Positions 1-64,000 of a stretch of DNA of 64,000 nucleotides are shown piece after piece (positions within the stretch are counted from its first letter, which is position 1; the number at the start of each line of letters is the position of its first letter). The notes under the pieces are model-generated. The model saw only the letters and a list, made by a program, of their open reading frames with translations, was not told where the DNA came from and made no database searches. Where the stretch lies: the NCBI GenBank assembly GCA_964637115.1, contig CAZWVL010000001.1, forward strand, positions 32,001-96,000. The letters run 5' to 3'. The DNA comes from an uncultured Methanosarcinales archaeon. GTDB taxonomy: Archaea > Nanobdellota > Nanobdellia > Woesearchaeales > ARS49. The translations under genes and the position numbers were made by a program.

Positions 1-626
1 GGCGAAATTTGCTTGCCATTCCAGACTTCTTTTATGCCTGCAAGAATTTGAAGCAGTTCATCCTTGTACTCATCATATTCGTACTCAAACTCTTCCTGTT
101 CCCTGTTAATAAGGTAGAATTTTGCGGGTGTGTAAAGTTGCACTTTGCCAATCAGGTAAGTATAGAACGCTGCCTGCATAATGTATTCGTGCTTGATATG
201 TTTCGCACTCTTGATTTCCTTGACAATATAATAGTGATTGCCAAATGTACTGGAATGATCGTTTCTTCTTTCGATGACATCGGTAATACCGTAGATGTCT
301 TCAGGCAAGTAAAATAACGGAGCGCCAGTCAAAACCTTTGAGCCTTTCTGGCAGGCATCTAAAACCTGCTTGAAACCAGTTTCAAAAGAAAGCATGGGAA
401 TTTCAACAGCATCCGGAAATAAATCAGCACGCACGTTTTTCTCGTGCTGGATGCCTCTTTCAAACAGCAAATGCATGTACTTGTTTTCAGGCTCCCTTTC
501 TTCAGGTGGAGCAAACGCATCGCACCAAACAATAAAAGGGCTGATGCAATATTTCAGTACAGTGCTTCCAGTAATGGTGAACTTAGAACGATGCTTTCCG
601 GCAAGACAGCTCTCGAATACGTCCAT
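1..626 (-). CDS. TM0106-family RecB-like (PD-(D/E)XK) putative nuclease, truncated by window start
   Basis: Manual translation from ATG at 626: MDVFESCLAGKHRSKFTITGSTVLKYCISPFIVWCD...LFERGIQHE...YGITDVIER...YYIVKEIKSAKHIKHEYIMQAAFY. D...ExK and QxxxY motifs. Frame stays open to the edge, so it is absent from the ORF track. Confidence 0.75.
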   Translation of the reverse strand, partial: MDVFESCLAGKHRSKFTITGSTVLKYCISPFIVWCDAFAPPEEREPENKYMHLLFERGIQHEKNVRADLFPDAVEIPMLSFETGFKQVLDACQKGSKVLTGAPLFYLPEDIYGITDVIERRNDHSSTFGNHYYIVKEIKSAKHIKHEYIMQAAFYTYLIGKVQLYTPAKFYLINREQEEFEYEYDEYKDELLQILAGIKEVWNGKQIS

Positions 627-689
627 TATTCAAATCCTGTACGCTACCTTTATAAAATCTTGCGGCTTTTAATATGAAAAAGAGGAAGC

Positions 690-1319
690 ATGAAGCATCA
701 ATTATTGATATTCTTGACTATTGGTATGGTAGTCTTCTTCGCACTCATGAGCATGAAAGAACCTTTCATAACTGGGGCTGCAAGCACAGAAGAAAATGTA
801 AAAAGCTACGCAATGGTTTTGGATAATGTAATAACAAACTTTTTTGGCATTCACGACATTAATTTTCCAAATGGAAAGTGCGGCGACATCGCTCAAGAAT
901 TGTACAGCAACATAGCATTCTCTTCACTTGACACAACGGCTGGCTATGGTACAACCGGCCCTGACCGGATAGCAACCCTGAATTTCGTCGTTGATAGAAC
1001 AGAAAAGTATGGCACCGTCGACATGGCCAAAGGCAGTGAAATAATTCAAGATGGCACAACTGACAGTTTCATCAGCATCAACACTGAAACCATTGTTCGC
1101 GTTCCAAAAGAAGTAAGGACAACCTATTTCTCAATGGACCTGTATGGCATATCCAACGGGGCATTTATAATATCACACGGGTCATTCTCAACTCCCTCAG
1201 TTGACTGCACATTCATAACGAGAAACAGCATGGCAATCTGCGATTGTGTATCGCACCCAATCACCGGAATCAGAGTTGCAGGCATCACAGGCCTGCGCCC
1301 AGTAGAGAGAAACATTTAA
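690..1319 (+). CDS. hypothetical exported/membrane-anchored protein
   Basis: 209-aa ORF, N-terminal hydrophobic helix followed by PFITGAA, SD-like gaggaag upstream. Confidence 0.7.
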   Translation: MKHQLLIFLTIGMVVFFALMSMKEPFITGAASTEENVKSYAMVLDNVITNFFGIHDINFPNGKCGDIAQELYSNIAFSSLDTTAGYGTTGPDRIATLNFVVDRTEKYGTVDMAKGSEIIQDGTTDSFISINTETIVRVPKEVRTTYFSMDLYGISNGAFIISHGSFSTPSVDCTFITRNSMAICDCVSHPITGIRVAGITGLRPVERNI

Positions 1320-1368
1320 ATACTCTCTGCCAGTGTACGATAATCTATATTGAAAAAGTGAGTGAAAA

Positions 1369-1719
1369 ATGACAAATGATAGTGCTGACACAGCTGTGCT
1401 GGAATCAGTTAAAGCAGAATTTAAAGAAGCAAAGCATTCAGATATTGAGGCGCGTTTAAAACTATCTGACCTTGGCAAGAGCGTAGATCTTGGTGACTTA
1501 GCAGACGTTCATGTCGAGCGATGTGTTGATGATTCTTATCATCTTGAAAACTTTATGTACGTGTCTGACGGCCGGTGGGAAAAGTCAGATGTTGGTGTGC
1601 GAGTTCCGCTGACTGATAAAGACATCAAAGAAATAAAAAATGGCAAGTACGTCCTGATAGGGCCTATGCGAAACTGGCGCAACGGCGGAGAATACGCTCT
1701 CTGCAAGAAGTACAAATAA
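1369..1719 (+). CDS. hypothetical protein
   Basis: 116-aa ORF co-oriented with neighbours, gagtga upstream of ATG. Confidence 0.6.
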   Translation: MTNDSADTAVLESVKAEFKEAKHSDIEARLKLSDLGKSVDLGDLADVHVERCVDDSYHLENFMYVSDGRWEKSDVGVRVPLTDKDIKEIKNGKYVLIGPMRNWRNGGEYALCKKYK

Positions 1720-1788
1720 TTCTTAACAGTAATATTTATAAAGGCAAAACGTAATCACGTTCTTTAGACAAAAAAGAGGTTGATAGTA

Positions 1789-2442
1789 ATGCGGTTAAAC
1801 AAAAAAGCAGCACTAGAACTATCTATTACAGCAATTGTCGTTCTCATCATCGCAATAACGGTTCTCGGCTTAAGTATTGGCTTTATCAAAAAACAGTTCG
1901 GAGGAAGCGGCAAAATACTCGAAGAACAGCTCGCCAGTATCAAACAGAAGCTCAGAGACGATATACGAACAGGAGGCGACCTGCTGGTATTTTCAGTACC
2001 TGACCAGGTCAACGTCGGCAAGCCGAGCGGTATTGTCATCGGCGTGAGAAATACTGCACAAAATACTGACGGCGACAGAATCTGTTTCAGAGTAGAAGTC
2101 AGCTGCATCAAACCATTCACGCCAAACACTCCTTGCGTCTCAGACCAGCCGGGACCGCCATTCGAAACAGTAGCAGTTGGCGGCTATGATGCTGTCAACA
2201 ACGATTTTGTAGCGGGAAATCACAATTGGTTCAAAAGCATCCTCGGACAATTTGACTTGAAAAACTTCGAAGGAGACGTCTATGACGCCATATTACTTGT
2301 CAGAGCAGTAAAGCCTGACAGCTATCAAATGGAAATCAATGTCTATAAAGAGCCCAATGACAAAGCCTGCAAAGACCAAGGTTTCTCAGACCCGGCAAAA
2401 GAATTATACGCGAGCAAATCATTCTTCCTGAACGTGGTGTAA
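1789..2442 (+). CDS. class III signal peptide (type IV pilin-like) protein
   Basis: MRLNKKA-ALELSITAIVVLIIAITVLGL: short basic leader plus hydrophobic stretch; SD gaggt at 1776-1780 supports ATG 1789. Confidence 0.7.
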   Translation: MRLNKKAALELSITAIVVLIIAITVLGLSIGFIKKQFGGSGKILEEQLASIKQKLRDDIRTGGDLLVFSVPDQVNVGKPSGIVIGVRNTAQNTDGDRICFRVEVSCIKPFTPNTPCVSDQPGPPFETVAVGGYDAVNNDFVAGNHNWFKSILGQFDLKNFEGDVYDAILLVRAVKPDSYQMEINVYKEPNDKACKDQGFSDPAKELYASKSFFLNVV

Positions 2443-2443
2443 A

Positions 2444-2659
2444 ATGACCAAAAGACGATTAGCAGCACACGAAGAATTCGAAATAATGAAAATAGTTTTG
2501 GACAAGTTCCTGTGGATAGGCGCAGCACTAATGTTCTGGGGAATCTTCAAGAGCATTACAACAAGCTTTATGGACGGATTCTGGTATATACTGGCAGGGG
2601 CATTAGTCATGCTCGTATTCGCCTGGATTGTCATCAAAGAATTCGAAGCGATAAGATAA
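2444..2659 (+). CDS. small two-TM membrane protein
   Basis: 71 aa, two hydrophobic helices, 1 nt after previous stop. Confidence 0.7.
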   Translation: MTKRRLAAHEEFEIMKIVLDKFLWIGAALMFWGIFKSITTSFMDGFWYILAGALVMLVFAWIVIKEFEAIR

Positions 2660-2693
2660 TATTTATAAATCACTGTAACAGAGATGTTCTAAA

Positions 2694-4070
2694 ATGAGGT
2701 GCAATCTTATATTTATTCTAAGTGTGGCAGCACTAATCATACTTGCAGGCTGCGGCGGAGAATGCAAGACGGCAGCAGACTGCAAAGGAAAGCCAGCAAG
2801 CGCATTTACGCCGGCGTGCACAGACAAAACGTGCGTGTACACGCCAATACCAAACGTTTGTGGCAACAACGCCTGTGAAACAGGAGAAGACAAAGGAAAC
2901 TGCGAAATAGACTGCGGCGCGTGCAAAGGACAAGTGCAAGGCAGCAAGTATCTATTCTATACTAAAGTAGGTGACAAGTGCCTTGAAGATGTAGACGCAT
3001 CAAAGATTAAACCAGTCTATAGTAGTGCAGAAATACCAAGCGGCGGAGACAGATTCAAACTCGATACTGTTTACAGCCAGCCATTCAATCTAAAACGCGA
3101 CACATTCGGATTAACAATAACCCTTGGAGAACAAGGAGCGAACAACAGAGACGAACACATACTGAATGTAGAGTTGACGGCAACAACAAAAGACAGAAGA
3201 ACAATTTCTCTGGCGCGGCAAACTGTTGACAAGTACCTATGGACAACAGGCAGCGCAATAAAAGAAGATATTATCTTGGATTTTCCAACAGCAGAAATAG
3301 AAGGAGAGTTAACGAATTTAATACTTAAAATACAGTATGAATATTCATTGATTCTGGCAGGCAAGAAAACACAAAAACAAGGAATCCTGCAAAACAGGTA
3401 CAAAGAAACATTTGTATTTGTCAAACCATCTTCAACATATCCGTGCCCGGCAAACTGCAACGACAACAATCCAGGAACAAGAGACTTCTGCAACGTACAA
3501 ACAAACTACTTCTGCAAACACGAGCCAATACCAAACATGTGTGGAAACGGCAAGTGCGACGGAGCAGAAAATAAATGCACGTGTCCGCAAGACTGCGGAG
3601 TCTGCCCAGGAAGCGCAGGAACATTCTTGGAATATACGTGTCAAGGAACCAATTGCGTAACACAAATGAAAACAGGCGCAACACAGCAGCCAAGCACGTT
3701 ATTTGACGATAGAAGCCTTGGGCCAGTACAATTGCAAAACAATTACAAGTTCAAAAACCCATTCAACATCAAAACGGACAAGTTTGAGCTTGACTTCAAG
3801 ACGTACAGAGTAGACCCTGCAGTGTCAAACGTCAAAATTGACACAGTCAGAATACTGGAAGGACAAGAGCAACTCGCAGAAATAACTGTAGATAAAGAAC
3901 TCAGCGACAAAATAACTTCAGTAGAAGTACAAATTCCTTCTATAATCGAACCAGAAGAAGAACACAACCTACTGCTGGCAGTCTGGTATACGTACACGCA
4001 AAACGATCAGGAAAAACAGGGAAGCTATCAAAAACCATTAGGAAAGATAACCCTGATAAACCCAGGATGA
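2694..4070 (+). CDS. Cys-rich surface lipoprotein
   Basis: Lipobox LAGC; two Cys-rich repeats (IPNVCGNNACETGE..NC..DCG / IPNMCGNGKCDGAENKC.C..DCG) alternating with beta-rich domains. Confidence 0.75.
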   Translation: MRCNLIFILSVAALIILAGCGGECKTAADCKGKPASAFTPACTDKTCVYTPIPNVCGNNACETGEDKGNCEIDCGACKGQVQGSKYLFYTKVGDKCLEDVDASKIKPVYSSAEIPSGGDRFKLDTVYSQPFNLKRDTFGLTITLGEQGANNRDEHILNVELTATTKDRRTISLARQTVDKYLWTTGSAIKEDIILDFPTAEIEGELTNLILKIQYEYSLILAGKKTQKQGILQNRYKETFVFVKPSSTYPCPANCNDNNPGTRDFCNVQTNYFCKHEPIPNMCGNGKCDGAENKCTCPQDCGVCPGSAGTFLEYTCQGTNCVTQMKTGATQQPSTLFDDRSLGPVQLQNNYKFKNPFNIKTDKFELDFKTYRVDPAVSNVKIDTVRILEGQEQLAEITVDKELSDKITSVEVQIPSIIEPEEEHNLLLAVWYTYTQNDQEKQGSYQKPLGKITLINPG

Positions 4071-4708
4071 CGAACAAAAAGGGTATGGAATTGAGTATCG
4101 GGCTCATAGTCATTCTCATATTGTCAATACTTATTTTTTCTCTTTCACTATACTTTTTATTCAAATGGTTCGGCCAAGCAGAAGAACTCAAAGCAGAAAT
4201 AGACAGAGCAACACACGAACAAATACTAACTGCATTAAAGTCAGGAAATCAATTGGTAGCAATACCAATTGCGATACAGGAACAGAAACGCGGCAACAAG
4301 GTCACGTTTGGAGTTGGAATAAGAAATTTGGCGGCAGAGAAGCAGTTCAGCATGGCAGCAGCGTTCTCAGGAGCATATATGCCGAATGGCAACGCCATCT
4401 GCACAGCAGGAGAATCCTGCGCTTTTTACATTGAAGAACACTGGCTGGGCGGATTTGCAACAACACCGACGTTTACCTTGAAGAAAAATGAAGAAAAAAT
4501 ACTGCCATTATTAATAAAAACAGATGTTAACATAGACGCAGGAAGAACTACACCGAAAGGAGACTACACGTTCAATGTGTGCGTATATGATAAAAAACTT
4601 CGTGATGACGGCACGCCGCCAGCAGCCTGCAGTGCAGGACAATTTTCGTATAATCCAGGAGAGTTCTACACCGCGAAGATATATCAGGTGACTGTGAAAG
4701 TTGTTTAA
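4067..4708 (+). CDS. class III signal peptide (type IV pilin-like) protein
   Basis: MTNKKG-MELSIGLIVILILSILIF; ATGA overlap with upstream gene. Confidence 0.75.
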   Translation: MTNKKGMELSIGLIVILILSILIFSLSLYFLFKWFGQAEELKAEIDRATHEQILTALKSGNQLVAIPIAIQEQKRGNKVTFGVGIRNLAAEKQFSMAAAFSGAYMPNGNAICTAGESCAFYIEEHWLGGFATTPTFTLKKNEEKILPLLIKTDVNIDAGRTTPKGDYTFNVCVYDKKLRDDGTPPAACSAGQFSYNPGEFYTAKIYQVTVKVV

Positions 4709-4971
4709 CACATACGTCCTTTATGCACAACAGGACGGTCGCGGAACTTCTTTCGCAAGTAAAGCATATCATTCGATGCCTTCATCACAGTCTCCTGGTC
4801 TTTTGTAACGTTTCTTAATTGCAAAAGACGCCTGATGACGGGAGCGTAACCATCACGCTTGACCAACTTTTCAAGAATTCTCCTTCTTTTTGTTTGCGGC
4901 AAGCTCTTGCTCCAGCCGCCCAGCTTGCCGGACTCAAAATGAGCCCACTTGCGGACATATTTCTTTGGCAT
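4705..4971 (-). CDS. small basic helical protein (possibly DUF5771-like)
   Basis: ATG at 4971: MPKKYVRKWAHFESGKLGGWSKSLPQTKRRRILEKLVKRDGYAPVIRRLLQLRNVTKD; family call from memory only. Confidence 0.55.
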   Translation of the reverse strand: MPKKYVRKWAHFESGKLGGWSKSLPQTKRRRILEKLVKRDGYAPVIRRLLQLRNVTKDQETVMKASNDMLYLRKKFRDRPVVHKGRMC

Positions 4972-5033
4972 TACAGATAAAAAGATAACGTGCAATAAAA
5001 GAGTTCATAGTCACGAGAGAGTTAAAGCAGAAT

Positions 5034-5927
5034 CTACAAAGCTGATCTGTCAGCTTTACGTCCAGGATCAACGTATTTCAATACCATCGTTTCAGCAACT
5101 GTTTCAATCTTGCTACCAACCTGTCTATCGCTCCTATGCAAAGGCTGATAAATGGTTAAATGCAAAGCAGGGCCGAAACGGCTGTTTCTGGCAGGAGTTG
5201 ATGAAGCAAAATCATTGCGAATATCTATGCCGAATCTTTTTCCAAACTCTGCCAATGGGAATCCAGCAAGTTCAGCCTTTTCAGCCATTTCATAAAAGAG
5301 CGCCACTTCCTGAACGGAATTGTACAAATTAACTATTTGGCTCTCTGCTTCGGGTGTAAAGTCTCCGTTAAATGTCTTTTTTAAGTGAACCTGAGGCAGC
5401 ACTGCATAATCTTGAGGTTTTATTTTAAACTCTGGAATCGTTTCGTATCGATCAGATAATTTCATCACATCGCACAGCTCTTTCAATTTCATTCTAGGCA
5501 AAAGACCAGAAACAGTTCCTATAAAACTCAATTCAGCAGAATATGATTGCCCAGGGAAGTCGCCTTGATAAGGAATTATTTCTTTTGAATAATGCCATGT
5601 CTTGAAAATAGGCAGGCCTGCACGAGTTACGAATACACCTCTCCCTTTTCTGAAATCCAAATCAGTGCTGGATTCGGCGTTATAGAGCTCACGTTCAACC
5701 CGTGAGTGTTCAAGTCTGACAGGAGGATTATATTCAAACCTTGCTTTGTATGAATGTTCTCGTGCTTTCCCATTAGATTTGGCTTGGCCATCGCTAAGAG
5801 TCACGTTCATCCGGGAAGAAGTAAAATTTTGGGAATTAGCACGCAATATTCTGCCAGTTTGTTTTAATTCCACTTCAGGCAACGTAAAATTCAGTGCAAC
5901 CGCTGCTTCCAAAGTCGATATAAACAT
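5034..5927 (-). CDS. hypothetical protein
   Basis: 297-aa ORF, no recognised motif. Confidence 0.65.
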   Translation of the reverse strand: MFISTLEAAVALNFTLPEVELKQTGRILRANSQNFTSSRMNVTLSDGQAKSNGKAREHSYKARFEYNPPVRLEHSRVERELYNAESSTDLDFRKGRGVFVTRAGLPIFKTWHYSKEIIPYQGDFPGQSYSAELSFIGTVSGLLPRMKLKELCDVMKLSDRYETIPEFKIKPQDYAVLPQVHLKKTFNGDFTPEAESQIVNLYNSVQEVALFYEMAEKAELAGFPLAEFGKRFGIDIRNDFASSTPARNSRFGPALHLTIYQPLHRSDRQVGSKIETVAETMVLKYVDPGRKADRSAL

Positions 5928-5993
5928 TTTTATCCCCAGGTCCGGGCTGCCCTTTTGGTATAAAAGCTTTATTGTAATGCCGTATACTAGAAG

Positions 5994-6455
5994 TTACCTA
6001 AACGTCCCAACCATAATGCCCTTTACATTCTCATATGGAACCAGCCATTGGTCCGAGTCAGGATTTGCAGTACCTTTTGTTTGATAATATGTCTTGCCAT
6101 CCTGTTTTGTTATATCAATAACCATGTGCAAGACAGTGCCGGCAACAGAAGGCTCGTAGAACGAAATCACATCGCCAACGCGAATCTCATCAGCAGATTC
6201 TGGAGTTTTCTCAAACACAACAGAATCGTGCGTGATTAAAGGCGCCATAGAGTCAGAACTTACTTTTGCGTACTTCAAACCCGGATAATCAATCTGCACC
6301 AGGTCTTCAAATACCTTGATAGCATCAAAAGGAATCCGCTGCGTGCTCTCCACTACTGCATTAGTTGTGGCAAGTCGTGTTTCAGCAGGGAGAGGCACTT
6401 GCAGCGAGAAACCTAATAAAAAGAATACGATTGCTATTAACACCCCTTTAATCAT
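5994..6455 (-). CDS. S26-family signal peptidase I-like protein (SEC11-type Ser-His)
   Basis: N-terminal TM; VSSDSMAP (Ser), GDVISF, VLHMVI (His), YQTKGTAN..D boxes. Confidence 0.8.
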   Translation of the reverse strand: MIKGVLIAIVFFLLGFSLQVPLPAETRLATTNAVVESTQRIPFDAIKVFEDLVQIDYPGLKYAKVSSDSMAPLITHDSVVFEKTPESADEIRVGDVISFYEPSVAGTVLHMVIDITKQDGKTYYQTKGTANPDSDQWLVPYENVKGIMVGTFR

Positions 6456-6600
6456 ATGAACCCCTAATTAACCCCATTTCAGTTAATACACTGACGCATT
6501 AAAAAGATTCATTGTCACGACTGAGTGAAACGGCAAAGAAAGCTGTACCAGTATACAAAAAAGTAACCTTTTTATAGTAGCCTGACTAACACTGCTTGTG

Positions 6601-6640
6601 AAAAGAGAGCATCGCCAAACAAGTTTGGCGGGTCTTTTTT
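6601..6640 (+). promoter_or_regulatory. hairpin with U-tract in predicted 5' leader
   Basis: cgccaaac(6613-20)/gtttggcg(6623-30) perfect 8-bp stem, extended by aaaagaga/tctttttt; downstream of TATA-like aacctttttata (6565-6576). Confidence 0.4.
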
Positions 6641-6663
6641 ACTTTGTAAAAAAAGGTGAATGA

Positions 6664-8520
6664 GTGAAGGCGGTAACCCTACTGATATTATTGTTGCTTG
6701 CGACAGCTGCACATGCAGCAAGTGTCACGTTAACGCCAGCAACAGTATACGAAACAACAAAAGCGTGGCAAACGCTAAGTGTTAACAATTACAAAGGCAG
6801 CTCCATAATTTCTAAAGTTACCGTAACATCTCCTGATTTGCTGATAACCGGGGCAGAGACTTATCTTGGCTGGACAACAACCCAAACAGCTTCTGTCGCA
6901 GAATGGAAAAACGGAAGCATTGGAAGCAACATTAAAGACGCAGCATTCGAATTTGAAGTAAGCGCTCCAACGGTAAGCGAAAATACGACTGCAGATGTAA
7001 CAGTATCGTTTGATTCTTCTAACAATGGAATGACTATCACCATACTTAATGATGCAACACCCCCAACAATCACAAACATAAAACCAAACGACTACGCAAA
7101 AGCAAACAATCCAGCACAGCCAGTTAGCGTTAACGTCACTGACGCTGAGACAAGCGTGTCAAGCGTTACTTATTCCTTCAACAATTGCCTTAGTGGAGCA
7201 GACACGAACGTTTCACTGACAAAAACAGGAGACCTGTATACAGGCACGGCAGACTTTACTGCATACGACGAAGGAATGAAAGCGTGCTACAAAATAATTG
7301 CGAAGAATGCTCCGGGAGAAGTTGCAACAGTAACAGGTGAATTATTATTTGACGGCACAGCACCAAGCGCTTCCATAATTTCACCAACAGGATTTGCCAC
7401 AGAAACAACAGACTTTGTCTTTAACGCAACAGACAACATTGCAACGACATTATCCTGCGAGCTAAAATTAGGCACGACAACACTTGACACAGTAAATGTT
7501 GCTAATGGCACAACAGTAACTGTAGGAAAAAACCTGAGCAGCTTTGACGAAGGCAGCCAGACGTGGACAGTAACGTGCACAGACGGAGTGGGATTGAGCG
7601 TGACGCGCGCGCAGGCAATATTACTTGACAAACTGCCCCCATCAATAACTCTCGAATACAACTCAATGGTTCCACGAACAACATCGAGCCAGTTCACAGC
7701 AACAGTGGTTGATACGGTTGGACTGGCAAGCGTAAACGCAACATTTGACGGAAATACAGCAATGTTAGCACAATCAGGCAACACGTTCACGGGCAGCTTC
7801 AGCTCAAACACGCTGGGAACGAAAACCTTGACTATTGAGGCAAAGGATGACGCAGGACACATTGCAATAAAGACAGTTGATGTCGTAATTGTGCCAAATC
7901 ACGTCCTCACACTCAGCTTATCGCCATCAAATGCGAACCCTGGAGAAACAATAACGGCATCAGGCACGCTAACTGCAGACGGTAATGTGTCTGTTAACAA
8001 AGTGATTGTGAAGAGTCCAAGCGGTGACGACATTGTTGACTTGAGCGGCAATGATTACTCAAGTACCTTTACTGCACCAAGTGCAGGAACTTACGTTATA
8101 ACAGCAGAGTTTACTGAAGGCGGATACACGTACAAAGCAAGTGCAACATTGACAGTGGCTGGAGCAGGACAACAACAAACATACTACCAAAACGGAATTG
8201 GCGCAGAAGCGTGGAGAACAAGCGGCTACGTCAAACCAGATGAAGAACCACAACAAAACCCTGACGGAAATGGCAACCAGCTGACAGAAGAGACTCCTCC
8301 ATCAGCAGCACCAGCAGAATACGAACCACTGCCACCAGAAGAACCACGCTCGGCTATCACGCCAAAAACAACAGGCGTCTTTGACCTAGGCGGAACAATC
8401 AAATGGCTGGCATTACTATTAGCACTCGCACTGTTGATTGGACTTGGCACTTATGCCTGGAACAAGCGCGGCAAAAAAGAAGACGGCATAGACTGGAACG
8501 GCTATTTCAAGCAAGACTAA
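6664..8520 (+). CDS. cell-surface protein with Ig-like repeats and C-terminal TM anchor
   Basis: Signal peptide, T/S/N-rich beta domains with D.T.P boundaries, P/E-rich linker, C-terminal hydrophobic helix plus basic tail. Confidence 0.8.
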   Translation: MKAVTLLILLLLATAAHAASVTLTPATVYETTKAWQTLSVNNYKGSSIISKVTVTSPDLLITGAETYLGWTTTQTASVAEWKNGSIGSNIKDAAFEFEVSAPTVSENTTADVTVSFDSSNNGMTITILNDATPPTITNIKPNDYAKANNPAQPVSVNVTDAETSVSSVTYSFNNCLSGADTNVSLTKTGDLYTGTADFTAYDEGMKACYKIIAKNAPGEVATVTGELLFDGTAPSASIISPTGFATETTDFVFNATDNIATTLSCELKLGTTTLDTVNVANGTTVTVGKNLSSFDEGSQTWTVTCTDGVGLSVTRAQAILLDKLPPSITLEYNSMVPRTTSSQFTATVVDTVGLASVNATFDGNTAMLAQSGNTFTGSFSSNTLGTKTLTIEAKDDAGHIAIKTVDVVIVPNHVLTLSLSPSNANPGETITASGTLTADGNVSVNKVIVKSPSGDDIVDLSGNDYSSTFTAPSAGTYVITAEFTEGGYTYKASATLTVAGAGQQQTYYQNGIGAEAWRTSGYVKPDEEPQQNPDGNGNQLTEETPPSAAPAEYEPLPPEEPRSAITPKTTGVFDLGGTIKWLALLLALALLIGLGTYAWNKRGKKEDGIDWNGYFKQD

Positions 8521-9330
8521 ATGGTGCTGGAACAATTCCTTGACAGAAAGTTTGTTGTCCAGCATACCTTCTTCGTTTTTATTTTAAGCGCTTTGTACGT
8601 ATTTGTTGCATATGCAGTAGAGTACTTGTTCTTTCCCAATCAAGGGCTTGCAATAGTTCTTCTTGTTACTATATTGCTTGTTCCGAGCCTGCATCATCTT
8701 GTTGTCATAGAAGAAAAACTGGAAAGCAAAGGAGCATCACATTTCTGGAAAAGACACAAAACCATAATACAATGCTATGTAGGGGCATTTCTTGGCCTGC
8801 TGGTTGGATTTCTCATCCTGGGCTTTGTAAATCCATCAACACTTGATTTTCAAAGAATACAGCTTGAACAAGAACACCTGAAGCCGGAAATTATCTCAAC
8901 ATTCTTAGGCCAGCCATACGAGCCAGACATGGCAACAACTATCGCTTTATTTTCACACAACATAATGTATCTGCTGATAGGCTTTGTATTATCAATCTTT
9001 TATGGTGCGGGCGCGATATTTCTTGTAACGTATAACGCATCATTCTTTGCAGCATTTGTGATAGAGTTGTTTAGCAAATGGGCAGCTGCAGGACAACTTG
9101 CGGCTGTTTCACTTGTTCATTTGCTGCCTGAGAGTGCTGGGTACATTTTAACAGCGATTGCAGGAGCAGAAATATCACGCGCACTAATACACGAAAAAGT
9201 AACAGGAGACGCGTTCAGAAACGTGCTGAAGAACTGCTTCTTGCTGCTGGTATTTGCTGTTTTGTTTGTTCTTTTGGCAGCGTTCCTGGAAACGTATGTG
9301 ACTGCGACGTTTTTTCATAGTGTTATTTGA
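8521..9330 (+). CDS. SpoIIM-family (stage II sporulation protein M-like) membrane protein
   Basis: Multi-TM; FSHN...LSIFYGAGAIFLVTYNAS and VHLLPESAGYILTAIAG; LLAAFLETY tail. Confidence 0.75.
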   Translation: MVLEQFLDRKFVVQHTFFVFILSALYVFVAYAVEYLFFPNQGLAIVLLVTILLVPSLHHLVVIEEKLESKGASHFWKRHKTIIQCYVGAFLGLLVGFLILGFVNPSTLDFQRIQLEQEHLKPEIISTFLGQPYEPDMATTIALFSHNIMYLLIGFVLSIFYGAGAIFLVTYNASFFAAFVIELFSKWAAAGQLAAVSLVHLLPESAGYILTAIAGAEISRALIHEKVTGDAFRNVLKNCFLLLVFAVLFVLLAAFLETYVTATFFHSVI

Positions 9331-9457
9331 TAATTTCCGGGTTTTTTGATATTTTCTGTAAATCTTCCAGACACACTCGTAAAGTTTACAATTTCTTCGA
9401 CGAAAGAAACTTTAAGGAGTAAAACAAATAGAAAAATGCTGGCTAACGCCAGCAAAC

Positions 9458-9574
9458 GCCGGCGACGGTAAATCAGGTTTACCAGCAGCTTGAGCAGCTG
9501 TGACCCGTAAGGGTTTCGGGGTTCAAATACTTTTCGGTTGCTGGTCCGAAAGGTTGACAATCCCCGCGCCGGCG
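9458..9574 (+). tRNA. non-canonical type II tRNA, anticodon GAG (nominally Leu), with 33-nt intron at 59/60
   Basis: Acceptor GCCGGCG(9458-64)/CGCCGGC(9567-73) plus G73; D-stem GGTAAA/TTTACC; anticodon stem GCAGC/GCTGT with loop TTGAGCA; V-arm GACCC-GTAA-GGGTT; T-stem CGGGG/CCCCG. Removing 9528-9560 restores T-loop TTCAAAT (84 nt mature, no encoded CCA). Confidence 0.75.
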
Positions 9575-9643
9575 CACATTTTAACACTGAAATAAAGCTT
9601 TGAATAAATGGGGGTTTGAACTGGAGGAAAGGGCGAGGTTTCC

Positions 9644-9657
9644 GAAAGATTTAAATA
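9644..9657 (+). promoter_or_regulatory. BRE-TATA promoter
   Basis: gaaagatttaaata, 25 nt before ATG 9683; identical 14-mer at 24434. Confidence 0.65.
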
Positions 9658-9660
9658 CTA

Positions 9661-9682
9661 ATTGTCACTATAAAGTGACAAT
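9661..9682. promoter_or_regulatory. palindromic operator candidate
   Basis: attgtcact-ataa-agtgacaat, perfect 9-bp inverted repeat between TATA box and start codon. Confidence 0.5.
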
Positions 9683-10828
9683 ATGGTGGTTTCACAAGGG
9701 TTGCTGGAACGTGTACAACAGCTAAAGCAGGAATATGGCATCGGCTCCAAACAGGCGTTTGAATATGTTTCTGCGATACAAAAATACGATGCTCTACTCA
9801 CCAAAGTGCAAACTTCTCAAATTAAACTTCAAACCTCTATGGACCAGCTCAATAGCTTGATGGGCATACGGAAACAGAAAAAAAACAGCACGCCGTCAGT
9901 CGACGAACTCATCAATGTCTGTGACACTTTCCGGCTCGTGTTCAGGGGCTTAGACGTGCGTGACGTGGCAGATTCGCCCAAAAAGGACTTCACGCACACA
10001 TTTGCGATCTTGCAATCCTGCTACAGCGGCACTCCTGCATATCACGTGCTAGACACGCCTGCGCTTGATTCTTTTCTTACGGAGCAAATGCATAAAGCGT
10101 GCGCGGCAGACCCTGCCCAGCGCAACAAACTCATCAACATCACAAAAAATCTGTATGAGCTCGTGGTTTACAACTATTTCATTGAAGAAAGACGTCAGCC
10201 GGTCACTGAAGAAAAACAACTCCGTGGTGTTGCTAAAGCAATCACTACGTCTTTTGACGTGAATCCACGTAGCCTGCATAGAAGGCTAAGAAATCTGGAT
10301 TCCCTGCGCGCCATTGACTCGCTTTCGCTGAAAGACACGCTATACGGAATGCACGGTCATCTGATCGAGCTTGAAGGCATTCCTGGGGACCGGCTTTCGT
10401 GCTACGCGCGCGGAGTACTTGAACAGACCTTGCACTCCGTTGATACCGAACGGCGCATTGCACTGCAGTATATCCGTTCCACGACAGACACTACGCTTCC
10501 GAAAGACGTGCGTATTTCTAATGCGCTTAAGGAACTTGGCAAGGAACTGCGCCTAAGTAGGGTGCCGACTTTTGACCTCATGGATGGTGATGCGTCTGAG
10601 CCTGACTTTGATGAAGGTGTTGCGTTTTGTGCGGGCCGCAAGAAAGCAGATGAACTAGAGAGTTTCAAGCCTGTGCCTGTCGTAAAACGCTCAGCCGAAA
10701 GCATTTATCCTCTTCTTCGTGGAACAGCCACACGCCAAGAAGCACGGGACTACCGCGCGAATGAAGCGACGTACACCACGCGCGCAATTCTTGAAAATGC
10801 AAACTGGTTAAAAAAAATACTCTCTTGA
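9683..10828 (+). CDS. hypothetical helical protein
   Basis: 381-aa ORF with own promoter; no recognised motif. Confidence 0.7.
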   Translation: MVVSQGLLERVQQLKQEYGIGSKQAFEYVSAIQKYDALLTKVQTSQIKLQTSMDQLNSLMGIRKQKKNSTPSVDELINVCDTFRLVFRGLDVRDVADSPKKDFTHTFAILQSCYSGTPAYHVLDTPALDSFLTEQMHKACAADPAQRNKLINITKNLYELVVYNYFIEERRQPVTEEKQLRGVAKAITTSFDVNPRSLHRRLRNLDSLRAIDSLSLKDTLYGMHGHLIELEGIPGDRLSCYARGVLEQTLHSVDTERRIALQYIRSTTDTTLPKDVRISNALKELGKELRLSRVPTFDLMDGDASEPDFDEGVAFCAGRKKADELESFKPVPVVKRSAESIYPLLRGTATRQEARDYRANEATYTTRAILENANWLKKILS

Positions 10829-10845
10829 GCTTGCCAATAGTAAAA

Positions 10846-13203
10846 CTATTTCTCGGTTAGTAATTTATCGTACAATGATTTTGAGACTCCCTTTTTGAGT
10901 TCTTTATCAAGTTGTTCCATGAATTGTTCCCGTTGAGAAGGCGGTGGAAGTCGCATCCGTAATTTAAATTCATCCTCATCCATCCTTCCAGCCTCATACT
11001 GCTTAGTTACCTCAGCAACATACTTGTCTTCTGCAATCCGATTTCTTTTCTTATCAACTTCACGTTTCACATCCTTATTTTTAAGAATGCTTTGTTCGCT
11101 GTCAAACGCGTCTTGTGCATTTGCTTTTGTGTATTCTGTCAAGTCCTTGTAAGTTTTTTCATCAAGTGGAATCTTTCTCAATATGGCATCATCAGGAGTT
11201 TCCAATATTTTTTCAATGCTCGTCATCATTTTTTTCCATTCAATTCCCGTCTCGGGTGTAATATCCTCTTCGCTTCCAGAAAAAATGTCAATTTCGTCCA
11301 GGACACACGCACGGCACACGCGCCTATATGCTTTAACACGCGCGTCGATATCGCGCACGCCCTGCATCGTACGCTGTTCTTTATACATATTATACTCTTT
11401 CGTTACTCGTGCGTGTTCCTTCTGCGTATCAACCTCGTACAAACGTTCCACTGCCAAGGCCAATGCTTTTTCTGCTTTAGCAAAATCTTTTTCCTTATAT
11501 GCTCCCATTGCTTCAACAATCTTCTCGTATGCGCTGGCTTTTTTGGCTGCATAATCATTCTTTGTTTCAAACTCTTTCACCAAAACATCCAGCTCGCGTC
11601 TCTTTTCCTCACTTTTCTTTTCTTGGCTGAAATCATCTTTCTTCCAATCCTCAGCCAATTTCAATGCTTTATTGTAACTTTCAAAGACGCTGCTGATAGT
11701 TTTCTGATGATTGGCCAATGTAGCAATGTCCACGCTGTTACGCGACATTTCAATAAGGCTCTTCTGCCTCAGAGTTTCGTATGACTTATTCGCTGCTGCT
11801 CTTATTGCATCTGCGGTAGACACGCTGGAATTTATCTCTGCAATATAATTTTCAACACGCACATTGCGTATACGTTCAGGCTCTTTGGCTTTATGCAATG
11901 ACGTGGCAAGCGCAACAAGTGCGCCAGAAACCGCTGCAGTTGCCAACCATTTCAGACCCTGCTTTCTCAACCTTCTTGTAGTAGGCACAATGAATGACGT
12001 TATTGGGCGTGCTTTAATGCGCCTGCCATCCATCCAGCGCTTCAAATCATCATAAAATGCATTTGCAGACTCATAACGCTTATCGGGATCCTTTGCAGTA
12101 GCCTTGTGAACAATTGCTGCCAGATTCCTGTCAACCTTTTTGTTAAGAAGACGGATGTTTGTTGGGATTCCATTAAGAATAGTTGCGGCACGTTCAGCAA
12201 AGCTTTGGCCTTGGAAGTTATGCACGTATTCCCCTGCCAACATATGATACAATGTTGCACCAATACCAAACACGTCAGTTCGTACATCAACAGGATCAGT
12301 GCCGCTTACTTGTTCAGGCGCCATGTAAGCAAGCGTGCCGACGGTCATTGTACTTTCCTGCTTCTTAATCAGCATTGCAAGACCATAATCAGCCAGCGTC
12401 GCCTTATCTTTATTCTTTTCTTTATCTTTATACATGATATTTCCTGGTTTGATGTCCCTGTGCAGAATTCCTTTATCATGTGCGATTTCAAGCTGCTCTG
12501 CAACTTGAATCACCGTGTTTACGAAATAATCTATGTCAGCTTGGTTGCAGATATACTCTATCTTAGGCTCCCCAGCCGGTACTTCTTCCTTTTTTACAAT
12601 CTTCGTGAGATTTCTCCAAATGCCTGAAGAGGTGGGCACTCCGAACTGCTTATCCATCCGATTTTTAGCTGAGCCGCCTTCAAGCAATTCCATTGCGATA
12701 AACATGTTTCCCTTCCATTCAGAAAAGTCATAAACTTGGAGTATGTTTCTTCCTTGAAGGTTCGCAAGTGAAGTTGCTTCAGTCTCAAATTGCTCAAGTT
12801 CTATAGGAGACGCATTGGTGTTCTTCAAAAACTTCAATGCCACCTGCCGTTTTAATTTAATATGCCGTGCACGGTAAATAATTCCGCTCGCTCCTTCTCC
12901 AATATAAGTTGTATTGGACTCCTTGTCCGGGTTTTCTTCAATTTGATACGCGTCAACCCTGTCGCCCACTTTCAATTTCTGCAAGTCAACCGGCGGATTA
13001 ATCTGTTCTGCAGCACCAACAACAAGCGTCTCCAAGGGCCCGGCACCTTGCGCTTCAGGCGTTGGTTTCGGTGGCTTGGGACCGATGGATGCGTCAAGCA
13101 ACGATTCATCTATATTTTTCAGGAAGTCTGGGAGGCTGCTTTCTTGACCTGCATTCTGGCCTTCTTCTTGAGGCCCGTCAGTCGAATCCTTATCATCCGG
13201 CAT
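10846..13203 (-). CDS. Hanks-type (PknB-like) membrane Ser/Thr protein kinase
   Basis: GEGASG, VALK, HRDIKPGN, DYGLA, GTLAYMAPEQ, DVFGIG; hydrophobic segment WLATAAVSGALVALA then long helical C-terminal region. Confidence 0.92.
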   Translation of the reverse strand: MPDDKDSTDGPQEEGQNAGQESSLPDFLKNIDESLLDASIGPKPPKPTPEAQGAGPLETLVVGAAEQINPPVDLQKLKVGDRVDAYQIEENPDKESNTTYIGEGASGIIYRARHIKLKRQVALKFLKNTNASPIELEQFETEATSLANLQGRNILQVYDFSEWKGNMFIAMELLEGGSAKNRMDKQFGVPTSSGIWRNLTKIVKKEEVPAGEPKIEYICNQADIDYFVNTVIQVAEQLEIAHDKGILHRDIKPGNIMYKDKEKNKDKATLADYGLAMLIKKQESTMTVGTLAYMAPEQVSGTDPVDVRTDVFGIGATLYHMLAGEYVHNFQGQSFAERAATILNGIPTNIRLLNKKVDRNLAAIVHKATAKDPDKRYESANAFYDDLKRWMDGRRIKARPITSFIVPTTRRLRKQGLKWLATAAVSGALVALATSLHKAKEPERIRNVRVENYIAEINSSVSTADAIRAAANKSYETLRQKSLIEMSRNSVDIATLANHQKTISSVFESYNKALKLAEDWKKDDFSQEKKSEEKRRELDVLVKEFETKNDYAAKKASAYEKIVEAMGAYKEKDFAKAEKALALAVERLYEVDTQKEHARVTKEYNMYKEQRTMQGVRDIDARVKAYRRVCRACVLDEIDIFSGSEEDITPETGIEWKKMMTSIEKILETPDDAILRKIPLDEKTYKDLTEYTKANAQDAFDSEQSILKNKDVKREVDKKRNRIAEDKYVAEVTKQYEAGRMDEDEFKLRMRLPPPSQREQFMEQLDKELKKGVSKSLYDKLLTEK

Positions 13204-13282
13204 ATTTACTTAAGAGCAGCTATCGTATAAAAAGGTTACTTAACAGAGCAGAAATACACCTACTCTTCAGTGGTTATAGTTC

Positions 13283-13296
13283 GGAAGCTTTATATA
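13283..13296 (+). promoter_or_regulatory. BRE-TATA promoter
   Basis: ggaagctttatata, 22 nt before ATG 13319. Confidence 0.55.
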
Positions 13297-13318
13297 ATGA
13301 GAGCATCTGAAAAAAAGC

Positions 13319-14113
13319 ATGATAAAGTATCTGAGACAGGCCTATTCAATAGCCAGACCATTGGTCATGACAGGAATTCTTGCAATAACCGGCTGTGCAG
13401 ATACAATAACAAGGACAGAATACGAAGCAGCGAGAAAAAAAGATGAAGAAACAGCACAAATGATCCGCGAACAGCTTACCGCTGCCGACAGCCGGTACGA
13501 AAAAGCATTAACTGACCTCAAAAAACTTGTCACAGAACGCACAAGCATACCTGAGCTCATGCCACTCGTTGGGAAAGCAAAGGCAGACATTCTTGAACAA
13601 CTTCAAAAAGACTACAACGATCTCACTGAAAAATTAAAGACAGAGGGAGAAAAGCTTGAACGCACCCGCAGAACAACAGTTTCTGACTTGGAACAACAAA
13701 AAAGATGGTTCGAGCAAACTGCAAAACCAGCGATCGGCAATCCTGAAAGTGCTGAAAAGCCAGCAGATGGCGTTTACAAAGACAGGATAAGAATAGACAA
13801 CCACGACACACGCCTTGCAAACCAAAAAAAAGCATTTCACGATCTCGAGCAGAATCTCGTCTACCATCGCACTGTCCAGGAATGGAGCTACTCCATATAT
13901 GTTGAATTCCGCAACAACATCGAACTAAGCGCAGAAGACCTCCAGAAAAAAATTGAAGCGTTAAACTCAGCAAAACCAGAAGAACGCGCAACAGCGCTGG
14001 AAACATTTGAACGGGATGTGGCGATTTTTGAAAAAAAGATTGAGAATCTATACCAGCAACAAAAGGAAAAGCGGAAAAAAGTGCCGCCAAGGCCTGGGGA
14101 AAAAAATGATTGA
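13319..14113 (+). CDS. putative coiled-coil lipoprotein
   Basis: Lipobox ILAITGC; heptad-rich E/K/Q/L sequence. Confidence 0.7.
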   Translation: MIKYLRQAYSIARPLVMTGILAITGCADTITRTEYEAARKKDEETAQMIREQLTAADSRYEKALTDLKKLVTERTSIPELMPLVGKAKADILEQLQKDYNDLTEKLKTEGEKLERTRRTTVSDLEQQKRWFEQTAKPAIGNPESAEKPADGVYKDRIRIDNHDTRLANQKKAFHDLEQNLVYHRTVQEWSYSIYVEFRNNIELSAEDLQKKIEALNSAKPEERATALETFERDVAIFEKKIENLYQQQKEKRKKVPPRPGEKND

Positions 14114-15515
14114 CAAAATATTACGCAGATTACTTTTCTTGGGCGCTCTCGCCACAGCAGGATGCGCAAGCACTGTCAAAGAAGAAGAATTTCTCGCATA
14201 CACGGCAAAATCTGAAATGACTGCAAAGTCACTAAGAGAAGATATAGCCACGGCGCAGAAAAAAACAATGGAAGTAAACGCGCGCTATGACATTCTGCTT
14301 AAAAGCATTGAAGACTTAAACGCGCGAATGTCAGTTTCTTCAATTGACAGTTACGCAGTAGGACTGGAAGAACAGGCAACAAAACAAGCGCGACAATATG
14401 CGCAATTAGTGCGTTCCATCGTAGCACTGCAAAAAAAAGGATGGGAGCTTGGTGACACAACGACTAAGGGAATTAACCAGTTACGTGCAGATTCAACATC
14501 AACTGATAACTCGCTCGACGCAAAAATCTTAGAGCTGAAAAAATTACATGAAGATGCCATAAAAGCATATGAAACGTTCAAAAAAGATGATTATGCAGAC
14601 TTCAAAGATCGAAACTTGCGAGAAACTTCAGCACAAAGGCAAAAAATAGAAACCTTTGAGACCGGCTTGAGAAATCTTTCACGTGTCATTGCGCTCCTGG
14701 AAAAACGCCCAGATCATCCAAAAGCATTGGAACAAGACGGAGAAGGGGCAACGGAATTTGCGTGCGCTGAACTGCACAGACAAATGTTGGGATTCAAGGC
14801 AGCTTCAATAGAACCAACAGCAGATTATGCAACACGCGAAGATATCTCACGCATACTGGTTACACCAGTGAACGCAGAACTTGTAGAACGCGTCCTTGGA
14901 AATATGGCTGTTGGCAATCTGGACCTTGACAGCAAAATAGAACTCTACTCAAAAGCCATAGATGTTTTATCCAATGATTATTCATATCGCGAACGACTTT
15001 ATGGCGTTGCTAATAATAGAAGTGCAATGCTGGCTGTACTAGACGAACTCATCATTCTAAAATTAAAATTACTCGTTGGCCAGGAAGAGTCCACTGTAAT
15101 GAATTATGTTAACGGTTATGCCAAATTTCCTTTCATAAGCAGGCAAAGAAACGACAACCGTGTTCTGCTGGACCTTTTCAGCGGTTTGGGAAGGAAAGGT
15201 GCGGACCTTGGAGAAGTGCTCCTCACCTTCAACGACGGAAAACTTGCCATAGTACAAACCGGGCCAGATGGAAGCTATGTAGCGCTGCTTCAATCGCCAC
15301 AAGAAACTTTCAGACAACAAGTTGTACTAACAAACAATAGTGAAACCGATGCGCACAACCAGCTATTATTCGAGCGTGACAAAAAGACATACATAAACGA
15401 AAAAGAAGAACTCAAGCGTTCTTATACTGATTTAGAACTGCAGCAGCAAACTGACATTCTCCGCAAAAAATACGAGCACTTGTTTGAACCTTTAAATAAA
15501 CAATTAAACAAATAG
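14106..15515 (+). CDS. putative coiled-coil lipoprotein
   Basis: Start reassigned to ATG 14106 (MIDKILRRLLFLGALATAGC, lipobox); overlaps upstream stop by 8 nt. Confidence 0.7.
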   Translation: MIDKILRRLLFLGALATAGCASTVKEEEFLAYTAKSEMTAKSLREDIATAQKKTMEVNARYDILLKSIEDLNARMSVSSIDSYAVGLEEQATKQARQYAQLVRSIVALQKKGWELGDTTTKGINQLRADSTSTDNSLDAKILELKKLHEDAIKAYETFKKDDYADFKDRNLRETSAQRQKIETFETGLRNLSRVIALLEKRPDHPKALEQDGEGATEFACAELHRQMLGFKAASIEPTADYATREDISRILVTPVNAELVERVLGNMAVGNLDLDSKIELYSKAIDVLSNDYSYRERLYGVANNRSAMLAVLDELIILKLKLLVGQEESTVMNYVNGYAKFPFISRQRNDNRVLLDLFSGLGRKGADLGEVLLTFNDGKLAIVQTGPDGSYVALLQSPQETFRQQVVLTNNSETDAHNQLLFERDKKTYINEKEELKRSYTDLELQQQTDILRKKYEHLFEPLNKQLNK

Positions 15516-15542
15516 GCGTTTGAAGGAGAAGGTTTGTTATTC

Positions 15543-16427
15543 TTATCGTTTTGCGAGATCAAAAAGACCTTTTGATACTCTTTCTAGTTCTTTCTTAATT
15601 AAAAGTTTATCGACCCAACGCTTCGGAATACCACTAAAGCCGTAATGAGCCCCCGCGATAGCACCTGCTATTGCACAGGTGGTGTCCGCATCCCCTCCTT
15701 GATTAACAACAGCTATCAGCGTATCTTCAAATGAAGTGCGAGTGAAAAGGCCGTATGATGCTGCTTGAATAGTATCTATGATGTAGCCAGATGGCCTAAA
15801 CATTGCAGATTTTTGATAGAGACAAGAAATCAATCTCCCATCAATGGAAAGCTCAGCGGCTTTTTGCTGAGCTTCGGGTAGGGAGGCACCTGCCAATAAT
15901 TGTGCAATTAGCTCATTTACCAACACGCAGGCAGACAAACACAAAGAGTTCGCATGTGTTATTGAAGAATCTTCCTTGCTATAATGCGCCCTTTTCTTCG
16001 CGTCCTTCCAATAAACAATCCCAATCGGGGCACAACGCATAGCACTTCCATTAGCAGCAGAAGGTGCAGGTACCCCGGAGGAGACTGGACTCACTCCTTG
16101 CTTTAATGCCTTCAAAGCTGTTCTTGTTGTAACCCCCATGTCCACTGGACCACTTTCCATCCACTCGACGTATTTCTTCGCAGCATCAAAAATATCATAT
16201 CCTGAACAAGCAATAAGTGAATTGGCAAGACACAATGCCATATCGGTATCATCACTTACCTCTCCAGGTTCAACAGAAAGCCAACCTCCACCAATTATTT
16301 CCTTATGAACACCGTGTTGTTTCCAAATCTCGTCAGGACTCATACGTTCAACAGTCAAACCTAAAGCATCGCCAACAGCAAGACCAAACATACACCCCAT
16401 TACCTGATCGAGAAGATCGTTCCCCAT
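15543..16427 (-). CDS. ADP-ribosylglycohydrolase (DraG/ARH family)
   Basis: GLAVGDALG, SDDTDMAL, NGSAMRCAPIG, GGDADTTCAIAGAIAGA. Confidence 0.92.
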   Translation of the reverse strand: MGNDLLDQVMGCMFGLAVGDALGLTVERMSPDEIWKQHGVHKEIIGGGWLSVEPGEVSDDTDMALCLANSLIACSGYDIFDAAKKYVEWMESGPVDMGVTTRTALKALKQGVSPVSSGVPAPSAANGSAMRCAPIGIVYWKDAKKRAHYSKEDSSITHANSLCLSACVLVNELIAQLLAGASLPEAQQKAAELSIDGRLISCLYQKSAMFRPSGYIIDTIQAASYGLFTRTSFEDTLIAVVNQGGDADTTCAIAGAIAGAHYGFSGIPKRWVDKLLIKKELERVSKGLFDLAKR

Positions 16428-16476
16428 ATGACATTAAGAGATCTTGTCATTTATAGGCCTTTCGCATCAATAACCA

Positions 16477-17139
16477 TCAGAAGCTTCTGCTTTTTTTGCG
16501 GTTAAATCCACTCACCAACTGTTTCAGCGCCTTCTCGGGATTCTTGGCGTTTGTAACGGCGTGGGCAACAAGAATGCCTTTTGCACCAAGCTTGATGGTT
16601 TTTGCGACGTCTTCGCGCGAGTGAACACCTGCGCCGCACAGAATAGGAATGTTTTTGATTTTATGCGTTGTGCGCGTTATTATCTCAGGTTTTGCTTCCG
16701 AAATCGAGATGTTTCCGCCAATCAACTCGGGAGGTTCAATCGCAATAATATCTGGCTTGAATTTTGCAACTTTAACAGCCATTGCAGGAGTGCTTGCGCA
16801 GACAACAGACAGCATTCCCAAAGAACGCAAGCGCTGAATTGTTGCCTTAATCTGCGCCAAAGGAATCTGGTGCTCAGAATGATTAATTAAACTGCCAATA
16901 GCTCCCATCTGCTGAACACTTTCAGGAAGAATCCAGCCAGTCTTTGCACCAAACTCGATAGCGTCAACGTGCTGGGCAAGAACTGGAATATTTGTACCGG
17001 CAACTGCAAGAATGTCGGCTGGTTGGACTGCAACAACAATATTAGCCTTCTTGGCAAGTTTTGCGCAAATTTTTGCTAATTTAATTGCATTCAATCCTGT
17101 AGAACTCTTATAAGCCTTGAAATTAATGATGGCGAGCAT
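16477..17139 (-). CDS. tpiA: triosephosphate isomerase, archaeal type
   Basis: INFKAY, LINHSEH, IAIEPPELIGG, LCGAGV, GILVA; 220 aa. Confidence 0.95.
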   Translation of the reverse strand: MLAIINFKAYKSSTGLNAIKLAKICAKLAKKANIVVAVQPADILAVAGTNIPVLAQHVDAIEFGAKTGWILPESVQQMGAIGSLINHSEHQIPLAQIKATIQRLRSLGMLSVVCASTPAMAVKVAKFKPDIIAIEPPELIGGNISISEAKPEIITRTTHKIKNIPILCGAGVHSREDVAKTIKLGAKGILVAHAVTNAKNPEKALKQLVSGFNRKKSRSF

Positions 17140-17450
17140 CAGCCAAGAATCGCTGTCAGCTTCTTTTTTAGCGTAGCTTCGTCCTGAAAGCCGACAACAC
17201 GGTCAACCTCTTCACCGTTTTTGTACACAATCAAACAAGGAATACCGAGCACGCCATTCTGTTGGGCAAGATTTGCGTTATCATCAACGTTCAGCTTTGC
17301 AAACTTCACATTCTTCATTTCATGTGACAATTTGTCAACAACAGGAGCAATCATCTTGCAGGGGCCGCACCAAGGAGCCCAGAAATCAACCACGACAGGC
17401 TTGTCGCTCTTCAAAACTTCCTGCTCAAAGTTTTGTTCGCTTACTTCCAT
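17139..17450 (-). CDS. trxA: thioredoxin
   Basis: DFWAPWCGPCK active site, cis-Pro GIP; ATG 17450 with ggggttg SD; TGATG coupling to tpiA. Confidence 0.95.
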   Translation of the reverse strand: MEVSEQNFEQEVLKSDKPVVVDFWAPWCGPCKMIAPVVDKLSHEMKNVKFAKLNVDDNANLAQQNGVLGIPCLIVYKNGEEVDRVVGFQDEATLKKKLTAILG

Positions 17451-18009
17451 TTTCAACCCCCATATGATGAGTTTCAACCTCTTTTGAAACAGGCAGCCTC
17501 TTTGTCGGCTTTATCAAATATTTTTTCGTGTCTTTATCCAAGTCAAGGAAGTCGTCTGCAACTTCAATAGATTTTGCACTTGCAGACTTGCCGAATGCAA
17601 CTACTTCAACACGGCAGCCCAATGCGCGCTTCAAGTGTTCGATAAGCGGTACGAAGTCGCCATCGCCGCTTACCAGTACAATCGTGTCAAGTCTGGGAGC
17701 AAGCTCGATGCAGTCCATTGCAATGCCAATGTCCCAGTCGCCCTTCTTTGCACCGCCGTAAAATATCTGCAAATCCTTAGCACGAATCTCAAAACCAATA
17801 TGGCCAAGAGCATCAAAGAACTTTTCTTTGCTAAGATCTTCAGTCTTGATAACATATGCCAAAGCGCGGACCAAAGTCCTGCCTTTAACTGCATCCTGCA
17901 AAATTGCCTTGAAATTAACGTGCGCATTGTAGACAAACCTTGCAGAATAATACAGGTTTTGCACGTCAACAAATACACCAACTCTTTGCGCATTATGTAT
18001 TTCACTCAT
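17425..18009 (-). CDS. NYN (LabA/DUF88) domain protein
   Basis: FVDVQNLY, KGDWDIGIAMD, LVSGDGDFVPL, VEVVAF, ADDFLDL. Confidence 0.9.
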   Translation of the reverse strand: MSEIHNAQRVGVFVDVQNLYYSARFVYNAHVNFKAILQDAVKGRTLVRALAYVIKTEDLSKEKFFDALGHIGFEIRAKDLQIFYGGAKKGDWDIGIAMDCIELAPRLDTIVLVSGDGDFVPLIEHLKRALGCRVEVVAFGKSASAKSIEVADDFLDLDKDTKKYLIKPTKRLPVSKEVETHHMGVENGSKRTKL

Positions 18010-18013
18010 AGTA

Positions 18014-18154
18014 TCACACTCTTAGTTTGGCTTCATAGCCGCAGGCGCTGCATATAATTCTATTTGTTTCAGGGTCAAACGACAGCGTCATCTTATAGCA
18101 TTTAGGGCAACGCTGCGAAACGCCAGTTGGCAGTACCTCTTTTGGGAAAGCCAT
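18014..18154 (-). CDS. 46-aa zinc-ribbon protein (not in ORF track)
   Basis: MAFPKEVLPTGVSQRCPKCYKMTLSFDPETNRIICSACGYEAKLRV; CxxC...CxxCG; stop 4 nt before NYN start. Confidence 0.75.
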   Translation of the reverse strand: MAFPKEVLPTGVSQRCPKCYKMTLSFDPETNRIICSACGYEAKLRV

Positions 18155-18240
18155 GTAACTGCAATTTATTCTGCGTTTAAAAAGGTTGCTAAATAGATTG
18201 TTGTTACTGTGTAGGGGTTATAGCAGATAGTTTTATAAAG

Positions 18241-18978
18241 TTGAATAAGTCAGACTATGATATGGAAGACGAAATGCCATTGGCAGTCATTGCTGATTCG
18301 CACAAAGAACTCTGGAATATGTATCGTAATGTCAGCGCACTTGCTGAGATAGACTGTCATACCACAGATTCGCGCGAAGATGTTCTTAACAAATTGCCAG
18401 ATGCGAAACTCCTAATCGTGAACAAGCAAAACTTGTCTTTTGCAGGAATGGCGCGCGGTGCAGGATATAAAGGAAGAGTTGTATTCGCAACCGGCGGAAA
18501 TGTGCAATATGGAGATTACAAAGAACTTGGCGTGGATGAAGTCTTGATGAAACCATTTAAAACTTCTGAATTACAAGGAATAATCACGAAACACACTTCT
18601 CCACAGAAACGCATACTGATAGTTGAAGATGACGGAACAACTCGCTTAGCATTGTCAACAAAAATCCGCAAAATGGGCTACATTGCTTCGACAGCATTAA
18701 ATGCTGAAGAAGGAATGGAGAAATTTGTCTCAGTGCACGCAGTTATAACAGATATAAGTCAGCCTAACAGCCAAGGAGGTTACTGGCTTCTCGACAAAAT
18801 AAGAGAAAAGTATGATGGAAAGCAACTTCCAGTCGTACTCATGAGCTCAATGGACATTGATATTGGAAAAGCTCAAGGAGCCAATGCATTCATGTCTAAG
18901 CCATTCGAAATGAGCATATTAGAAAAGATTGTGGACGCCGTAGTCCCGCAACATTTAAAACCAAACAGAGAGCAATAA
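18241..18978 (+). CDS. tandem response-regulator receiver (pseudo-REC + REC) protein
   Basis: C-terminal domain ILIVEDD...VITD...LMSS...SKPF; N-terminal domain keeps MKPF but has Asn in place of the acceptor Asp; exact start uncertain. Confidence 0.8.
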   Translation: MNKSDYDMEDEMPLAVIADSHKELWNMYRNVSALAEIDCHTTDSREDVLNKLPDAKLLIVNKQNLSFAGMARGAGYKGRVVFATGGNVQYGDYKELGVDEVLMKPFKTSELQGIITKHTSPQKRILIVEDDGTTRLALSTKIRKMGYIASTALNAEEGMEKFVSVHAVITDISQPNSQGGYWLLDKIREKYDGKQLPVVLMSSMDIDIGKAQGANAFMSKPFEMSILEKIVDAVVPQHLKPNREQ

Positions 18979-18983
18979 TTCTC

Positions 18984-21389
18984 GTGACAAACTTTTATCC
19001 GACGGATATAACATATACGGTAAAGAACGGCAAGCCAATAATACAGCTCTACGGCCGCACGACAGAAGGAAAACAGATTTGCGTACTGGATGAGGACTTT
19101 GAGCCATACTTCTACGTTGTTGGCAACGTGGATAAAGAAGTACTAAAGGCACTAAAACAAGATGACTATCAAGTTGTCAAAATAGAAAAAGTAAAGAAAA
19201 ACTTGAATGAACATCCAATAGACGCTTTCAAAGTTTTTGTCAACATACCAAAAGGAGTTCCAGCGCTAAAAGATTTGGCAAAAGAACTGCCTGGCGTGGA
19301 CGGAGTCTACGAATACGACATTCTTTACACGCGCAGATATCTCATTGACAAAGGAATTATTCCATTAACATTGACAACAGTTGAAGGCAAAGAAGTTCCG
19401 TGGCAGTCAAGAGTACCGTGCATCAAAGCAGAGAAGATAATGCCAGCAAGCGATGAGATACTTAATCCGAAACTGCTTGCTGTTGACATTGAGACTTATA
19501 ATCCGGACAATAAAATGAACCCGAAAAAGAATCCCATTCTAATGATAGGTTTGTACGGCAAAGACTTCTCAAGAGTTGTAACGTGGAAAAAGTTTGAGAC
19601 GCAAGAAAAGTATATAGAATTCGTGCCGACAGAAGCAGACATGCTGCAAAGATTTGTGGAACTTGTGAATGATTTCGGTCCGGACATGATTGTAGGCTAC
19701 TTCACAGACGGATTTGACTTTCCCTACATTGATGAGCGCGCTAAGGTGAACAAAGTCAAGATAGACATTGGCCTTGATTACAGTAACCTTGAAATTTTCG
19801 GCAAACAACAGTCAGAGGCAAAAATCGCCGGATTAGCGCACATAGACATCTTCAAATTCATCAGAAAAGTCATTGCTCGCTCGCTAAAAACAGACAGTTA
19901 TTCACTTGATGCAGTTGCCGGAGAACTGCTTGGAGAAAGAAAACACAAAGTAGACATGGAAACGTTCTTCAAAGCATGGGACAAGGGCGGAAAAGAACTT
20001 GAAGAGTATTGCAGGTATAACCTGCAGGATTGTATTTTAACGTATAAGCTTACAGAAAAAGTATTGCCTAACTTAATCGAGTTTGTAAGAATAATCAGGC
20101 TGCCGCCATACGACATAAACAGAATGACATTCTCAACATTCGTAGAATGGTACTTGATGAACCAAGCAAGCGCCAGAAATGAAATATTGTTGAACAGGCC
20201 GAACAAAAGAGACGAACTTGCCAGAATGGGCGACAGAATCAAAGGAGCGTTTGTTTACGAGCCAAAACCAGGATTCTACCAGAACATAGCAGTATTTGAC
20301 TTCAGAAGCCTGTACCCGAGCATAATTGCTTCGCACAATATCAGCAAAGGAACACTGAACTGTGATTGCTGCAAAGATACACCAAATGTAGAAACAGAAA
20401 GAGGAACATTCTGGTATTGTGCAAAAAGAAAAGGACTCTTTAGCACGGTAATTTCAGATTTAATTGTACGCAGAGGAGAAATTAAAAAACAATTGAAAAC
20501 ATCAAAAGACCCGCTGCTTGCTGCACGTTCGGAAGCGCTGAAAGTGCTTGCAAATAGCTTTTACGGCTATATGGGATTTGCGCCGGCAAGATACTATAGT
20601 ATAGAATGCGCTGAGAGCACAACAGCTTGGGCAAGACACTATATTCATAAGGCAATTGAATCTGCACGGCAAGCCGGATTTACGGTCCTTTATTCAGATA
20701 CTGACTCAGTGTTCCTGCTTTTGGATAAGAAAACGAAAGAGGATGCTCTGGCATTAATGGAAAAAATTAACAAAGACCTTCCCGGATTAATGGAGCTTGA
20801 CTATGAAGGACATTATCCAGCAGGCATCTTTGTTTCGCTGAAAGCAGGAGAATCAGGGGCGAAGAAAAAATATGCTTTGATTGATGACAAAAACAACATG
20901 AAAATCAAAGGTTTTGAAAGCGTCAGAAGAAACTGGAGTGCAATTGCGAAAGACGTCCAAAGAAAAGTGCTTGAAATAATCCTGAAAGAGCACGACGCAA
21001 AGAAAGCAAAAGATTATGTGAAAACGGTTGTTGACGAACTGAGAAAAAACGCAATTCCGCTGGACAAAGTAGTTGTTCACACGGCATTATCAAAAGGAAC
21101 AAGCTCTTATGCAGCTATCGGACCTCACGTTGCAGCCGCGCAAAGAATGGAAGCGAAAGGGCAATCGGTAGGAGCAGGAAGCGTAATTCATTACGTAGTC
21201 ATCAAAGGCAAAGGCAAGATAAGAGATAAGGTCAAGCTGCCGGAAGAAACAACGCAGGAAGAGTATGACGGAGAATATTACATACAGAATCAAGTCCTGC
21301 CAGGCGTAGAAAGAATATTTGCAGTTTTAGGAATAAAAGTGGATGACTTGGTAAGTTCCACAAAGCAGAGCTCGCTGGCGGGATTTTAG
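18984..21389 (+). CDS. polB: archaeal family B DNA polymerase
   Basis: Exo I DIETY; DFRSLYPSII; KVLANSFYGY; YSDTDS; N-terminal PYFY and EYDILYTRRYLID; no intein. Confidence 0.97.
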   Translation: MTNFYPTDITYTVKNGKPIIQLYGRTTEGKQICVLDEDFEPYFYVVGNVDKEVLKALKQDDYQVVKIEKVKKNLNEHPIDAFKVFVNIPKGVPALKDLAKELPGVDGVYEYDILYTRRYLIDKGIIPLTLTTVEGKEVPWQSRVPCIKAEKIMPASDEILNPKLLAVDIETYNPDNKMNPKKNPILMIGLYGKDFSRVVTWKKFETQEKYIEFVPTEADMLQRFVELVNDFGPDMIVGYFTDGFDFPYIDERAKVNKVKIDIGLDYSNLEIFGKQQSEAKIAGLAHIDIFKFIRKVIARSLKTDSYSLDAVAGELLGERKHKVDMETFFKAWDKGGKELEEYCRYNLQDCILTYKLTEKVLPNLIEFVRIIRLPPYDINRMTFSTFVEWYLMNQASARNEILLNRPNKRDELARMGDRIKGAFVYEPKPGFYQNIAVFDFRSLYPSIIASHNISKGTLNCDCCKDTPNVETERGTFWYCAKRKGLFSTVISDLIVRRGEIKKQLKTSKDPLLAARSEALKVLANSFYGYMGFAPARYYSIECAESTTAWARHYIHKAIESARQAGFTVLYSDTDSVFLLLDKKTKEDALALMEKINKDLPGLMELDYEGHYPAGIFVSLKAGESGAKKKYALIDDKNNMKIKGFESVRRNWSAIAKDVQRKVLEIILKEHDAKKAKDYVKTVVDELRKNAIPLDKVVVHTALSKGTSSYAAIGPHVAAAQRMEAKGQSVGAGSVIHYVVIKGKGKIRDKVKLPEETTQEEYDGEYYIQNQVLPGVERIFAVLGIKVDDLVSSTKQSSLAGF

Positions 21390-21430
21390 GCAAAACTTTA
21401 AAACACCTCCTTCTATTTATCAATAAAAAA

Positions 21431-22657
21431 ATGGTGAGCAACGAGTTAAAGAAAACAGCGCAGCAGCTGCTAGACCTGACGGTGCGGTTATCTGACGCTA
21501 TAGAAGCAAATGATTATTCAAAAATTCCTTCAATGCTGAGCGAATTTGATGCGCGGCTAAACGCGTTTAACTATTTCGCAAGAAAAGAATCGCCAGCCTT
21601 TCTTGAAGACAGGCGTTCAGTGCTTTCAAATGAAGAAAACAAATTGCGTCAAAACCCTTTCAGGTCTCCAAATGATTTCAAAGGAGCATCCATTATAGCG
21701 AGCAACATTCTGCGCATCCTGCAAAAAACACTTGACTTCTTTGAAGGCAAGCTCCCTGACCCGGCCAATCGATACATCATATATGCGCTCGCTCTTGTTT
21801 TCAGCATCTATCGTTACCGCATTCAGGCAAATGAGGAGCGCGTAGCGGCAATATTGGTAACCAAAGAACACGAAGAATTGTTCAGCGGCAACAGCGAACG
21901 CATCCTGCCAGAACACGGCAGGCACGCGGAAGATAATGCATTAATACAGGCAAGCAAAAAGAAATATGACGTTGCCGGGTCAACGATATTCATTTCCAGC
22001 TTGCCATGCTACAGAAAAAAAGTCCTTCAATTGCAGACTGAGAATAACAATGTTCTGAGCTGGAAAGTGGTTCGGCATACTGACGCACAATATATGGGGC
22101 AGACAATAACATGGAAAAGAGCGCAGCTACGAATGCCAAAGGCACAATACTGGACTGTAGATTTCATGCCAGGAGTACCTGTTTATGAAGTTTATTTGGA
22201 TCCTGAAAGGACAAAATCAGAAGTGTATTACGTATATGACGGCGTATTCCTGCCAAAAGAGCTTAGAAATTACTTTTCTGACGCATCAGGCAGATACGTC
22301 GAGATAGAAGAAGGATGCGCTGTCATGCTTGCAATGATGGGAATCAAGCAAGTATTCTATTTATATTATGAAGAGCTATACGCAAAAGCTATTAATTTCC
22401 TCAAAGAGAGAAATGTGCTTATTGACTTGATAGAGCACGTTTTAACCATTCAAAAGTATGAAAGCAAACAGCTAAGAACTGAAAAAATTGATCTTTTCCA
22501 CAACATAATGTCAAAAGCAAAACATCCAGAAGCAAAAAATCTGGATGAGATACGCCAATATGTCTTTCAGCTCTGTGAAGAGCTCGAAATCTCAGATCCA
22601 TACGAATTCATGAGGAAAAAATTCGGAATTGATTTCCCAGAACTTCTCAAGGCCTAG
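21431..22657 (+). CDS. zinc-dependent nucleotide/nucleic-acid deaminase-like protein with split Cys motif
   Basis: RVAAILV, H165-A-E167, GSTIFISSLPC193, then C296-AVMLAMMGIKQVFY: CDA/dCMP-deaminase core order with 102 residues between the two Cys. Confidence 0.7.
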   Translation: MVSNELKKTAQQLLDLTVRLSDAIEANDYSKIPSMLSEFDARLNAFNYFARKESPAFLEDRRSVLSNEENKLRQNPFRSPNDFKGASIIASNILRILQKTLDFFEGKLPDPANRYIIYALALVFSIYRYRIQANEERVAAILVTKEHEELFSGNSERILPEHGRHAEDNALIQASKKKYDVAGSTIFISSLPCYRKKVLQLQTENNNVLSWKVVRHTDAQYMGQTITWKRAQLRMPKAQYWTVDFMPGVPVYEVYLDPERTKSEVYYVYDGVFLPKELRNYFSDASGRYVEIEEGCAVMLAMMGIKQVFYLYYEELYAKAINFLKERNVLIDLIEHVLTIQKYESKQLRTEKIDLFHNIMSKAKHPEAKNLDEIRQYVFQLCEELEISDPYEFMRKKFGIDFPELLKA

Positions 22658-23405
22658 TTTGTTTGCCGAGATACCCGTTATAGCAAAGGTTTGCTTTTAG
22701 AAGTTGCTTGAATGTCTTGGATGATGGACAGAGCGTATCATTCTCTCTTTCAAACTTCTCGTGCTCAACAGTTGTAATCTGGAACTCGCAACGATGAATA
22801 TGACGGATATCGCCAGGCTTTGGCAATTCATCAGCAAGCGGACTGCGATAGATATCAGAACCTTTGTACATATATCGAACAGAAAATGAGCCTCCAAACG
22901 GATCACCAAATGAGAATCCAATGAACGTCTCGAGTTCAGGGTGTTTCAGTGCACCATCGTATACTTTTCCCTTGTATTCGACAAGCTGAGAAAAACTGTT
23001 TCCATTTTTATGAACTGCATCCTCTACAACATTCGCTTCATTTGCATCAAAATTTGGCGGAATGAGCAAGATACCCTCTTTACCGGCCTGACGGGCAAGA
23101 TCGCATAATGCCGCATTCACATTAGGAGCTTTTGTCCAAATATCTGCCGCTCCATTTATTGGTTTTCCATTGGCATATGAAAACTTCACAACAACGGGCT
23201 TCTTTTTAGTCGTTAAAGCATACACAACATTAGGACTTCTTTCCATAAATCCAGCATAAAAAAGAGTGTCAACAGCATCCTTCAAAGTCTTTGGGATAAT
23301 CTCACCATTCACATCGACAGACCCTTCAGCAACCTGGAAAACAGTATCTTCAACTACAATGCGCGCGATATTTCCTTTATTCCTGAATGCTTCTATCAAC
23401 TTCAT
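22647..23405 (-). CDS. hypothetical protein
   Basis: 252-aa ORF, ATGA-coupled to RNase Z-like gene. Confidence 0.65.
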   Translation of the reverse strand: MKLIEAFRNKGNIARIVVEDTVFQVAEGSVDVNGEIIPKTLKDAVDTLFYAGFMERSPNVVYALTTKKKPVVVKFSYANGKPINGAADIWTKAPNVNAALCDLARQAGKEGILLIPPNFDANEANVVEDAVHKNGNSFSQLVEYKGKVYDGALKHPELETFIGFSFGDPFGGSFSVRYMYKGSDIYRSPLADELPKPGDIRHIHRCEFQITTVEHEKFERENDTLCPSSKTFKQLLKANLCYNGYLGKQTRP

Positions 23406-24358
23406 CGTGTTTTCTCAAAGATTTGTGCTGCTTCAGCAATCAACTGTTCAGGATCATAACGCTGGCTGAAATGCATCAGCACAAGCTCTCCCACATTGCA
23501 AGCTTTTGCAATTTCAGCTGCCTGCGAAGCAGTAAGGTGATGATTCTTCCTTGCAATGTCAACATCAACAGAAGAATGATTGGATTCACAATATAAAATA
23601 TCTGCGCCTTTTGCAATCTGTGCAACCTTTTCTATGGTTCCATCCTCGAACACAAAATCAGTAACGTAAACAACACGCTTGCCCTTGCGTGTTTCCAGCA
23701 GAGCGGAAAGCTCATCAAATTGATACTGCTTTCCACCAATGTGCATAGGATGTTTTGTTTCTTTTTCAGCCTGGGTTTTCAAAGCCTCGAGCCAGGGACC
23801 AGGACGTAAATTCGAATCAGCCAGCGCTTCCTTGGAAATTCCAACGCGATCATATTCCTCGAACACATATCCGAGTGAAGGAATTCCGTGATTCAGTTCA
23901 ACAAAACGAATGCGATAATCAGGAGTTTGGTGAATGACGTCTCCTGTTAATTGTGTTTTTCTGGTAATTTTTCCTTCAAGATCATCAGAAATGGAAATAG
24001 AAGTTTTAGTCATTTCACCCTTGTCAAGTTCGCAAATGTCAACAAGAACGGCGCCACGACCTGCAAGATTCCACGTGTATGCCTTGATTTTTGAACGCAC
24101 GGAATTGGTAATTCCGTTCGGACCAAAAACAGTCACGCGTTTGTTTTCTGCATGCTGCTTTAAGCCAACAATCTCGTCAAAGCCGACGAAATGGTCCATA
24201 TGGGTGTGAGAAATGTAAACATTTGTCAAAGGCTTGACAAGGTCCATTCCATAAGATGCCCGGCCGCAGTCAAACAGGTGTGTTTCAGAGCCAAATTTCA
24301 CGTACACGCCCGGACTTCGCTTCTCCCCATTCAAAAAACCAGTTTCCATTTCATGCAC
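23402..24358 (-). CDS. rnz: RNase Z-like MBL-fold hydrolase
   Basis: LFDCG, SHTHMDH, LNHGIPSLGY, PGPW exosite, YVTD, HHLTASQAAEIA, LMHFSQRY. Confidence 0.8.
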   Translation of the reverse strand: MHEMETGFLNGEKRSPGVYVKFGSETHLFDCGRASYGMDLVKPLTNVYISHTHMDHFVGFDEIVGLKQHAENKRVTVFGPNGITNSVRSKIKAYTWNLAGRGAVLVDICELDKGEMTKTSISISDDLEGKITRKTQLTGDVIHQTPDYRIRFVELNHGIPSLGYVFEEYDRVGISKEALADSNLRPGPWLEALKTQAEKETKHPMHIGGKQYQFDELSALLETRKGKRVVYVTDFVFEDGTIEKVAQIAKGADILYCESNHSSVDVDIARKNHHLTASQAAEIAKACNVGELVLMHFSQRYDPEQLIAEAAQIFEKTR

Positions 24359-24433
24359 TCGACTAACACGGGTGAATATACCCTTATTTTTAAACCTTTG
24401 TATTGTTTAATTACTTTATAGTGGTGAATATGG

Positions 24434-24447
24434 GAAAGATTTAAATA
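24434..24447 (+). promoter_or_regulatory. BRE-TATA promoter
   Basis: gaaagatttaaata, 22 nt before ATG 24470. Confidence 0.65.
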
Positions 24448-24469
24448 TGTCCCTTTATTAATTCTATTT

Positions 24470-25984
24470 ATGAAAAAGACACTTGCAGCGCTCTTGATGG
24501 CAGGAGCATCGCTTATAGGATGCGATAAACCAAAGCAAAAATTGGTAATTCAGCCTATTGAGCAGACTGTCAAAGTGCAGAGGCCTGTAAGCGATAATCA
24601 AGCGGAATCTGAAGACGAAGCACAATTGAGAAAACTCATAGAAAAAGAGATGCGAAAACAGGATGCCTGGGCAGCAGATGTTGTGCGTCAAAACTATACC
24701 ACTGCAGAAGGCACTGAATGGGTCAGCTTAGTTCGTGAAAAAAAGATGAAAAGTGAAAAACTTATCGGCCACATTGCCGCATACAGCGAAAAAGACGACC
24801 AAATCATACTGCCAATGAGCGAAAAGCCAGAGGAAGACGCGCAGCTTATCGATGCTGTAGACCACGAGCTCTGGCACGTAATATTTGATCACGAAGGAAA
24901 CAAGGGAGTTTTCTTTGGCAAAAACTACAAAGGGCCAACTGAAGCAGACGTTACAGCACACTGCAATGCAAAAATGATGCAGCCAGAATACGCAAAACTC
25001 AAACAAGATGTCAACATCAGCCTTCGACTGGATGCAATTAACAGAAAAATCAACGACCTTGCCTCTTTCTACTCAAACCTTCTGATCCAATCATTAGAGA
25101 AGCAAACCAAGATTTCAAAAGAGCTTGAAGAAATGCCAGAAAAAACTCTTGGATTTATATCAGAAGCAGACAGGACAAAAGCAAATGAAACACTCCAACG
25201 CGTCCAGGAATCATACACAAAGCTTCGAGAAGAGTTTATGAGCCTAAAAAAATGGTATGAGCAAAGTCTTGTCCCGCTTGGCAATTCAGCACTTACACCT
25301 GAACGCATTTCATCCATTGAAAAAGAAGTTGAGCAGAAAGCAAGTTTGCTTCAGCCGCACGCAAGCTTAGGAAAGGATACTGAAAAAGCAAGCGATTTGA
25401 TCTACACTATTGTTTTTGCGGCACAAGACAAAGCACACGAAGCACGTGTTGCAGAACTAAAAAAGCAAATCGAAGCCAATGAATTTGGCAGGCGTGAAAC
25501 ATATGAAAAACGCCTCAACTCTGAAAATAAGTTTCACGAATTGAGCAAAGAAATGCGTTCTCTACGCAAAATGAACCTTTCAGACTTAAATATGTCACGA
25601 CTTGATTCCGTTATGGGCGAGCTGAAAGGCAGCTTAAATGAGCAAAGGCTGAATGATATTTTCAGCCCAAACGAAACAATGGCGCGCATTGTAGATGCAA
25701 TGTACAGCCTTGACTTCGGCCAGCCAACACTACAGAAATTCCAGCCGTCTGAAAATGATTTAGAATTCCTTTTACGCTTCACCTACAGAGGACAGCCGCT
25801 ATTCCGAAAAGGTGTCGAAAAGTACAGGCTTGGAATTCAAATGACAAAGGACGGCATTACGCCTGAAAAAATCAAGGAACAGCTTGAGTATGCCACGGAA
25901 TTCTCGTACAAAGGAAAAACGTACAGCTGGCCGGAAACAGACTTCAGAATAAAGGGCTCCATACCACATGATGAAAAAGATTAA
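24470..25984 (+). CDS. putative lipoprotein with HExxH zincin-like motif
   Basis: Lipobox SLIGC; DHELWH; long helical region; later NETMARI. Confidence 0.7.
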   Translation: MKKTLAALLMAGASLIGCDKPKQKLVIQPIEQTVKVQRPVSDNQAESEDEAQLRKLIEKEMRKQDAWAADVVRQNYTTAEGTEWVSLVREKKMKSEKLIGHIAAYSEKDDQIILPMSEKPEEDAQLIDAVDHELWHVIFDHEGNKGVFFGKNYKGPTEADVTAHCNAKMMQPEYAKLKQDVNISLRLDAINRKINDLASFYSNLLIQSLEKQTKISKELEEMPEKTLGFISEADRTKANETLQRVQESYTKLREEFMSLKKWYEQSLVPLGNSALTPERISSIEKEVEQKASLLQPHASLGKDTEKASDLIYTIVFAAQDKAHEARVAELKKQIEANEFGRRETYEKRLNSENKFHELSKEMRSLRKMNLSDLNMSRLDSVMGELKGSLNEQRLNDIFSPNETMARIVDAMYSLDFGQPTLQKFQPSENDLEFLLRFTYRGQPLFRKGVEKYRLGIQMTKDGITPEKIKEQLEYATEFSYKGKTYSWPETDFRIKGSIPHDEKD

Positions 25985-26079
25985 GTTTTATATAAATTCT
26001 ACAGGTTAAATATAAAACGCTGAAAGACAATCATATAGAAACTACATCTTAAAAGAGGCAAGTACTGGAGGGAGTGACA

Positions 26080-26226
26080 ATGGAGCCAATAAAATACTTT
26101 GATGCAGTAGATATGGTAGAGCCGCACTGCAAGGGATGCCAGCATATCATGCATTACGACAAAGACGCTACTTTTGACAACGAAAAACAAGTATTGAACT
26201 GCAGATATTGCGGAACTGTTCTATAG
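26080..26226 (+). CDS. 48-aa zinc-finger protein (not in ORF track)
   Basis: MEPIKYFDAVDMVEPHCKGCQHIMHYDKDATFDNEKQVLNCRYCGTVL; strong SD ggagggagtg. Confidence 0.75.
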   Translation: MEPIKYFDAVDMVEPHCKGCQHIMHYDKDATFDNEKQVLNCRYCGTVL

Positions 26227-26364
26227 AGGACTTTGAATAACTATATTTTTGTCAAAGTCCTCTTAGAGAATTTTGACTATTTTGATAGATATTCAAAATT
26301 CTCTTTAGAAAGCATCGAAAATCCTAGATTTTCGGGGCTCTCGAAATCCCTCAAGGGATTTCGA
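26225..26364. repeat. four tandem palindromes (two homologous pairs)
   Basis: agaggactttga/tcaaagtcctct (26225-63); agagaattttga/tcaaaattctct (26265-304); cgaaaatc/gattttcg (26316-34); tcgaaatccc/gggatttcga (26341-64). Confidence 0.8.
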
Positions 26365-26376
26365 AAGCTTTAAAAA
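26363..26376 (+). promoter_or_regulatory. BRE-TATA promoter of rpl15e
   Basis: gaaagctttaaaaa, 23 nt before ATG 26400. Confidence 0.6.
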
Positions 26377-26399
26377 GCCCCCACTATAACCGCAAACAC

Positions 26400-26963
26400 A
26401 TGGGTGTCTACAAATATTTAGTGCAGAACTGGCGGGAAAACCAGATGACGGCAGATTTGAAGCGTGCCCGCTTAATAGCATGGCGACGCGAGCCTGCCAC
26501 TAACAGAATAGAACATCCTACAAGACTTGACAGGGCACGCGCACTTGGTTATAGGGCAAAACTTGGCGTGTTTATTGCAAGACAAAGAGTCAGCAGAGGC
26601 TCGCACCGAAGACCAGACTGGAGCGGTGGAAGACATTCACACAACATGGGCGCGCGCATGAACTTGCGCAAGAATTACCAATTAATAGCAGAAGAAAGAG
26701 CTGCTCAAACATATCCAAACTGTGAAGTTCTCAACTCATATTATGTAACAGAAGACGGCAAACATTATTGGTTTGAAGTAATCTTTGCAGACAGCGCACA
26801 CCCAAGCGTGCTGGCTGACAAAAGAATGGTTGCAGTCAGGCAGCCTGGAAGAGTATTCCGTGGATTAACCAGCGCCGGCAGAAGAACTCGCGGTCTGCTG
26901 AACAAAGGCATGGGTTCAGAAAAAGCCAGGCCGTCACGCAGAGCACATTCACGAAGACTATAA
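26400..26963 (+). CDS. rpl15e: 50S ribosomal protein L15e
   Basis: MGVYKY, WRREP..RIEHPTRLDRARALGYRAK, IAEERAA..YPNCEVLNSYYV, GRVFRGLTSAG. Confidence 0.97.
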   Translation: MGVYKYLVQNWRENQMTADLKRARLIAWRREPATNRIEHPTRLDRARALGYRAKLGVFIARQRVSRGSHRRPDWSGGRHSHNMGARMNLRKNYQLIAEERAAQTYPNCEVLNSYYVTEDGKHYWFEVIFADSAHPSVLADKRMVAVRQPGRVFRGLTSAGRRTRGLLNKGMGSEKARPSRRAHSRRL

Positions 26964-26970
26964 TTTTGGA

Positions 26971-27030
26971 AAACTTTCGGGGCAGTGCTGAGCAAGTTCA
27001 GCGTGTCTCAAAATTCAGTGGAATTTCGAG
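26971..27030. repeat. second copy of the palindromic element family
   Basis: tttcggggc (26975-83, also 26330-38) followed by ctcaaaattc-agtg-gaatttcgag (27007-30). Confidence 0.55.
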
Positions 27031-27234
27031 GTGGTTGGTTTGCCCAAAAAGAAGGAAGAAAAACACGAAGAATTAGATAAAGAAGAAGAAACAAACGACG
27101 ACTACGTCAAGGACGACGAGAAAGACCTTGCAGTCAAGGACGACGACGTCGAGTATGAAGAAGATTTAGAAGCTTCTGAAGAAAAAACCGAAGAAACCGA
27201 AGAGCCAGCTGCAGAAGACTGGAGCGACGAGTGA
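27031..27234 (+). CDS. small highly acidic protein
   Basis: D/E-rich 64-67 aa ORF; SD gaggtgg suggests TTG start at 27040. Confidence 0.6.
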   Translation: MVGLPKKKEEKHEELDKEEETNDDYVKDDEKDLAVKDDDVEYEEDLEASEEKTEETEEPAAEDWSDE

Positions 27235-27339
27235 ATTTTCATCTTTTTTGTTCTATGTTAACTTTCTTAAAGTAGTTACTTAAATTAATAAATAGACTAA
27301 TGTGCAATTATTCTATATTTACGCGAGGCGGATTAGAAG

Positions 27340-28137
27340 ATGAGAAACACACAAGGTTCTTTTGGTTTATCTGTTATGATAGTGGCAGTAATTGCTTCAC
27401 TAATTGTAATATTGGCAACGGTTGCACAATACCCCACACCAACAATTAGTCCTACAATTACACCTACTGCTCCGCCGACACCCGATCCGACTTCAACGCC
27501 GACACCGACTGAGATATCGTTCACGCCTACACCGACTGAGGAAAAAGTTGACTTATGCCACAAAAATCGTCCTGACGCACGATACTGGTTTATCATTAAT
27601 GTTGATAAATCCGCGGAAGCAGCGCATTTAGGTCACGGAGATTTCCCGCCAGACAATCCTCCAATACAGCTGCGAGTGGATTGCCCGAAATTTCACAGTT
27701 GTCCACACGAAGAAGGGGATACAGTGGTACGCGATTGTGGAATGGGACAACGTGCCGGTGTCTGTTCGTGTGGTTGCGAGGTAAAATTGCGTGACGGTAG
27801 TATAAAATTCGAAATCTGCAAACCAAACTCAAATGCGTGCGGTTGGTATAGCTGCAAATACGACATCAAAAAGAGCAAGCTGGTGACCTCATGCGCTGAT
27901 ACCCCTGTTCTCAGCCGTCGATTCTGCAGGTGTACTATTCAAGACCGTGAAACTGGTGAAATGAGCGAAGAGGTATGCCACAAAATTGCGAATCACAATT
28001 GCATTTCACAAAATTGTGATGCAAGTCCATTCGATGAGGTGTTGGAAGACTGTACAGATACTGGCAATCGGTGCGAGTGCTTGGTTAAAGTATACACCCC
28101 GCTGAGAGGACATATCGAAAAACGAGGGTGCGTTTGA
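27340..28137 (+). CDS. secreted Cys-rich protein with P/T linker
   Basis: N-terminal TM, PT repeats, VDLCHK...AAHLGHGD motif, many Cys. Confidence 0.75.
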   Translation: MRNTQGSFGLSVMIVAVIASLIVILATVAQYPTPTISPTITPTAPPTPDPTSTPTPTEISFTPTPTEEKVDLCHKNRPDARYWFIINVDKSAEAAHLGHGDFPPDNPPIQLRVDCPKFHSCPHEEGDTVVRDCGMGQRAGVCSCGCEVKLRDGSIKFEICKPNSNACGWYSCKYDIKKSKLVTSCADTPVLSRRFCRCTIQDRETGEMSEEVCHKIANHNCISQNCDASPFDEVLEDCTDTGNRCECLVKVYTPLRGHIEKRGCV

Positions 28138-28210
28138 AAAACTTGAAGCAAAGATTAAGGAACTTCTGGAAAAGTAATTTTTCTAAAATTTTATATGGCG
28201 CTCATATTTC

Positions 28211-28624
28211 TTGTTTACTATGACAAGACTTGAAGTAAATCATTCTTTGTATATAGTTGCTGGATGGTTCTGGGACTCGCGAACAGAAGACGGTTCAGGC
28301 AGGTATCTATTTGGTGGAGATTTTGAACTTAAGGGGCAGCGCCTTGAAGGACGGTTGTCAGATGATTGCGGAACATCGCGCATTACTGGCGTGATGACGC
28401 CAACGGTGCTTGAATTCAAGAAAACATATAATCCAAATGGCCATCGCAAAAAACTGACATATAATTACAAGTTCGAGAAAAAGAGCGGCATCTGGGTAGG
28501 CGGCTGGCACTGGAATGAAATAGAAACCACTTATGTCGATACTAACCCTTCCCTGCAGGCGCGCTGCCGGACGCTGTGTGTTTGGGATACTTATCTGGCG
28601 ATGAATGCGCTCATTCGACGATAA
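28211..28624 (+). CDS. hypothetical beta-rich protein
   Basis: 137-aa ORF, start uncertain. Confidence 0.55.
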   Translation: MFTMTRLEVNHSLYIVAGWFWDSRTEDGSGRYLFGGDFELKGQRLEGRLSDDCGTSRITGVMTPTVLEFKKTYNPNGHRKKLTYNYKFEKKSGIWVGGWHWNEIETTYVDTNPSLQARCRTLCVWDTYLAMNALIRR

Positions 28625-28763
28625 GTCCTTTTAATGCCCTTCTTTATATAGCTTCTAATATATAGTCTAAACCGTTCTATTATGTTGTCACTTGATAGTG
28701 CTAATTAAACGAAACCTTTATATATTGGTGTTTCTTTTACTCCTCTCTGGGGGTATCAAAACC

Positions 28764-30266
28764 ATGGATAACGATACAAACGAATCACTTGAATCAGTAA
28801 CATCAAGATCTAGCTTCTTCGGCAAAGTTGCAGTTACAGGAGCGTTTTTAGCAACCCTCGCAGGATGTTTCAACGCAGGCGGGCACTACCCAGCAACCCC
28901 AGAAGCACGCGCACGAATCAAAAGAGTGGCAGAAACACAGGATTACAAAGCATCGTTAAGTGATGTTGAAAAAGCCCATTTCTCGCCAGAAGCACTTGAT
29001 CCAACAAAGTCTCCGGCTATTTACCAGTTACCTCCAACGCTTGACGGCGTAATTGACGCTGCAGCAAAGAACGGAACTTTTGCCGCAACAGGACCAGAAG
29101 TTGCAACTTACAATTCAATCAAAGAACAAAACAAAATAATCAATGAACTTGTAAAATCAGCAAACGTCAGACGTGCAGTTGTTAATGATATAAAGCATAA
29201 CGTTTCATACAACGCAATTGTATATGAGCCGGTTTCAAAAACAGACCTTCTGGCAATTGATTACAACTTGAAAAAACTCAGAACAGAAGTTGAAAAAGCA
29301 TCATATGCAGGCAGACAATCATTGCAAACAAAACTTGCAGATGACAAAGAACTGCAGGCAATGCTCAACTGGAACAGAGAGATGCTTGATGGAAAAGAAG
29401 TTGACGGCAAAATGATTGGCGGAATTGCTCAACTTGCAATAGCACGTTCTGACATTAATCACCACGAATTTTTCTTGAGCACCATAAACGAAAGTGAATT
29501 ACTTGCAGGCGCAATCCGCAAAAGCACCACAGGTGCTGACGTTTATGCAAATGGCGAAAAAGCCTGGCAGAAAATAATGAACGATCCTGTAGGCGGCACG
29601 GGCGGCATAATTGATCAGGCAAGCCCTGTTGGAGAGGCATACGGTGACTTCGGCAACAAGAAAATCTCAGAATTATACGAAGCAATCAAGGTAAACTTAC
29701 GCAAAGAAGCAGCAGCATATGGCAGACATTCAAAACACGAAATCGGCCAGAAACACTACTTCCACGCAAAAAGCATACTCGACCAAGCACACGCAATAAA
29801 TGCACTTACAGACGAAGAAGTTGCAGCTGCAGAGAAATATATTACTGCAGACCTTGCAAGCACTGTTAACGGAAACCTGCCGGATGAGCCAAGCGTTGGC
29901 ATTTGTGAAAGACTCTGGTCAATATTTCCATTATGGCAGTTTTACGTTGCATACAGAAGCGCAGGACCTGCATTCTCAAAAGACACTGCAACACCAGACA
30001 GCATAGTTCAATTGCTTGAAGATGGTGCAGTGCAAAGATACGGAGCAGGAACGGGTTCAAACGTAAAGGGAAGCACTGCAGATGACATTTGGGACTTTGC
30101 ATTATCAACAGGCTCAATTGTGGTTGAAGGAGGAGCAACATATTTCCTCGTAAAGGCCTATAACAGACACAAAAAGAGCAGCGACAGCGGAAGCTCAGGG
30201 TCAGGCTCATCAACACCATCGTCAGGCGGTACTGATATTATCACACCGGGAACAGGTCCAAGATGA
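28764..30266 (+). CDS. putative lipoprotein
   Basis: ATG 28764 preferred (gggggt SD); FLATLAGC lipobox; Ser/Gly-rich C-terminus; ATGA-coupled to adhesin gene. Confidence 0.7.
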   Translation: MDNDTNESLESVTSRSSFFGKVAVTGAFLATLAGCFNAGGHYPATPEARARIKRVAETQDYKASLSDVEKAHFSPEALDPTKSPAIYQLPPTLDGVIDAAAKNGTFAATGPEVATYNSIKEQNKIINELVKSANVRRAVVNDIKHNVSYNAIVYEPVSKTDLLAIDYNLKKLRTEVEKASYAGRQSLQTKLADDKELQAMLNWNREMLDGKEVDGKMIGGIAQLAIARSDINHHEFFLSTINESELLAGAIRKSTTGADVYANGEKAWQKIMNDPVGGTGGIIDQASPVGEAYGDFGNKKISELYEAIKVNLRKEAAAYGRHSKHEIGQKHYFHAKSILDQAHAINALTDEEVAAAEKYITADLASTVNGNLPDEPSVGICERLWSIFPLWQFYVAYRSAGPAFSKDTATPDSIVQLLEDGAVQRYGAGTGSNVKGSTADDIWDFALSTGSIVVEGGATYFLVKAYNRHKKSSDSGSSGSGSSTPSSGGTDIITPGTGPR

Positions 30267-33200
30267 AAAAGATACTTTTAGCACTACTTGCACTTTTGAT
30301 CGTACCAGCAGTTTATGCAGCAGTTGACGTTACTTATGTGTTCAACCAGAACAATGTTGAAGTAAGCATGTACAACTGCAATGATTCAACCTGTTCACAA
30401 GTAACACCATTCTCAGGCAGTATTATAGATGGACCATCTGTAACAGACGGCACTATTACTATAAGGTATCCAGACGCACTTGCAACACCATTCGGCTATG
30501 CAGGATTCTTTGTCAGCAAAGGATACAGACCATTAGAATTACACTCAACAAGACACACAGGCGGACAAAGCGGACTCGCTCCACCTATAACTGTAAACGC
30601 AGAATTCACAAAATACCCAGTAGTCTGCCGCGCAGTTGTATCAGAATTAAACTTTGTAAACGAATTACAACCAAACATACCATTAGTAGTTAACACCACA
30701 GCAAAACTTGACGCGCAAACATCCTCAGCATTCCAGCTTACAGACAATGATGTTGGTTATGTACCAGCAGAATTCAAGCAGGAATACTACGGCGCAGACA
30801 CAATTGTCAAGATGGAAGTATTGCAGAACAGCAACGTCATACATTCACAACAGCAGGAATTCAGCGCAGTCAAAGGAAACTCACTGATTGCAGACAGCAC
30901 CGTGCCTGTGCAGTTTACCTATTTGCCAAGCGCAACAGGAGACTTCACAGTCAAGGTAACAGCACAAGTCGTTGACGACCAGTGCGCCTCAACAGAAGAC
31001 CAGAACGCACAAGGAGCATTCTCAGTACTCGCTGCAGCGCCACAAGGCCAGTTCTACACAATACTTAACGGATTGACAGTCAACAACACGCACCCGCGCG
31101 TTGGACAGCCAGTCCTTGTTTCATATAACAAGATAACCAACCACGCAGACGGTTCCGGTGTATTAACTCCGATACAAACTAACGTTACATACTCAGTCAA
31201 AAACGGCGCAACAAACGTGTTCAGCCACATTACAACCCTTTACGTGAACCCAGACGCTTTAACACCAGTCACGTACTCATTCGTATTCACGCCAACAGCA
31301 GCAGGCGTACATACTATAACAGTTAATGGTTTCTCAAACTCAATCCTGCCAGTAAGCCAGCTTGAAATAAAGGACACGGAAACAATGCAGTTGAACGTTA
31401 TCGGCTCAATGAGCTACAAAGTAGTATTCTCAGTCAACAACGGAGCAAGCGGATTACCAATAGAAAATGCAACAGTAAGCCTTTCGGGCATAGGAAGCAA
31501 CCTGACAAACGCGCAGGGAGTAATTGTGTTCCCAATAGTACCTGAAGGAATGTACACTTACACAGTATCAGCAGCAAACTTCAGCACAAAGCGCGGCGAC
31601 TTAAGAGTAACAAGCGACGTAACAAAAGCAGTTGTATTACACCCTGGAGAAAATGAATCAGTTGCAAACACTGCACCATACATGAACCTGCCTGACAATT
31701 TCCAATTACAAGTAAACGGCGCAAGAAGCTTCAACTTCTTCCCATACGTACAAGACGACCAAGACCGCGACTCAGAATTAAAGCTAACAGTCATCAGTGG
31801 AGACACTGACATTACAGTTGACATCAACCCAGACGGCCAAGTAACATTCATACCAGACACAGGCTTTACTGGAAGTAACACAATCAGATTCCAATTAAGC
31901 GACACGCAGAACGCAACAGCAACAGACAGCATTGTAGTCAGTGTAGTTGCAGGCGGAGCAGCAGCTCCAGTATTCTCAACAATACCAGAAATCGAAACAA
32001 ATGAAGACACTGCAGCAGTCAGAGCATTAAACTTAAGAGACTATGTTTCAGACGCAGACACTGCAGATGACAAACTTGTCTTCAGTGTGCTTTCAGTAAC
32101 ACCAAGCACTCTCGCAACAGCAAGAATAGATGACGGCCAGTTCCTGACAATTTTGCCAAAACCAAACGAAAATGGATTGGGCAGTGTTGTAATCGTTGTT
32201 ACAGACGGCACAAATTTCGTAAATGAAACAGTTGATTTCGACGTATTTCCAGTCAACGATGCTCCAGTAGTTATTTCCGTGCCAAAAATACCAGCAATCA
32301 ACGAAAGCACAAGCTACACGCTCAACTTATCACTTGTATTCTTTGATGTAGATAATGACCCATTGATATACAACGTCACGCAACCGGCAAACGTTACTCT
32401 TATTCCGAACGCATCAGTGCCAAGCGTTACAATCGTTCCAGACTTTAACGTAAACGGCATAAGAACATTCAACATAACAGCAATTGATCCAGATGGATTA
32501 AGTGCAAAAGCAACCTTTACATTATTCTTGAACTTTGTAGACGACAAACCATTCTTCAACATGATCGTGCCAAATATCAACACCTATGAAGAAGTTCCAA
32601 ACAATCACGACCTGACACCGTACGAAAATGATCCAGAAGACGGACCAGATGCAAACGGCAATTCACTGACCTGGAAAATGCAGATCGCAAACCAGAGCAA
32701 CCTGTCGCCTGTAACATCATTGAGCACTTCATTGTTTGACGCGGTAATTAACACAATCACGGACATGCTGATTGTAACACCAAAAGCAAACCAGTCAGGA
32801 ACAATGGACATAACATTGTACTTGTTTGACAGCACAGGCAAGAATGTTTCGCAGAACATCACAATCAATATTACAAACATAAACGACGCACCTGCATTTG
32901 TAAACTTAGGCAACAAGGTAGCAGAAGCAGGACAAATATTTGTCTTTGACGTAAACGCAACAGACTCAGACCCAACAAATGATACAATAACGTTTGGCTT
33001 GATCAATGTAACTCCTCCATTAACAGGATTAAGCATTGACAACGCAACAGGAATGATAAACTTCACTCCAATGACGAACGGAGTATTTACAGTAAACTTG
33101 CAAACGTGCGACTTTGCAAACTGCAGCAACGGAAGCTTTGTATTAACGGTAACGGACAGCACAGCGCCTGTTCCAGACGGCCAAGTAATACCGCCAAACC

Positions 33201-36200
33201 CAAGCATTTACGCTCCAGGAGCAAACTACACGTTCAGCATCAACTGGACAGACAACGGAAACATAACCAATGTCACATTTGAACTCGGTGGAGTTACTTA
33301 TACAAACGTTTCACAGAGCGGAACTGAATATACTACAACAGTAACAGACCTTGCAGCAGGAAACTACACATTCAAATGGATTGCAAAAGACGGCGCAAAC
33401 AACATGAACATGAGCAACAGCTCAAACTTCATAGTGTTGAAAGCACAAAGCGACTTACAATTGCTCTTGAACGGAACTGCAGGCAACATAACTGTGCCAC
33501 AGGGTACAGTTGTTAACACAACCGCAAACCTGACAAATGCGACAGGAACGGTTTCAATATTCAGAAATGGGACACTTGTTACAAGTGGTGCGTCACCATT
33601 GAGTGCAAACATCACATTCCCGACACAAGGCAGCTTTAACATAACAGCAACCTTCGCAGGTAACCAGAATTACACCGGCAGCAACACAACCTGGTTTGTA
33701 ACAGTGCCAGACACAGTTGCACCAATTTTCACTACTATAACATCTGCAACACCGGGCACACCTGCAATGTTCACTTCATTATACACATTCAGCATTGCAG
33801 TAACAGACAACGTTGGCGTTGCAGCTGTAACACTTTTAGTTGACAACAGCACAATTGCACCAGCAACACAAATAGGCAACAGCAGCTCATACCAAGTCAA
33901 CCTGACATCATTGTCAGTTGGCAACCACAGCATGACTTGGTTTGCAATTGACGCAGCAGACAATGTAAACACAACGTCATTCAATTACACAGTGACGCCA
34001 GGAATTGCAGCCTTGACATTAACAATCAACGGTGTTGCAGGAAACACAACTGCACAAGTAAACGATACTGTTTCATTTGTTGCAAACGTGACAAACCCGG
34101 CAGGCGGTCCAGTTGACTTGTATGTAAACGGTACACTGGCAACCAGCAGTCCAACAACGCCATTAACATTCAACACCAGCTTTGCGAGCTTTGGAACTGT
34201 TCCAATAACAGCAGTGTTCACAGGCGATGCAAACGTTTCAGCAGGAAACATTACAAGATTCCTGACAATCACGCCAATAGTAATGCAGGCAAACATCACG
34301 CCAGCATCAGGAAGCCTGTTGAACTACAGCTCATTCATAATGACGCTCAACACAAACGGTGTTACAAGCTGTAAGTGGAGCTTCTTAGATGAAGCACAAG
34401 GAAGCATGACCAACAGCTTCACAACTTCAAACGGATTGAGCCATTCAGCAAACGTTTCAGGTCTTGGCCTTGGAGTAAATCCAGTATTTGTTGCGTGCAA
34501 CAACCAAAGCGCAGCAACAAACTCAGACTTAGTCTACACTGCAGTAAACATCCTTGACGGCAGCGTATTGATAGGAAGCAACTCAATCAGCGACACGATA
34601 ATGAGAAGCAGCACGCTCAGCGGCAATACAATAACCAACACTACAGGTACGACAAACACGCTCACAAACGTGACTGCATCAGCAAACTCAGTCATAAACA
34701 ACTCAGTATTGACAAACTGCATAATTACAAATGCAATTGTTCTTTCAATAACTGCAAGCGATTGTGTATTAGCTGACGGTATCTATGACCCAAGCAACCT
34801 AACAGGAAGCAACATAGGCGGCAGCAGCTCAGTAACAAACAGCACAGTAACGTTCAGCAACGTGACAAACAGCACGATTTTGAATGCAAACATAAACAAC
34901 ACCACACTCAATGGATGTTCAGTAACGAACAGCAGATTAGGCACGACCACAATTGACTGTGTCAATACCACTGTTCCGCTTAACGACAACTTCGCAAATG
35001 GACTTACTATCCCTTCAGTTCCGTATGCTCAAATAATCAGCACGGCACTGGCAACTACAGAGGCTGGAGAACCTTCTCCTTGTGGTGGCACTCAGAATAC
35101 AGTATGGTATTACTTCACACCCACTGTCAGCGGAAATTACGATTTCAACACATTCGGCAGTGATTACGACACAGTATTGGCCGTTTATACAGGAGCAACA
35201 CTCGTCAGCCTGACTGATGTCGACTGCAATGATGACACTGTATTCCTTCAATCACAACTCGTACTTCCTCTAACTGCTGGAACTACCTATCGAATTCAAG
35301 TTGGAGGCTTCTTTGGGGACACAGGACTTCTCACAATTAACTTATTGACTGAAGGCGGTGTTCCAGCATCTGCAAGCGCGCAAGGCGGTTCACTAGCAAA
35401 CAGCAACGTAACATTCAGCAACGTGACAAACAGCATAATTGTTGACAGCAACATCAACAACAGCGTAGTCAGCAGCTGTATAATCATAAACAGCAGCTTT
35501 AGCAACGCAGCAGTCAGCAACTGTGTCATTACAAACATGGTTATCAGCTCAGGAAGCATCAGCGTGTCAACACCAAACGGCACTTTTACCTATGATGCAA
35601 ACGTGAGCGGACCAGCAAACCTGTCAGCAGTAATACCAGTACCGCCAGTAGCAAACTTCGTGCCATTAAGCGGTACAACTACACCAGGAACTAACATAAC
35701 ATTTACCAGCACAAGCACTGATGCAAACATCCCAGGACCATTGAACGATTCATTAACGTTCTTCTGGAACTTCGGAGATGGCAGCAACGCAACAAGTGCA
35801 AATGTTTCAAAAGCATACAGTGCAATAGGCACGTATACTATAACCCTTACAGCAACTGACGCATTCGGCTTTACAAGCACAAAAGTTGGCAGCCGCACCA
35901 TAGCAAATCCAGTTGTCCCATCAAGCGGTGGCGGAGGCGGCGGAAGCAGAGGAGGCGGTGGCGGCGGAGGCGGTGGAAGTGGCACGGCACGCATAGCACT
36001 CTCAGACGTTCCAGTAGTCAGAGTAGTCTACCAAGGACAAGCACTTCAATTCACGATCGACGGCAAACTACAGCCATTAAGCGCAACATTGCGCAGAGTT
36101 GACTTTGCAAAAAGCAACACAGAATGGGTAGTCAATGGAGTATTCTACAACGTAGGCAAGAACGGCAGCAGACAATTTGATTTGACAAGAGACAACAAGC

Positions 36201-36565
36201 CAGAACTTGACCTGACAATTGTAGAAGTTACAAGAAACAGCGCAACAATCAGCGCAAAACTTGCAGGAGCAGCAAAAGTTGCAACACCACCATTGCCATC
36301 ATTCAACTTCACACCTGTAAAGCAGCCAGAAGTACAAGGACAGCCTGAAGCACCGGTTGTAGACGTACAGCCAGAAGTAGAAACAGTCCCAGTCACTGCA
36401 GACGTTGAACAAAGCAAAATGCAGAAGTTCACGCAGAAACTGAAAGACCTGTTCATCTTCAAATTATCTGCAAAATCAGCAGCTGTCAAAGCAGGCATTG
36501 TGATTGCAGTTATTGTGATCGGCTTGATAGCCTACGCACTCTTCGTGCGATGGGAAAGCTTTTAA
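30263..36565 (+). CDS. 2100-aa surface adhesin/S-layer-like protein (cadherin/Ig repeats, PPC-like, PKD, C-terminal TM)
   Basis: Signal peptide; repeated VNDAP/NTAP/DDKP boundaries; N/S/T-rich beta-helix-like stretch; PKD motif FFWNFGDG; poly-Gly linker; C-terminal hydrophobic helix. Confidence 0.85.
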   Translation: MKKILLALLALLIVPAVYAAVDVTYVFNQNNVEVSMYNCNDSTCSQVTPFSGSIIDGPSVTDGTITIRYPDALATPFGYAGFFVSKGYRPLELHSTRHTGGQSGLAPPITVNAEFTKYPVVCRAVVSELNFVNELQPNIPLVVNTTAKLDAQTSSAFQLTDNDVGYVPAEFKQEYYGADTIVKMEVLQNSNVIHSQQQEFSAVKGNSLIADSTVPVQFTYLPSATGDFTVKVTAQVVDDQCASTEDQNAQGAFSVLAAAPQGQFYTILNGLTVNNTHPRVGQPVLVSYNKITNHADGSGVLTPIQTNVTYSVKNGATNVFSHITTLYVNPDALTPVTYSFVFTPTAAGVHTITVNGFSNSILPVSQLEIKDTETMQLNVIGSMSYKVVFSVNNGASGLPIENATVSLSGIGSNLTNAQGVIVFPIVPEGMYTYTVSAANFSTKRGDLRVTSDVTKAVVLHPGENESVANTAPYMNLPDNFQLQVNGARSFNFFPYVQDDQDRDSELKLTVISGDTDITVDINPDGQVTFIPDTGFTGSNTIRFQLSDTQNATATDSIVVSVVAGGAAAPVFSTIPEIETNEDTAAVRALNLRDYVSDADTADDKLVFSVLSVTPSTLATARIDDGQFLTILPKPNENGLGSVVIVVTDGTNFVNETVDFDVFPVNDAPVVISVPKIPAINESTSYTLNLSLVFFDVDNDPLIYNVTQPANVTLIPNASVPSVTIVPDFNVNGIRTFNITAIDPDGLSAKATFTLFLNFVDDKPFFNMIVPNINTYEEVPNNHDLTPYENDPEDGPDANGNSLTWKMQIANQSNLSPVTSLSTSLFDAVINTITDMLIVTPKANQSGTMDITLYLFDSTGKNVSQNITINITNINDAPAFVNLGNKVAEAGQIFVFDVNATDSDPTNDTITFGLINVTPPLTGLSIDNATGMINFTPMTNGVFTVNLQTCDFANCSNGSFVLTVTDSTAPVPDGQVIPPNPSIYAPGANYTFSINWTDNGNITNVTFELGGVTYTNVSQSGTEYTTTVTDLAAGNYTFKWIAKDGANNMNMSNSSNFIVLKAQSDLQLLLNGTAGNITVPQGTVVNTTANLTNATGTVSIFRNGTLVTSGASPLSANITFPTQGSFNITATFAGNQNYTGSNTTWFVTVPDTVAPIFTTITSATPGTPAMFTSLYTFSIAVTDNVGVAAVTLLVDNSTIAPATQIGNSSSYQVNLTSLSVGNHSMTWFAIDAADNVNTTSFNYTVTPGIAALTLTINGVAGNTTAQVNDTVSFVANVTNPAGGPVDLYVNGTLATSSPTTPLTFNTSFASFGTVPITAVFTGDANVSAGNITRFLTITPIVMQANITPASGSLLNYSSFIMTLNTNGVTSCKWSFLDEAQGSMTNSFTTSNGLSHSANVSGLGLGVNPVFVACNNQSAATNSDLVYTAVNILDGSVLIGSNSISDTIMRSSTLSGNTITNTTGTTNTLTNVTASANSVINNSVLTNCIITNAIVLSITASDCVLADGIYDPSNLTGSNIGGSSSVTNSTVTFSNVTNSTILNANINNTTLNGCSVTNSRLGTTTIDCVNTTVPLNDNFANGLTIPSVPYAQIISTALATTEAGEPSPCGGTQNTVWYYFTPTVSGNYDFNTFGSDYDTVLAVYTGATLVSLTDVDCNDDTVFLQSQLVLPLTAGTTYRIQVGGFFGDTGLLTINLLTEGGVPASASAQGGSLANSNVTFSNVTNSIIVDSNINNSVVSSCIIINSSFSNAAVSNCVITNMVISSGSISVSTPNGTFTYDANVSGPANLSAVIPVPPVANFVPLSGTTTPGTNITFTSTSTDANIPGPLNDSLTFFWNFGDGSNATSANVSKAYSAIGTYTITLTATDAFGFTSTKVGSRTIANPVVPSSGGGGGGSRGGGGGGGGGSGTARIALSDVPVVRVVYQGQALQFTIDGKLQPLSATLRRVDFAKSNTEWVVNGVFYNVGKNGSRQFDLTRDNKPELDLTIVEVTRNSATISAKLAGAAKVATPPLPSFNFTPVKQPEVQGQPEAPVVDVQPEVETVPVTADVEQSKMQKFTQKLKDLFIFKLSAKSAAVKAGIVIAVIVIGLIAYALFVRWESF

Positions 36566-36592
36566 TTTTTGATTATTTTTCACCATTTTTTA
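36563..36592 (+). terminator. oligo-T archaeal terminator candidate
   Basis: Several T5-T6 tracts directly after the adhesin stop codon. Confidence 0.35.
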
Positions 36593-36602
36593 TAACATAC
36601 AT

Positions 36603-37082
36603 ATGGCAACTATGGAAACTGAAGTAACAAGCGGATGGCATCCTGTACCAAAAAAAGCAGAGCCACTTGAAGTATTGGCTGACTTTGAATCATATGAAGG
36701 TTACAGAATAAAAGTAGTTTCGGGTAGTGAGATGCGCACCTTCACTGCAGATGTTGCAAAAAGTTGGGAAGATGTGCAGGAAGATAGGAACAGGAGGCTT
36801 CCGTATTTCTCAACAAAAGTTTACGTTAACAAAAAACTAGCTGCTGAATATAGCTATGGTGATTTGCCTGAAGCATGGCTTCCTTATGTTGATGTCAAAC
36901 TTCAGGAATTGGCGCATGGAAGAGCCGACGCAGAAGAAGTTATAGGAACTATTGACAACATAATTGCTGAATTGAGTGAGAAGCGCCATCGCGCACTTGA
37001 TTCTGCAGTGTGGCCAGACGAAGGCGAAATATTCGATGATTTCAGCCGGATATCCACCAAATATGACGAGGAAGTGGCGTAG
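36603..37082 (+). CDS. hypothetical acidic protein
   Basis: 159-aa ORF. Confidence 0.65.
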   Translation: MATMETEVTSGWHPVPKKAEPLEVLADFESYEGYRIKVVSGSEMRTFTADVAKSWEDVQEDRNRRLPYFSTKVYVNKKLAAEYSYGDLPEAWLPYVDVKLQELAHGRADAEEVIGTIDNIIAELSEKRHRALDSAVWPDEGEIFDDFSRISTKYDEEVA

Positions 37083-37124
37083 AATAGACAAAGTTTATAT
37101 GATTATTAGACAATAACTCACGTT

Positions 37125-38699
37125 ATGGCCAATCTGGAGCATGCTTTCAAGGATGCTGCCGGGCGCGCAGCAGAGGAACTAGATTCTATTTGTTTAGATG
37201 AAATACACAAACTTGGCATATCAAAGACCCATACGGATTTGCTCGGCAGCCATACTGTTGTAACTTATCCTCCATTAGACGCACTTGAGCCAATCAATGG
37301 GAACAAGGTGTTTAGTGACATTGATTTCCAGCCTCTAGTTGATGCTTATGTGCACATACCATTTTGCGAATATCCCTGCGAGTTCTGTCCGTATACCACT
37401 TTGAACGTAAATGGTCCAAGCGCTGGCAAAATGCCTGAGTATTTTGCAGCACTGCAGCAGGAAATCAAGACTTGGGCAAAAAAACTGCGGGAACAAAAGG
37501 CAGAAGTGCGCTCACTCTATGTTGGAGGAGGCACGCCATTTATTCTACCAGCAGAAAGTTTAGAAACAATCCTTTCATTTATCCGTTCGGAACTGCCGTT
37601 TATTGAAAATCCTGAAATCTGTGTTGAAACGTCTCCAAAAGCCACAATACAACCTGATGCGAAAGAAAAACTGGCAATGCTGAAAAAATTAGGCGTTTCA
37701 CGGATGAGCATTGGAATACAAACATTTGATTACGAAAGCCTGCGCGATATGGCAAGAACATTCAGAGGACATTCTGCAGACGATGAAGAAAATGCGGCGC
37801 GCACGCTGCTTGAATCCGGCATTTCAAATATCAACATTGACATGATTCAGGATCTTCCTCTCAAATCCAAAGATTACTTGGAGCGATTAAAGAATGACCT
37901 CTTCAAAATCTCGCAACTAAGGCCGCAACATATAACCTGGTATAATATGCGGTTGCGTCCTGAAACTGCTTATGCGGAACGCGATATAAAGATGGTAACC
38001 GAGGAAGAAAGCCTTCACACAAGATTGACGATATGGAACTTCATAGAAGCAATAGGATACAAAGTTCTTGAGGGCGACAGGTTTGTCCTGGACGAAGCTT
38101 TTGAAGACAACTTTAGAAAAACACGAGGTTCGGTGGACACAGATTTGCTTGGCATGGGAGTTTCAGCATATTCGCACGTTTCCATCAGTTCAAGCACTGA
38201 CAAAGCCTCAAGCGTTTTCTTCCAAAATCCAAGAGTAATAGGCAATACAGTGCGTGCAGACTCAAAAGCGGCAACAGATGCGTACATTGCGGCGATGAAG
38301 CAGAACGGCCACGCTATAAGCGCAGCTTTCCTAATCGGACCTGACGAACGTTTGGCAGGAAGACTTGCACTGGGGCTAAAACGAGGAGTAAGCCATGAAC
38401 AAGTGCACGAACTCTATAAATGGCACCCGGAATGCGGGGGATATTTTTCCTTTGTGCTAAATTCTTCTGAAGACCTGCTGCAAGCAGGACTACTGCAAAT
38501 CTCAGATGGAATGATAGAATTTACAAGAAAAGGAAGGCTCTTTGAAAACGAAATATGCGCTCGATTTTACACTCCAACAGTAAGATACCAAGCGAAAAAA
38601 AGACGAGGAATACTTGACAAGGAAACAGAAGAAGCATTTTACGGATATTCAACAAGAGTTCTTATGGACGAAATAGGCGCGGAACAGAAGCCACTGTAA
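37125..38699 (+). CDS. HemN/HemW-like (class C) radical SAM protein
   Basis: YVHIPFCEYPCEFCPY (CxxxCxxC), LYVGGGTP, RMSIGIQTF, NIDMIQDLP, LGMGVSAYS, HemN_C-like tail. Confidence 0.9.
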   Translation: MANLEHAFKDAAGRAAEELDSICLDEIHKLGISKTHTDLLGSHTVVTYPPLDALEPINGNKVFSDIDFQPLVDAYVHIPFCEYPCEFCPYTTLNVNGPSAGKMPEYFAALQQEIKTWAKKLREQKAEVRSLYVGGGTPFILPAESLETILSFIRSELPFIENPEICVETSPKATIQPDAKEKLAMLKKLGVSRMSIGIQTFDYESLRDMARTFRGHSADDEENAARTLLESGISNINIDMIQDLPLKSKDYLERLKNDLFKISQLRPQHITWYNMRLRPETAYAERDIKMVTEEESLHTRLTIWNFIEAIGYKVLEGDRFVLDEAFEDNFRKTRGSVDTDLLGMGVSAYSHVSISSSTDKASSVFFQNPRVIGNTVRADSKAATDAYIAAMKQNGHAISAAFLIGPDERLAGRLALGLKRGVSHEQVHELYKWHPECGGYFSFVLNSSEDLLQAGLLQISDGMIEFTRKGRLFENEICARFYTPTVRYQAKKRRGILDKETEEAFYGYSTRVLMDEIGAEQKPL

Positions 38700-38706
38700 G
38701 ATTAGC

Positions 38707-38907
38707 CTATTCAGCTGTAACGCGCAGCAAAACTGCCAAGGTTAATGCAAGAACAATCGCGACAGCGCTCGGCCACATAGCAATCGACCAGTTTCCAATT
38801 ATCAACTGCCACCCTTTCAATAAGCGCAGCAAGTGGACAAGTGCTATCAGACAGAAAAGTGCTGCTATGAATATGTGCAACCTTCCGTGCCAGTTTTTCT
38901 TTGCCAT
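38707..38907 (-). CDS. small two-TM membrane protein
   Basis: ATG 38907: MAKKNWHGRLHIFIAALFCLIALVHLLRLLKGWQLIIGNWSIAMWPSAVAIVLALTLAV. Confidence 0.7.
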   Translation of the reverse strand: MAKKNWHGRLHIFIAALFCLIALVHLLRLLKGWQLIIGNWSIAMWPSAVAIVLALTLAVLLRVTAE

Positions 38908-38979
38908 ATAGGCTGAATGTTTCACATACTTAAAAACTTGTGCGTTATATTTCTTAGCTACTATTAAGTAGTGGTTCAA

Positions 38980-38993
38980 GAAAGATTTATAAA
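38980..38993 (+). promoter_or_regulatory. BRE-TATA promoter
   Basis: gaaagatttataaa, 21 nt before ATG 39015. Confidence 0.6.
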
Positions 38994-39014
38994 CTTACAA
39001 ACAAAAAACTGGTT

Positions 39015-40127
39015 ATGGGAATTAACGAACTTGGAAGGCGCGCATTTCTCAGGCTCACCGGCGGAGCGGCAGGCAGCATTGCACTCGGCCCACTTGGCTG
39101 CACGGTTGTTTATGAGAAAGGTGTTTCAGTCGCGCGCTCCACCGATGGAAAGATTGATGATGGTGTGGCGGAATATTACGTAACTCCACAGTCTATCCAA
39201 AAGTACGATGCAGAAATAGCAGACGTCGTAAATGAAATCTGGGTTAAAGAATTCAACCAAGGCATAAACCGTCACATCACGATTCAATTCGTTGGCGATG
39301 CAGCAGCCGCGTGCGGGTGCGATTCACTCGGATGCTACAAGACAGATGAGCACATTGAATGGTCCAGACTGGAAAAAATAAGAAAAAAAGAAATCATAAT
39401 TGAAAAAGGACTGACTCCATACAGAACGACATTGCTGATCGCACATGAACTCGGCCACCAAATGGATTCTTCTGAACGCATTTCAGAATTGACCGATTTT
39501 CGTTACGGAGTTAAGTCAAACCTTCACTTCCCGCAATTTGGACAGGACACTTCATACAAGCTCCTCGATGCGGCATATTTGGACATCGAAGGAGCAAAAC
39601 AAGCATTCTGGCCGGAAATTGGAGCAACACGCCACGTGATGGGCAAGCTTTCGGCATTATTTGCGCTAAACTTGAACGGCGGCTCATTTGAAACAGCACA
39701 CGTCCAGCTTATTTTGAATGCAGGTTATTACTCAAACCGCGCAAATGAATTCGTCGATAATGCACTGTTTGAATCTGAAGCACGCGGACCTGTATCTGTG
39801 ACACGCACGCTGTTTGATAAAACTACAGAAACAATAAACGTCGAATACTGGAGAATTGCGTTTTCTGACTTAATGGGAGTTGTAACCCACCAGATCATTA
39901 AACAATATCTTCCAAGCGGATCTCTAGAAACTGCTACAACTCTTGAGAAAGAACTTCAAAAAAACGCATTCACGCACAGTTGTAATATTTACAATGCAGA
40001 AATCAAGAATCCTGATATTTCCTATCCACAGGATTACGATTACAGCATCCCTGCAGGAATAGGCCTGCCAGAACCAGAAAGTCCTGGTCATCCAGGACCG
40101 CCAAACGGCCACGGACATGTACATTAG
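39015..40127 (+). CDS. Tat-signal lipoprotein, zincin-like metallopeptidase
   Basis: GRRAFLR twin-arginine motif, PLGC lipobox, AHELGH...E. Confidence 0.7.
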   Translation: MGINELGRRAFLRLTGGAAGSIALGPLGCTVVYEKGVSVARSTDGKIDDGVAEYYVTPQSIQKYDAEIADVVNEIWVKEFNQGINRHITIQFVGDAAAACGCDSLGCYKTDEHIEWSRLEKIRKKEIIIEKGLTPYRTTLLIAHELGHQMDSSERISELTDFRYGVKSNLHFPQFGQDTSYKLLDAAYLDIEGAKQAFWPEIGATRHVMGKLSALFALNLNGGSFETAHVQLILNAGYYSNRANEFVDNALFESEARGPVSVTRTLFDKTTETINVEYWRIAFSDLMGVVTHQIIKQYLPSGSLETATTLEKELQKNAFTHSCNIYNAEIKNPDISYPQDYDYSIPAGIGLPEPESPGHPGPPNGHGHVH

Positions 40128-40138
40128 CCTTAGCTGAA

Positions 40139-40546
40139 TTACAGTTGCAACAACCTGTCCAATTCTTCAGCCGCGTTCTTCATCTCATTCATCGCTCTTT
40201 GCATATCACGCTGCAAGTCGTCTACCAAAAGAGAAAGTTTGTCTCCGCGCATCACGTATTTGTTGCCTTCATGACGGACGATGCCTCTTTCCATCAAGGC
40301 ATTCAAGTGATGAATAACAGTTGCCCTGGTAAGACCAAGCCTTTCAGATAATTCATCACTAGACAAGCCGCCAGCAACTTTTATTGCCTTGATTAATTCA
40401 ATAAAAATACGAAAACAAGATTTATCCCTATCACGTTCGCCAAACAAGCCCAAAGTATGGCCAAACCACTGAAGCTCGTCATTAACAGAAACTTCTTTAG
40501 GGCGCCTTACATTGACAATTGTAATTCGGCGGACGAACATGCTCAA
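40139..40546 (-). CDS. winged-HTH transcriptional regulator (ArsR-like)
   Basis: LSSDELSERLGLTRATVIHHLNALMERGIV. Confidence 0.85.
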   Translation of the reverse strand: MSMFVRRITIVNVRRPKEVSVNDELQWFGHTLGLFGERDRDKSCFRIFIELIKAIKVAGGLSSDELSERLGLTRATVIHHLNALMERGIVRHEGNKYVMRGDKLSLLVDDLQRDMQRAMNEMKNAAEELDRLLQL

Positions 40547-40896
40547 CCCATGTAAGTAGGAATGTCCGGGTGCTTTTCACCAAGCTCTTTCATAAGCTCT
40601 TTTTGCTTCTTTTCAGCCTTTACAAGAGCTTTTGGTTTCTCAATCTTGCCGAATTCGTCCTCATACTTCTTGACAACGCTTGCCAAAACTTCCATGAATG
40701 CCTTGGCGTGCCAAGGATCCATCATGACAACGTTGTGCTTCAAATGAAAGCTTGGCTTCTTACTTCTAGGATCAGTTCTCGGGGTAATGCATTTCATATC
40801 CAACGTCATTTGAGTTGGAGTAAAGTTTACTGTAACCTCGTGAGCAAAAAACGGCTCTCCTTCGCTAATGTTTAAGTTAATTTGTTCTTGTGCCAT
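40543..40896 (-). CDS. DUF3467-like protein
   Basis: FFAHEVTVNFTPTQMTLD...VMMDPWHAKAFMEVL...YEDEFGKI. Confidence 0.65.
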   Translation of the reverse strand: MAQEQINLNISEGEPFFAHEVTVNFTPTQMTLDMKCITPRTDPRSKKPSFHLKHNVVMMDPWHAKAFMEVLASVVKKYEDEFGKIEKPKALVKAEKKQKELMKELGEKHPDIPTYMG

Positions 40897-40955
40897 TATA
40901 GTTCACCTCGTACGGTTGGAAAGAGCCAAAGTATATAAATTTTGCTCTTTTAAGC

Positions 40956-40969
40956 GAAAGGTTTATATA
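40956..40969 (+). promoter_or_regulatory. BRE-TATA promoter of grpE-dnaK operon
   Basis: gaaaggtttatata upstream of grpE. Confidence 0.6.
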
Positions 40970-41027
40970 TTAGTATTGTATTCTATCAACTTCGTTGACG
41001 TAAAGTAAACCAATGTGGGTTAGTAAG

Positions 41028-41573
41028 ATGGAAAAGAAAGACACCAAAAACGACAAGAAAGAGCCCTCTGAAATAGAGCAACTCAAAGCAGAGTTGGCTA
41101 AAAATCAGGCAGTCATTGCAGACTACACTGAACATTTGAAAAGACTGCAGGCAGAATTTGAAAACTACTGCAAAAGAGTAGAAAAAGAACGCAAAGAATA
41201 CGCAGGAATGGCATCAGAAAAGCTGATTGTCAAGCTCCTGCTAATCATAGATGACTTTGAACGCGCCCTGGTGACGATAAAAAGCGTACCAGAAGAAGCG
41301 CGAAAAGGCATCGAAATGATTTTCAAAAATTTACACAAGATTTTGGATGAAGAACAAGTTCATAAAATACATGCTCTCGGGCAAAAATTTGACCCGTACA
41401 AGCACGAAGTCCTGCTCAAAGTGGAAAGCGAGCAGCCTGAAGACATTGTTGTTGAAGAGCTCCAAAAAGGCTACACAATGAACGGCAAGGTCATCAGGTA
41501 TGCAAAAGTAAAGGTTAGCAGCGGCAAGCAAAGCTTGCCAGTGGGTGCTGGAAAAGCCAGTGGAGGCAAATAA
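41028..41573 (+). CDS. grpE: nucleotide exchange factor GrpE
   Basis: [34 protein letters not shown]...VIRYAKVKV; alternative start 41013. Confidence 0.95.
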
Positions 41574-41575
41574 AC

Positions 41576-43390
41576 ATGTCAAAAGAAAAAATAATCGGAA
41601 TTGACCTAGGAACATCAAACTCTGCAGCATCCGTATTGGAAGCAGGCAGGCCAAAAATAATTCCTTCAGCAGAAGGAGTATCAATGTACGGCAAAGCATT
41701 CCCGTCATTTGTAGCTTTTACAAAAGATGGACAGCTATTAGTAGGAGAGCCGGCAAGACGACAAGCAGTTTCTAACCCGCACGGTACTGTTTACGCTGCA
41801 AAAAGAAAGATGGGCACGAATTTCAAGTACCAGATTCACGGCAAAGAATACACGCCGCAGCAGATTTCTGCATTTATTTTACAGAAAATCAAAAAAGACA
41901 CGGAAGCGTTCTTAGGAGAGCCGGTCAAGAAAGCAGTCATTACAGTGCCAGCATACTTTGATGACAACCAAAGACAGGCAACAAAAGACGCGGGAACAAT
42001 CGCAGGACTGGAAGTTGTTAGAATTGTGAATGAGCCAACAGCAGCCGCGCTCGCATATGGCCTGGACAAAGCAGGCAAACAACAGAAAATTCTCGTCTTT
42101 GACCTTGGTGGAGGCACTTTAGACGTTACCATAATGGACTTCTCAGAAGGAGTGTTTGAAGTTGTTTCAACATCTGGAGACACGCAGCTGGGCGGAACAG
42201 ACATGGACAATTCCGTGATTAATTACATAATCAACGAATTCAAGAAAGAATCAGGCATAGACCTGAACGAAGACGCTGTAGCAATGCAGCGAATTAGGGA
42301 AGCGGCAGAAAAAGCGAAAATTGAACTCAGCACCACGCTTGAGACAGAAATCAACCTGCCATTCATAACAGCGACACAGGCAGGGCCAAAACACTTGCAA
42401 ATGAAATTCACCCGAGCAAAGCTCGATGAACTTGTTGACCCAATAGTCAAGCGTTGCAAGAAATCAGTTGACCAGGCGCACTCAGACTCAAAACTTGGAG
42501 TAAAAGACCTGGACAGAGTTGTTCTTGTTGGAGGACCAACAAGAATGCCAATCGTTCAAAAATACTTGGAACAATGGTTCGGCAATAAGGTAGAAAGAAG
42601 CATAGACCCAATGGAATGTGTAGCTATGGGCGCGGCAATCCAGGCAGGAGTGCTTGCAGGAGAAGTTAAGGATATATTGCTTTTGGACGTAACTCCACTT
42701 AGCCTTGGAATTGAGACACTTGGCGGCGTGTTTACCAAATTAATTGAACGAAACACGACCATTCCAGTAAAGAAAAGCCAGACATTCAGCACTGCAGCAG
42801 ACGATCAGTCAGCTGTTACTATTAGAATCTCACAAGGAGAACGACCAATGTTCGCAGACAACAAGCCCTTGGGACAATTCGACCTTGTTGGAATCCCGCC
42901 TGCACCGCGAGGAATACCGCAGATTGAAGTAGCGTTTGACATAGACGCGAACGGAATCCTGAATGTTTCTGCAAAAGACTTAGGCACTGGAAAAGAACAA
43001 AGCATGAGAATAACCGCTCCAAACAAGCTTGATGCTGCAGAAGTAGAGAAAATGAGAAAACAGGCAGAAGAGTTTGCAGAAGTTGACAAGAAAAAGAAAG
43101 AAGAAATAGAAACAATCAACCACGCAGACACGTTAGTCTACACTGCAGAAAAGCAGATGAAAGACTTTGAAGGCAAAGTAAGCGAAAAGGAAATAAAGGA
43201 CGTCAAGGATAAGGTAGATGAGCTGAAGAAATTGCTTGCAGAGTCACCACGCGACCCGGCAAAAATCAAGAAAAAGCTTGATGAGACAAATCACGCCTTG
43301 CACACAGCTGCAACTGCATTATATCAAAAGGCAGGCGCAAAAGGCAAAGCACGACCGGCAGAAGACGTGGTGGATACGGAAACCGTATAA
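41576..43390 (+). CDS. dnaK: Hsp70 chaperone DnaK
   Basis: [48 protein letters not shown]. Confidence 0.98.
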
Positions 43391-43549
43391 ATGGACCACA
43401 GAATAATCGGTTATGTCGCTTTAGGACTATTGGTAATCTACTTGGCACTCCGCTTTATGGAGCAGTACGCATTCAAAAAAATAGTCCGCGCAGAAGTTGA
43501 GCACGTGCTCAACAGCGACGAGCACAAAGTCAAGGGTCGGTATGGATGA
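43391..43549 (+). CDS. 52-aa single-TM protein between dnaK and dnaJ (not in ORF track)
   Basis: [52 protein letters not shown]; abuts dnaK stop and overlaps dnaJ ATG (ATGA). Confidence 0.75.
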
Positions 43550-44610
43550 GCAAGGACTATTACAAAATTCTTGGTGTAGAAAAAGGGGCGTCAATTGAAG
43601 AAATTAAGTCTGCTTACAAAAAATTAGCCAAGAAGTATCATCCTGACATCAATAAAGAAGCAAGTGCTGGAGATAAGTTCAAGGAAATAAATGAAGCAGC
43701 AGCAGTTCTAGGAGATCCTGACAAAAGGGCACAATACGACCAGTTCGGCACGGCAGGATTTAATAGCCAACAGTTCTCAGGCTTTGATTTCAGAGATTTT
43801 GCTGGCAATATGAACTTTGAAGACATATTTGAAAATTTATTCTCAGGATTTGGATTCAGAGGCGGCAGAAGAGGAAAGCCAGGCAGAGACTTAGTAGCAG
43901 AAGTTGATGTTAAACTTGAAGAAGTAGCCAAAGGCACAACTCGCGAGATAGAAATGCAGCGAATGATACAATGTGAGAAGTGCGACGGCAAAGGCGGCAG
44001 CGATTTTGTTCAATGCAGCACCTGCCAAGGGCAGGGAATGGTAAGACACGCCAGAAGAACACCATTCGGCGTGTTCGCAACAACATCTGCATGCAATAAA
44101 TGCAAAGGAACAGGAGAAATACCTGAAAAAGTCTGCAAAGAATGCGACGGAGAAGGAAGAATCGTAAGCAATGAACCTGTAAAAGTCAAGATTCCAGCAG
44201 GAATACACGACGGAATGCGTTTAAGAGTAGGAGGAGCAGGAGAAGCAGGCGCAGAGGGAGCGCAAGCAGGAGACTTGTACGTTATGGTGCACGTTCTTGA
44301 AGACAAAAGATTTGTCAGAGAAGAAAACGATTTAATTGCAGAACAACCAATAAGCTTTACCACTGCCTGTACGGGCGGCGAAATAATAGTAGAAACACTT
44401 GAAGGCAAGAAAAAAATAGAAATAAAGCCAGGAACACAAAACAATTCAGAAAAAAGATTAGAAGGGGATGGGCTGCCAGACTTAAGAGGCGGACACGGAG
44501 ACTTCGTCATCAAACTATCAGTAGAAGTTCCAAAAAAGATAAGCAAAAAACAGAAAGAATTACTGGAAGAGTTTGAAAAAGAAGGCAAGAAGAAATGGGG
44601 ATTGTTCTAA
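43546..44610 (+). CDS. dnaJ: chaperone DnaJ
   Basis: J domain with HPD, G/F region, four CxxCxGxG repeats. Confidence 0.97.
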
Positions 44611-45414
44611 ATGAAAGTTGAGAGCATTTTCGATAAAGGATCAGGCAAAATAAATGAAGACGCACTAGTGCTGAATGCTCCTGTCTTTGGCGTTTTTGAT
44701 GGCGCCACAAGCCTTGTTTCCTACGACGAAGATGGAAAAACCGGTGCGTATCTAGCGGCACATATCGCGTGTGAAGTATTTACGAATACTAAAAAACCAC
44801 TTCTAGACTTGGCTCACGATGCAAACAAAAAACTACTGGGGGAAATGGAGAGCAAAAACATCGACGTATCCAAAAAAGAAAATCTCTGGGGCACCACCGC
44901 ATCCGTCATCAGACTTGGCAAGAATCAGTTTGAGTATTTGCTGATTGGCGACAGCGCGATACTTATCATCTATACAGACAACTCGTACAAACTTGCCGTA
45001 GACTATAATGACCATGATATGGAACTGCTAACAAAGTGGAAAAAATTTGCAGATATGAAGACAAAAAACATTCTGCACGTTCTTGATTCTGAATGCATTG
45101 AATTGAGAAAAATAAGCAACGTTTCATATGGTGTTATGAATGGCGAGAAAGAAGCCGTTAAATTTCTTCACACTGGTACAGAAAGCCTCCATAATGTCAA
45201 ACACGTACTCCTTTTCACCGACGGGCTACTTATTCCAAAAGAAAATCCGCAGAATGCTCCTCAATTTGATGCTTTGGTGAAGCTATATTTGGAAGGTGGA
45301 CTCGCTAAAGTTAAAAATCAAGTCCGTGAATTGGAGAACAATGACCCGAACTGCTGGAAATACCCACGTTTCAAGCAGCATGACGATATAGCTGCTATTG
45401 CAATTTCGCTGTAA
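44611..45414 (+). CDS. PP2C-family protein phosphatase-like protein
   Basis: NEDA, GVFDGAT, IGDS, LFTDG, HDDIAAIAI; starts immediately after dnaJ stop. Confidence 0.85.
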   Translation: MKVESIFDKGSGKINEDALVLNAPVFGVFDGATSLVSYDEDGKTGAYLAAHIACEVFTNTKKPLLDLAHDANKKLLGEMESKNIDVSKKENLWGTTASVIRLGKNQFEYLLIGDSAILIIYTDNSYKLAVDYNDHDMELLTKWKKFADMKTKNILHVLDSECIELRKISNVSYGVMNGEKEAVKFLHTGTESLHNVKHVLLFTDGLLIPKENPQNAPQFDALVKLYLEGGLAKVKNQVRELENNDPNCWKYPRFKQHDDIAAIAISL

Positions 45415-45432
45415 GTTTAACGAGGTGAGAAA

Positions 45433-45576
45433 ATGGGAAAAGATGAAATCAGACATTGCAAATGTGGGGCGAAGATCAAGGTGTACACGAGTTCAGAGGC
45501 GCAGAATGAACTTTGTTCCACGTGCCTTGAGCCTTGGGTAAAGCAGATTTTGCAACTAGTTCCAAAAGTAATTTGA
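45433..45576 (+). CDS. 47-aa Cys-rich putative zinc-binding protein (not in ORF track)
   Basis: MGKDEIRHCKCGAKIKVYTSSEAQNELCSTCLEPWVKQILQLVPKVI; SD gaggtga. Confidence 0.65.
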   Translation: MGKDEIRHCKCGAKIKVYTSSEAQNELCSTCLEPWVKQILQLVPKVI

Positions 45577-45604
45577 AAAAAAGCAAAAAGAAGTGAGGGT
45601 TGTT

Positions 45605-46177
45605 TTAAGCACTCGCTAATTGCTCACGCAGTTTCTTGTACGCTCGACGTTCGATGGTCTTCACCGTGCCTTCTGGGAGTTTCAGCATTTTGCCAATGGT
45701 ACGCAAAGTCCGCGGCTCCTTTCCATACAAGCCGTGATGGAACGTGATGACAAACCGTTCATGCAATGGCAACACCTGCACTGATTTGTACAGTTGCGTG
45801 TTAAATGTGCGCTCTTCCTTTTTCACTATCTCATCCAGAGGTGTACTGTTGTATGCAGGATCCTGAGAGTCTGGATCAAATGGACGGAAATGCTGTGCGC
45901 GCCGCCTTTCCATTTTCGCAATATCCATAATTTTGTTGCTAATACACGTGCAGGCATATGTTGAAAAACTTGCTTTTTCCGGATCATGGCGCCTCGCCAC
46001 CTTCCATAACTTAATGGCAGCTTCCTGCGCCGCGTCCTCACGCAGATATGGTTTGCACCGTTTTTTCGCCATAGCATGCGTAAGATTAAGATTTTTAAGA
46101 ACTAATTCTTCATAAACAGCTTCATTGCCTTCCTTCACCTGAGCTGCCGCATCATATTTACCCGCGTCCCCACTCAT
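45605..46177 (-). CDS. sigma-70-family RNA polymerase sigma factor-like protein (regions 2 and 4)
   Basis: GNEAVYEELVLKNLNL, EDAAQEA, HDPEKASFSTYA; region 4 LPLHERFVI...RTLRTIGKMLKLPEGTVKTIERRAYKKLR. Confidence 0.88.
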   Translation of the reverse strand: MSGDAGKYDAAAQVKEGNEAVYEELVLKNLNLTHAMAKKRCKPYLREDAAQEAAIKLWKVARRHDPEKASFSTYACTCISNKIMDIAKMERRRAQHFRPFDPDSQDPAYNSTPLDEIVKKEERTFNTQLYKSVQVLPLHERFVITFHHGLYGKEPRTLRTIGKMLKLPEGTVKTIERRAYKKLREQLASA

Positions 46178-46288
46178 GCAACAATGAAAGAGAAAACTGT
46201 TTAAAAGAATATCTGTGCTTCAGAAACGCTGCCCGACAAAGACTTCAAATCCACAAAGCTTAAAAGGACATTTTAGAGAATTTGAACT

Positions 46289-46939
46289 ATGGTCAACGTA
46301 TACTTGCACGGTCCAAAATGGTTTTTCGGGGTGGATGCCAGTTTGGTTGCATTTGCAGCCCTGATAGCCATTTGCGTTGCATTTGCCTCATTAAGACTAT
46401 ATAGAATGACAAAGGAGCGCAAGTACGCATTCTTCACGGCAAGCTTTGTTCTATTAACATTAGGTTTTCTTTCACGGGCGGTTGCTGACATTCTTCTAGA
46501 AGAAATTTTCATGGGCGTGCCAGCAAACATGGCAGGCCTGGTGTTCTTTTATGGCTACGTTTTGCACATTTTACTTGCACTGACTGCATACTTGTTGCTG
46601 ATAATAATTACTTATAAAATAACCGACAAGAGAATAATTGCACTGTTGTTTTTAGTGCTTGTGCCGAGCATGCTTTTGAGCGGCAGCTACTATCTCAGCT
46701 TTTACGGACTAAGCACAATATTCCTTGCATTCATCGCAGCAGCATATTACCAAAACTACAAGAAAGTATGCTCTGCGGCAAGCTGTCTAGTCTTCATATC
46801 TTTTGTTCTGCTTGCGCTTGCACAAGTACAATTCCTGCTCGAAGCAATAAAAGTCACTTTTTATGTTTCAGGGCATATAACCCAGGCAGTTGGATTCCTG
46901 CTAATCCTGGCTGCGCTGATTAAAACATTACTCAAATGA
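46289..46939 (+). CDS. multi-TM membrane protein (putative sensor)
   Basis: About seven hydrophobic helices; ATGA-coupled to wHTH gene. Confidence 0.75.
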   Translation: MVNVYLHGPKWFFGVDASLVAFAALIAICVAFASLRLYRMTKERKYAFFTASFVLLTLGFLSRAVADILLEEIFMGVPANMAGLVFFYGYVLHILLALTAYLLLIIITYKITDKRIIALLFLVLVPSMLLSGSYYLSFYGLSTIFLAFIAAAYYQNYKKVCSAASCLVFISFVLLALAQVQFLLEAIKVTFYVSGHITQAVGFLLILAALIKTLLK

Positions 46940-47202
46940 AACGCACTAAAATAGACATTATCTACGACATGCTTCGGGCAATCGAAGACAAAGGAGGAAA
47001 GATAATTCCCACCCATTTACTCTACAAGTCAAACCTTTCTCACCAGAGAATGAAACTGTATCTGGAAGAATTAAAACAGAAACAAATGATTGCGGAAACG
47101 CACGTTAAGGATAAACTGTTCTATGAAATAACAGATGAAGGAAGAAAGTTCCTGCAAAACTTCAAACAGATGAAGCAGTTCACGGAAGCGTTTGGACTGT
47201 AG
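46936..47202 (+). CDS. archaeal winged-HTH protein
   Basis: MKRTKIDIIYDML...THLLYKSNLSH...YLEELKQKQMI...YEITDEGRKFL. Confidence 0.85.
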   Translation: MKRTKIDIIYDMLRAIEDKGGKIIPTHLLYKSNLSHQRMKLYLEELKQKQMIAETHVKDKLFYEITDEGRKFLQNFKQMKQFTEAFGL

Positions 47203-47734
47203 GCTGAACTGGAGCGTATATTTGGCCGTTCCACAAATATCCTGTGGCTTTTTCTTTTACAACTTGAGGAAAGTCCAAAAACTCGTGGTAATGTGTAATG
47301 TTTTTGCTCAGTCCAGAAATGTAAGCAGTGCTCCTCGCCTGTTGCTTTTCAGTATTTCGGACTAACGCAACTGCAAGAAGCAGCGAATATCTATCTTCTT
47401 CAGATATCTCTTTTTTCCAAACGAGATCCATTGTCTTCCTGCGCAGAGCTTTATGATCCTTGCGACCGATACCTGTGGTGAAATCTGCAAAGGCGTTCTG
47501 AATTATATCTGTAATTCCTCCAGAATAAGGGTTTGGTGAGCCTAACCATTGATACATGTGCTGCGGAATGCGCCTGTTGGGAACACTCTCAATAACTTCG
47601 ACAAATGTTTCAAATCCGTTGTAATAAAGATTGGAGATTTTCTGGCCCGCAAAAGGAGCAAACAACGCAGACATGTCAAAGACAACTAATTCATGCGCTT
47701 TACAGATTCCTTCCAGCCCAAAATCACTCCCCAT
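47180..47734 (-). CDS. hypothetical protein, possibly degenerate PIN fold
   Basis: VVFDMSALF at N-terminus and SEEDRYSLLLAVAL resemble PIN elements; other acidic residues missing. Confidence 0.5.
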   Translation of the reverse strand: MGSDFGLEGICKAHELVVFDMSALFAPFAGQKISNLYYNGFETFVEVIESVPNRRIPQHMYQWLGSPNPYSGGITDIIQNAFADFTTGIGRKDHKALRRKTMDLVWKKEISEEDRYSLLLAVALVRNTEKQQARSTAYISGLSKNITHYHEFLDFPQVVKEKATGYLWNGQIYAPVQPTVQTLP

Positions 47735-47879
47735 CCCACATGAGAAAAAGCATGCCTTTAAAAATTTTAGCGACTTGCTTTAAAAAGAGAATGATTTATA
47801 AATATGGCCTGCATTATATACATAACTGATACGGGTGGTGCAGGTTTATCCGTGATTTCCATCCGTACCTAGGTATACA

Positions 47880-50800
47880 TTGGAGGTCGGTTTGACGAAA
47901 CTTAACGTTCCATATATACCAAAAAAAGGGGGGCTTGGGGTCCTTGCGCTCTTTGGAATTCTATTTATTACACTGATTTTTGCGTTTTACTTCCGGCCAG
48001 CAGACGAAATTGTTGCAAAACCTACAATTGCTGAACAAACAATAAATGAAGCAGTAACGCAGCTGGCGGACAATGAAGTTGTAATACCAGTGCCAAAAGT
48101 TACAGGCGTTGTTTCACTTGATGACCCGAGACCCAAAATTGATCCACAACTGGTCAAGGAATTAAAAGAACTCAAACGACAGAAAAAACACAAAAGAGTC
48201 ACGGTTCTAGTTGAATTAAAAGATGAACGAGCGCTTGAGGCAATCAGGCAAGCAGGCGGAATAGTACAACAAAATTTTGATATTGGAAATATTGCAGTTG
48301 TAGAAGTGCAATCTGACAATGTAGAAAAAATTTCAGAAGCAACAGGAGTTGAACAAGTAGCATCTGAAAAAGAATACGTTGCATTGTTAGCAGACAGAAT
48401 CCCTGCGTTTTCTATCGATACTGCGGCCTGGGAGAATAATATAACTGGCAAAGGAGTCAAGATTGCGATATTAGATACGGGAGTTGGGCCACACAACAAG
48501 ATTACAGTTGCTGAAGGTGCATCTTTTGTTGACGGAGAAGATACAACAGACCAAAACGGACACGGCACGCACGTGGCAGGCATTGCTTATGGTGTTGCGA
48601 AAGATTCAGCAATTTACAATGCAAAAGTCTTGAACAAAGCAGGAGCAGGAACAACATCGCAAATAATTGCCGGAATTAATTGGGCAGTTGAAAACAATGT
48701 CGACATAATTTCAATGAGTTTCGGAGGAATGTTCACGGAGCTTGACGGGCCACTAGCGTCGGCTGTTAAGGAAGCAATTAACAATGGAGTTATTTTTGTT
48801 GTAGCATCTGGAAACTGCAAAACAGGCTGCGGCGGATTCTACGGAGTAACAACACCAGGAAATGTAAAAGAAGTCATAACCATAGGAGCGGTTGATAACA
48901 ATAATGTTGTTGCGAGCTTTAGTTCAGGAGATACGTTTGGCGAGTACATCAAGCCGGATGTTACTGCTCCCGGAATTGACATTACTTCTACATGGCTGAA
49001 CAACGGCGAGAAAACATCAAGCGGAACGTCAATGAGCACGCCGTTTGTTGCAGGTGTAGCTGCTTTACTGCTGGAGAAAGAACCTGGATTAACGAACGAG
49101 CAGGTGAAGCAGAAGCTGGAAGCGACGGCAACGGATGTAGGGGAAACAGGTAAAGATGTGCTGTATGGACGCGGAATAATCAGCGTCGCCAGCATTCTGT
49201 CCTCAAATTACAGCACCCCAGAAACTCCTCCTCAGATGGATGATACTGATCTTCCACCAAGTGACCTATCCAAATACACTTTGCATGAAATAACAGGAGG
49301 CGCATCACCAGAATACATAACGACTGATTGCCCGGAAAGCCTCGCATACTCCACAGAATTGAATCTATCACGTGAAGAATTTTACATGGCATACGAGTAT
49401 TGCATACTTCAGATCGAGAACAAGGTTCCTGAGTTACCTACTCCAGATCACTATCAAAATATCACAGATACGAGTGAGTATATCAGACAAGCTCCAAGAA
49501 TATATTTTGAAAACTGGCAATCGTACATTCCCGCCGGAGATGTTAACGAAACGCTCATACAAGAGTTAAAGCTAAAAGTCCGAGATCTTCAATCCTTTGA
49601 TTTCAAAACACTGGCAAACCCAGAACCTCTGTTTGATACCCAAAACCACATAGAAGTGGATTATGATGATAATTATAACGTGTTCCTGGGGAGTAATGAT
49701 GATGGAGTAGTGTGGGGAGGTTCAACGCTTTCGGGTCGCTTGCAGGAAGGAAGCAGCAGTCCAACTAATGCTCAAGTAATTTGTTACGATTGGTGTTCTG
49801 AATTTGATTCAGCATGGGATCATTGTTTCTCCACGAGCTCGACGGGCGCAAGCAGATCCGCTGATTTTTCAGCCTGCAGAGCAAGAAACTCAATCATCAA
49901 TTCAGTTTGCTCTGCAAACAATTGCGCGATGGGTCAAGCAGAAGGAGAGCACTCAATAGGCACAGGAAGTTCCGGCTCTCGTGAAAAATGCACAGTACGC
50001 TCATTTTATGTTACTGGTTGTTCCTCCGCATACACCTTAAGTGGCACTTTCAGTGCCACACATTACACGATTTCACCACGACAATTCTGGTGTGCGAATA
50101 GCGACACGGCATATGATGATGTGGGAAGATTTGGGAACAATCTTGAATGGATACTAATGCACACAATCTCCTGTGGAACAGGAAATAAGTGTGACGCAAC
50201 CATAGATGCTGACAATTCAGACTTTGGAACATCGGGAACAAGCGTGCCTAGCTCTCTTTGCAGGATAGACAATGGGCAATCCGGCTGTTCTCAGAACAGC
50301 CAATGCCTTGCAGGATCGCATTGTACGAGTAGCCATTGTTGCCTGAACGGACAAGAATGGGACGGTACGGGGTGCAGCATTCCAGGTACATGCACAGCTG
50401 GATTCAACGGCAATAAGCGATGCAGCGGCAATACACCACAATGGCAATATCAAAATTCTGACTGCTCGACAACCTGGCAAAACCAAGCGGCTTGCTCAAC
50501 AGGAACAACCTGCCAAAATGGAGATTGCGTGTCCACATGTAACAGTAATGGTCTCTGTGAATCTGGAGAAACCAAGCCTGGGTGTCCAAGTGATTGTAAC
50601 AAATCCATAGGTGCTATTTGCACTGCAAACAACCAGTGCAGTACGAACTTCTGCGATGGCAACACAGGCACGTGTCAAGCACCAACTACCTGCACTGATG
50701 GAGATCAAGATGGTTACGGAAATCCAGGAAGCGCAACGTGCTCAGCTGGGTCCACCTTGCTAGATTGCGATGACATTGATCCATTCATAAATCCTGGTGC

Positions 50801-53800
50801 AATAGAGCAATGTAACGGAAAAGATGACAATTGTAACGGTCAAACAGATGAAGGAGGAGTATGCACGCCACAACCGACATGCAATGACCAAGACCAAGAC
50901 GGATACGGAAGCCCGGCAACAGGATGCCCACAAACACTCCCAGATTGCGATGATTCAAAGTCAAATATACATCCAAACGCTCCGGAAATATGCGATGGAT
51001 TTGACAATGACTGCGACGGATCAATTGATGAAGCAAATGTTTGTTGCGGAAACCAACAATGCGACACTGGACTTGGAGAAAATCTGCAAAGCTGTGCGCA
51101 GGACTGCTATTCAAGCTACCAAATTACAGGAATACAATCACCAAGCAGTGTGAATCAAGGACAAACTGTGCAAGTAACAGCCAGCATCAAAAATACGGGC
51201 ACCTGGCCAGGAACAACAAATGTGGAAGGAGGAATAATACCCGACGGCTGGTTGCCATTTAGCAGTTCAAAATGCTGCGGCAACAACAACTTTTTCGGCA
51301 CGCAACAAACAACAATACAGCCAGGGCAAACAAACAACATACAGTTTACGTTAACAGCTCCCGGTGTAACAACAAAAGACAGTTGCGGAGGACAATCGGC
51401 GTGGGATACAAGCCACGAAATAACAATTGGACTCTACGATAATTGCGGAAACACTTACCAGCTAAAATCAAATCAAGATATAAAGATACAAGATAAGCCT
51501 TGCTCAAAGCCAAGCGATTGTGCTCTGCCTGCTGAAAAATGCGTCATCCTAAGCACAACCGGAACTTGCCAGGCAAATACTTGCACGAACCTATGCACAA
51601 GCGGGCAATATGCGTGTAGCGGAGAAACCGTTAGGCACTGTGAAGACACAAACAGTGACGGATGCTACGAATGGAAAGACACGACCGTATGCGCACCTGG
51701 ACAAACATGCGTACCAGGGCAGAGCTCATGTACGGCCGTTCAGATATCGACGGAACCATTTATTGAAGAATCAGCAGGTGGACAAGTCTACAAGCAAATT
51801 GGCGACACTGTTATACTAAACCTGAAATTTTTCCAACAAGAGCAAATCTCATTATATTACGATTCAAACCAATTTGAACTGGACGCGACAACCTGCCAGC
51901 AGACATTTACGATAGACAAAGACACGGCCTGCAAGTTTAAAGTAAAAATAGGACTGCAAGGAGCAGAACTTGGAGTGCGAAAGCAAAATACGATCAAACC
52001 TGCAAAGGCTACAGTTGTTACAATAAACAATCATAATGGAATAATAATAACTAATAAGAAAAAGCTAAAGGAAAGATTTGCAGGGCAGGAAATAAGCGTT
52101 CAAAATCTTCTAAATGACGCATATAACTTTGCTGATGACAACAATCTAATCATCTATGACTTGCAGGAACTGCCAGTCATACATCCATGGGCAAACTTCC
52201 CAACATACCAGGAAACAATAGCAAACCCATTCATGGTGGACAACACTTTAGCTGTAGAAATAGGAAAATTCATACGCAAGAAATGCATTCCTCCACAATG
52301 CCAGAGCACGCTAATACTTGGCGACGATTATGTCGTTCCACACTATAGGCGTTATACACAATTCTTGAATTCATATTTCTTCTCTCCAGCTATTAATACA
52401 CAGCTGCTCTACTCAGAGATACCGTATGTGGAAAGAACCACAAAAGAATTCTCACAACTGGATGAAGTGCTAAGCGATGACAATATTGCAAAGCAAGTGG
52501 TTATCATTAAGCCTGATTCTCTGTCAACAGAAATGCGAACTGCTGTTAACCGGCTAAAGGCAACTCTGCAAGCAAACTTTAGCTCAAGCATAACAGAAAA
52601 AGATTCAAGCAATGTGACTTGCAATGATCCTCAGCTCTTCAACAATCTAAATGGCGTGACGATAATAATACTCGGAACAGAACAAAACAACAGAGCTTAC
52701 AACTGCATGCCATTCGTCGCAGGATTAGAGAATAGGGACTCCGCATTCCTGGAAGTCAACCCGTGGGACGGAGGCGAGTATTCCATTGTCATCAACACAG
52801 AAAATCCCAAAATTATTGAAACCTTCAGCGATGTACTTCGCACAGGAGTATACAAAAAGATAATTGGCAGGCACTGGTATTTCATAGAGATGGCAGTGAC
52901 AGCGGCAAGTTTTGTCGCCATGGCCTGCGGTCCAATCCCCTGTGATTACGTTGTGGACTCTATTGATGCGGGAATACAATGCGGTGTTAAAGAAGATGCC
53001 CTAATGTGCGGTGTCAGCACTGGAGTCGCAATCTTGCCAATTATACCAAGTGGGCCGGTAAAATTGGTAATAAAGGCATTTATCCACTATGTTGGACCTG
53101 CTGGAGAAGCGTTTATACTGAAATATGGGCCTGGAGCTGTTACGTTCTTTGCAGGTATTGGAGGAAAATTCGATGATTTCAAAGCGTATCTTAAGAAAGC
53201 AGTAGATTACTTTGATGTTGAATGGAATGTAATTATCAAAAATTTCAACACACCGGCAGATGAAGAAGCTCTTGCGTTTGGCATAAAGAACATTGAGGCA
53301 GAGGGCAAAACTTTACAAGCATTTGAATCTGCCTTAAGCAAGCAGCAAAAAGCTCGCATCCTTCACTCAATTGGAAAATACTCCTCAGAATTCTTTGCGC
53401 AAAAAGGTTGGAAACAATTTGACAAGCTTGATAAGAGACTGTATAGAGTTGATTTACATACGCCTGATTTCATCAAAAATGCAGGCGGATGGACAAGAAC
53501 GGGCGGAGATGATTACGTCGGTTATGTAAAACAATTGAAAAATGGAAGATTCGTAGCGACAAGCAGATACGTTTCTGGAGCATTCCATGGAGCGAAAAGC
53601 GCTGGAAGCGTTGCTGACGGAGGAACGGCTTACGTATACATAATAGATCCGCGCACGCGTAATTATATCGATGCCCTTGAAACCGTGCCAAATCCTGGAT
53701 CCAATATGTTTATCGAAAGTGAAGTAACTGCTGTCGACAACATAGACTGGAATGATGTTGTAGGAACAGCGGTCTGGAAAGATGGTGATGATCTTCCACG

Positions 53801-53870
53801 GTCTGTATCACCAAATCCATCTTACAAAGGTAGCATGAGCCTGAATAACCTTGGCTGGGAGGTTGACTAA
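47880..53870 (+). CDS. 1996-aa multidomain subtilase with C-terminal ADP-ribosyltransferase toxin domain
   Basis: N-terminal TM, I9-like prodomain, intact S8 triad (ILDTG, HGTHVAG, GTSMSTP), Cys-rich repeats, two DCDD..I.P.A.E.C.G.D..C.G repeats, LILGDDYVVP C25-like segment, pre-toxin-like hydrophobic hairpin, terminal LYRVD..PDFIKNAGG / FVATS / YVYII / ESEV. Confidence 0.88.
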   Translation: MEVGLTKLNVPYIPKKGGLGVLALFGILFITLIFAFYFRPADEIVAKPTIAEQTINEAVTQLADNEVVIPVPKVTGVVSLDDPRPKIDPQLVKELKELKRQKKHKRVTVLVELKDERALEAIRQAGGIVQQNFDIGNIAVVEVQSDNVEKISEATGVEQVASEKEYVALLADRIPAFSIDTAAWENNITGKGVKIAILDTGVGPHNKITVAEGASFVDGEDTTDQNGHGTHVAGIAYGVAKDSAIYNAKVLNKAGAGTTSQIIAGINWAVENNVDIISMSFGGMFTELDGPLASAVKEAINNGVIFVVASGNCKTGCGGFYGVTTPGNVKEVITIGAVDNNNVVASFSSGDTFGEYIKPDVTAPGIDITSTWLNNGEKTSSGTSMSTPFVAGVAALLLEKEPGLTNEQVKQKLEATATDVGETGKDVLYGRGIISVASILSSNYSTPETPPQMDDTDLPPSDLSKYTLHEITGGASPEYITTDCPESLAYSTELNLSREEFYMAYEYCILQIENKVPELPTPDHYQNITDTSEYIRQAPRIYFENWQSYIPAGDVNETLIQELKLKVRDLQSFDFKTLANPEPLFDTQNHIEVDYDDNYNVFLGSNDDGVVWGGSTLSGRLQEGSSSPTNAQVICYDWCSEFDSAWDHCFSTSSTGASRSADFSACRARNSIINSVCSANNCAMGQAEGEHSIGTGSSGSREKCTVRSFYVTGCSSAYTLSGTFSATHYTISPRQFWCANSDTAYDDVGRFGNNLEWILMHTISCGTGNKCDATIDADNSDFGTSGTSVPSSLCRIDNGQSGCSQNSQCLAGSHCTSSHCCLNGQEWDGTGCSIPGTCTAGFNGNKRCSGNTPQWQYQNSDCSTTWQNQAACSTGTTCQNGDCVSTCNSNGLCESGETKPGCPSDCNKSIGAICTANNQCSTNFCDGNTGTCQAPTTCTDGDQDGYGNPGSATCSAGSTLLDCDDIDPFINPGAIEQCNGKDDNCNGQTDEGGVCTPQPTCNDQDQDGYGSPATGCPQTLPDCDDSKSNIHPNAPEICDGFDNDCDGSIDEANVCCGNQQCDTGLGENLQSCAQDCYSSYQITGIQSPSSVNQGQTVQVTASIKNTGTWPGTTNVEGGIIPDGWLPFSSSKCCGNNNFFGTQQTTIQPGQTNNIQFTLTAPGVTTKDSCGGQSAWDTSHEITIGLYDNCGNTYQLKSNQDIKIQDKPCSKPSDCALPAEKCVILSTTGTCQANTCTNLCTSGQYACSGETVRHCEDTNSDGCYEWKDTTVCAPGQTCVPGQSSCTAVQISTEPFIEESAGGQVYKQIGDTVILNLKFFQQEQISLYYDSNQFELDATTCQQTFTIDKDTACKFKVKIGLQGAELGVRKQNTIKPAKATVVTINNHNGIIITNKKKLKERFAGQEISVQNLLNDAYNFADDNNLIIYDLQELPVIHPWANFPTYQETIANPFMVDNTLAVEIGKFIRKKCIPPQCQSTLILGDDYVVPHYRRYTQFLNSYFFSPAINTQLLYSEIPYVERTTKEFSQLDEVLSDDNIAKQVVIIKPDSLSTEMRTAVNRLKATLQANFSSSITEKDSSNVTCNDPQLFNNLNGVTIIILGTEQNNRAYNCMPFVAGLENRDSAFLEVNPWDGGEYSIVINTENPKIIETFSDVLRTGVYKKIIGRHWYFIEMAVTAASFVAMACGPIPCDYVVDSIDAGIQCGVKEDALMCGVSTGVAILPIIPSGPVKLVIKAFIHYVGPAGEAFILKYGPGAVTFFAGIGGKFDDFKAYLKKAVDYFDVEWNVIIKNFNTPADEEALAFGIKNIEAEGKTLQAFESALSKQQKARILHSIGKYSSEFFAQKGWKQFDKLDKRLYRVDLHTPDFIKNAGGWTRTGGDDYVGYVKQLKNGRFVATSRYVSGAFHGAKSAGSVADGGTAYVYIIDPRTRNYIDALETVPNPGSNMFIESEVTAVDNIDWNDVVGTAVWKDGDDLPRSVSPNPSYKGSMSLNNLGWEVD

Positions 53871-54661
53871 TGACTTACATCTCAATAACGAAGTGGACAA
53901 ATAAAGCGCTGGACTTCTTTAAAGAAATCGCTTCACGTGCAAACAAGCACTTCGGTACTCAGTTTGCTGTCCAGCGCGAAATAGAAATCCCTGATAGAGA
54001 CAGATATTCTGTTTTTGAGAAGAATAATTCAAATGTTTCAATTAATGTTGACGTGCTTCCTGCTTACCCGCCGAAGTTTCCTCTATCGTCGGTGAACGTC
54101 AGAATTTCTGTAACAGGAATGGATGAGCGATTCGCGCTTCAAACAATAACCGAATTTTGCAGGAAAATTGCAATTGATTACGGAGACTCCATCGTGTGGG
54201 TGGGAGCCGAAATAAGTATTGAGCCACCTACTTATTACACAATTAATTACACTCGCGACCTTAATGAAAGAGCTTTCTTTGACAGACTTCAAGTTTATCA
54301 TAAAGAACTCATCCATGGCGAGCCGTTTGTAATTTACGCCTACACGTTGCCTCACATCAAAGATGCGATTGAAGTCATCTGGGATAATGCTGAGTTAGAA
54401 GAACTTGGCGCACACAAAAAGATTTCTGTTGGATTCAAGCTGTTTGTAGTCCCCAAAAAACCAGAAATGGGCTGCATTGGATTGGTTGGAAAAGCACTGA
54501 ATCCACCCCATGGACTTATGATTAAAGCTGATACCTATGATGAATTGCAAGCGAAAATTCGCGAGAATCTTGAAAAGCGCGGACTGCGGCTTATTACAGA
54601 CCTCGTAGCGCTTATTGCGGCCAGCAAAAGCGTCAACGAATACGGTGTAGAATGGAAATGA
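53870..54661 (+). CDS. putative cognate immunity protein
   Basis: 263 aa, no signal peptide, TAATG-coupled directly behind the toxin tip; function inferred from position only. Confidence 0.55.
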   Translation: MTYISITKWTNKALDFFKEIASRANKHFGTQFAVQREIEIPDRDRYSVFEKNNSNVSINVDVLPAYPPKFPLSSVNVRISVTGMDERFALQTITEFCRKIAIDYGDSIVWVGAEISIEPPTYYTINYTRDLNERAFFDRLQVYHKELIHGEPFVIYAYTLPHIKDAIEVIWDNAELEELGAHKKISVGFKLFVVPKKPEMGCIGLVGKALNPPHGLMIKADTYDELQAKIRENLEKRGLRLITDLVALIAASKSVNEYGVEWK

Positions 54662-57600
54662 AGAATACGCTTTGGATACTTGCACTGATTTTAATAATTG
54701 CAATTCCAGTAGCTGCCATTCCCTCAGTCTACGAGTCAACATCTGTCTCGCGCATAGTGGGAGATACTCCGCTTGAAATGCAAAATCAGCTGAAGAGAGA
54801 CGACCTTGACCTTGAGTCAGCAGGACTGTTTGACGACTCACTCTCGCCCCTAATACAATCAAACATGTTCAACAGCTTCCCACAAGCATTCCAACAATCG
54901 CCAGATGATTCCTGGCTTCAAAACAGCGGAAAAACCCTGCTAGTCTATAATTCTCAATGGTATACAAACACTCATACGAGCAACAATTACATCACCACCG
55001 GCTCACTGCCAAAATTATCAAGCCCAGAATCACTCGTTATTGCCAATACGCACTATGCGGGAATCGCACTGCCTAAAATAGATGCTTTTGGAGATAGGCT
55101 TTCATCAAAAACAACACTAATAGCGCCTCTCTCACGCAGCAGCACTCGTTTCCTTGAATCTGTTATCTGCAACTTAGGCAGAAACGACGGACTGCCAATA
55201 GGAGAAACATTCAGACTAGCACGAAACAATTATCACTGGAACACTAAAGACGATCAAGATATAATCGGGCTTTCATTACTGTCATACGCTCTTTACGGAA
55301 ACCCGTTCGCAAAAGCAGAAGTTCCTGAATTTGACACATCTGCAAGAGACTATCACTGCGAGAACCGATTAGCAGATTATACTGTAAGTGCATTATCAAG
55401 CAGCCCGATAACCAGCACAACTGATGGATTCCAGCAAACGCACACATATACCATCCAGGACTATGATATCGAACAAACAGGCACATTTGAAATAATAAAT
55501 TCAGCAGACTTCGAACTCGGATACGAGCCAGGAGAATTAGTGCTGCCATACAAATCATTGATATTCCAATTCCCGCATAAAACAATTATCACAGGATACG
55601 ACATAGAGTTTTCCAATCCAGTCGATATTACTGCAAACATACCAGAATGGAATGGCGAAAATTACACCAATAGAATTTGCTCAGTTTCCTCTCAAAATGA
55701 AAGCGCGACAATAAACCAAGTCAACTCTCCAGACTCACAAATCGTAATCGCTAAATTAAACCCAATTGAAATCACAGATTGTGAACAAGGCTCGTTCACT
55801 CTCTACCGGACCGCGTCAATAACACTTAGTTATTATCCATACTCGCCGATCAGAATTACGAGCGTAGAAGCGCCACAAGAATCACTCCCATCAGAATTTA
55901 AAACAATAAAAGTCAACATTGAAAATACGCAGAACACGCCAACAACCGGCACACTTATACTGAAAAACGAGCAAGGAATAGTTAGCGTTAATACGATCAG
56001 CACAACACAATCACAACACAATCTGGAAATTTATACTCCTGCAGAAGAAGGAACATACACTTATACTGTGGAGTTCGTACAAAACGGCGACGTGAAGACC
56101 AGTACAACATTCACAACTGAAGTAAGCATATTGGACGCAAGCCTCGAAATTCCAGATGTCGTCCAGGATGAGGCAGACATAGACGTGCACATTACAAATA
56201 AGAAAACAACAAGCATGCAGAGCGACATAACAGCATATCTAAGCAAAGACGGACAGACAATCAGTCAACAAACGCAAAGCATTCAATTACAACCAGGAGA
56301 AAATACTGCAACATTTACCTTTACAGACTTACAAAAAGACGATCAACAGTACGATGTTCTCGTAGCTATACCTTATGAGAACAAGATAAAGACGCTAACC
56401 GGTAAAATTGTCACAAATCATGATCCATCAATTCTCAATACTAATGTAATCTACCAAGAAGGCGACACGGTCTTGATTACACCAAACGTGGCAGATGCAG
56501 ATGGAGACACAATAATCGCCAGTATAACTGACCAGCCATTTGAATTAGACGGTAGCCATACACTTGATTATGAAAGCAGCGGCGAATACACGTACACTGT
56601 AGAAGCAACAGACGGTACAACAACCGTGCAACAAACATTCGGCGTCCTTGTTCAAAACACTAACAGACCACCAGTCATCAGCACGCCTGAAAATGTCACA
56701 GGAAAAGAAGACCAACAAATCACCATACAAGCATCTGCAACAGATCCTGACAATGAAAACTCTGTTGATAATGATGATAACCAGCTCACAATAACTTACG
56801 ATTATCCATTTGATCAAAATGGAGCATATACGCCAACATATGAAGAATCAGGCGAAATATATGTCACGGTTACAGCAAGCGATGGAGAACTTTCTGATGC
56901 CGTGCTAGTCAAAGTTGTTATTGCCAACGTCAACAGGCCACCACAACTAGACGATCTAGCAAATATCACCATCAATGAAGGCGAATTTGTAGACTTATGG
57001 AAAGGAAGAGACCCAGATAATGAGAATAATGTGACAAACGACGATAACACTCTCTGGATGTACTTTGCAGGCGGACCAGATGGAGGGCCGATAAACCATT
57101 ACGGCAAGTGGCAGACTGATAATGAAGACAGCGGAGTGTATCCGATGACTGTGCAAGTGGAAGATGGAGAACTGAAAGCAGGCAAGCTGATTACGCTGAC
57201 TGTGCAGAACGTGAACAGGCCGCCAATAATAACAGCTCCAGATGTAGTGTATGCTTCAGGTTCTGTTGATTTATCACAATATATTACTGATCCTGATAAT
57301 ACAAACAGCGTGGCGAACGATGACAATACTCTGAGCGTTACTTATGGCTCTCCATTTGATGGAAATGGCAGATGGACGCCAGCACAGCCAGACAGCGCAG
57401 CACAAGTAACAATAACAGTTTCAGACGGAGAATTCAGCGTAACAAAGACGATAATGGTAATGGTAGATGTTGTAGGAGTACAGCCGGTACAAAGCCCGCC
57501 AGTTCCAACAGAAGAGCCAGAAGCGCCGGAACCAACTCAGACTCAAGAAAGTACAACCGATACAAGCGATCCAAGCCCGCCAATACAATCAACGCCGCCT

Positions 57601-58665
57601 GCAAGTACACCTGTATCAGATCCAGCACCTGCGCCGGGCTCAACACCAGTACAGCCAACAAATACTCCGGCAGGACAAACAATATCGTCAAGCACACAAC
57701 AAATTCCTCAGCAGGAAAGTCAGCCACAGCCAACTCCTCAACCAACAAGCCCGCCACCAGCACAACAAACCACTCCAACACCGCAGCAACAGACACAACA
57801 AACCCAACAGCAGCAGACAGCACAGCAACAGCAGACAACACCCACTCCAGGAACACTTGAAATCAAAGTCATTGTGGACAGCAAGGAAGTTGATGACGGC
57901 GATTCAGTAAAAGTAAAACCAGACGATGAATTCAAAGTCAAAGTGGAACTGGAGAATAACGCGGCAGAAGCCAAAGATGTAGATGTTGATGTGAAACTAA
58001 GCGACTTTGACCAGGAAGAAAGTGACAGCATAACTTTGAAAGCAGGCGAGAGCGAGCAATTCAAGTATACATTCGACATACCGAAGCTAACAGATGATGA
58101 CGAGTATCTTCTTGAGATAAGAGTGAATGAAAAAAAATGGGAAATAACGCTGAAAATAGACAAGCCATCACACGAAATTAATGTGAAAGCAAATGTGGAG
58201 CCGGAAATCGTGCTGTGCGAAGAAACTTCAGCCAAACTTAAAGTCAGAATTGAGAATACTGGCAGGGATGACGAAGAAGGAACAATAAAAGTAGAAAGCA
58301 GCACGCTGAAGTTGTTGGACGAATGGCCGTTTGACCTGCCGGAAGGGGAATCACAATTGTTTGAGAAAATTATTAATGCGCTAGTTCCCGGAGAACACGG
58401 TATTTCAGTAAAAGCGCTTTACGGAAGCAAAAACGCAAAAGCAGACGCGAAATTAACGGTAGAATCCTGCAAGAAAGAAGAAACACAAAACACGCAATTG
58501 GCGCCGGAGGAAAGAATGGCATCGGCACTTGCAAACAAGAAATCTGCGACACCAGTTAATGCAGACGCAATGCCGTTTGAAGACACAATCAGCATAATAT
58601 TTGTAGTGCTGAGTAGCATATTTGCAATTACACTACTAATAGCAATACCTAGAATATTCAGGTAG
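54652..58665 (+). CDS. 1337-aa membrane-anchored surface protein with inactive C25-like N-terminal region and cadherin-like repeats
   Basis: Signal peptide; VSRIVGDT and YALYGNPF C25-like motifs without His/Cys; three DPDN.N.V.NDDN.L repeats with NRPP boundaries; Q/P/T linker (about 57480-57850); C-terminal TM. Confidence 0.8.
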   Translation: MEMKNTLWILALILIIAIPVAAIPSVYESTSVSRIVGDTPLEMQNQLKRDDLDLESAGLFDDSLSPLIQSNMFNSFPQAFQQSPDDSWLQNSGKTLLVYNSQWYTNTHTSNNYITTGSLPKLSSPESLVIANTHYAGIALPKIDAFGDRLSSKTTLIAPLSRSSTRFLESVICNLGRNDGLPIGETFRLARNNYHWNTKDDQDIIGLSLLSYALYGNPFAKAEVPEFDTSARDYHCENRLADYTVSALSSSPITSTTDGFQQTHTYTIQDYDIEQTGTFEIINSADFELGYEPGELVLPYKSLIFQFPHKTIITGYDIEFSNPVDITANIPEWNGENYTNRICSVSSQNESATINQVNSPDSQIVIAKLNPIEITDCEQGSFTLYRTASITLSYYPYSPIRITSVEAPQESLPSEFKTIKVNIENTQNTPTTGTLILKNEQGIVSVNTISTTQSQHNLEIYTPAEEGTYTYTVEFVQNGDVKTSTTFTTEVSILDASLEIPDVVQDEADIDVHITNKKTTSMQSDITAYLSKDGQTISQQTQSIQLQPGENTATFTFTDLQKDDQQYDVLVAIPYENKIKTLTGKIVTNHDPSILNTNVIYQEGDTVLITPNVADADGDTIIASITDQPFELDGSHTLDYESSGEYTYTVEATDGTTTVQQTFGVLVQNTNRPPVISTPENVTGKEDQQITIQASATDPDNENSVDNDDNQLTITYDYPFDQNGAYTPTYEESGEIYVTVTASDGELSDAVLVKVVIANVNRPPQLDDLANITINEGEFVDLWKGRDPDNENNVTNDDNTLWMYFAGGPDGGPINHYGKWQTDNEDSGVYPMTVQVEDGELKAGKLITLTVQNVNRPPIITAPDVVYASGSVDLSQYITDPDNTNSVANDDNTLSVTYGSPFDGNGRWTPAQPDSAAQVTITVSDGEFSVTKTIMVMVDVVGVQPVQSPPVPTEEPEAPEPTQTQESTTDTSDPSPPIQSTPPASTPVSDPAPAPGSTPVQPTNTPAGQTISSSTQQIPQQESQPQPTPQPTSPPPAQQTTPTPQQQTQQTQQQQTAQQQQTTPTPGTLEIKVIVDSKEVDDGDSVKVKPDDEFKVKVELENNAAEAKDVDVDVKLSDFDQEESDSITLKAGESEQFKYTFDIPKLTDDDEYLLEIRVNEKKWEITLKIDKPSHEINVKANVEPEIVLCEETSAKLKVRIENTGRDDEEGTIKVESSTLKLLDEWPFDLPEGESQLFEKIINALVPGEHGISVKALYGSKNAKADAKLTVESCKKEETQNTQLAPEERMASALANKKSATPVNADAMPFEDTISIIFVVLSSIFAITLLIAIPRIFR

Positions 58666-58708
58666 AATTTTAGACAGCTTTTTATACTAAAATAATACAG
58701 GCATCGAT

Positions 58709-59350
58709 ATGAAAAAAGAGATATTGATGATACTAGTGATATTAGGCCTGCCAACATTCTTCATAATGAGCTTTGGGCCAGCATATTCCGGGGCATTAGT
58801 AAATGAAGTATCACAGATGAGAGTAGACAGGATAAACATGGCATTACAGTTTCCACAATACCTAATACCGATGCTAAAGCAGCCGACATATGATGCACGA
58901 AATTATTTGATACAAGGCGCAAACGAACATTATTACGGGCCAACAGGCCTCATAGACGGCTCAGGATTCTTCTTCCAGGAAATGCAATTAATTCCAGCAC
59001 TACTGCAATTAATGTGTTTAGTGCAGATTGACCAGCCAAATCAGGGATTGTATATCAGCGGACAAGGATTGCAAATACATTTGATTAACAATTTATGGTA
59101 CAACAAGCAGCTGCCCTATCTTGGAAAAGTGTTATGCGATGGAACTGCACGAGACGCAGCACACGCAACACTGGCAAAAGTAATAGAAAACGATTTCAAC
59201 CTGGTGGAATACACGGTAGAACAGAGCAACTGCCCTGAAGCAGGACGGGCAAGCCTGCAGAAAGCGCAGGAAAACTTTGCAATCGGAGAATACGAGATAA
59301 TGCTTGATTATCTGAAAGCTGCAGTAATGCAGGCAAGTGCGTGCGCATGA
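58709..59350 (+). CDS. hypothetical exported protein
   Basis: 213 aa, N-terminal hydrophobic helix. Confidence 0.7.
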   Translation: MKKEILMILVILGLPTFFIMSFGPAYSGALVNEVSQMRVDRINMALQFPQYLIPMLKQPTYDARNYLIQGANEHYYGPTGLIDGSGFFFQEMQLIPALLQLMCLVQIDQPNQGLYISGQGLQIHLINNLWYNKQLPYLGKVLCDGTARDAAHATLAKVIENDFNLVEYTVEQSNCPEAGRASLQKAQENFAIGEYEIMLDYLKAAVMQASACA

Positions 59351-59913
59351 AATTCTCGAAGTTTGAAATAAAAGAAATAGTGAAAGCCTGGATAGGAGTA
59401 TCTTTAGTGTTTGCCATAGCGATGGCCGGCTTGAAGGGGCTGGTTGTTGCGCTGCCAATTGCTTTAGTAACAGGCGGAATAGGATTTCTGCTTCACGAAT
59501 TAGCACACAAATATGTCGCACAAAAATACAAGTGCTGGGCAGAATTCAGAGCGAATAATTCAGCATTGCTCATTGGATTATTGCTGAGTTTCTTTGGATT
59601 TATTTTACTGGCGCCAGGCGGAGTGTACATCCACGGAGCAAACAGAAACCAGCACGGAAAGATAGCGCTTGCAGGGCCGTTGACGAATGTTATACTTGCG
59701 CTGCTCTTTTTTGGACTAACAACAATAGTTTCAACACCGTTGATGACTGCAACTGCAAAATACGGATTTCAGATAAATGCATTCTTAGGAGTCTTTAATT
59801 TAATACCGGTTTTGCCATTTGACGGTAGAGCTGTTTGGCAGTGGAATCGCGCGGTGTATCTGCTAACAGTTGCGGCGGCGGGGATTCTGACATTTTTTTC
59901 ATTAGCAGCTTAG
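59347..59913 (+). CDS. M50-family site-2 intramembrane metalloprotease
   Basis: LHELAHK, AGPLTN, NLIPVLPFDG; ATGA overlap with upstream gene. Confidence 0.92.
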   Translation: MKFSKFEIKEIVKAWIGVSLVFAIAMAGLKGLVVALPIALVTGGIGFLLHELAHKYVAQKYKCWAEFRANNSALLIGLLLSFFGFILLAPGGVYIHGANRNQHGKIALAGPLTNVILALLFFGLTTIVSTPLMTATAKYGFQINAFLGVFNLIPVLPFDGRAVWQWNRAVYLLTVAAAGILTFFSLAA

Positions 59914-60241
59914 CAATTCTCGCTTCGTATGCTTTAAGCTTCTCCCGGTCAGTATTGAACAACTGAATCCACTGTTGAATATTGCGCTCGCCCTTATCCT
60001 GAACCTTCACTGCAGCATACCTTAATGCGTCATACGCTTCACCGATATCCTTGATCAAATCTTCACTAGTACGAAAATCAACAAGCACGTATAATTCAAC
60101 AGTCTTGTTTGTCCTGATTTCAAGATTGATGCAGGGTAGACCATTTGGAAGAGAATAATCCGGATTCTGGTCAACGTACTCGGCATGATCATTATGTTGT
60201 GCAATAATTTTGTCAATACAGTCCAGCTTATTCATCTTCAC
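59795..60241 (-). CDS. hypothetical protein
   Basis: 148-aa ORF abutting TPR gene; last 119 nt overlap the M50 gene antisense. Confidence 0.5.
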   Translation of the reverse strand: MKMNKLDCIDKIIAQHNDHAEYVDQNPDYSLPNGLPCINLEIRTNKTVELYVLVDFRTSEDLIKDIGEAYDALRYAAVKVQDKGERNIQQWIQLFNTDREKLKAYEARIAKLLMKKMSESPPPQLLADTPRDSTAKQLYRQMAKPVLN

Positions 60242-61324
60242 TCACTTCTTGCGTAATTCCTTAAGCATTTCGTAAACTTTTTCTCCGTCATCAATTCCAA
60301 TAAGCTTCTTCTTAATTACAGAAAAATGATAGACATTCTCAAGTTTGCCAAGACCATCGTTTAATCCCCTGTTAATTTCTTCAAAAGCGGAATCAAACCT
60401 TTTAAACGCCTTCAAGCGCTGTTCATCATTTTCTGCAGCAAGTAAATCAAAACTACCCGCAAAGAAACATTCATATTGAGCCAAAAACCAATCGCGTTCC
60501 AAATATTTTTCCTTCGTCATTTCCTTGGCCCACCGATACTTGGAAATTTCATATAAGAAATCAGCTGCTTTCAGTTTGTCCTCTCTTGTGGTGGCTTCTA
60601 TCTTCAATCTAGTATTCACTGCACGCGCCTCTTTGTATGACAATTCCATTCCAGCAGCAATCAGTTCCAGCTTTTTATCGGCATTTCCGGGAAGCTTATT
60701 CAGTTCTTCCATCGCTCTTCCAGGCTGTTTACCTCCAGCACATGCACCCCAAAGACTCAAGTAAGAACGAGTATCATCTGGTTTTAATGTCACGCATTGG
60801 CGAAAGGCAGGCAACGCCTTGTCGTATTCTTTGAAGCGGCAATGAGTTGTTCCGAGGTAAAGCCACAATTCTGCATCATCTTGCTTGGCTGTAGTCGCAG
60901 CCTCCAAATGAGAAATGGCATCCTTGTACATTTGCATGGACAATTTTGATGCTTGTTCAGCTGATTCAATGCCATATGCATCTGTCAAAAGTTTCTTGCC
61001 TAAAGGAGGCAGCAACTCATAAGCGTGCAGTCCCTGAGCGGCTTTAAAAGTTTCGCGAGCAAGCTTGTCCTGCATTCTTAACAGGACTTCCTTGTGCTTA
61101 TTGTCATTTGAAAGCTTGACTACCTGCTTGTATAGTTCAGTTGCTTTCTCCCTGCTGCTCGGCTGATCGATCTTGTACTGCTGATTTTCACTCCACAACT
61201 TTTTTGATTTCTCAACAAGCGCTTCAATGTCTTCCTGAAAAATCACGTGCCGGTCTATCGGCAAATTGGTATAATTATGAGGAAGAAAAGCAAGCGACGC
61301 CGCAATAAGTTCCTTAAGTCCCAT
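60242..61324 (-). CDS. TPR-repeat protein
   Basis: AELWLYLGTTHCRFKEYDKALPAFRQCVTLKPDD; ATG 61324; reverse-strand aaaagctttaaaaa promoter-like site near 61360-61373. Confidence 0.75.
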   Translation of the reverse strand: MGLKELIAASLAFLPHNYTNLPIDRHVIFQEDIEALVEKSKKLWSENQQYKIDQPSSREKATELYKQVVKLSNDNKHKEVLLRMQDKLARETFKAAQGLHAYELLPPLGKKLLTDAYGIESAEQASKLSMQMYKDAISHLEAATTAKQDDAELWLYLGTTHCRFKEYDKALPAFRQCVTLKPDDTRSYLSLWGACAGGKQPGRAMEELNKLPGNADKKLELIAAGMELSYKEARAVNTRLKIEATTREDKLKAADFLYEISKYRWAKEMTKEKYLERDWFLAQYECFFAGSFDLLAAENDEQRLKAFKRFDSAFEEINRGLNDGLGKLENVYHFSVIKKKLIGIDDGEKVYEMLKELRKK

Positions 61325-61423
61325 TTGCACCCACTAATAGACGAGGAAATAGGTCTGTTTTTAAAGCTTTTGACCAATTTGTCAGAAAGTATTAATAGAC
61401 GTGTGTGTAGTAGTGGCTGGGGT

Positions 61424-61882
61424 GTGAAAGTGACGACATACTGGTTTCCGTTGCCGCAAAAAAGAGCTTCCGATGACAAGTTTGCAAAACTCCGAAAACA
61501 GGGAGAAATCTATGTGCTCCGGCGAAAAATTCTTCAGGTTTTGTCGTCAGACTGCGACGTGCCTGTAAGCTTTGACCCAACAACAAAATCACTAACTGCA
61601 CTCCTGCGCGGAAAAGACGGGAAAGACAATCTTTACATATCAACAGATGGACGAGAACTTGAACATTTGCAACGATTAGAATTAGCTGATGGAAAGAAAA
61701 GAAGCCATATTGAATACATGCGCGCACTAAAGGCAATTGTCATCGAGCGGCTGAATGCACGCGGGCTGACCTACCGTGATTTGCTGTTTGCAGATACCTG
61801 CAATATTCCTAAGGTCTACCGAGGCGTATTTGAACTATCAATTGACAGAATAGTGGACAAGTACTTTCTTTCACCAGAATAA
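61424..61882 (+). CDS. hypothetical protein
   Basis: Start reassigned to GTG 61424/61430 (SD ggggtg, TATA-like gaaagtattaata at 61385) to avoid overlap with the divergent TPR gene. Confidence 0.55.
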   Translation: MKVTTYWFPLPQKRASDDKFAKLRKQGEIYVLRRKILQVLSSDCDVPVSFDPTTKSLTALLRGKDGKDNLYISTDGRELEHLQRLELADGKKRSHIEYMRALKAIVIERLNARGLTYRDLLFADTCNIPKVYRGVFELSIDRIVDKYFLSPE

Positions 61883-61968
61883 TGTCCACTGGACAAGTTC
61901 TCGCATAAGCTTTTTATAGCGTCTGTAAGATTAGAGTGGTAGAACAACAGCTATTAATTATTTTCAAT

Positions 61969-64000
61969 ATGGAAAATAATAAAACATTGACGTGGAAAGA
62001 GAAACCAAATACGGCAGCAGAAGTAGATACAATACTCACACCAACAGTCAAAAAATGGTTTTATTCCAGATTTCCAAACTATTCTTTGCCACAGCTGTAT
62101 GGCGTTCTTGAGATACATTCACGCAACAACATCATTGTTTCAGCGCCTACAGGTGCAACAAAGACACTAACTGGATTTCTTTCTATTTTAAACGAGCTTG
62201 TTGACTCAGCAGAAAAAGGAGTTTTGCAAGACAAAGTTTATGCGGTCTATATTTCACCTTTGAAAGCACTGTCAAACGACATTTCCAAGAACTTGAAAGA
62301 ACCGCTTGAACAAATAGAACAAATTGCCGGCAAAAGTTTAGGCATTCGAGTTGGTGTTCGCACAGGCGATACAACTGCCACAGAGAAAAGCAAGATGCTC
62401 AAGCATCCGCCGCACATTTTAATCACTACGCCAGAAAGTTTGTGCATAATGATGACCTCTATGAAGTTCAGAGAGCATCTGAAAGGAGTAGAATGGTGCA
62501 TTGTAGACGAAATACACGCGCTTGCAGAAAACAAAAGAGGAGTAGACCTTTCTTTATCACTCGAACGCCTGCAGCACTTGTCTGCTGGAATGTGCAGGAT
62601 AGGTCTTTCAGCAACAGTAGCGCCAATAGACCAAATTGCGCAGTACCTTGTCGGCAATGGAAGATCATGCAAGATAATAGAAATTCAGTTCTTGAAGAAT
62701 TTAGACTTGAAAGTGCTTTCTCCTGTTGACAATTTAATTGACACGCCCCACGGTATTGCCCACCACGCGATGTACACGCTCATTGACGAATTAATCCAGC
62801 AGCACAAGACAACACTGGTGTTTACTAACACACGTGCAGCAACTGAGCGCGTTGTAGATCACCTGAAAACACGATTTCCGAGCAAATATGTAGGAAACAT
62901 TGGAGCGCATCACGGCAGCATGAGCAAAAGAATGCGTCTTGAAATCGAGGATAAACTACGAAAAGGAGAATTGAAAGCAGTTGTCTGCTCAACATCACTC
63001 GAACTGGGCATTGACATTGGTTACATTGACTTAGTTATTTGCCTTGGCTCTCCAAAATCAGTTGCAAGATTCCTTCAAAGAGCCGGCAGAAGCGGGCACA
63101 AACTCCACGAAACAGTCAAAGCACGCATAATCGTAATGGACCGAGATGATTTAGTTGAATGTGCAGTATTATTGAAAAGCGCCATAGAGAAGAAAATAGA
63201 CAAAGTACACATTCCTTGTAATGCACTTGACGTTCTTGCGCAACAATTATTGGGAATGGCGCTGGAAGAGGTCTGGGAAGAAAAAGAGCTCTACAAAGTC
63301 GTAAAACAAAGCTACTGCTACAAAGACCTGAAACTGAACGATTTCAACCAAATTCTCAGCTATCTTGCAGGAGAGTTTGTAGATCTTGAAGACAGACACA
63401 TCTATGCAAAGATTTGGCGCCAAGACGGCAAAATAGGAAAGAAAGGCAAGATGACAAGAGTCATCTACATGATGAATATCGGCACGATTCCAGACGAATC
63501 GTTCATCACCGTAAAAGTAGGCACGGAAACAGTCGGCATGCTCGACGAAGGATTTGTAGAACGAATGAAACCAGGCGATGTGTTTGTACTTGGTGGAGAC
63601 ACGTACATGTTCAAGTTCACCCGCGGAATGGTGGCGCAAGTCTCAACTTCCGTGAATAGGCCCCCGACAGTACCCCGCTGGGCTTCAGAAATGCTGCCAT
63701 TAAGCTTTGACCTGGCAAATGAAATTGGCAGATTCAGACGATTAATGATGGAGAAGTTCACATCCGGCGAGAATAAAGCAGCCATTCTGAAATTCATCAA
63801 TGAACATTTGTATGTCGATGACAAAGCAGCAAATGCCATCTATGAATATTTCAAAGAACAATACGATTACTGCAAGAAGATACCCAGCGACAAAACAATT
63901 CTGATCGAATATTATGTTGATGAGCGCGATCAAAAAATAATCTTTCATTCCCTGTTTGGCAGGCGAGTCAATGATTGTTTGAGCAGAGCAGTCGCGTTCG
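61969..64000 (+). CDS. lhr: Lhr-family ATP-dependent SF2 helicase, truncated by window end
   Basis: Manual translation from ATG 61969: APTGATKT, YISPLKALSNDI, VRTGDT, ILITTPESL, VDEIH, IGLSAT, HHGS, TSLELGIDIG, QRAGRSGH; open to the edge. Confidence 0.93.
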   Translation, partial: MENNKTLTWKEKPNTAAEVDTILTPTVKKWFYSRFPNYSLPQLYGVLEIHSRNNIIVSAPTGATKTLTGFLSILNELVDSAEKGVLQDKVYAVYISPLKALSNDISKNLKEPLEQIEQIAGKSLGIRVGVRTGDTTATEKSKMLKHPPHILITTPESLCIMMTSMKFREHLKGVEWCIVDEIHALAENKRGVDLSLSLERLQHLSAGMCRIGLSATVAPIDQIAQYLVGNGRSCKIIEIQFLKNLDLKVLSPVDNLIDTPHGIAHHAMYTLIDELIQQHKTTLVFTNTRAATERVVDHLKTRFPSKYVGNIGAHHGSMSKRMRLEIEDKLRKGELKAVVCSTSLELGIDIGYIDLVICLGSPKSVARFLQRAGRSGHKLHETVKARIIVMDRDDLVECAVLLKSAIEKKIDKVHIPCNALDVLAQQLLGMALEEVWEEKELYKVVKQSYCYKDLKLNDFNQILSYLAGEFVDLEDRHIYAKIWRQDGKIGKKGKMTRVIYMMNIGTIPDESFITVKVGTETVGMLDEGFVERMKPGDVFVLGGDTYMFKFTRGMVAQVSTSVNRPPTVPRWASEMLPLSFDLANEIGRFRRLMMEKFTSGENKAAILKFINEHLYVDDKAANAIYEYFKEQYDYCKKIPSDKTILIEYYVDERDQKIIFHSLFGRRVNDCLSRAVAF

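Follow-up and report, generated by a model that had tools for sequence, protein, structure and literature searches.

Can a gene that joins the body of a serine tRNA to the anticodon of a leucine tRNA be a maintained gene, and what would its product do? Natural tRNAs whose charging contradicts their anticodon are rare, and each of the known cases, namely the yeast tRNA-Ser(CAG), the nematode nev-tRNAs and the bacterial allo-tRNAs, has been informative. A candidate lies at positions 9458-9574 (+ strand) of a 64,000-nt stretch of archaeal genomic DNA, the whole of which we refer to as the window. It is a class II tRNA gene of 117 nt with the leucine anticodon GAG and an intron of 33 nt. A reading of the sequence alone had described this segment as a chimeric tRNA with a leucine anticodon, a serine-like acceptor end and a tRNA-Sec-like core.

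Results

Gene structure and the T-loop intron

The gene occupies a 352-nt gap that is flanked by + strand ORFs at 8521-9330 and 9683-10828. Folding of the unspliced sequence yielded a 7-bp closing stem enclosing four hairpins (z = -5.3 compared to shuffled sequences). The fourth hairpin, CGGGG-UUCAAAU...CCCCG, is a perfect T-arm into which 33 nt are inserted. This insert (9528-9560) has the form of a bulge-helix-bulge (BHB) intron, in which two AAU bulges flank the central helix UUCA/UGAC and the inner helix has 9 bp. A cut between bulge bases 2 and 3 places the intron at tRNA position 59/60 and restores the 7-nt T-loop UUCAAAU. The minimum-energy fold of the spliced form is the cloverleaf (z = -4.7 compared to shuffles), and the structure at 9458-9574 is far beyond chance. 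The 7/5 cloverleaf of the sequence-only reading is thus recovered once the T-loop insert is removed and is not present in the unspliced 117 nt.

Exon 1 (9458-9527) begins with the 5' strand of the acceptor stem (9458-9464, GCCGGCG, partner CGCCGGC), followed by A8 and C9 (9465-9466), the D-arm (9467-9483), the anticodon arm (9485-9501; loop UUGAGCA, anticodon GAG at 9492-9494 and C37 at 9495), a variable arm of 15 nt with a GUAA tetraloop (9502-9516), the 5' strand of the 5-bp T stem (9517-9521) and T-loop residues U54-A59 (9522-9527). Exon 2 (9561-9574) consists of U60 (9561), the 3' strands of the T stem (9562-9566) and acceptor stem (9567-9573), and the discriminator G73 (9574); CCA is not encoded. 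After in-silico splicing the two exons form the cloverleaf, with covariation in each arm. A8, C37, G73, the GAG anticodon and the acceptor pairs G1-C72, C2-G71 and C3-G70 are each present, as had been listed earlier. The 6-bp D-stem that had also been described can be drawn for this copy (RNAfold gives 7 bp), but the form conserved in the family described below is a 4-bp stem with a 9-nt loop containing A14 and G18G19. U21 is found in 9 of 13 family members with A8 compared to 9 of ~72 with U8, these sequences being related rather than independent, and the association looks like covariation within the 8-14-21 tertiary triple.

Standard tRNA and RNA family searches did not detect the gene. ARAGORN called no tRNA in the whole unspliced window, Rfam gave no match in the window with the gathering score as cutoff and none within 9250-9750 at E<=10, and an RF00005 search of the entire genome missed the locus. 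When the sequence was spliced in silico at 59/60, ARAGORN with default settings returned a tRNA(GAG) of 84/85 nt. We attribute the failure of these searches to the T-loop intron that interrupts the gene, and standard pipelines miss the related genes for the same reason.

The 3-4-3 hBHBh' motif is conserved in the family intron. Its central helix, UUCA/UGA(A/C), is paired in 98% of the cells of an alignment of 26 homologues, the inner helix covaries, and the pattern TTCAAA...TG[AG]A-NN-T is retained in 97 of 109 family members. The alpha4 form of the splicing endonuclease requires this strict motif (PMC3239211). A single EndA gene was found in the genome, in the region of C4:108203-108463, encoding a 175-aa protein with N-terminal and catalytic domains, and the predicted enzyme is alpha4-like. 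In the present copy the 4-bp central helix contains 3 bp and one U.C mismatch at a position that is U-A in 84 of 90 members, and a strict alpha4 enzyme may cleave it less efficiently. The same genome also contains an ordinary tRNA-Lys(UUU) gene (C7:45574-45689) that has one intron at 37/38 and a second, with the geometry of the family intron, at 59/60. As this gene and EndA are both present, T-loop introns appear to be routine in this host, and splicing of the family intron is plausible.

Flanking signals

A TATA-like word, TTTAAG (9411-9416, + strand), is situated ~45 nt 5' of tRNA position 1 and is a putative promoter. Among 88 family members, TATA-like words show a peak at about -30 (n = 44) and a second peak at -50/-55 (n = 20). 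The second peak represents a subgroup, including the gene at 9458-9574, with a small covarying leader hairpin. The hairpin of the present gene, GCUGGC-UAAC-GCCAGC (9438-9453, + strand), sits between the TATA word and the tRNA. Hairpins of different sequence are found in an equivalent place at L005, L006, L008 and L023, and most family members have none. On the 3' side, a TTTT run (9579-9582, + strand) lies 5 nt past G73 and is likely an archaeal transcription stop; TTTT occurs within 20 nt downstream in 54 of the 88 members.

Distribution and conservation of the family

A BLAST search with the locus against 60 relatives produced matches in 19 of 61 genomes, with up to 8 per genome. All of these were full-length homologues with the same architecture and different anticodons. 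In the alignment of 26 homologues, standard pairs filled 90% of base-pair cells, as compared to 37-50% when the pairing partners were displaced by 1-3 columns, and both sides had changed in 25 of 42 base pairs. Covariation support was obtained for the acceptor, D, anticodon, variable and T stems, for the BHB central helix and for the inner helix of the intron.

Genomes flagged as unpublished were kept out of the covariance model, R1. This model matched 37 of the 77 genomes of the taxonomic family (0-12 copies each) and 9 of 14 in the genus, as well as 33 of 151 genomes sampled evenly across the order, one of which contained 14 copies. A covariance search in related genomes had been proposed as a check on the sequence-only reading, and it revealed a widespread multi-copy family. 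The tally of 37/77 takes in the unpublished genomes G010, G081 and G023, and that of 33/151 takes in G196 and G187; unpublished genomes were excluded from alignments A1-A3 and A5, and no conclusion depends on them. Alignment A6 takes in L216, which is apparently the same contig as G010:C65; this is one member and has no effect.

More than 100 intact family copies were found, as opposed to one clear fragment (L031). On the family tree, G18, G19, U54, U55, C56, A57, A58 and U60 changed only 0-4 times each, and the near-invariance of these tertiary-contact bases fits only a spliced, L-shaped tRNA. Sequence identity is 73-80% for the family, compared to 92-96% for canonical tRNAs, indicating that the family evolves faster. 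A 21-base T-arm/BHB pattern had 0 matches in a viral contig collection. In the genome collection, the pattern matches confirmed by R1 all belonged to Woesearchaeota, Nanoarchaeia or records labeled 'uncultured archaeon'. Candidatus Woesearchaeota, Nanoarchaeia and Nanoarchaeota are the names borne by public records with family members, and QZIM01, JAGVYM01, DATDXB01 and JBBSVZ01 are examples of Woesearchaeota with many copies. Bacterial matches to the pattern were set aside, as they were not confirmed by the covariance model and their number was close to the chance expectation. It is well supported that these genes form a genuine tRNA gene family under selection, which bears an intron, descends from tRNA-Ser and combines Ser identity marks with NUY-type anticodons. 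An archaeal equivalent was absent from the literature searched, coverage of which was partial and hence no proof of absence; the family is apparently undescribed.

A serine-type body

Several features relate the gene to tRNA-Ser. G73 is found in 89 of 90 aligned family members. R1 scored the candidate at 115 bits, the tRNA-Ser genes of the same genome at 63, 60 and 51 bits, and tRNA-Leu(GAG) at 35 bits. Pairwise alignment of the spliced candidate gave scores of 26 and 20 with tRNA-Ser and 10-12 with tRNA-Leu. The 15-nt variable arm with its GNRA loop matches the local tRNA-Ser genes in length and loop type, and the CUUAGUG V-loop that is common to all local Leu tRNAs is replaced by GUAA. The candidate is thus neither an ordinary tRNA-Ser, as it reads GAG rather than NGA or GCU, nor a tRNA-Leu, as it has G73, the GUAA V-loop and C37.

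Forty of the order-level R1 matches were inspected. Nine were genuine tRNA-Ser genes with the same T-loop intron and the other 31 had non-serine anticodons. The anticodons of the intron-bearing genuine tRNA-Ser genes in the order are GGA, GCU, CGA and UGA. The most economical account is descent of the family from an intron-bearing tRNA-Ser. The earlier description of the gene as chimeric therefore holds in that a leucine anticodon is joined to serine-type identity marks (G73, a Ser acceptor stem and a Ser variable arm), but its probable origin is a tRNA-Ser paralogue with a drifted anticodon. A recombinant of three tRNAs was rejected, as the gene is one among more than 100 intron-bearing tRNA-Ser paralogues. 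We also considered an 8/5 structure formed by leader-trailer pairing. The base at -1 can pair with G73 in 25 of 26 members and -2:74 is pairable in 18 of 26. This structure was rejected because G73 is invariant and a pyrimidine at -1 likewise precedes canonical tRNA-Ser genes.

SerRS depends on G73 and the long variable arm and does not depend on the anticodon (PMC7609411). The genome encodes one SerRS, a 424-aa protein on C10, and a LeuRS of 949 aa on C14. Its class Ia enzymes with an Anticodon_1 domain number exactly four, as do those of class IIa. Neither class was found to contain an additional synthetase, and no spare enzyme is therefore available for these tRNAs. Family members are probably serylated, judging from their identity marks.

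Canonical tRNAs and the genetic code of the host

The host genome assembly comprises 1.27 Mb in 27 contigs, with 43% G+C and 98% completeness. It lacks tmRNA and contains many tRNAs with 37/38 introns, which identifies the host as an archaeon. SSU rRNA is absent from the assembly. The tRNA inventory is incomplete, with ~8 tRNAs missing (Tyr, Ala-UGC, Ser-GCU, Leu-UAG, an extra Met and others), and the scans for them gave mostly noise.

A canonical tRNA-Leu(GAG) is present at C16:2425-2510, with A73, G37 and the CUUAGUG V-loop; a normal isoacceptor had been named as the thing to look for, and its presence makes the gene at 9458-9574 an additional one. The canonical Leu tRNAs number four; each has A73 and the CUUAGUG V-loop, and G37 is found in the three without an intron that were read. 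The canonical tRNA-Leu(GAG) is 92-96% identical in G001, G032, G025 and G017, each of which also contains family members with GAG. Among five multi-copy genomes, BLAST identified canonical tRNA-Ile in 5/5 and tRNA-Phe in 2/5. As the canonical tRNA-Leu(GAG) coexists with the candidate, the gene is extra and not essential; the family itself is patchily distributed.

The meaning of CUY codons was assessed with DnaK (window 41519-43390), which contains 19 CUY positions. The residues found at these positions in orthologues were counted where the orthologue used a non-CUY codon. The 82 residues comprised 68 Leu, 9 Met, 2 Phe, 2 Gly, 1 Tyr and 0 Ser. As CUY means Leu and the canonical tRNA-Leu(GAG) is present, there is no recoding, in keeping with the earlier view that genome-wide recoding was unlikely. 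CUU and CUC together amount to 33 per 1000 codons and 36% of Leu codons, and hence are not rare. That the host has a standard code and tRNA set, to which the family is an addition, is well supported.

The anticodon rule

The anticodon census covered the 109 members in which a non-serine anticodon sits in a 7-nt loop on a clean 5-bp stem. The counts were GAG (27), GAA (22), GAU (17), CAG (11), GUC (6), GAC (6), CAA (4) and AAG (4), plus rarer ones; CAG is therefore the fourth commonest. A35 was present in 96 of the 109, G34 in 81, U33 in 95 and C33 in the remaining 14. Position 37 was A in 70, C in 33, U in 4 and G in 2, such that 37 of 109 have a pyrimidine there. All 29 intron-less canonical tRNAs of the same genome have U33 and a purine at position 37, which is G37 in the Leu and Phe decoders.

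Changes were counted on a tree for which the anticodon loop had been masked out. Mapping the anticodons onto it required 54 changes, compared to 58 on average and 52 at the least when the labels were shuffled, indicating that the anticodon is almost without phylogenetic signal. Its positions behaved very differently, with 12 changes at position 33, 18 at 34, 10 at 35 and 41 at 36. The only column faster than position 36 was the middle base of the intron 3' bulge (42 changes). From these rates it appears that selection keeps an L-shaped, spliceable, Ser-marked tRNA that displays U33-G34-A35 and is indifferent to position 36. U33-G34-A35 followed by any base at 36 would correspond to decoding of any NUY codon, i.e. 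codons for Leu, Phe, Ile and Val. Decoding would be expected to be dampened by the lack of G37, the common occurrence of a pyrimidine at 37 and the occasional C33. A parallel for such dampening comes from the tempered mistranslating tRNA-Ser variants studied in yeast (PMC6827378).

Neighboring genes

ORFs within +-5 kb of ~82 loci were clustered. No conserved partner gene was detected, the best cluster being present at only 7 of the ~82 loci. The recurrent block beside the gene at 9458-9574 encodes proteins of 153, 618 and 269 aa and comprises a SpoIIM-like membrane protein and unknowns. The 149 nearest-neighbor proteins are a mix of housekeeping genes and showed no Pfam enrichment for integrases, transposases, toxin-antitoxin systems or tRNA enzymes.

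Discussion

The explanation that we favor, with a probability of about one half, is that the gene is a tRNA-Ser paralogue with a changed anticodon whose product is spliced, serylated and acts as a weak decoder of CUC and CUU. Transcription, splicing, serylation, ribosomal use and any benefit are predicted from sequence. According to this model, the gene would be transcribed from its own TATA-type promoter through the short hairpin leader. The alpha4-like endonuclease would then excise the 33-nt T-loop intron at 59/60, giving the T-loop UUCAAAU and an L-shaped molecule, whose ends would be trimmed and to which CCA would be added. The sole SerRS would serylate this tRNA via G73 and the long variable arm while ignoring the anticodon. 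Finally, the serylated tRNA would occasionally read CUC or CUU in competition with the canonical tRNA-Leu(GAG), resulting in a low rate of Ser at Leu codons. Decoding is expected to be weak because the tRNA has C37 instead of the G37 of real Leu decoders. For the family as a whole, the tRNA body, the Ser marks and U33-G34-A35 would be selected while position 36 drifts, such that any NUY codon could become a target.

The weak point of this model is that A35 is held while position 36 is free, which Ser charging by itself does not explain. Avoidance of harm cannot explain the A35 rule either, since no residue would do more damage than Ser where a hydrophobic one belongs. Fitness is also hard to square with as many as 14 of these genes in one genome, as the codons are common and Ser is a harsh substitute at hydrophobic positions. 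A speculative and rather unlikely reading is that Woesearchaeota and related DPANN keep a selected, variable arsenal of serine-charged tRNAs, as many as 14 in a genome, directed specifically against hydrophobic NUY codons, or a set of anticodon-loop decoys. The arsenal would be a natural, tunable mistranslation or conflict system, used for example to degrade the synthesis of membrane and secretory proteins of a competitor, virus or host, or to generate statistical surface proteins. The decoys would act against toxins that cut tRNAs with G34-A35. Either would be a new biological use for tRNA in Archaea.

The A35 rule also raises the doubtful but tangible possibility that the selected role is not decoding, and that the anticodon loop with U33-G34-A35 is a protein recognition site on a tRNA that is perhaps charged. 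The product could be a sponge or decoy that draws off a nuclease of anticodon loops, or a modification enzyme, directed at the G34-A35 decoders Leu-GAG, Phe-GAA, Ile-GAU and Val-GAC, or it could be a donor of seryl groups outside the ribosome. The contrast between the counts of 12, 18 and 10 changes at positions 33, 34 and 35 and the 41 at position 36 resembles an enzyme site; queuine tRNA-guanine transglycosylase, which recognizes U33-G34-U35, is the textbook parallel. The loss of the purine at 37 and the presence of some C33 likewise suggest that efficient decoding is not selected. However, conservation of the acceptor stem, G73 and the T-arm is that of a tRNA used in translation, no linked partner gene emerged from the ~82 loci (best cluster 7) or from the Pfam comparison, and a pure acyl-donor role would leave the anticodon unconstrained. 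Charging with a hydrophobic amino acid, either leucine or the one specified by the anticodon, would likewise account for the rule. The NUN codons all encode similar hydrophobic residues, 96 of the 109 anticodons read codons with U at the second position, and drift among Leu, Phe, Ile and Val codons would then be mild, leaving near-neutral or correct decoders. LeuRS can accept class II tRNAs without regard to the anticodon, as the nev-tRNAs illustrate (PMC3333845). We nevertheless consider such charging improbable. The body is closest to tRNA-Ser by both R1 and pairwise scores, the genome has no spare synthetase, and G73 in 89 of 90 members contrasts with the A73 and CUUAGUG V-loop of canonical Leu tRNAs. 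The Leu, Ile, Val and Phe synthetases classically require A73.

The remaining alternatives question whether this is a functional tRNA of the ordinary 7/5 type. Patchy distribution, variable copy number, identities of 73-80% against 92-96% in canonical tRNAs, an anticodon that needs nearly as many steps as a shuffled one (54 and 58), and oddities such as C37, C33 and A8 are what would be expected of a tRNA-Ser duplicate that is decaying or drifting without function. Against this, compensatory changes maintain all helices across the families of the order, the tertiary bases, G73 and the BHB are near-invariant, promoter position is conserved, A35 is constrained beside a freely changing position 36, and the intact copies exceed 100 with one clear fragment (L031). 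Because of the covariation and the near-invariant tertiary bases in particular, a pseudogene is a distinctly poor explanation. Far less credible still is a selenocysteine-like or other recoding tRNA, with a 13-bp acceptor/T helix and long D-stem, that reassigns CUY. A8, the possible 6-7-bp D-stem of this copy, G73, the long variable arm and the pairable -1:73 position (25/26) pointed in that direction, and the sequence-only reading had proposed a tRNA-Sec-like core. That proposal does not survive. Archaeal tRNA-Sec has a 9/4 13-bp helix, a UCA anticodon and dedicated Sec machinery, whereas the helices here are 7/5 with a 5-bp T stem, the anticodon is GAG and SepSecS was not found in the 98% complete genome. 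The long D-stem is not conserved, A8, U21 and the long D-stem mark a minority subgroup, the -1 pyrimidine is shared by canonical tRNA-Ser, and conserved DnaK CUY sites are Leu. Lastly, the leader hairpin scores as terminator-like when read on the minus strand, and a minus-strand small RNA ending at this hairpin (9454-9437) can be envisaged, since the minus strand folds equally well (z = -5.3) and a stem and U-run directly follow the structure. Its probability is close to nil, and it was rejected because the tRNA hallmarks, i.e. the GGUUCAAAU T-loop, G18G19 D-loop, GNRA V-loop and 7-nt anticodon loop, are found on the plus strand only. The hairpin is moreover missing from most family members, and bacterial-type terminators are not the rule in archaea.

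A serylated tRNA-Ser paralogue with a changed anticodon is thus the reading that we carry forward. New here are the census of the whole family, the contrast in rate between A35 and position 36, the connection with intron-bearing tRNA-Ser, the searches for synthetases and Sec machinery, and the CUY comparison in DnaK. The odd gene is one member of a multi-copy family that is conserved across an order of ultra-small archaea and follows a sharp rule, A35 fixed and 36 free, that any functional model must account for. If the tRNAs are serylated and used, their hosts either put up with Ser at Leu, Phe and Ile codons or make use of it. This would bear on translation accuracy in reduced genomes, on the origins of codon reassignment and on hidden proteome diversity in DPANN. 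There is also a practical consequence, in that an intron-aware finder that names tRNAs by anticodon would label family genes as Leu, Phe or Ile. An anticodon-blind, intron-gated scaffold may further be of interest to genetic-code engineers.

Comparison with known systems

Each known system shares some features with the archaeal family and differs in others. Intron position, BHB logic and concealment from standard finders are shared with the 59/60 introns of ARMAN-2 pre-tRNA-Cys and pre-tRNA-Pro (Fujishima et al. 2011, PMC3239211). The ARMAN-2 genes are ordinary isoacceptors with a matching identity, and relaxed motifs are processed there by a broad-specificity epsilon2 enzyme, whereas the present host combines an alpha4-like enzyme with the strict 3-4-3 motif.

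The tRNA-Ser(CAG) of CUG-clade yeasts, considered together with the stochastic CUG decoding of Ascoidea (PMC6041473), is likewise a serine tRNA with a leucine anticodon and has anticodon-loop peculiarities thought to temper its action. It underlies codon reassignment or fixed dual coding of one rare codon. In the archaeal family there are many anticodons per genome, codon meaning is unchanged and the host is archaeal. The nematode nev-tRNAs are also lineage-specific class II tRNAs with an anticodon that mismatches their charging identity, and they too coexist with the standard code and canonical tRNAs (Hamashima et al. 2012, PMC3333845). They are derived from tRNA-Leu, are charged with Leu, have Gly and Ile anticodons and tend toward rare codons (PMC3333845). 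The archaeal genes differ in their Ser-type body with G73 and in corresponding to common codons.

The bacterial allo-tRNAs, too, combine Ser marks (a long variable arm and G73) with diverse non-serine anticodons, are missed by standard annotation and occur patchily (PMC5389517). Some allo-tRNAs insert Ser in E. coli (Mukai et al. 2017, PMC5389517). Allo-tRNAs have 8/4 or 9/3 helices, are bacterial and intron-less, favor UAU, GCG and GUC anticodons and are often near toxin-antitoxin genes. In contrast, the archaeal family has a 7-bp acceptor and a 5-bp T stem, both of which covary, always has a 59/60 BHB intron, shows a G34-A35-N36 bias and is not linked to toxin-antitoxin genes or mobile elements. 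From these features we conclude that the family probably works like an allo-tRNA, in that serine identity marks are coupled to a non-serine anticodon, while standing outside that class.

Sequences flanking the tRNA gene

The serine-type tRNA gene with anticodon GAG (window 9458-9574, plus strand) is preceded by a three-gene block (5994-9330) encoding proteins of 153, 618 and 269 aa. Filamin-like matches to the 618-aa protein were weak. The 269-aa product is a SpoIIM-like membrane protein. The same block adjoins a member of this family of intron-bearing tRNA-Ser paralogues in four genomes from two genera (the window and relatives' loci L127, L089 and L113). The end of the block bearing the tRNA varies, and the anticodons differ as well (GAG, GAG, GAU, CAA).

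A small hairpin (9438-9453) was observed in the 5' leader, flanked by the TATA-like box TTTAAG (9411-9416) on one side and by the tRNA on the other. Counterparts with differing sequences were found in the family subgroup comprising loci L005, L006, L008 and L023. On the minus strand the hairpin resembles an intrinsic terminator; it possibly has a role in leader processing or stability.

On the other side of the tRNA gene, ATTGTCACT-ATAA-AGTGACAAT (9661-9682) forms a perfect palindrome of 9 bp. It stops a single base short of the start codon in an ORF (9683-10828) whose 381-aa product had no match in Pfam or NCBIfam. The palindrome looks like an operator site or a translation-blocking hairpin. 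A minus-strand gene (10846-13203), lying some 1.3 kb downstream from the tRNA gene, encodes a protein of 785 aa that contains a Hanks-type Ser/Thr kinase domain. Its top NCBIfam match was PknB-like (E = 8.5e-53, under the curated cut-off), and no link between this protein and the tRNA gene was found.

Interrupted and missing RNA genes in the source genome

The source genome also has an ordinary tRNA-Lys(UUU) gene outside the window (contig C7, 45574-45689, minus strand), which contains two introns, at 37/38 and, in the T-loop, at 59/60. ARAGORN missed this gene at default settings and gave a wrong call at relaxed settings, and Rfam RF00005 matched only its 5' part (23.9 bits, under the cut-off). 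On the plus strand of the same contig (58144-58321), a CAU anticodon stem-loop precedes GAGGGTTCAAATCCCC by about 90 nt, with a tRNA-Asp about 0.9 kb away; this site could represent a tRNA-Met or tRNA-Ile2 gene that is heavily interrupted.

About eight expected tRNAs, including Tyr-GUA, Ala-UGC, Ser-GCU, Leu-UAG and further CAU tRNAs, were not found in this genome with ARAGORN, Rfam and simple scans; their genes either contain multiple introns or were unassembled. SSU rRNA was likewise undetectable in the assembly. Separately, several public bins named 'uncultured Methanosarcinales archaeon' (e.g. CAYPAC01, CAZDUA01 and CAYXXT01) appear to belong to the window's own Woesearchaeal family, and such labels look unreliable on these bins.

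Tandem family genes in a relative

Two pairs of family tRNA genes were identified, at loci L077 (locus positions 5005-5124 and 5702-5819; anticodons GAG and GAA) and L075 (locus positions 5024-5145 and 5816-5935; GAA and GUC), from the related genome G090 (record QZIM01000002.1). As the partners lie in tandem, about 700 bp apart, and carry unlike anticodons, these pairs suggest local duplication followed by anticodon change.

Follow-up and report, generated by a model that had tools for sequence, protein, structure and literature searches.

A rare clade of predicted deaminases in an archaeal genome, with a domain inserted between the putative zinc ligands and a co-inherited partner gene

The synapomorphies of the dCMP-deaminase/ComEB clade of the deaminase superfamily include an HAExNA motif and a Tyr after strand 4 (Iyer et al. 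2011, PMC3239186). The same work records insertions within the CxxC zinc motif of other lineages: the insert of Tad1/ADAR is three-stranded, poorly conserved and caps the pocket, that of RibD is short and contains a conserved His, and nematode AID-like enzymes carry an insert as well. The principle of a CxxC motif opened by an insert is therefore already known.

Here we describe a predicted deaminase gene, P0001, in a 64,000-nucleotide stretch of archaeal DNA (hereafter the window, meaning the whole stretch that was analysed). It combines three features: a core of the dCMP-deaminase type, a conserved domain between the putative zinc ligands at the site of the ADAR cap, and a co-inherited partner. 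New here are the coupling to a convergent partner gene, the link to an RNase Z paralogue and the apparently swappable alleles. Members of new deaminase clades have repeatedly been found to act in editing, as toxins or as effectors of defence, and such clades have supplied raw material for base editors; the hosts in this case are tiny, poorly understood archaea, a group with hardly any characterised conflict systems.

Compared with the dCMP deaminase/ComEB enzymes (4p9c/4p9e, human DCTD 2w4l and the PBCV-1 bi-DCD 7fh4), P0001 has its PCxxC motif opened by ~100 residues, carries extra N- and C-terminal helical domains and is without the second zinc site that those enzymes have in the loop linking strand 2 with helix 2. 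It is also an accessory gene with a cognate partner and does not belong to pyrimidine metabolism. Both clade markers are nevertheless present: the motif reads HAEDNA, with the N found in 8 and the A in 9 of the 11 family members, and the Tyr (Y310) is invariant. Against the ComEB equivalog TIGR02571, P0001 scored 19 bits, far below the cut-off of 219.

Split zinc site and predicted fold

The deaminase gene is an open ORF at 21431-22657 on the forward strand and encodes 408 a.a. A TATA-like box, CTTTAAAA, lies 27 nt 5′ of its ATG (21396-21403, +); the same octamer is found 24 nt 5′ of the rpl15e ATG and 28 nt 5′ of the start of the ORF at 60242-61330 (−). If it functions as its sequence implies, the box preceding the ATG suggests that the deaminase has a promoter of its own.

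Within the protein, the Pfam profile PF00383 matches residues 131-194 with 31.4 bits (cut-off 25); the match is partial, covering profile positions 19-84 of 102, and ends at the PC. A phmmer search against solved structures gave an alignment that spans the insert, with the dCMP deaminase of cyanophage S-TIM5 (4p9c): residues 164-195 pair with its residues 69-100 (LHAE...SPCPD), and residues 296-325 with its residues 101-129 (CSKMIAQAGVKKVYY). Since these two blocks flank the insert, the PCxxC motif is opened just before its second Cys. Profile-profile alignment (hhalign) with the canonical archaeal dCMP deaminases of relatives reached 96.8% probability, in an alignment restricted to the HAE..PC block that does not bridge the gap.

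The first part of the deaminase core (residues 110-193; 21758-22009, +) contains N154, H165-A166-E167 of the HAEDNA motif and P192-C193. An earlier note, made from the sequence, had placed HAE at 21923, which is indeed the first nucleotide of residues 165-167, and SLPC at 22007. The latter motif is present, with P192-C193 encoded by nucleotides 22004-22009, but 22007 is the start of the Cys codon, and the SLPC string begins at 21998. The second Cys that the note had reported at 22316 is C296, which is followed by AVMLAMMGIKQVFY, and the count of 102 residues between the two Cys is exact. These residues form the insert domain (194-295; 22010-22315, +), which is aromatic and β-rich as originally described, with 12 V, 9 Y, 3 W and 3 F and with eight β strands in the structure model. 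The core resumes with residues 296-334 (22316-22432, +), where C296 opens helix 3 and Y310 follows strand 4.

The features of the superfamily can be traced across this split arrangement. The H(C)xE signature of helix 2, which supplies a zinc ligand and the catalytic Glu, corresponds to HAE165-167 and is present in 11/11 members. The two Cys ligands correspond to C193 and C296, without the canonical PCxxC spacing of two residues; the protein contains three Cys in total (193, 296 and 382). The three-layer α/β/α deaminase fold is also predicted. An AlphaFold2 model built from the 11-sequence family alignment (mean pLDDT 84, pTM 0.73) consists of a four-helix bundle (residues 1-108; 21431-21754, +), the core (110-193 and 296-334) and a C-terminal helical extension (335-408; 22433-22654, +), while residues 195-294 make up the eight β strands. 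The flanking helical domains anticipated from the sequence are thus seen in the model, as the bundle and as helices within residues 334-407, and a deaminase fold with a complete set of catalytic residues is recovered from the predicted structure together with the sequence. In the model, C296 opens a helix whose counterpart in the superposed dCMP deaminase is the CxxC helix. Judging from this superposition, H165, C193 and C296 would converge on a single zinc and bind it, with E167 as the proton shuttle.

The searches with the model located the core among known deaminases. The longest alignment among dCMP deaminases, RibD and TadA extends over 136 residues, and none of the solved or viral deaminase structures listed aligns over more than ~156 residues of the model, so none of them covers the insert. 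ADAR/Tad1 chains were not among the 50 matches listed in either structure search. The N-terminal bundle gave just generic helical-bundle matches. Whole-model searches returned low-probability matches (probability ≤0.2) to TTM/CYTH and GFP-like barrels and isolated matches to START/Bet v 1-like (polyketide cyclase) folds, whose reach over the insert is unclear. A language-model search with the insert alone scored 0.76 at best, a value without meaning, and a shape search of the ESM Atlas retrieved ordinary deaminase clusters and nothing else. The enzymes nearest to P0001 in sequence and structure have free nucleotides as their substrates.

The conserved residues of the insert are W228, E253, V265, P275, E277 (invariant), R279 and Y281. 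Because P275, E277, R279 and Y281 alternate along one strand, they share one face, which may line or cap the substrate pocket, as the insert of Tad1/ADAR does. Such a cap could equally limit the pocket to a small molecule, like the cap in dCMP deaminase. Both the insert and the whole protein are near neutral in net charge, and the charge per domain is uninformative; a basic surface, by comparison, is typical of RNA binders.

The likeness to Tad1/ADAR, which the earlier note had put forward, stands for the position of the insert and fails for its form: the two sites coincide, but the domain described here has eight strands rather than three and is of a different size. Whereas the Tad1/ADAR insert is poorly conserved, that of the P0001 family has invariant residues, and the core motifs (HAExNA, GCAV) are of the dCMP-deaminase type and differ from the PCG...SCSDK of ADAR. 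The accompanying rule of an intact CxxC in free-nucleotide deaminases is not without exception, as RibD has an insert inside the CxxC; a CxxC insert alone is therefore no sign of a polynucleotide substrate. RibD/RibG differs from P0001 in having a fused reductase domain and a role in riboflavin synthesis, whereas P0001 has no reductase and is sporadic. CDAT8 (3g8q), the archaeal deaminase for C8-to-U8 editing of tRNA, has an intact CxxC and a THUMP domain; in P0001, Pfam gave no THUMP match at E up to 1.

Conservation and distribution of the family

An exhaustive HMMER pass through 1.84 billion representative proteins found 10 relatives, while a word-indexed homologue search returned next to none. 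One relative is 90% identical to P0001, and the others are 24-34% identical over the HMMER-matched stretches or 19-28% across the whole alignment. Ten residues (A140, N154, H165, A166, E167, C193, E277, G295, C296 and Y310) are invariant in 11/11 members and hold across sequences merely 18-38% identical; every member has 101-110 residues between the two Cys. The N-terminal bundle is the least conserved part, with a mean pairwise identity of 16%. The dN/dS ratio of the deaminase against its 90%-identical copy is 0.18, indicating that the gene is under purifying selection. With its catalytic set intact, the gene appears functional and free of decay.

The insert domain and the overall architecture were absent from the profile libraries and literature searched, and the deaminase literature searched contained no description of the family. 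The proposal that this is a new deaminase family is thus borne out, as it is rare and undescribed in those sources. On the sequence evidence, the family is firmly placed as a rare clade derived from the dCMP-deaminase lineage, and P0001 is very probably an active deaminase of this new clade.

The host genome is 1.27 Mb in size and 98% complete; going by its small size and its genes, it may belong to a DPANN archaeon. A profile search found a full-length family match in 0/14 same-genus genomes (a set that includes the unpublished genome G308, which contributes to this count alone) and in no other genome among 300 of the class. In the phylum, 400 genomes were searched and two carriers (G477 and G488) were found, so that there are two other carriers in ~700 phylum genomes overall.

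Accessory segment, apparent allelic exchange and neighbouring genes

The deaminase lies in an accessory segment of 4.6 kb (21390-25985) that extends from the stop codon of PolB to a conserved small zinc-ribbon gene. Its cargo consists of the deaminase, a convergent 252-a.a. gene, a 318-a.a. MBL gene and the gene for a 504-a.a. lipoprotein with an HELWH motif (24470-25984, +), the last of which is outside the conserved cassette and is absent in L052, a related locus. In the same-genus genome G242, which is without the segment, the PolB stop codon is followed directly by the small zinc-ribbon gene and rpl15e. Two other sister species carry unrelated metabolic cargo at the same spot (an NDK-like gene; GlnA with an AsnC regulator), which indicates that the site is no dedicated defence island.

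On same-genus metagenome contigs, this site is occupied by different versions of the cassette. In L004, the C-terminus of PolB is identical to that of the window in 47/47 residues, yet the deaminase is 26% identical. Between L052 and the window, the PolB tail (87% identity), L15e (71%) and the MBL protein (81%) are well conserved, compared with 27% for the deaminase and 38% for the partner in local HMMER/BLAST alignments (24% and 40% in the pairwise table). Over the alleles of this one genus, the values are 24% for the deaminase and 37-40% for the partner, against 81-83% for the adjacent RNase Z paralogue, and the deaminase alleles are as distant from each other (24%) as class-level relatives are (22-23%). 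Nucleotide homology is lost at the PolB stop codon and returns within the MBL gene, ~35 nt from its 3′ end; with L004 it ends at 21395, directly before the TATA-like box. As homology breaks and resumes at these points, the deaminase and its partner appear to be swapped jointly between conserved flanks, in the form of very old alleles. The cassette is accordingly best described as a rapidly diverging, accessory one, and its deaminase as a candidate for a new nucleic-acid-modifying enzyme with no housekeeping role. Such same-locus alleles, 24% identical between flanks of ~80% identity, would provide a natural set of specificity variants.

The partner gene, P0012 (22647-23405, −; 252 a.a.), is convergent with the deaminase gene and overlaps its 3′ end by 11 nt. 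Homologues of the partner are likewise convergent, with 3′ overlaps of 0-15 nt, in six sequenced contexts from different lineages: the window, L003, L052, L049/L050, L053-L055/L059, and L058 from another genus. In one locus, L051, the partner is missing within 8 kb of the deaminase. The partner has no Pfam, PADLOC or PHROG match and no fold match. A complex prediction for the deaminase and the partner (alignments A1 and A2) scored 0.00 and counts for neither side. From the conserved arrangement, the two genes are likely to form a functional pair.

The third gene (23402-24358, −) encodes an MBL-fold paralogue of RNase Z of 315-318 a.a. Its stop codon overlaps the start codon of the partner (ATGA), and the two are therefore probably co-translated. 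The partner would share its transcript with the RNase Z paralogue and not with the deaminase, an arrangement atypical for toxin-antitoxin pairs. The paralogue scored 158.7 bits (156.9 in the genome search) against an equivalog cut-off of 292.95, compared with 322.9 bits for the canonical RNase Z elsewhere in the genome (G000:C4). It keeps the HxHxDH motif as well as the flexible arm, GP motif included (NLRPGPWLEALK in the paralogue, PPGPVYQKIKKG in B. subtilis RNase Z); in RNase Z, this arm is the tRNA-binding exosite. The paralogue adjoins the deaminase/partner pair in three lineages and is missing beside it in two (L049 and L058). The full trio is also found in a distant archaeon (P0011; L053, L059), where the deaminase has 736 a.a. 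and a much longer C-terminal part that ends in a YqeY/GatB-tail-like domain (E 4.8e-5; 23.9 bits, below the Pfam cut-off of 27). In GatB and certain aminoacyl-tRNA synthetases, this domain serves to bind tRNA. The deaminase, the partner and the RNase Z paralogue are all under purifying selection.

Proposed function and competing explanations

What P0001 does is best judged from its partner gene, from the RNase Z paralogue and from the extreme divergence of the alleles, none of which the earlier note had picked up. Overall, we give about an even chance to the reading that P0001 is an active, dCMP-deaminase-derived deaminase in a conflict-type cassette, with tRNA or another nucleic acid as its most likely substrate. 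According to this scheme, the clade would have split off from the dCMP-deaminase/ComEB lineage, giving up the second zinc site and gaining the N-terminal four-helix bundle, the C-terminal helices and the ~100-residue β domain between zinc ligands 2 and 3. The deaminase is inherited as a unit with its cognate partner of ~250 a.a., usually beside the RNase Z paralogue, and the pair would act as a conflict cassette, either a toxin with its antidote or a defence module.

The conflict-type role taken by itself, which may as readily be wrong as right, is suggested by a distribution that is sporadic, by a locus that varies and by the hyperdivergence of precisely the two coupled genes. AvcD/DCD, MafB19 and DddA-type enzymes resemble P0001 in being accessory, fast-evolving deaminases of conflict systems with a cognate neutralising factor. 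Polymorphic-toxin deaminases, however, are bacterial whereas the host of P0001 is an archaeon, and their Imm/SUKH immunity genes are co-directional and downstream, whereas the partner gene runs convergently here and its product is unlike any known immunity family. No Pfam match to the secretion or trafficking domains of polymorphic toxins was found in P0001.

As for the substrate, the RNase Z paralogue, the fusion to a YqeY-like domain, the precedent set by CDAT8 and an insert placed as in ADAR suggest tRNA or another nucleic acid, to which we assign slightly less than an even chance. If the substrate is tRNA, the enzyme would join a very small group of archaeal deaminases known to edit or target tRNA. 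A fuller version of the conflict reading is tentative and rather improbable in all its parts: an intracellular archaeal toxin-antidote or defence cassette in which the insert would be the target-recognition module of a new kind of deaminase editing tRNA or nucleic acid, the targeted tRNAs would be processed or repaired by a dedicated RNase Z paralogue, and the cognate alleles would be exchanged between conserved flanks like immunity-type polymorphisms.

The strongest competitor holds that P0001 deaminates a free cytosine nucleotide (dCMP, dCTP or a modified one), with the insert as a lid, the cassette manipulating nucleotide pools and the MBL protein being a nucleotide phosphodiesterase. AvcD/DCD defence deaminases deplete nucleotide pools in this manner. 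The closest relatives and the capping geometry speak for a free-nucleotide substrate. By sequence and by structure, P0001 best matches dCMP and dCMP/dCTP deaminases; HAExNA and Y310 are markers of the dCMP-deaminase clade, the distribution is that of an accessory gene, and the faint matches to triphosphate-tunnel-type barrels may involve the insert. P0001 also has weak matches to models of anti-phage dCTP deaminases (NF041025, E 2e-4; PADLOC dCTPase, E 3e-4), but these scores lie far under the cut-offs (20.4 bits against 400 for NF041025), and a P-loop kinase domain is absent, the N-terminus being the four-helix bundle. The loss of the second zinc site of dCMP deaminase, the tRNA-binding arm kept by the neighbouring MBL protein and the YqeY-like fusion in one member also argue against it. 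Furthermore, the host genome already has a housekeeping enzyme of this kind, in which a P-loop kinase domain and a canonical dCMP deaminase form one protein, a fusion that is widespread in relatives. We regard a free nucleotide as the less likely substrate, though a serious contender; if it is dCTP or dCMP, the enzyme would be a structurally new type of nucleotide-depletion enzyme.

The tRNA-related evidence could also be read without conflict, as editing of tRNA or other RNA by a deaminase with a dedicated RNase Z paralogue, acting on particular, perhaps atypical, tRNAs of reduced archaea. Consistent with this are the arm-bearing RNase Z paralogue, the YqeY-like fusion, CDAT8 as a precedent and the purifying selection on all three genes. 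The gene is, however, found in none of the 14 other same-genus species and is absent from ~99% of the sampled phylum genomes, and the same-locus alleles are 24% identical against 81-87% for the flanking genes. Such a sparse distribution and such divergent alleles do not fit a conserved maturation step, and this explanation seems improbable.

A functional connection to the neighbouring polymerase, hinted at in the earlier note, is far less probable still and is largely refuted by the distribution. PolB (18984-21389, +) is the housekeeping family-B DNA polymerase, the conserved left flank of the segment and no component of the cassette; the proposal was that the deaminase makes dU in DNA and the uracil-sensing polymerase reads it. 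The deaminase does lie directly 3′ of PolB in the window, L003, L004 and L052, and the uracil-pocket motifs that the note had seen are mostly retained: Y7, P36, Y37, P90, V93 and I114 are kept, while P115 is replaced by L and F116 by Y (residue list of the Tgo/Pfu literature). But PolB is the sole family-B polymerase of the genome, and its orthologues, 73-87% identical, are kept in the compared same-genus genomes, all of which are without the deaminase family. Outside the genus, family members do not adjoin a PolB gene, the intergenic spot holds unrelated cargo in sister species, and the deaminase apparently has its own TATA-like box. The adjacency is thus specific to the genus, and a functional PolB link is not supported.

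We see virtually no chance that the insert is a mobile or spliced element or that the protein is an inactive pseudo-enzyme: although the Cys after the insert could serve as the +1 residue of an intein, the insert is ~100 residues long, starts with Y-R-K and not C/S/A, ends in EEG and not H-N, lacks a conserved TxxH block in its alignment, is conserved in 11/11 members and is confidently modelled as a packed β domain, while a pseudo-enzyme is at odds with the invariant catalytic residues and the dN/dS of 0.18. The intein reading was rejected on its termini, the TxxH block and conservation, all of which speak against it.

None of the sequencing runs listed as containing the stretch is an RNA run; all are DNA runs. 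Freshwater-sediment and sediment metagenomes from two studies contain the stretch, and several of these metagenomes may represent the source sample.

Contents and divergence of the spot downstream of PolB

In this genus, the gap between the stop codon of the housekeeping family-B DNA polymerase (PolB) gene and a conserved 48-a.a. zinc-ribbon gene (window 21390-25985) is a variable spot, as found by comparison with the loci L046, L047 and L048. The window carries the deaminase cassette there, while among the same-genus genomes the spot is empty in G242, holds an NDK-like gene and an unknown gene in G303, and is occupied by a glutamine synthetase and an AsnC regulator in G306. The gene at the right edge (26080-26226, +), located directly upstream of rpl15e, encodes two CxxC pairs of the zinc-ribbon type, and is shared by L052, a same-genus metagenome contig with the deaminase downstream of PolB, and by every same-genus locus compared.

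The dS values between the window and L003, another locus with this arrangement, were 0.24-0.38 for the three cassette genes (deaminase, partner and RNase Z paralogue), lower than the 0.60 of the adjacent 3' part of PolB. This difference hints at a more recent sharing of the cassette than of its flank between the two lineages. The inserted segment in both also includes a gene for a predicted 504-a.a. lipoprotein (24470-25984, +; lipobox LIGC), which is missing from L052. The protein combines a zincin-like motif, HELWH, with long stretches that resemble coiled coils, and a family search with it gave no significant match. In L051, the one lineage lacking the partner gene, a 932-a.a. protein with only faint Ig-like matches is encoded convergently to the deaminase (L051:9217-12015, -).

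PolB and its upstream neighbor

In the N-terminal domain of PolB (18984-19433, +), the archaeal uracil-recognition pocket is largely preserved: the equivalents of Y7, P36, Y37, P90, V93 and I114 are retained, with the substitutions P115 to L and F116 to Y. A response-regulator receiver protein gene (18241-18978, +) ends 5 nt upstream of the PolB start, and its within-genus identity is 29-40%, versus 82-86% for PolB in the same three genomes.

The canonical dCMP deaminase of the host

The host genome also encodes a canonical dCMP deaminase (L001:904-1965 on G000:C2, 353 a.a.), with both PCYKC and the second zinc site, which carries a P-loop domain resembling nucleotide kinases as an N-terminal fusion. 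Despite a domain order similar to that of the bacterial AvcD/DCD defense deaminases, the fusion, found in many relatives (e.g., at L024), looks like a housekeeping gene here. The product of the adjacent 245-a.a. gene (L001:1978-2715, G000:C2) looks NucS/EndoMS-like at the sequence level.

Follow-up and report, generated by a model that had tools for sequence, protein, structure and literature searches.

Cellular life initiates transcription by two great systems, one defined by sigma factors and the other by TBP and TFB, and a gene of the first kind in a cell that initiates with the second raises the question of what its product does there. The window, the whole 64,000-nucleotide stretch of archaeal DNA analysed here, carries such a gene at positions 45605..46177 of the reverse strand. 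The sequence-only reading had recognised a bacterial sigma-70-like factor in an archaeal genome, with regions 2.1-2.4 and a region 4.2 helix-turn-helix, and profiles, fold and host all agree with it. The host genome (1.27 Mb) encodes TBP, TFB, TFE-alpha and one Rpb1-type archaeal RNA polymerase gene, and neither a bacterial RNA polymerase core subunit nor an alpha-CTD was found in it. The best explanation, held tentatively, is that the product is a long-resident minimal sigma factor of a DPANN (Woesearchaeota-type) archaeon and likely acts as a lineage-specific transcription regulator.

The open reading frame is intact and uninterrupted, starts with ATG and encodes 190 amino acids, whose identity was examined with Pfam and NCBIfam profiles, an AF2 model, Foldseek and residue alignment. 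Pfam Sigma70_r2 (PF04542) matches residues 25-92 with 44.4 bits (cut-off 24), Sigma70_r4 (PF04545) matches residues 135-185 with 38.7 bits (cut-off 24.1), and the superfamily model TIGR02937 reaches 81.7 bits (cut-off 42.9). Sigma2 comprises regions 2.1-2.4 (about residues 25-96) and sigma4 comprises regions 4.1-4.2 (about residues 129-187), separated by a disordered linker (about residues 97-128) that retains a TPLD remnant of region 3.2; the Pfam search gave no match to Sigma70_r3 (PF04539). The AF2 model, with a mean pLDDT of 80.8, shows two helical domains and the disordered linker, with a low-confidence stretch at residues 97-112. In a Foldseek search of the PDB at E <= 0.001, 77 of 77 among the matches listed are sigma factors. 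The protein is confirmed as a genuine bacterial-type member of the sigma-70 family. It reaches no NCBIfam sigma subfamily cut-off, including those for ECF; the SigK model scores 58.9 bits, below its cut-off of 252. PADLOC returns a weak MzaA match (22.6 bits) that falls on the generic sigma2 region, and a defence-system reading, having nothing beyond this match, was dropped.

The gene is preceded on the reverse strand by an archaeal BRE/TATA box (GATATTCTTTTAAA) at 46200..46213, whose TATA hexamer starts at -29 relative to the ATG. The earlier observation that a reverse-strand cttttaaa (46200-46207) lies 22 nt before the ATG, at the spacing of native promoters, is borne out by its position and by the genome at large, where TATA-like hexamers form a sharp peak at -31 to -28 from the ATG (n=1014 crude gene starts). 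Since the TTTTAA of the sigma gene begins at -29, within this peak, the box exceeds chance expectation. A ATATCTTTTTATAG-type box lies at equal distance from the ATG in six orthologous sigma loci, so the domestication proposed earlier holds in the form of a native-type archaeal promoter whose box is conserved in orthologues. Three orthologous loci have a TTGACA-like box some 18 nt upstream of the TATA box. It was considered as a -35 element and rejected, because it coincides with the BRE of the divergent orf191 promoter and the window itself lacks it.

The TATA hexamer at -29 implies a leaderless or near-leaderless mRNA, whose start would be expected about 22-24 nt past the TATA box. An oligo-T tract (TTTTTGCTTTTTTT) lies on the reverse strand at 45576..45589, 16 nt past the stop codon. 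Oligo-T terminates archaeal transcription, and the tract is a likely archaeal-type terminator that, judging by sequence, would be used by the sigma gene, which therefore looks monocistronic. No gene is co-transcribed with it, as a divergent operon lies on one side and a convergent operon on the other. Archaeal machinery would transcribe the gene from its own BRE/TATA promoter into a probably leaderless, monocistronic mRNA that ends at the oligo-T tract.

The surroundings of the gene form a small variable island bordered by two conserved operons. One border is the grpE-dnaK-(52 aa)-dnaJ operon (41013..44610, forward strand), convergent with the sigma gene; directly after dnaJ (TAA ATG) follows a PP2C phosphatase gene (44611..45414, forward strand), a second gene of the island. 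The other border is a divergent core operon (46289..47202, forward strand) for two proteins, a polytopic membrane protein of 216 aa and a winged-helix protein of the HTH_45 type of 88 aa; it has a conserved promoter box of its own at 46255-46267. In the relatives G006, G172 and G330 of the same family, dnaJ adjoins the membrane-protein gene without any sigma gene, which marks the sigma gene as an insertion into this gap. A sigma32-like tie to the dnaK operon was rejected because these three relatives lack the sigma gene, so that no transferred or co-regulated block exists. The membrane-protein gene occurs in 40 of 41 family genomes, and the promoter of its operon is identical with or without a neighbouring sigma gene; the operon is an island border and not a sigma-specific partner, and its 216-aa product was rejected as an anti-sigma partner for these reasons. 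Genes for giant surface and toxin-like proteins lie 2 kb from the sigma gene, and this adjacency is ordinary conserved synteny.

Residue conservation in the protein divides sharply between positions that dock on polymerase and positions that read DNA. Among its close homologues, a set of 12 orthologues, D48, Q51, E52 and I55, equivalent to sigma70 D403, Q406, E407 and I410, are invariant or nearly so. In sigma32, region 2.2 contacts the beta-prime clamp helices through D77, E81, I84 and M87 (PMC10216364); the equivalents here are D48, E52, I55 and W58, the first three identical. In a 719-aa sigma also encoded by this genome, three of the D48/Q51/E52/I55 positions hold N, S and L, which indicates that the docking residues are not needed for the fold and that their constancy in the 190-aa protein points to a conserved interface. 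The -10 residues W433, W434, Q437 and T440 of sigma70 are replaced by T77, C78, N81 and M84, with F427, T429 and Y430 retained. Many bona fide group 3/4 sigmas lack the tryptophan pair, so its loss does not exclude membership of the family. The -35 residues R584, E585, R588 and Q589 become E, G, K and T. Across the orthologues, the -10 readers (W433, W434, Q437, T440) and the -35 readers (R584, E585, R586, R588, Q589) are replaced or variable, and consequently no DNA target can be proposed. Docking residues are thus frozen and DNA-reading residues free, whereas the larger sigma of the same genome displays the reverse asymmetry.

This pattern shapes the tentative regulator explanation. The ancestor would have been a bacterial group 1/3-type sigma that lost domain 3. 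Inside the archaeal cell its descendant would supplement TBP and TFB without replacing them, and regulation would proceed through two surfaces. The invariant region 2.1-2.3 surface may grip a protein partner; the coiled-coil of the RNA polymerase clamp comes first to mind, but it could be some other protein. The sigma4 helix-turn-helix may touch DNA with a specificity that depends on the lineage. The role of a repurposed regulator, one of those suggested from the sequence earlier, is plausible. Against it counts that sigma factors on their own, away from core polymerase, are usually poor DNA binders, as do the replaced DNA-reading residues, the few sigma contacts kept in the archaeal clamp and the dispensability of the gene, the last two described below.

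The same conservation could arise if the protein were a sigma-like capture module that acts on neither polymerase nor DNA, as in the sigma-like domain of PhyR, since conservation peaks where sigma2 and sigma4 contact proteins and the positions that read DNA vary. This is unlikely: no anti-sigma-like partner emerged, HATPase_c_2 and STAS were not found in the host genome, no gene is co-transcribed, and the island neighbours, PP2C and the orf191-202 family, are inconsistently present among the loci. A partner-switching module of PP2C and sigma was likewise rejected, because among the loci compared PP2C occurs in the island only in this genome and one same-genus relative, two lineages in all, and because neither STAS nor an anti-sigma kinase was found in the genome. 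The only weak PhyR_sigma2 match belongs to the other small sigma of the genome.

A true sigma factor on the archaeal polymerase would dock region 2.2 on the Rpo1N clamp, either to confer promoter specificity or melt promoters, or to compete with TFE and Spt5 for that site. The invariant docking residues agree with such a role, as do sigma2 domains sampled evenly across the order (n=80), of which 69 keep D403, 51 Q406, 50 E407 and 46 W434. The clamp coiled-coil of Rpo1N (about residues 280-335) and its homologue, the E. coli beta-prime clamp helices (about residues 260-310), align without gaps. The aligned residues fit poorly, however. Of eight beta-prime residues reported as sigma2 contacts (PMC10216364), the Rpo1N coiled-coil shares two, R278 and I291, and it changes R275 to I, R281 to E (a charge reversal) and E295 to L. 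The host clamp has a standard archaeal sequence that does not stand out from those of Sulfolobus or Thermococcus, the clamps of Thermococcus and Methanocaldococcus being nearly the same; across the order it hardly varies, irrespective of the presence of a sigma gene.

Complex prediction of the protein with Rpo1N residues 50-430 scored 0.35 against 0.00 for the best of 3 controls, with at least 70% contact agreement among runs and a partner pLDDT of at least 72. The mark applied is passed by 58 of 80 solved complexes and 2 of 110 mismatched pairs, and passes at a score of 0.60 or under comprise only 7 of the 80 solved complexes together with both passing mismatched pairs. The pass may also reflect memory, because solved sigma/beta-prime complexes exist. 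The prediction therefore hints only weakly at docking on the Rpo1N clamp, and this is how the archaeal half of the structural comparison proposed earlier, Rpo1 clamp versus bacterial beta-prime, turned out. Against a true sigma role stand also the loss of the tryptophan pair and of the -35-reading residues, as well as the count of sigma70-type promoter-like sites over 20 kb, which shows no excess (41 against 35.3 +/- 5.7 in shuffles). To our knowledge, the archaeal polymerase lacks a flap-tip helix on which sigma4 could be placed. On this evidence, a sigma factor working on the archaeal polymerase is improbable.

The mismatch between invariant beta-prime-docking residues and an archaeal clamp that lacks most of the matching residues keeps alive another suggestion of the sequence-only reading, that of an effector or decoy. 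The protein would be delivered to a bacterial host or prey, bind the bacterial core and redirect or block transcription, much as phage-encoded sigmas bind bacterial core polymerase. A fast, accessory, island-borne gene would fit an arms race, and the giant surface and toxin-like proteins 2 kb away would suit it too, but their adjacency is the ordinary synteny described above. The protein has no signal peptide, transmembrane segment or secretion partner, its N-terminus reading MSGD followed by polar residues, and nothing speaks directly for delivery. We know of no bacterial host of these archaea. Such an effector role has a low probability.

The evolutionary record bears on whether the gene has a function at all. 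It is patchily distributed, occurring in 4 of 14 other same-genus genomes searched, and is thus dispensable and accessory; in the same loci its identity is 37-55% against 91-94% for DnaK. Both features would suit a functionless passenger of bacterial origin drifting toward loss. The 12 orthologues nevertheless have identities of 48-64%, all keep the reading frame intact, and whole blocks are invariant (R46, D48-A53, L57, F71-T73, A75 and the sigma4 core). Nonsynonymous divergence lies far below synonymous divergence (pN 0.16-0.36 against pS 0.56-0.85), dN/dS is 0.11-0.33 wherever dS is estimable, and the promoter is conserved. The gene is under purifying selection, yet evolves much faster than its flanks. 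No close bacterial source appears among 1.84 billion representative proteins, and a drifting passenger is very unlikely.

Only 7 of these 1.84 billion representatives match at E <= 1e-30, and the nearest non-orthologue, P0016 (37% identity), occupies the same genomic slot in a related archaeon; together these point to a long residence in archaea. A pattern scan of genome contigs for a donor returned only two close relatives, both archaeal. P0015, the top non-orthologous match, was rejected as a donor lead, being a 1692-aa multi-repeat protein with 25% identity. The top ranks of a profile search against PDB chains are cyanobacterial SigA, RpoS, SigA/HrdB, RpoD, FliA and RpoH. The protein belongs to a small subfamily of archaeal sigmas that appears to stem from group 1/3, and it is not a typical ECF factor. 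Its gene is accessory and evolves fast, in a variable island flanked on either side by a conserved operon.

An assembly artefact, in which a bacterial fragment was misjoined to an archaeal bin, is refuted and has practically no chance of being correct, because the very same protein, flanked in the same way, recurs on three Logan contigs independently assembled from other runs on freshwater-sediment samples, the same synteny persists on 75-kb and 137-kb contigs of other samples, and a closed single-contig genome of the same order (G040) also encodes the sigma domain. Mis-binning had been checked because the bin has three sigma-like genes, all of them on a single contig. This contig (C1) carries archaeal genes (an L10e-type ribosomal protein, an S-layer-like protein, a family-B DNA polymerase and HTH_45), and its promoter usage, with archaeal spacing, and its tetranucleotide make-up match the remaining contigs of the bin; nothing in these checks supported an artefact. 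Both cautions of the sequence-only reading, a chimeric assembly and a frameshifted singleton, are removed by the independent contigs and by the intact frames of the orthologues.

The protein was also compared with known systems. With bacterial group 1-3 sigmas (cyanobacterial SigA, RpoS, RpoH, SigK/SigE), its best PDB and NCBIfam profile matches, it has in common SNLRLV..AKK in region 2.1, D..QE..I in 2.2, FSTYA in 2.3, an LPLD-type remnant of region 3.2 and the L..RE..V...YGL core of 4.1. Unlike them, it is a 190-aa protein without domain 3 and regions 1.1/1.2, has T and C in place of W433 and W434, has its -35 readers replaced and resides in a host without bacterial core polymerase. It resembles ECF (group 4) sigmas in consisting of sigma2 and sigma4 only, at about 190 aa. 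Its sequence is closer to groups 1-3, however, and no solved ECF sigma stands among the best 60 of 71 PDB chains matching its profile at E <= 1e-5; it also differs from ECF sigmas in having a TATA-box promoter, no co-transcribed anti-sigma gene and no recognisable ECF-type autoregulatory promoter. PhyR illustrates how a sigma-70 fold can be used for protein capture, possibly so here as well, although the present protein has no receiver domain or NepR-like partner. TFE and the Spt5 NGN domain bind the archaeal clamp coiled-coil, and if sigma2 touches the Rpo1N coiled-coil, the protein would share their site as a functional analogue, without kinship in sequence or fold. Docking on Rpo1N, if true, would be a natural hybrid of bacterial and archaeal initiation, joining a bacterial-type sigma to a eukaryote-like polymerase.

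A sigma factor long kept by selection in cells with archaeal-only initiation is an unexplained exception, and one already published. Castelle et al. 2021 (Front Microbiol, PMC8204110) found sigma-70 genes (fam00359) to be particularly prevalent in Woesearchaeota, and among 301 genomes from the order examined here, 116 carry a sigma-70 domain; the presence of such a gene in this lineage is therefore common and not new. The published DPANN sigmas and the present gene agree in lying on genuine DPANN contigs, in the presence of TBP, TFB and TFE, and in having no anti-sigma factor found. That work contains no residue- or locus-level description, whereas the present analysis defines a subfamily of 12 homologues, its position in an island, its evolutionary rate relative to the flanks, its archaeal promoter and a pattern in which docking residues are kept and DNA-reading residues lost, and these are what is new here. 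The locus thereby adds a compact and tractable member to the published family: 190 aa, monocistronic, with a defined promoter and a testable residue asymmetry.

The gene at positions 45605-46177 of the window (reverse strand) emerges from its sequence as a real, selected sigma-70-family gene, accessory and fast-evolving, that looks archaeally expressed and has a frozen docking surface and DNA-reading positions that are free to vary. The 190-aa open reading frame starts with ATG and is uninterrupted, matching Pfam Sigma70_r2 at residues 25-92 (44.4 bits, cut-off 24), Sigma70_r4 at residues 135-185 (38.7 bits, cut-off 24.1) and, over its whole length, TIGR02937, the NCBIfam model for the sigma-70 superfamily (81.7 bits, cut-off 42.9); none of the NCBIfam subfamily or equivalog cut-offs was reached. 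The AlphaFold2 model, with the 12 orthologues as alignment input, has a mean pLDDT of 80.8 and comprises two helical domains and a low-confidence linker (residues 97-112), and all strong Foldseek matches among those listed against the PDB are sigma factors. The intact frame, these family matches and the sigma fold uphold the sequence-only reading of a sigma-70-like gene. The protein is ECF-like in size but not in sequence. Among the best 60 of 71 solved chains, a profile of the 12 orthologues retrieved cyanobacterial SigA, RpoS, HrdB/SigA, RpoD, FliA and RpoH, and no ECF sigma (E <= 1e-5). Retained are a SNLRLV..AKK-type region 2.1, D..QE in region 2.2, FSTYA in region 2.3, TPLD as what is left of region 3.2, and the core of region 4.1. 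Domain 3 has no Pfam match, and we read the protein as a probable group 1/3-derived sigma minus domain 3.

For residue comparison, the orthologues were aligned with E. coli RpoD and RpoH. Sigma32 reportedly contacts the beta-prime clamp helices through D77, E81, I84 and M87 (PMC10216364), corresponding here to D48, E52, I55 and W58, of which all but W58 are identical. D48, E52 and Q51 (sigma70 Q406) do not vary among the orthologues, and I55 is kept in 11 of 12 orthologues, at an overall identity of only 48-64%. Among the six sigma4 residues contacting the beta flap-tip helix, three leucines are identical and invariant in the subfamily. The -10 residues W433, W434, Q437 and T440 are replaced by T, C, N and M, and the -35 residues R584, E585, R586, R588 and Q589 by E, G, T, K and T, which vary among orthologues. 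The 719-aa sigma of the same genome, outside the window (C1:111470-113629, forward strand; locus L003:106-2265), is the mirror image: every -10 and -35 DNA-reading residue is canonical (YGYWWMRQSITR, TRERIRQIEAKA), and its docking positions read N, S, L and I (D403N, Q406S, E407L). Since a relative tolerates these changes, the fold does not need the docking residues, and that they stay constant throughout the 190-aa subfamily argues for a conserved interface. The 719-aa protein carries sigma2, sigma3 and sigma4 after a 460-aa N-terminal region, in which no Pfam family exceeds its cut-off, and has a weak C-terminal match to MzaA in PADLOC (57 bits). In an evenly sampled, order-wide set of 80 sigma2 domains, with unpublished genomes left out, D403 is retained in 69, Q406 in 51, E407 in 50, Y430 in 59, W433 in 36 and W434 in 46, somewhat below the fractions in 137 database-wide representatives of unknown taxonomy (0.92, 0.78, 0.82, 0.93, 0.50 and 0.69, respectively); the archaeal sigma family overall thus keeps much of the canonical signature.

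The reading we tentatively favour is an accessory transcription regulator inside the archaeon, beside TBP and TFB, which would bind a protein partner through the surface of region 2.2 and contact DNA through sigma4. A pure protein-binding mimic is unlikely.

The genome studied (G000; 1.27 Mb, 27 contigs, completeness 98%) encodes TBP, TFB and TFE-alpha and only one polymerase large subunit, of Rpb1 type (Rpo1N 909 aa); no bacterial alpha-CTD was found in it. That the protein acts as a true sigma on this polymerase is made slightly more credible by the kept docking residues, and less credible by the clamp, which matches the beta-prime contacts poorly. The E. coli beta-prime clamp helices align without gaps to the Rpo1N coiled-coil, and the eight beta-prime residues reported at the sigma2 interface (R275, R278, R281, L282, L285, I291, E295 and M298; PMC10216364) correspond to I299, R302, E305, N306, A309, I315, L319 and L322, of which two are identical and two conservative, with two arginines lost, one of them replaced by an opposite charge. 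The Rpo1N coiled-coil is a standard archaeal sequence, nearly as in Sulfolobus and Thermococcus structures, and hardly varies among 24 genomes of the order, sigma carried or not, so any adaptation would have to be sigma-side. Structure prediction with the archaeal Rpo1 clamp had been suggested from the sequence alone; run with Rpo1N residues 50-430 and alignments for both partners, it gave a score of 0.35, against 0.00 for the best of three controls, which is weak support. At least 70% of contacts agree in these runs, with a partner pLDDT of at least 72. Of 80 solved complexes, 58 passed the mark, as did 2 of 110 mismatched pairs; at 0.60 or below, only 7 of the 80 passed it, together with both of those mismatches. 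As sigma/beta-prime complexes have already been solved, the pass may reflect memory; it lifts the true-sigma reading slightly as a hint, no more, and that reading stays quite improbable. A cross-domain effector on bacterial polymerase is likewise a rather poor prospect.

Across 1014 crude gene starts of the genome, the first base of TATA-like hexamers falls in a sharp peak between -31 and -28 relative to the ATG, which is the signature of archaeal promoters and leaderless mRNAs. The BRE/TATA box of the 190-aa sigma gene, GATATTCTTTTAAA (46200-46213, reverse strand), has TTTTAA beginning at -29, and ATATCTTTTTATAG or a near copy lies at equal distance from the ATG at six orthologous loci; the suggested domestication behind a native-type TATA box is borne out by this genome-typical position and conservation. 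An oligo-T tract, TTTTTGCTTTTTTT (45576-45589, reverse strand), lies 16 bases past the stop codon as the putative terminator, archaeal transcripts ending at tracts of such kind. In the 20 kb around the gene, neither sigma70-type promoter-like sites (41 against 35.3 ± 5.7 in shuffles) nor intrinsic-terminator-like sites (19 against 19.9 ± 4.6) are in excess. With an archaeal box, an oligo-T tract and no excess of bacterial-type signals, the gene is therefore fully wired into archaeal expression signals.

Of 301 sampled genomes of the order, 116 have Sigma70_r2; among those of high quality the count is 95 of 241, and by genus 101 of 209. These tallies include four unpublished genomes (G193, G129, G148 and G299), on which none of the sequence-level statements depends. 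One bearer is closed in a single contig. Orthologues of the 190-aa sigma are present in 4 of 14 other same-genus genomes searched. Close homologues number 12 among 5.8 billion proteins, and only seven proteins among 1.84 billion representatives reach E <= 1e-30. The nearest non-orthologue (P0016, 37% identical) occupies the same genomic slot in a related archaeon, where a second sigma gene comes next. As no close bacterial counterpart was found, the subfamily looks like a long-standing archaeal resident rather than a recent import. At three syntenic loci, identity to the studied genome is 55%, 55% and 37% for the sigma, against 91-94% for DnaK, 78-87% for DnaJ and 78-97% for the HTH_45 protein; the sigma evolves far faster than its flanking genes. 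Synonymous sites are saturated (pS 0.56-0.85, pN 0.16-0.36), and dN/dS, where dS is estimable, is 0.11-0.33, which indicates purifying selection. A drifting passenger, with patchy presence and fast divergence on its side and this selection signal against it, is very unlikely.

An artefact is the least credible explanation, with a negligible probability: the same 190-aa protein with the same neighbours occurs on independently assembled contigs from three other sequencing runs, so the suspicion of a chimeric assembly falls away. In other samples, contigs of 75 kb and 137 kb show the orthologues in conserved gene order. Contig C1 (CAZWVL010000001.1), on which the bin's three sigma-like genes are all found, also carries genes for an L10e-type ribosomal protein, an S-layer-like protein, HVO_0163-type HTH proteins, a family-B DNA polymerase and HTH_45 proteins. 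Crude gene starts preceded by a TATA hexamer between -32 and -27 make up 22% on C1, against 15-39% on other large contigs, and the tetranucleotide make-up of C1 is inside their range. Chimerism and mis-binning are excluded by the independent contigs, the syntenic orthologues and the archaeal genes, promoter spacing and tetranucleotides of C1.

The third sigma, ECF-like and also 190 aa, lies outside the window (C1:20250-20822, reverse strand; L002:1201-1773), with Sigma70_r4_2 and weak PhyR_sigma2 matches, and is unrelated in sequence to the studied protein (26% over 72 aa). Upstream, in the same direction, is a 401-465-aa protein with no Pfam family and a weak PADLOC HEC-07 candidate match (E 1e-6). 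A 302-aa FecR-domain protein (C1:28520-29428, forward strand; L026:18521-19429; PF04773, 39.4 bits, cut-off 24) lies about 8 kb from this ECF-like gene; FecR proteins regulate ECF sigmas in bacteria. A DPANN survey (PMC8204110) reported no anti-sigma factors or candidates, and in agreement with it neither a HATPase_c_2 anti-sigma kinase nor a STAS protein was found in G000.

The studied gene sits in a small variable island between the grpE-dnaK-(52 aa)-dnaJ operon and a divergent operon that encodes a polytopic membrane protein (216 aa) and an HTH_45 protein (88 aa). What the island contains differs by lineage: one or two sigma genes, a PP2C phosphatase (G000 and the related genome G005) and a 191-202-aa protein without a known family. 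In several relatives dnaJ adjoins the membrane gene at 230-370 bp without a sigma. Lying between core operons, the variable island gives no pointer to sigma function from its neighbours. A sigma32-like regulatory tie to dnaK was rejected on account of those relatives, and the membrane protein as a dedicated anti-sigma because it is a core gene (40 of 41 family genomes, including the unpublished G336, G344 and G023), present also where the sigma is missing. The 191-202-aa family (L021:9338-9913, L024:6506-7114 and L054:2212-2814, all reverse strand; no Pfam or PADLOC match) sits on either side of the sigma, occurs also in the sigma-less genome G009 and is missing from the window's island. The 52-aa frame between dnaK and dnaJ (43391-43549, forward strand) has one hydrophobic helix, is called as a gene with 48-79% identity at all five related dnaK-operon-spanning loci examined, and seems to be a small, so far undescribed component of the DnaK operon in archaea. 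Ahead of the membrane-protein/HTH_45 operon, the promoter ATCCAYAAAGCTTAAAAG (46255-46267, forward strand, about 23 nt before the ATG) is near-invariant across genera at 12 related loci, far above the surrounding intergenic DNA. After the HTH_45 gene follows a giant-protein operon, syntenic in relatives (47880-58665, forward strand), encoding proteins of 1996 aa (subtilisin and Cys-rich repeats), 263 aa and 1337 aa.

Elsewhere, six proteins of 650-1700 aa (P0015 at L073:10001-15079, P0017, P0020, P0022, P0025 and P0028) contain 7-11 repeated sigma4-like helix-turn-helix units, and such tandem arrays appear undescribed; on the contig of P0015, a bacterial cell-wall cluster (mur/ftsW) occurs together with an integrase and a gene for an ADP-ribosyltransferase toxin. 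Sigma-70 genes in DPANN archaea were already published by Castelle et al. 2021 (PMC8204110), and their presence here is of a known kind; new are the subfamily-level description of the 190-aa sigma and the testable asymmetry of docking and DNA reading between two sigmas within one genome.
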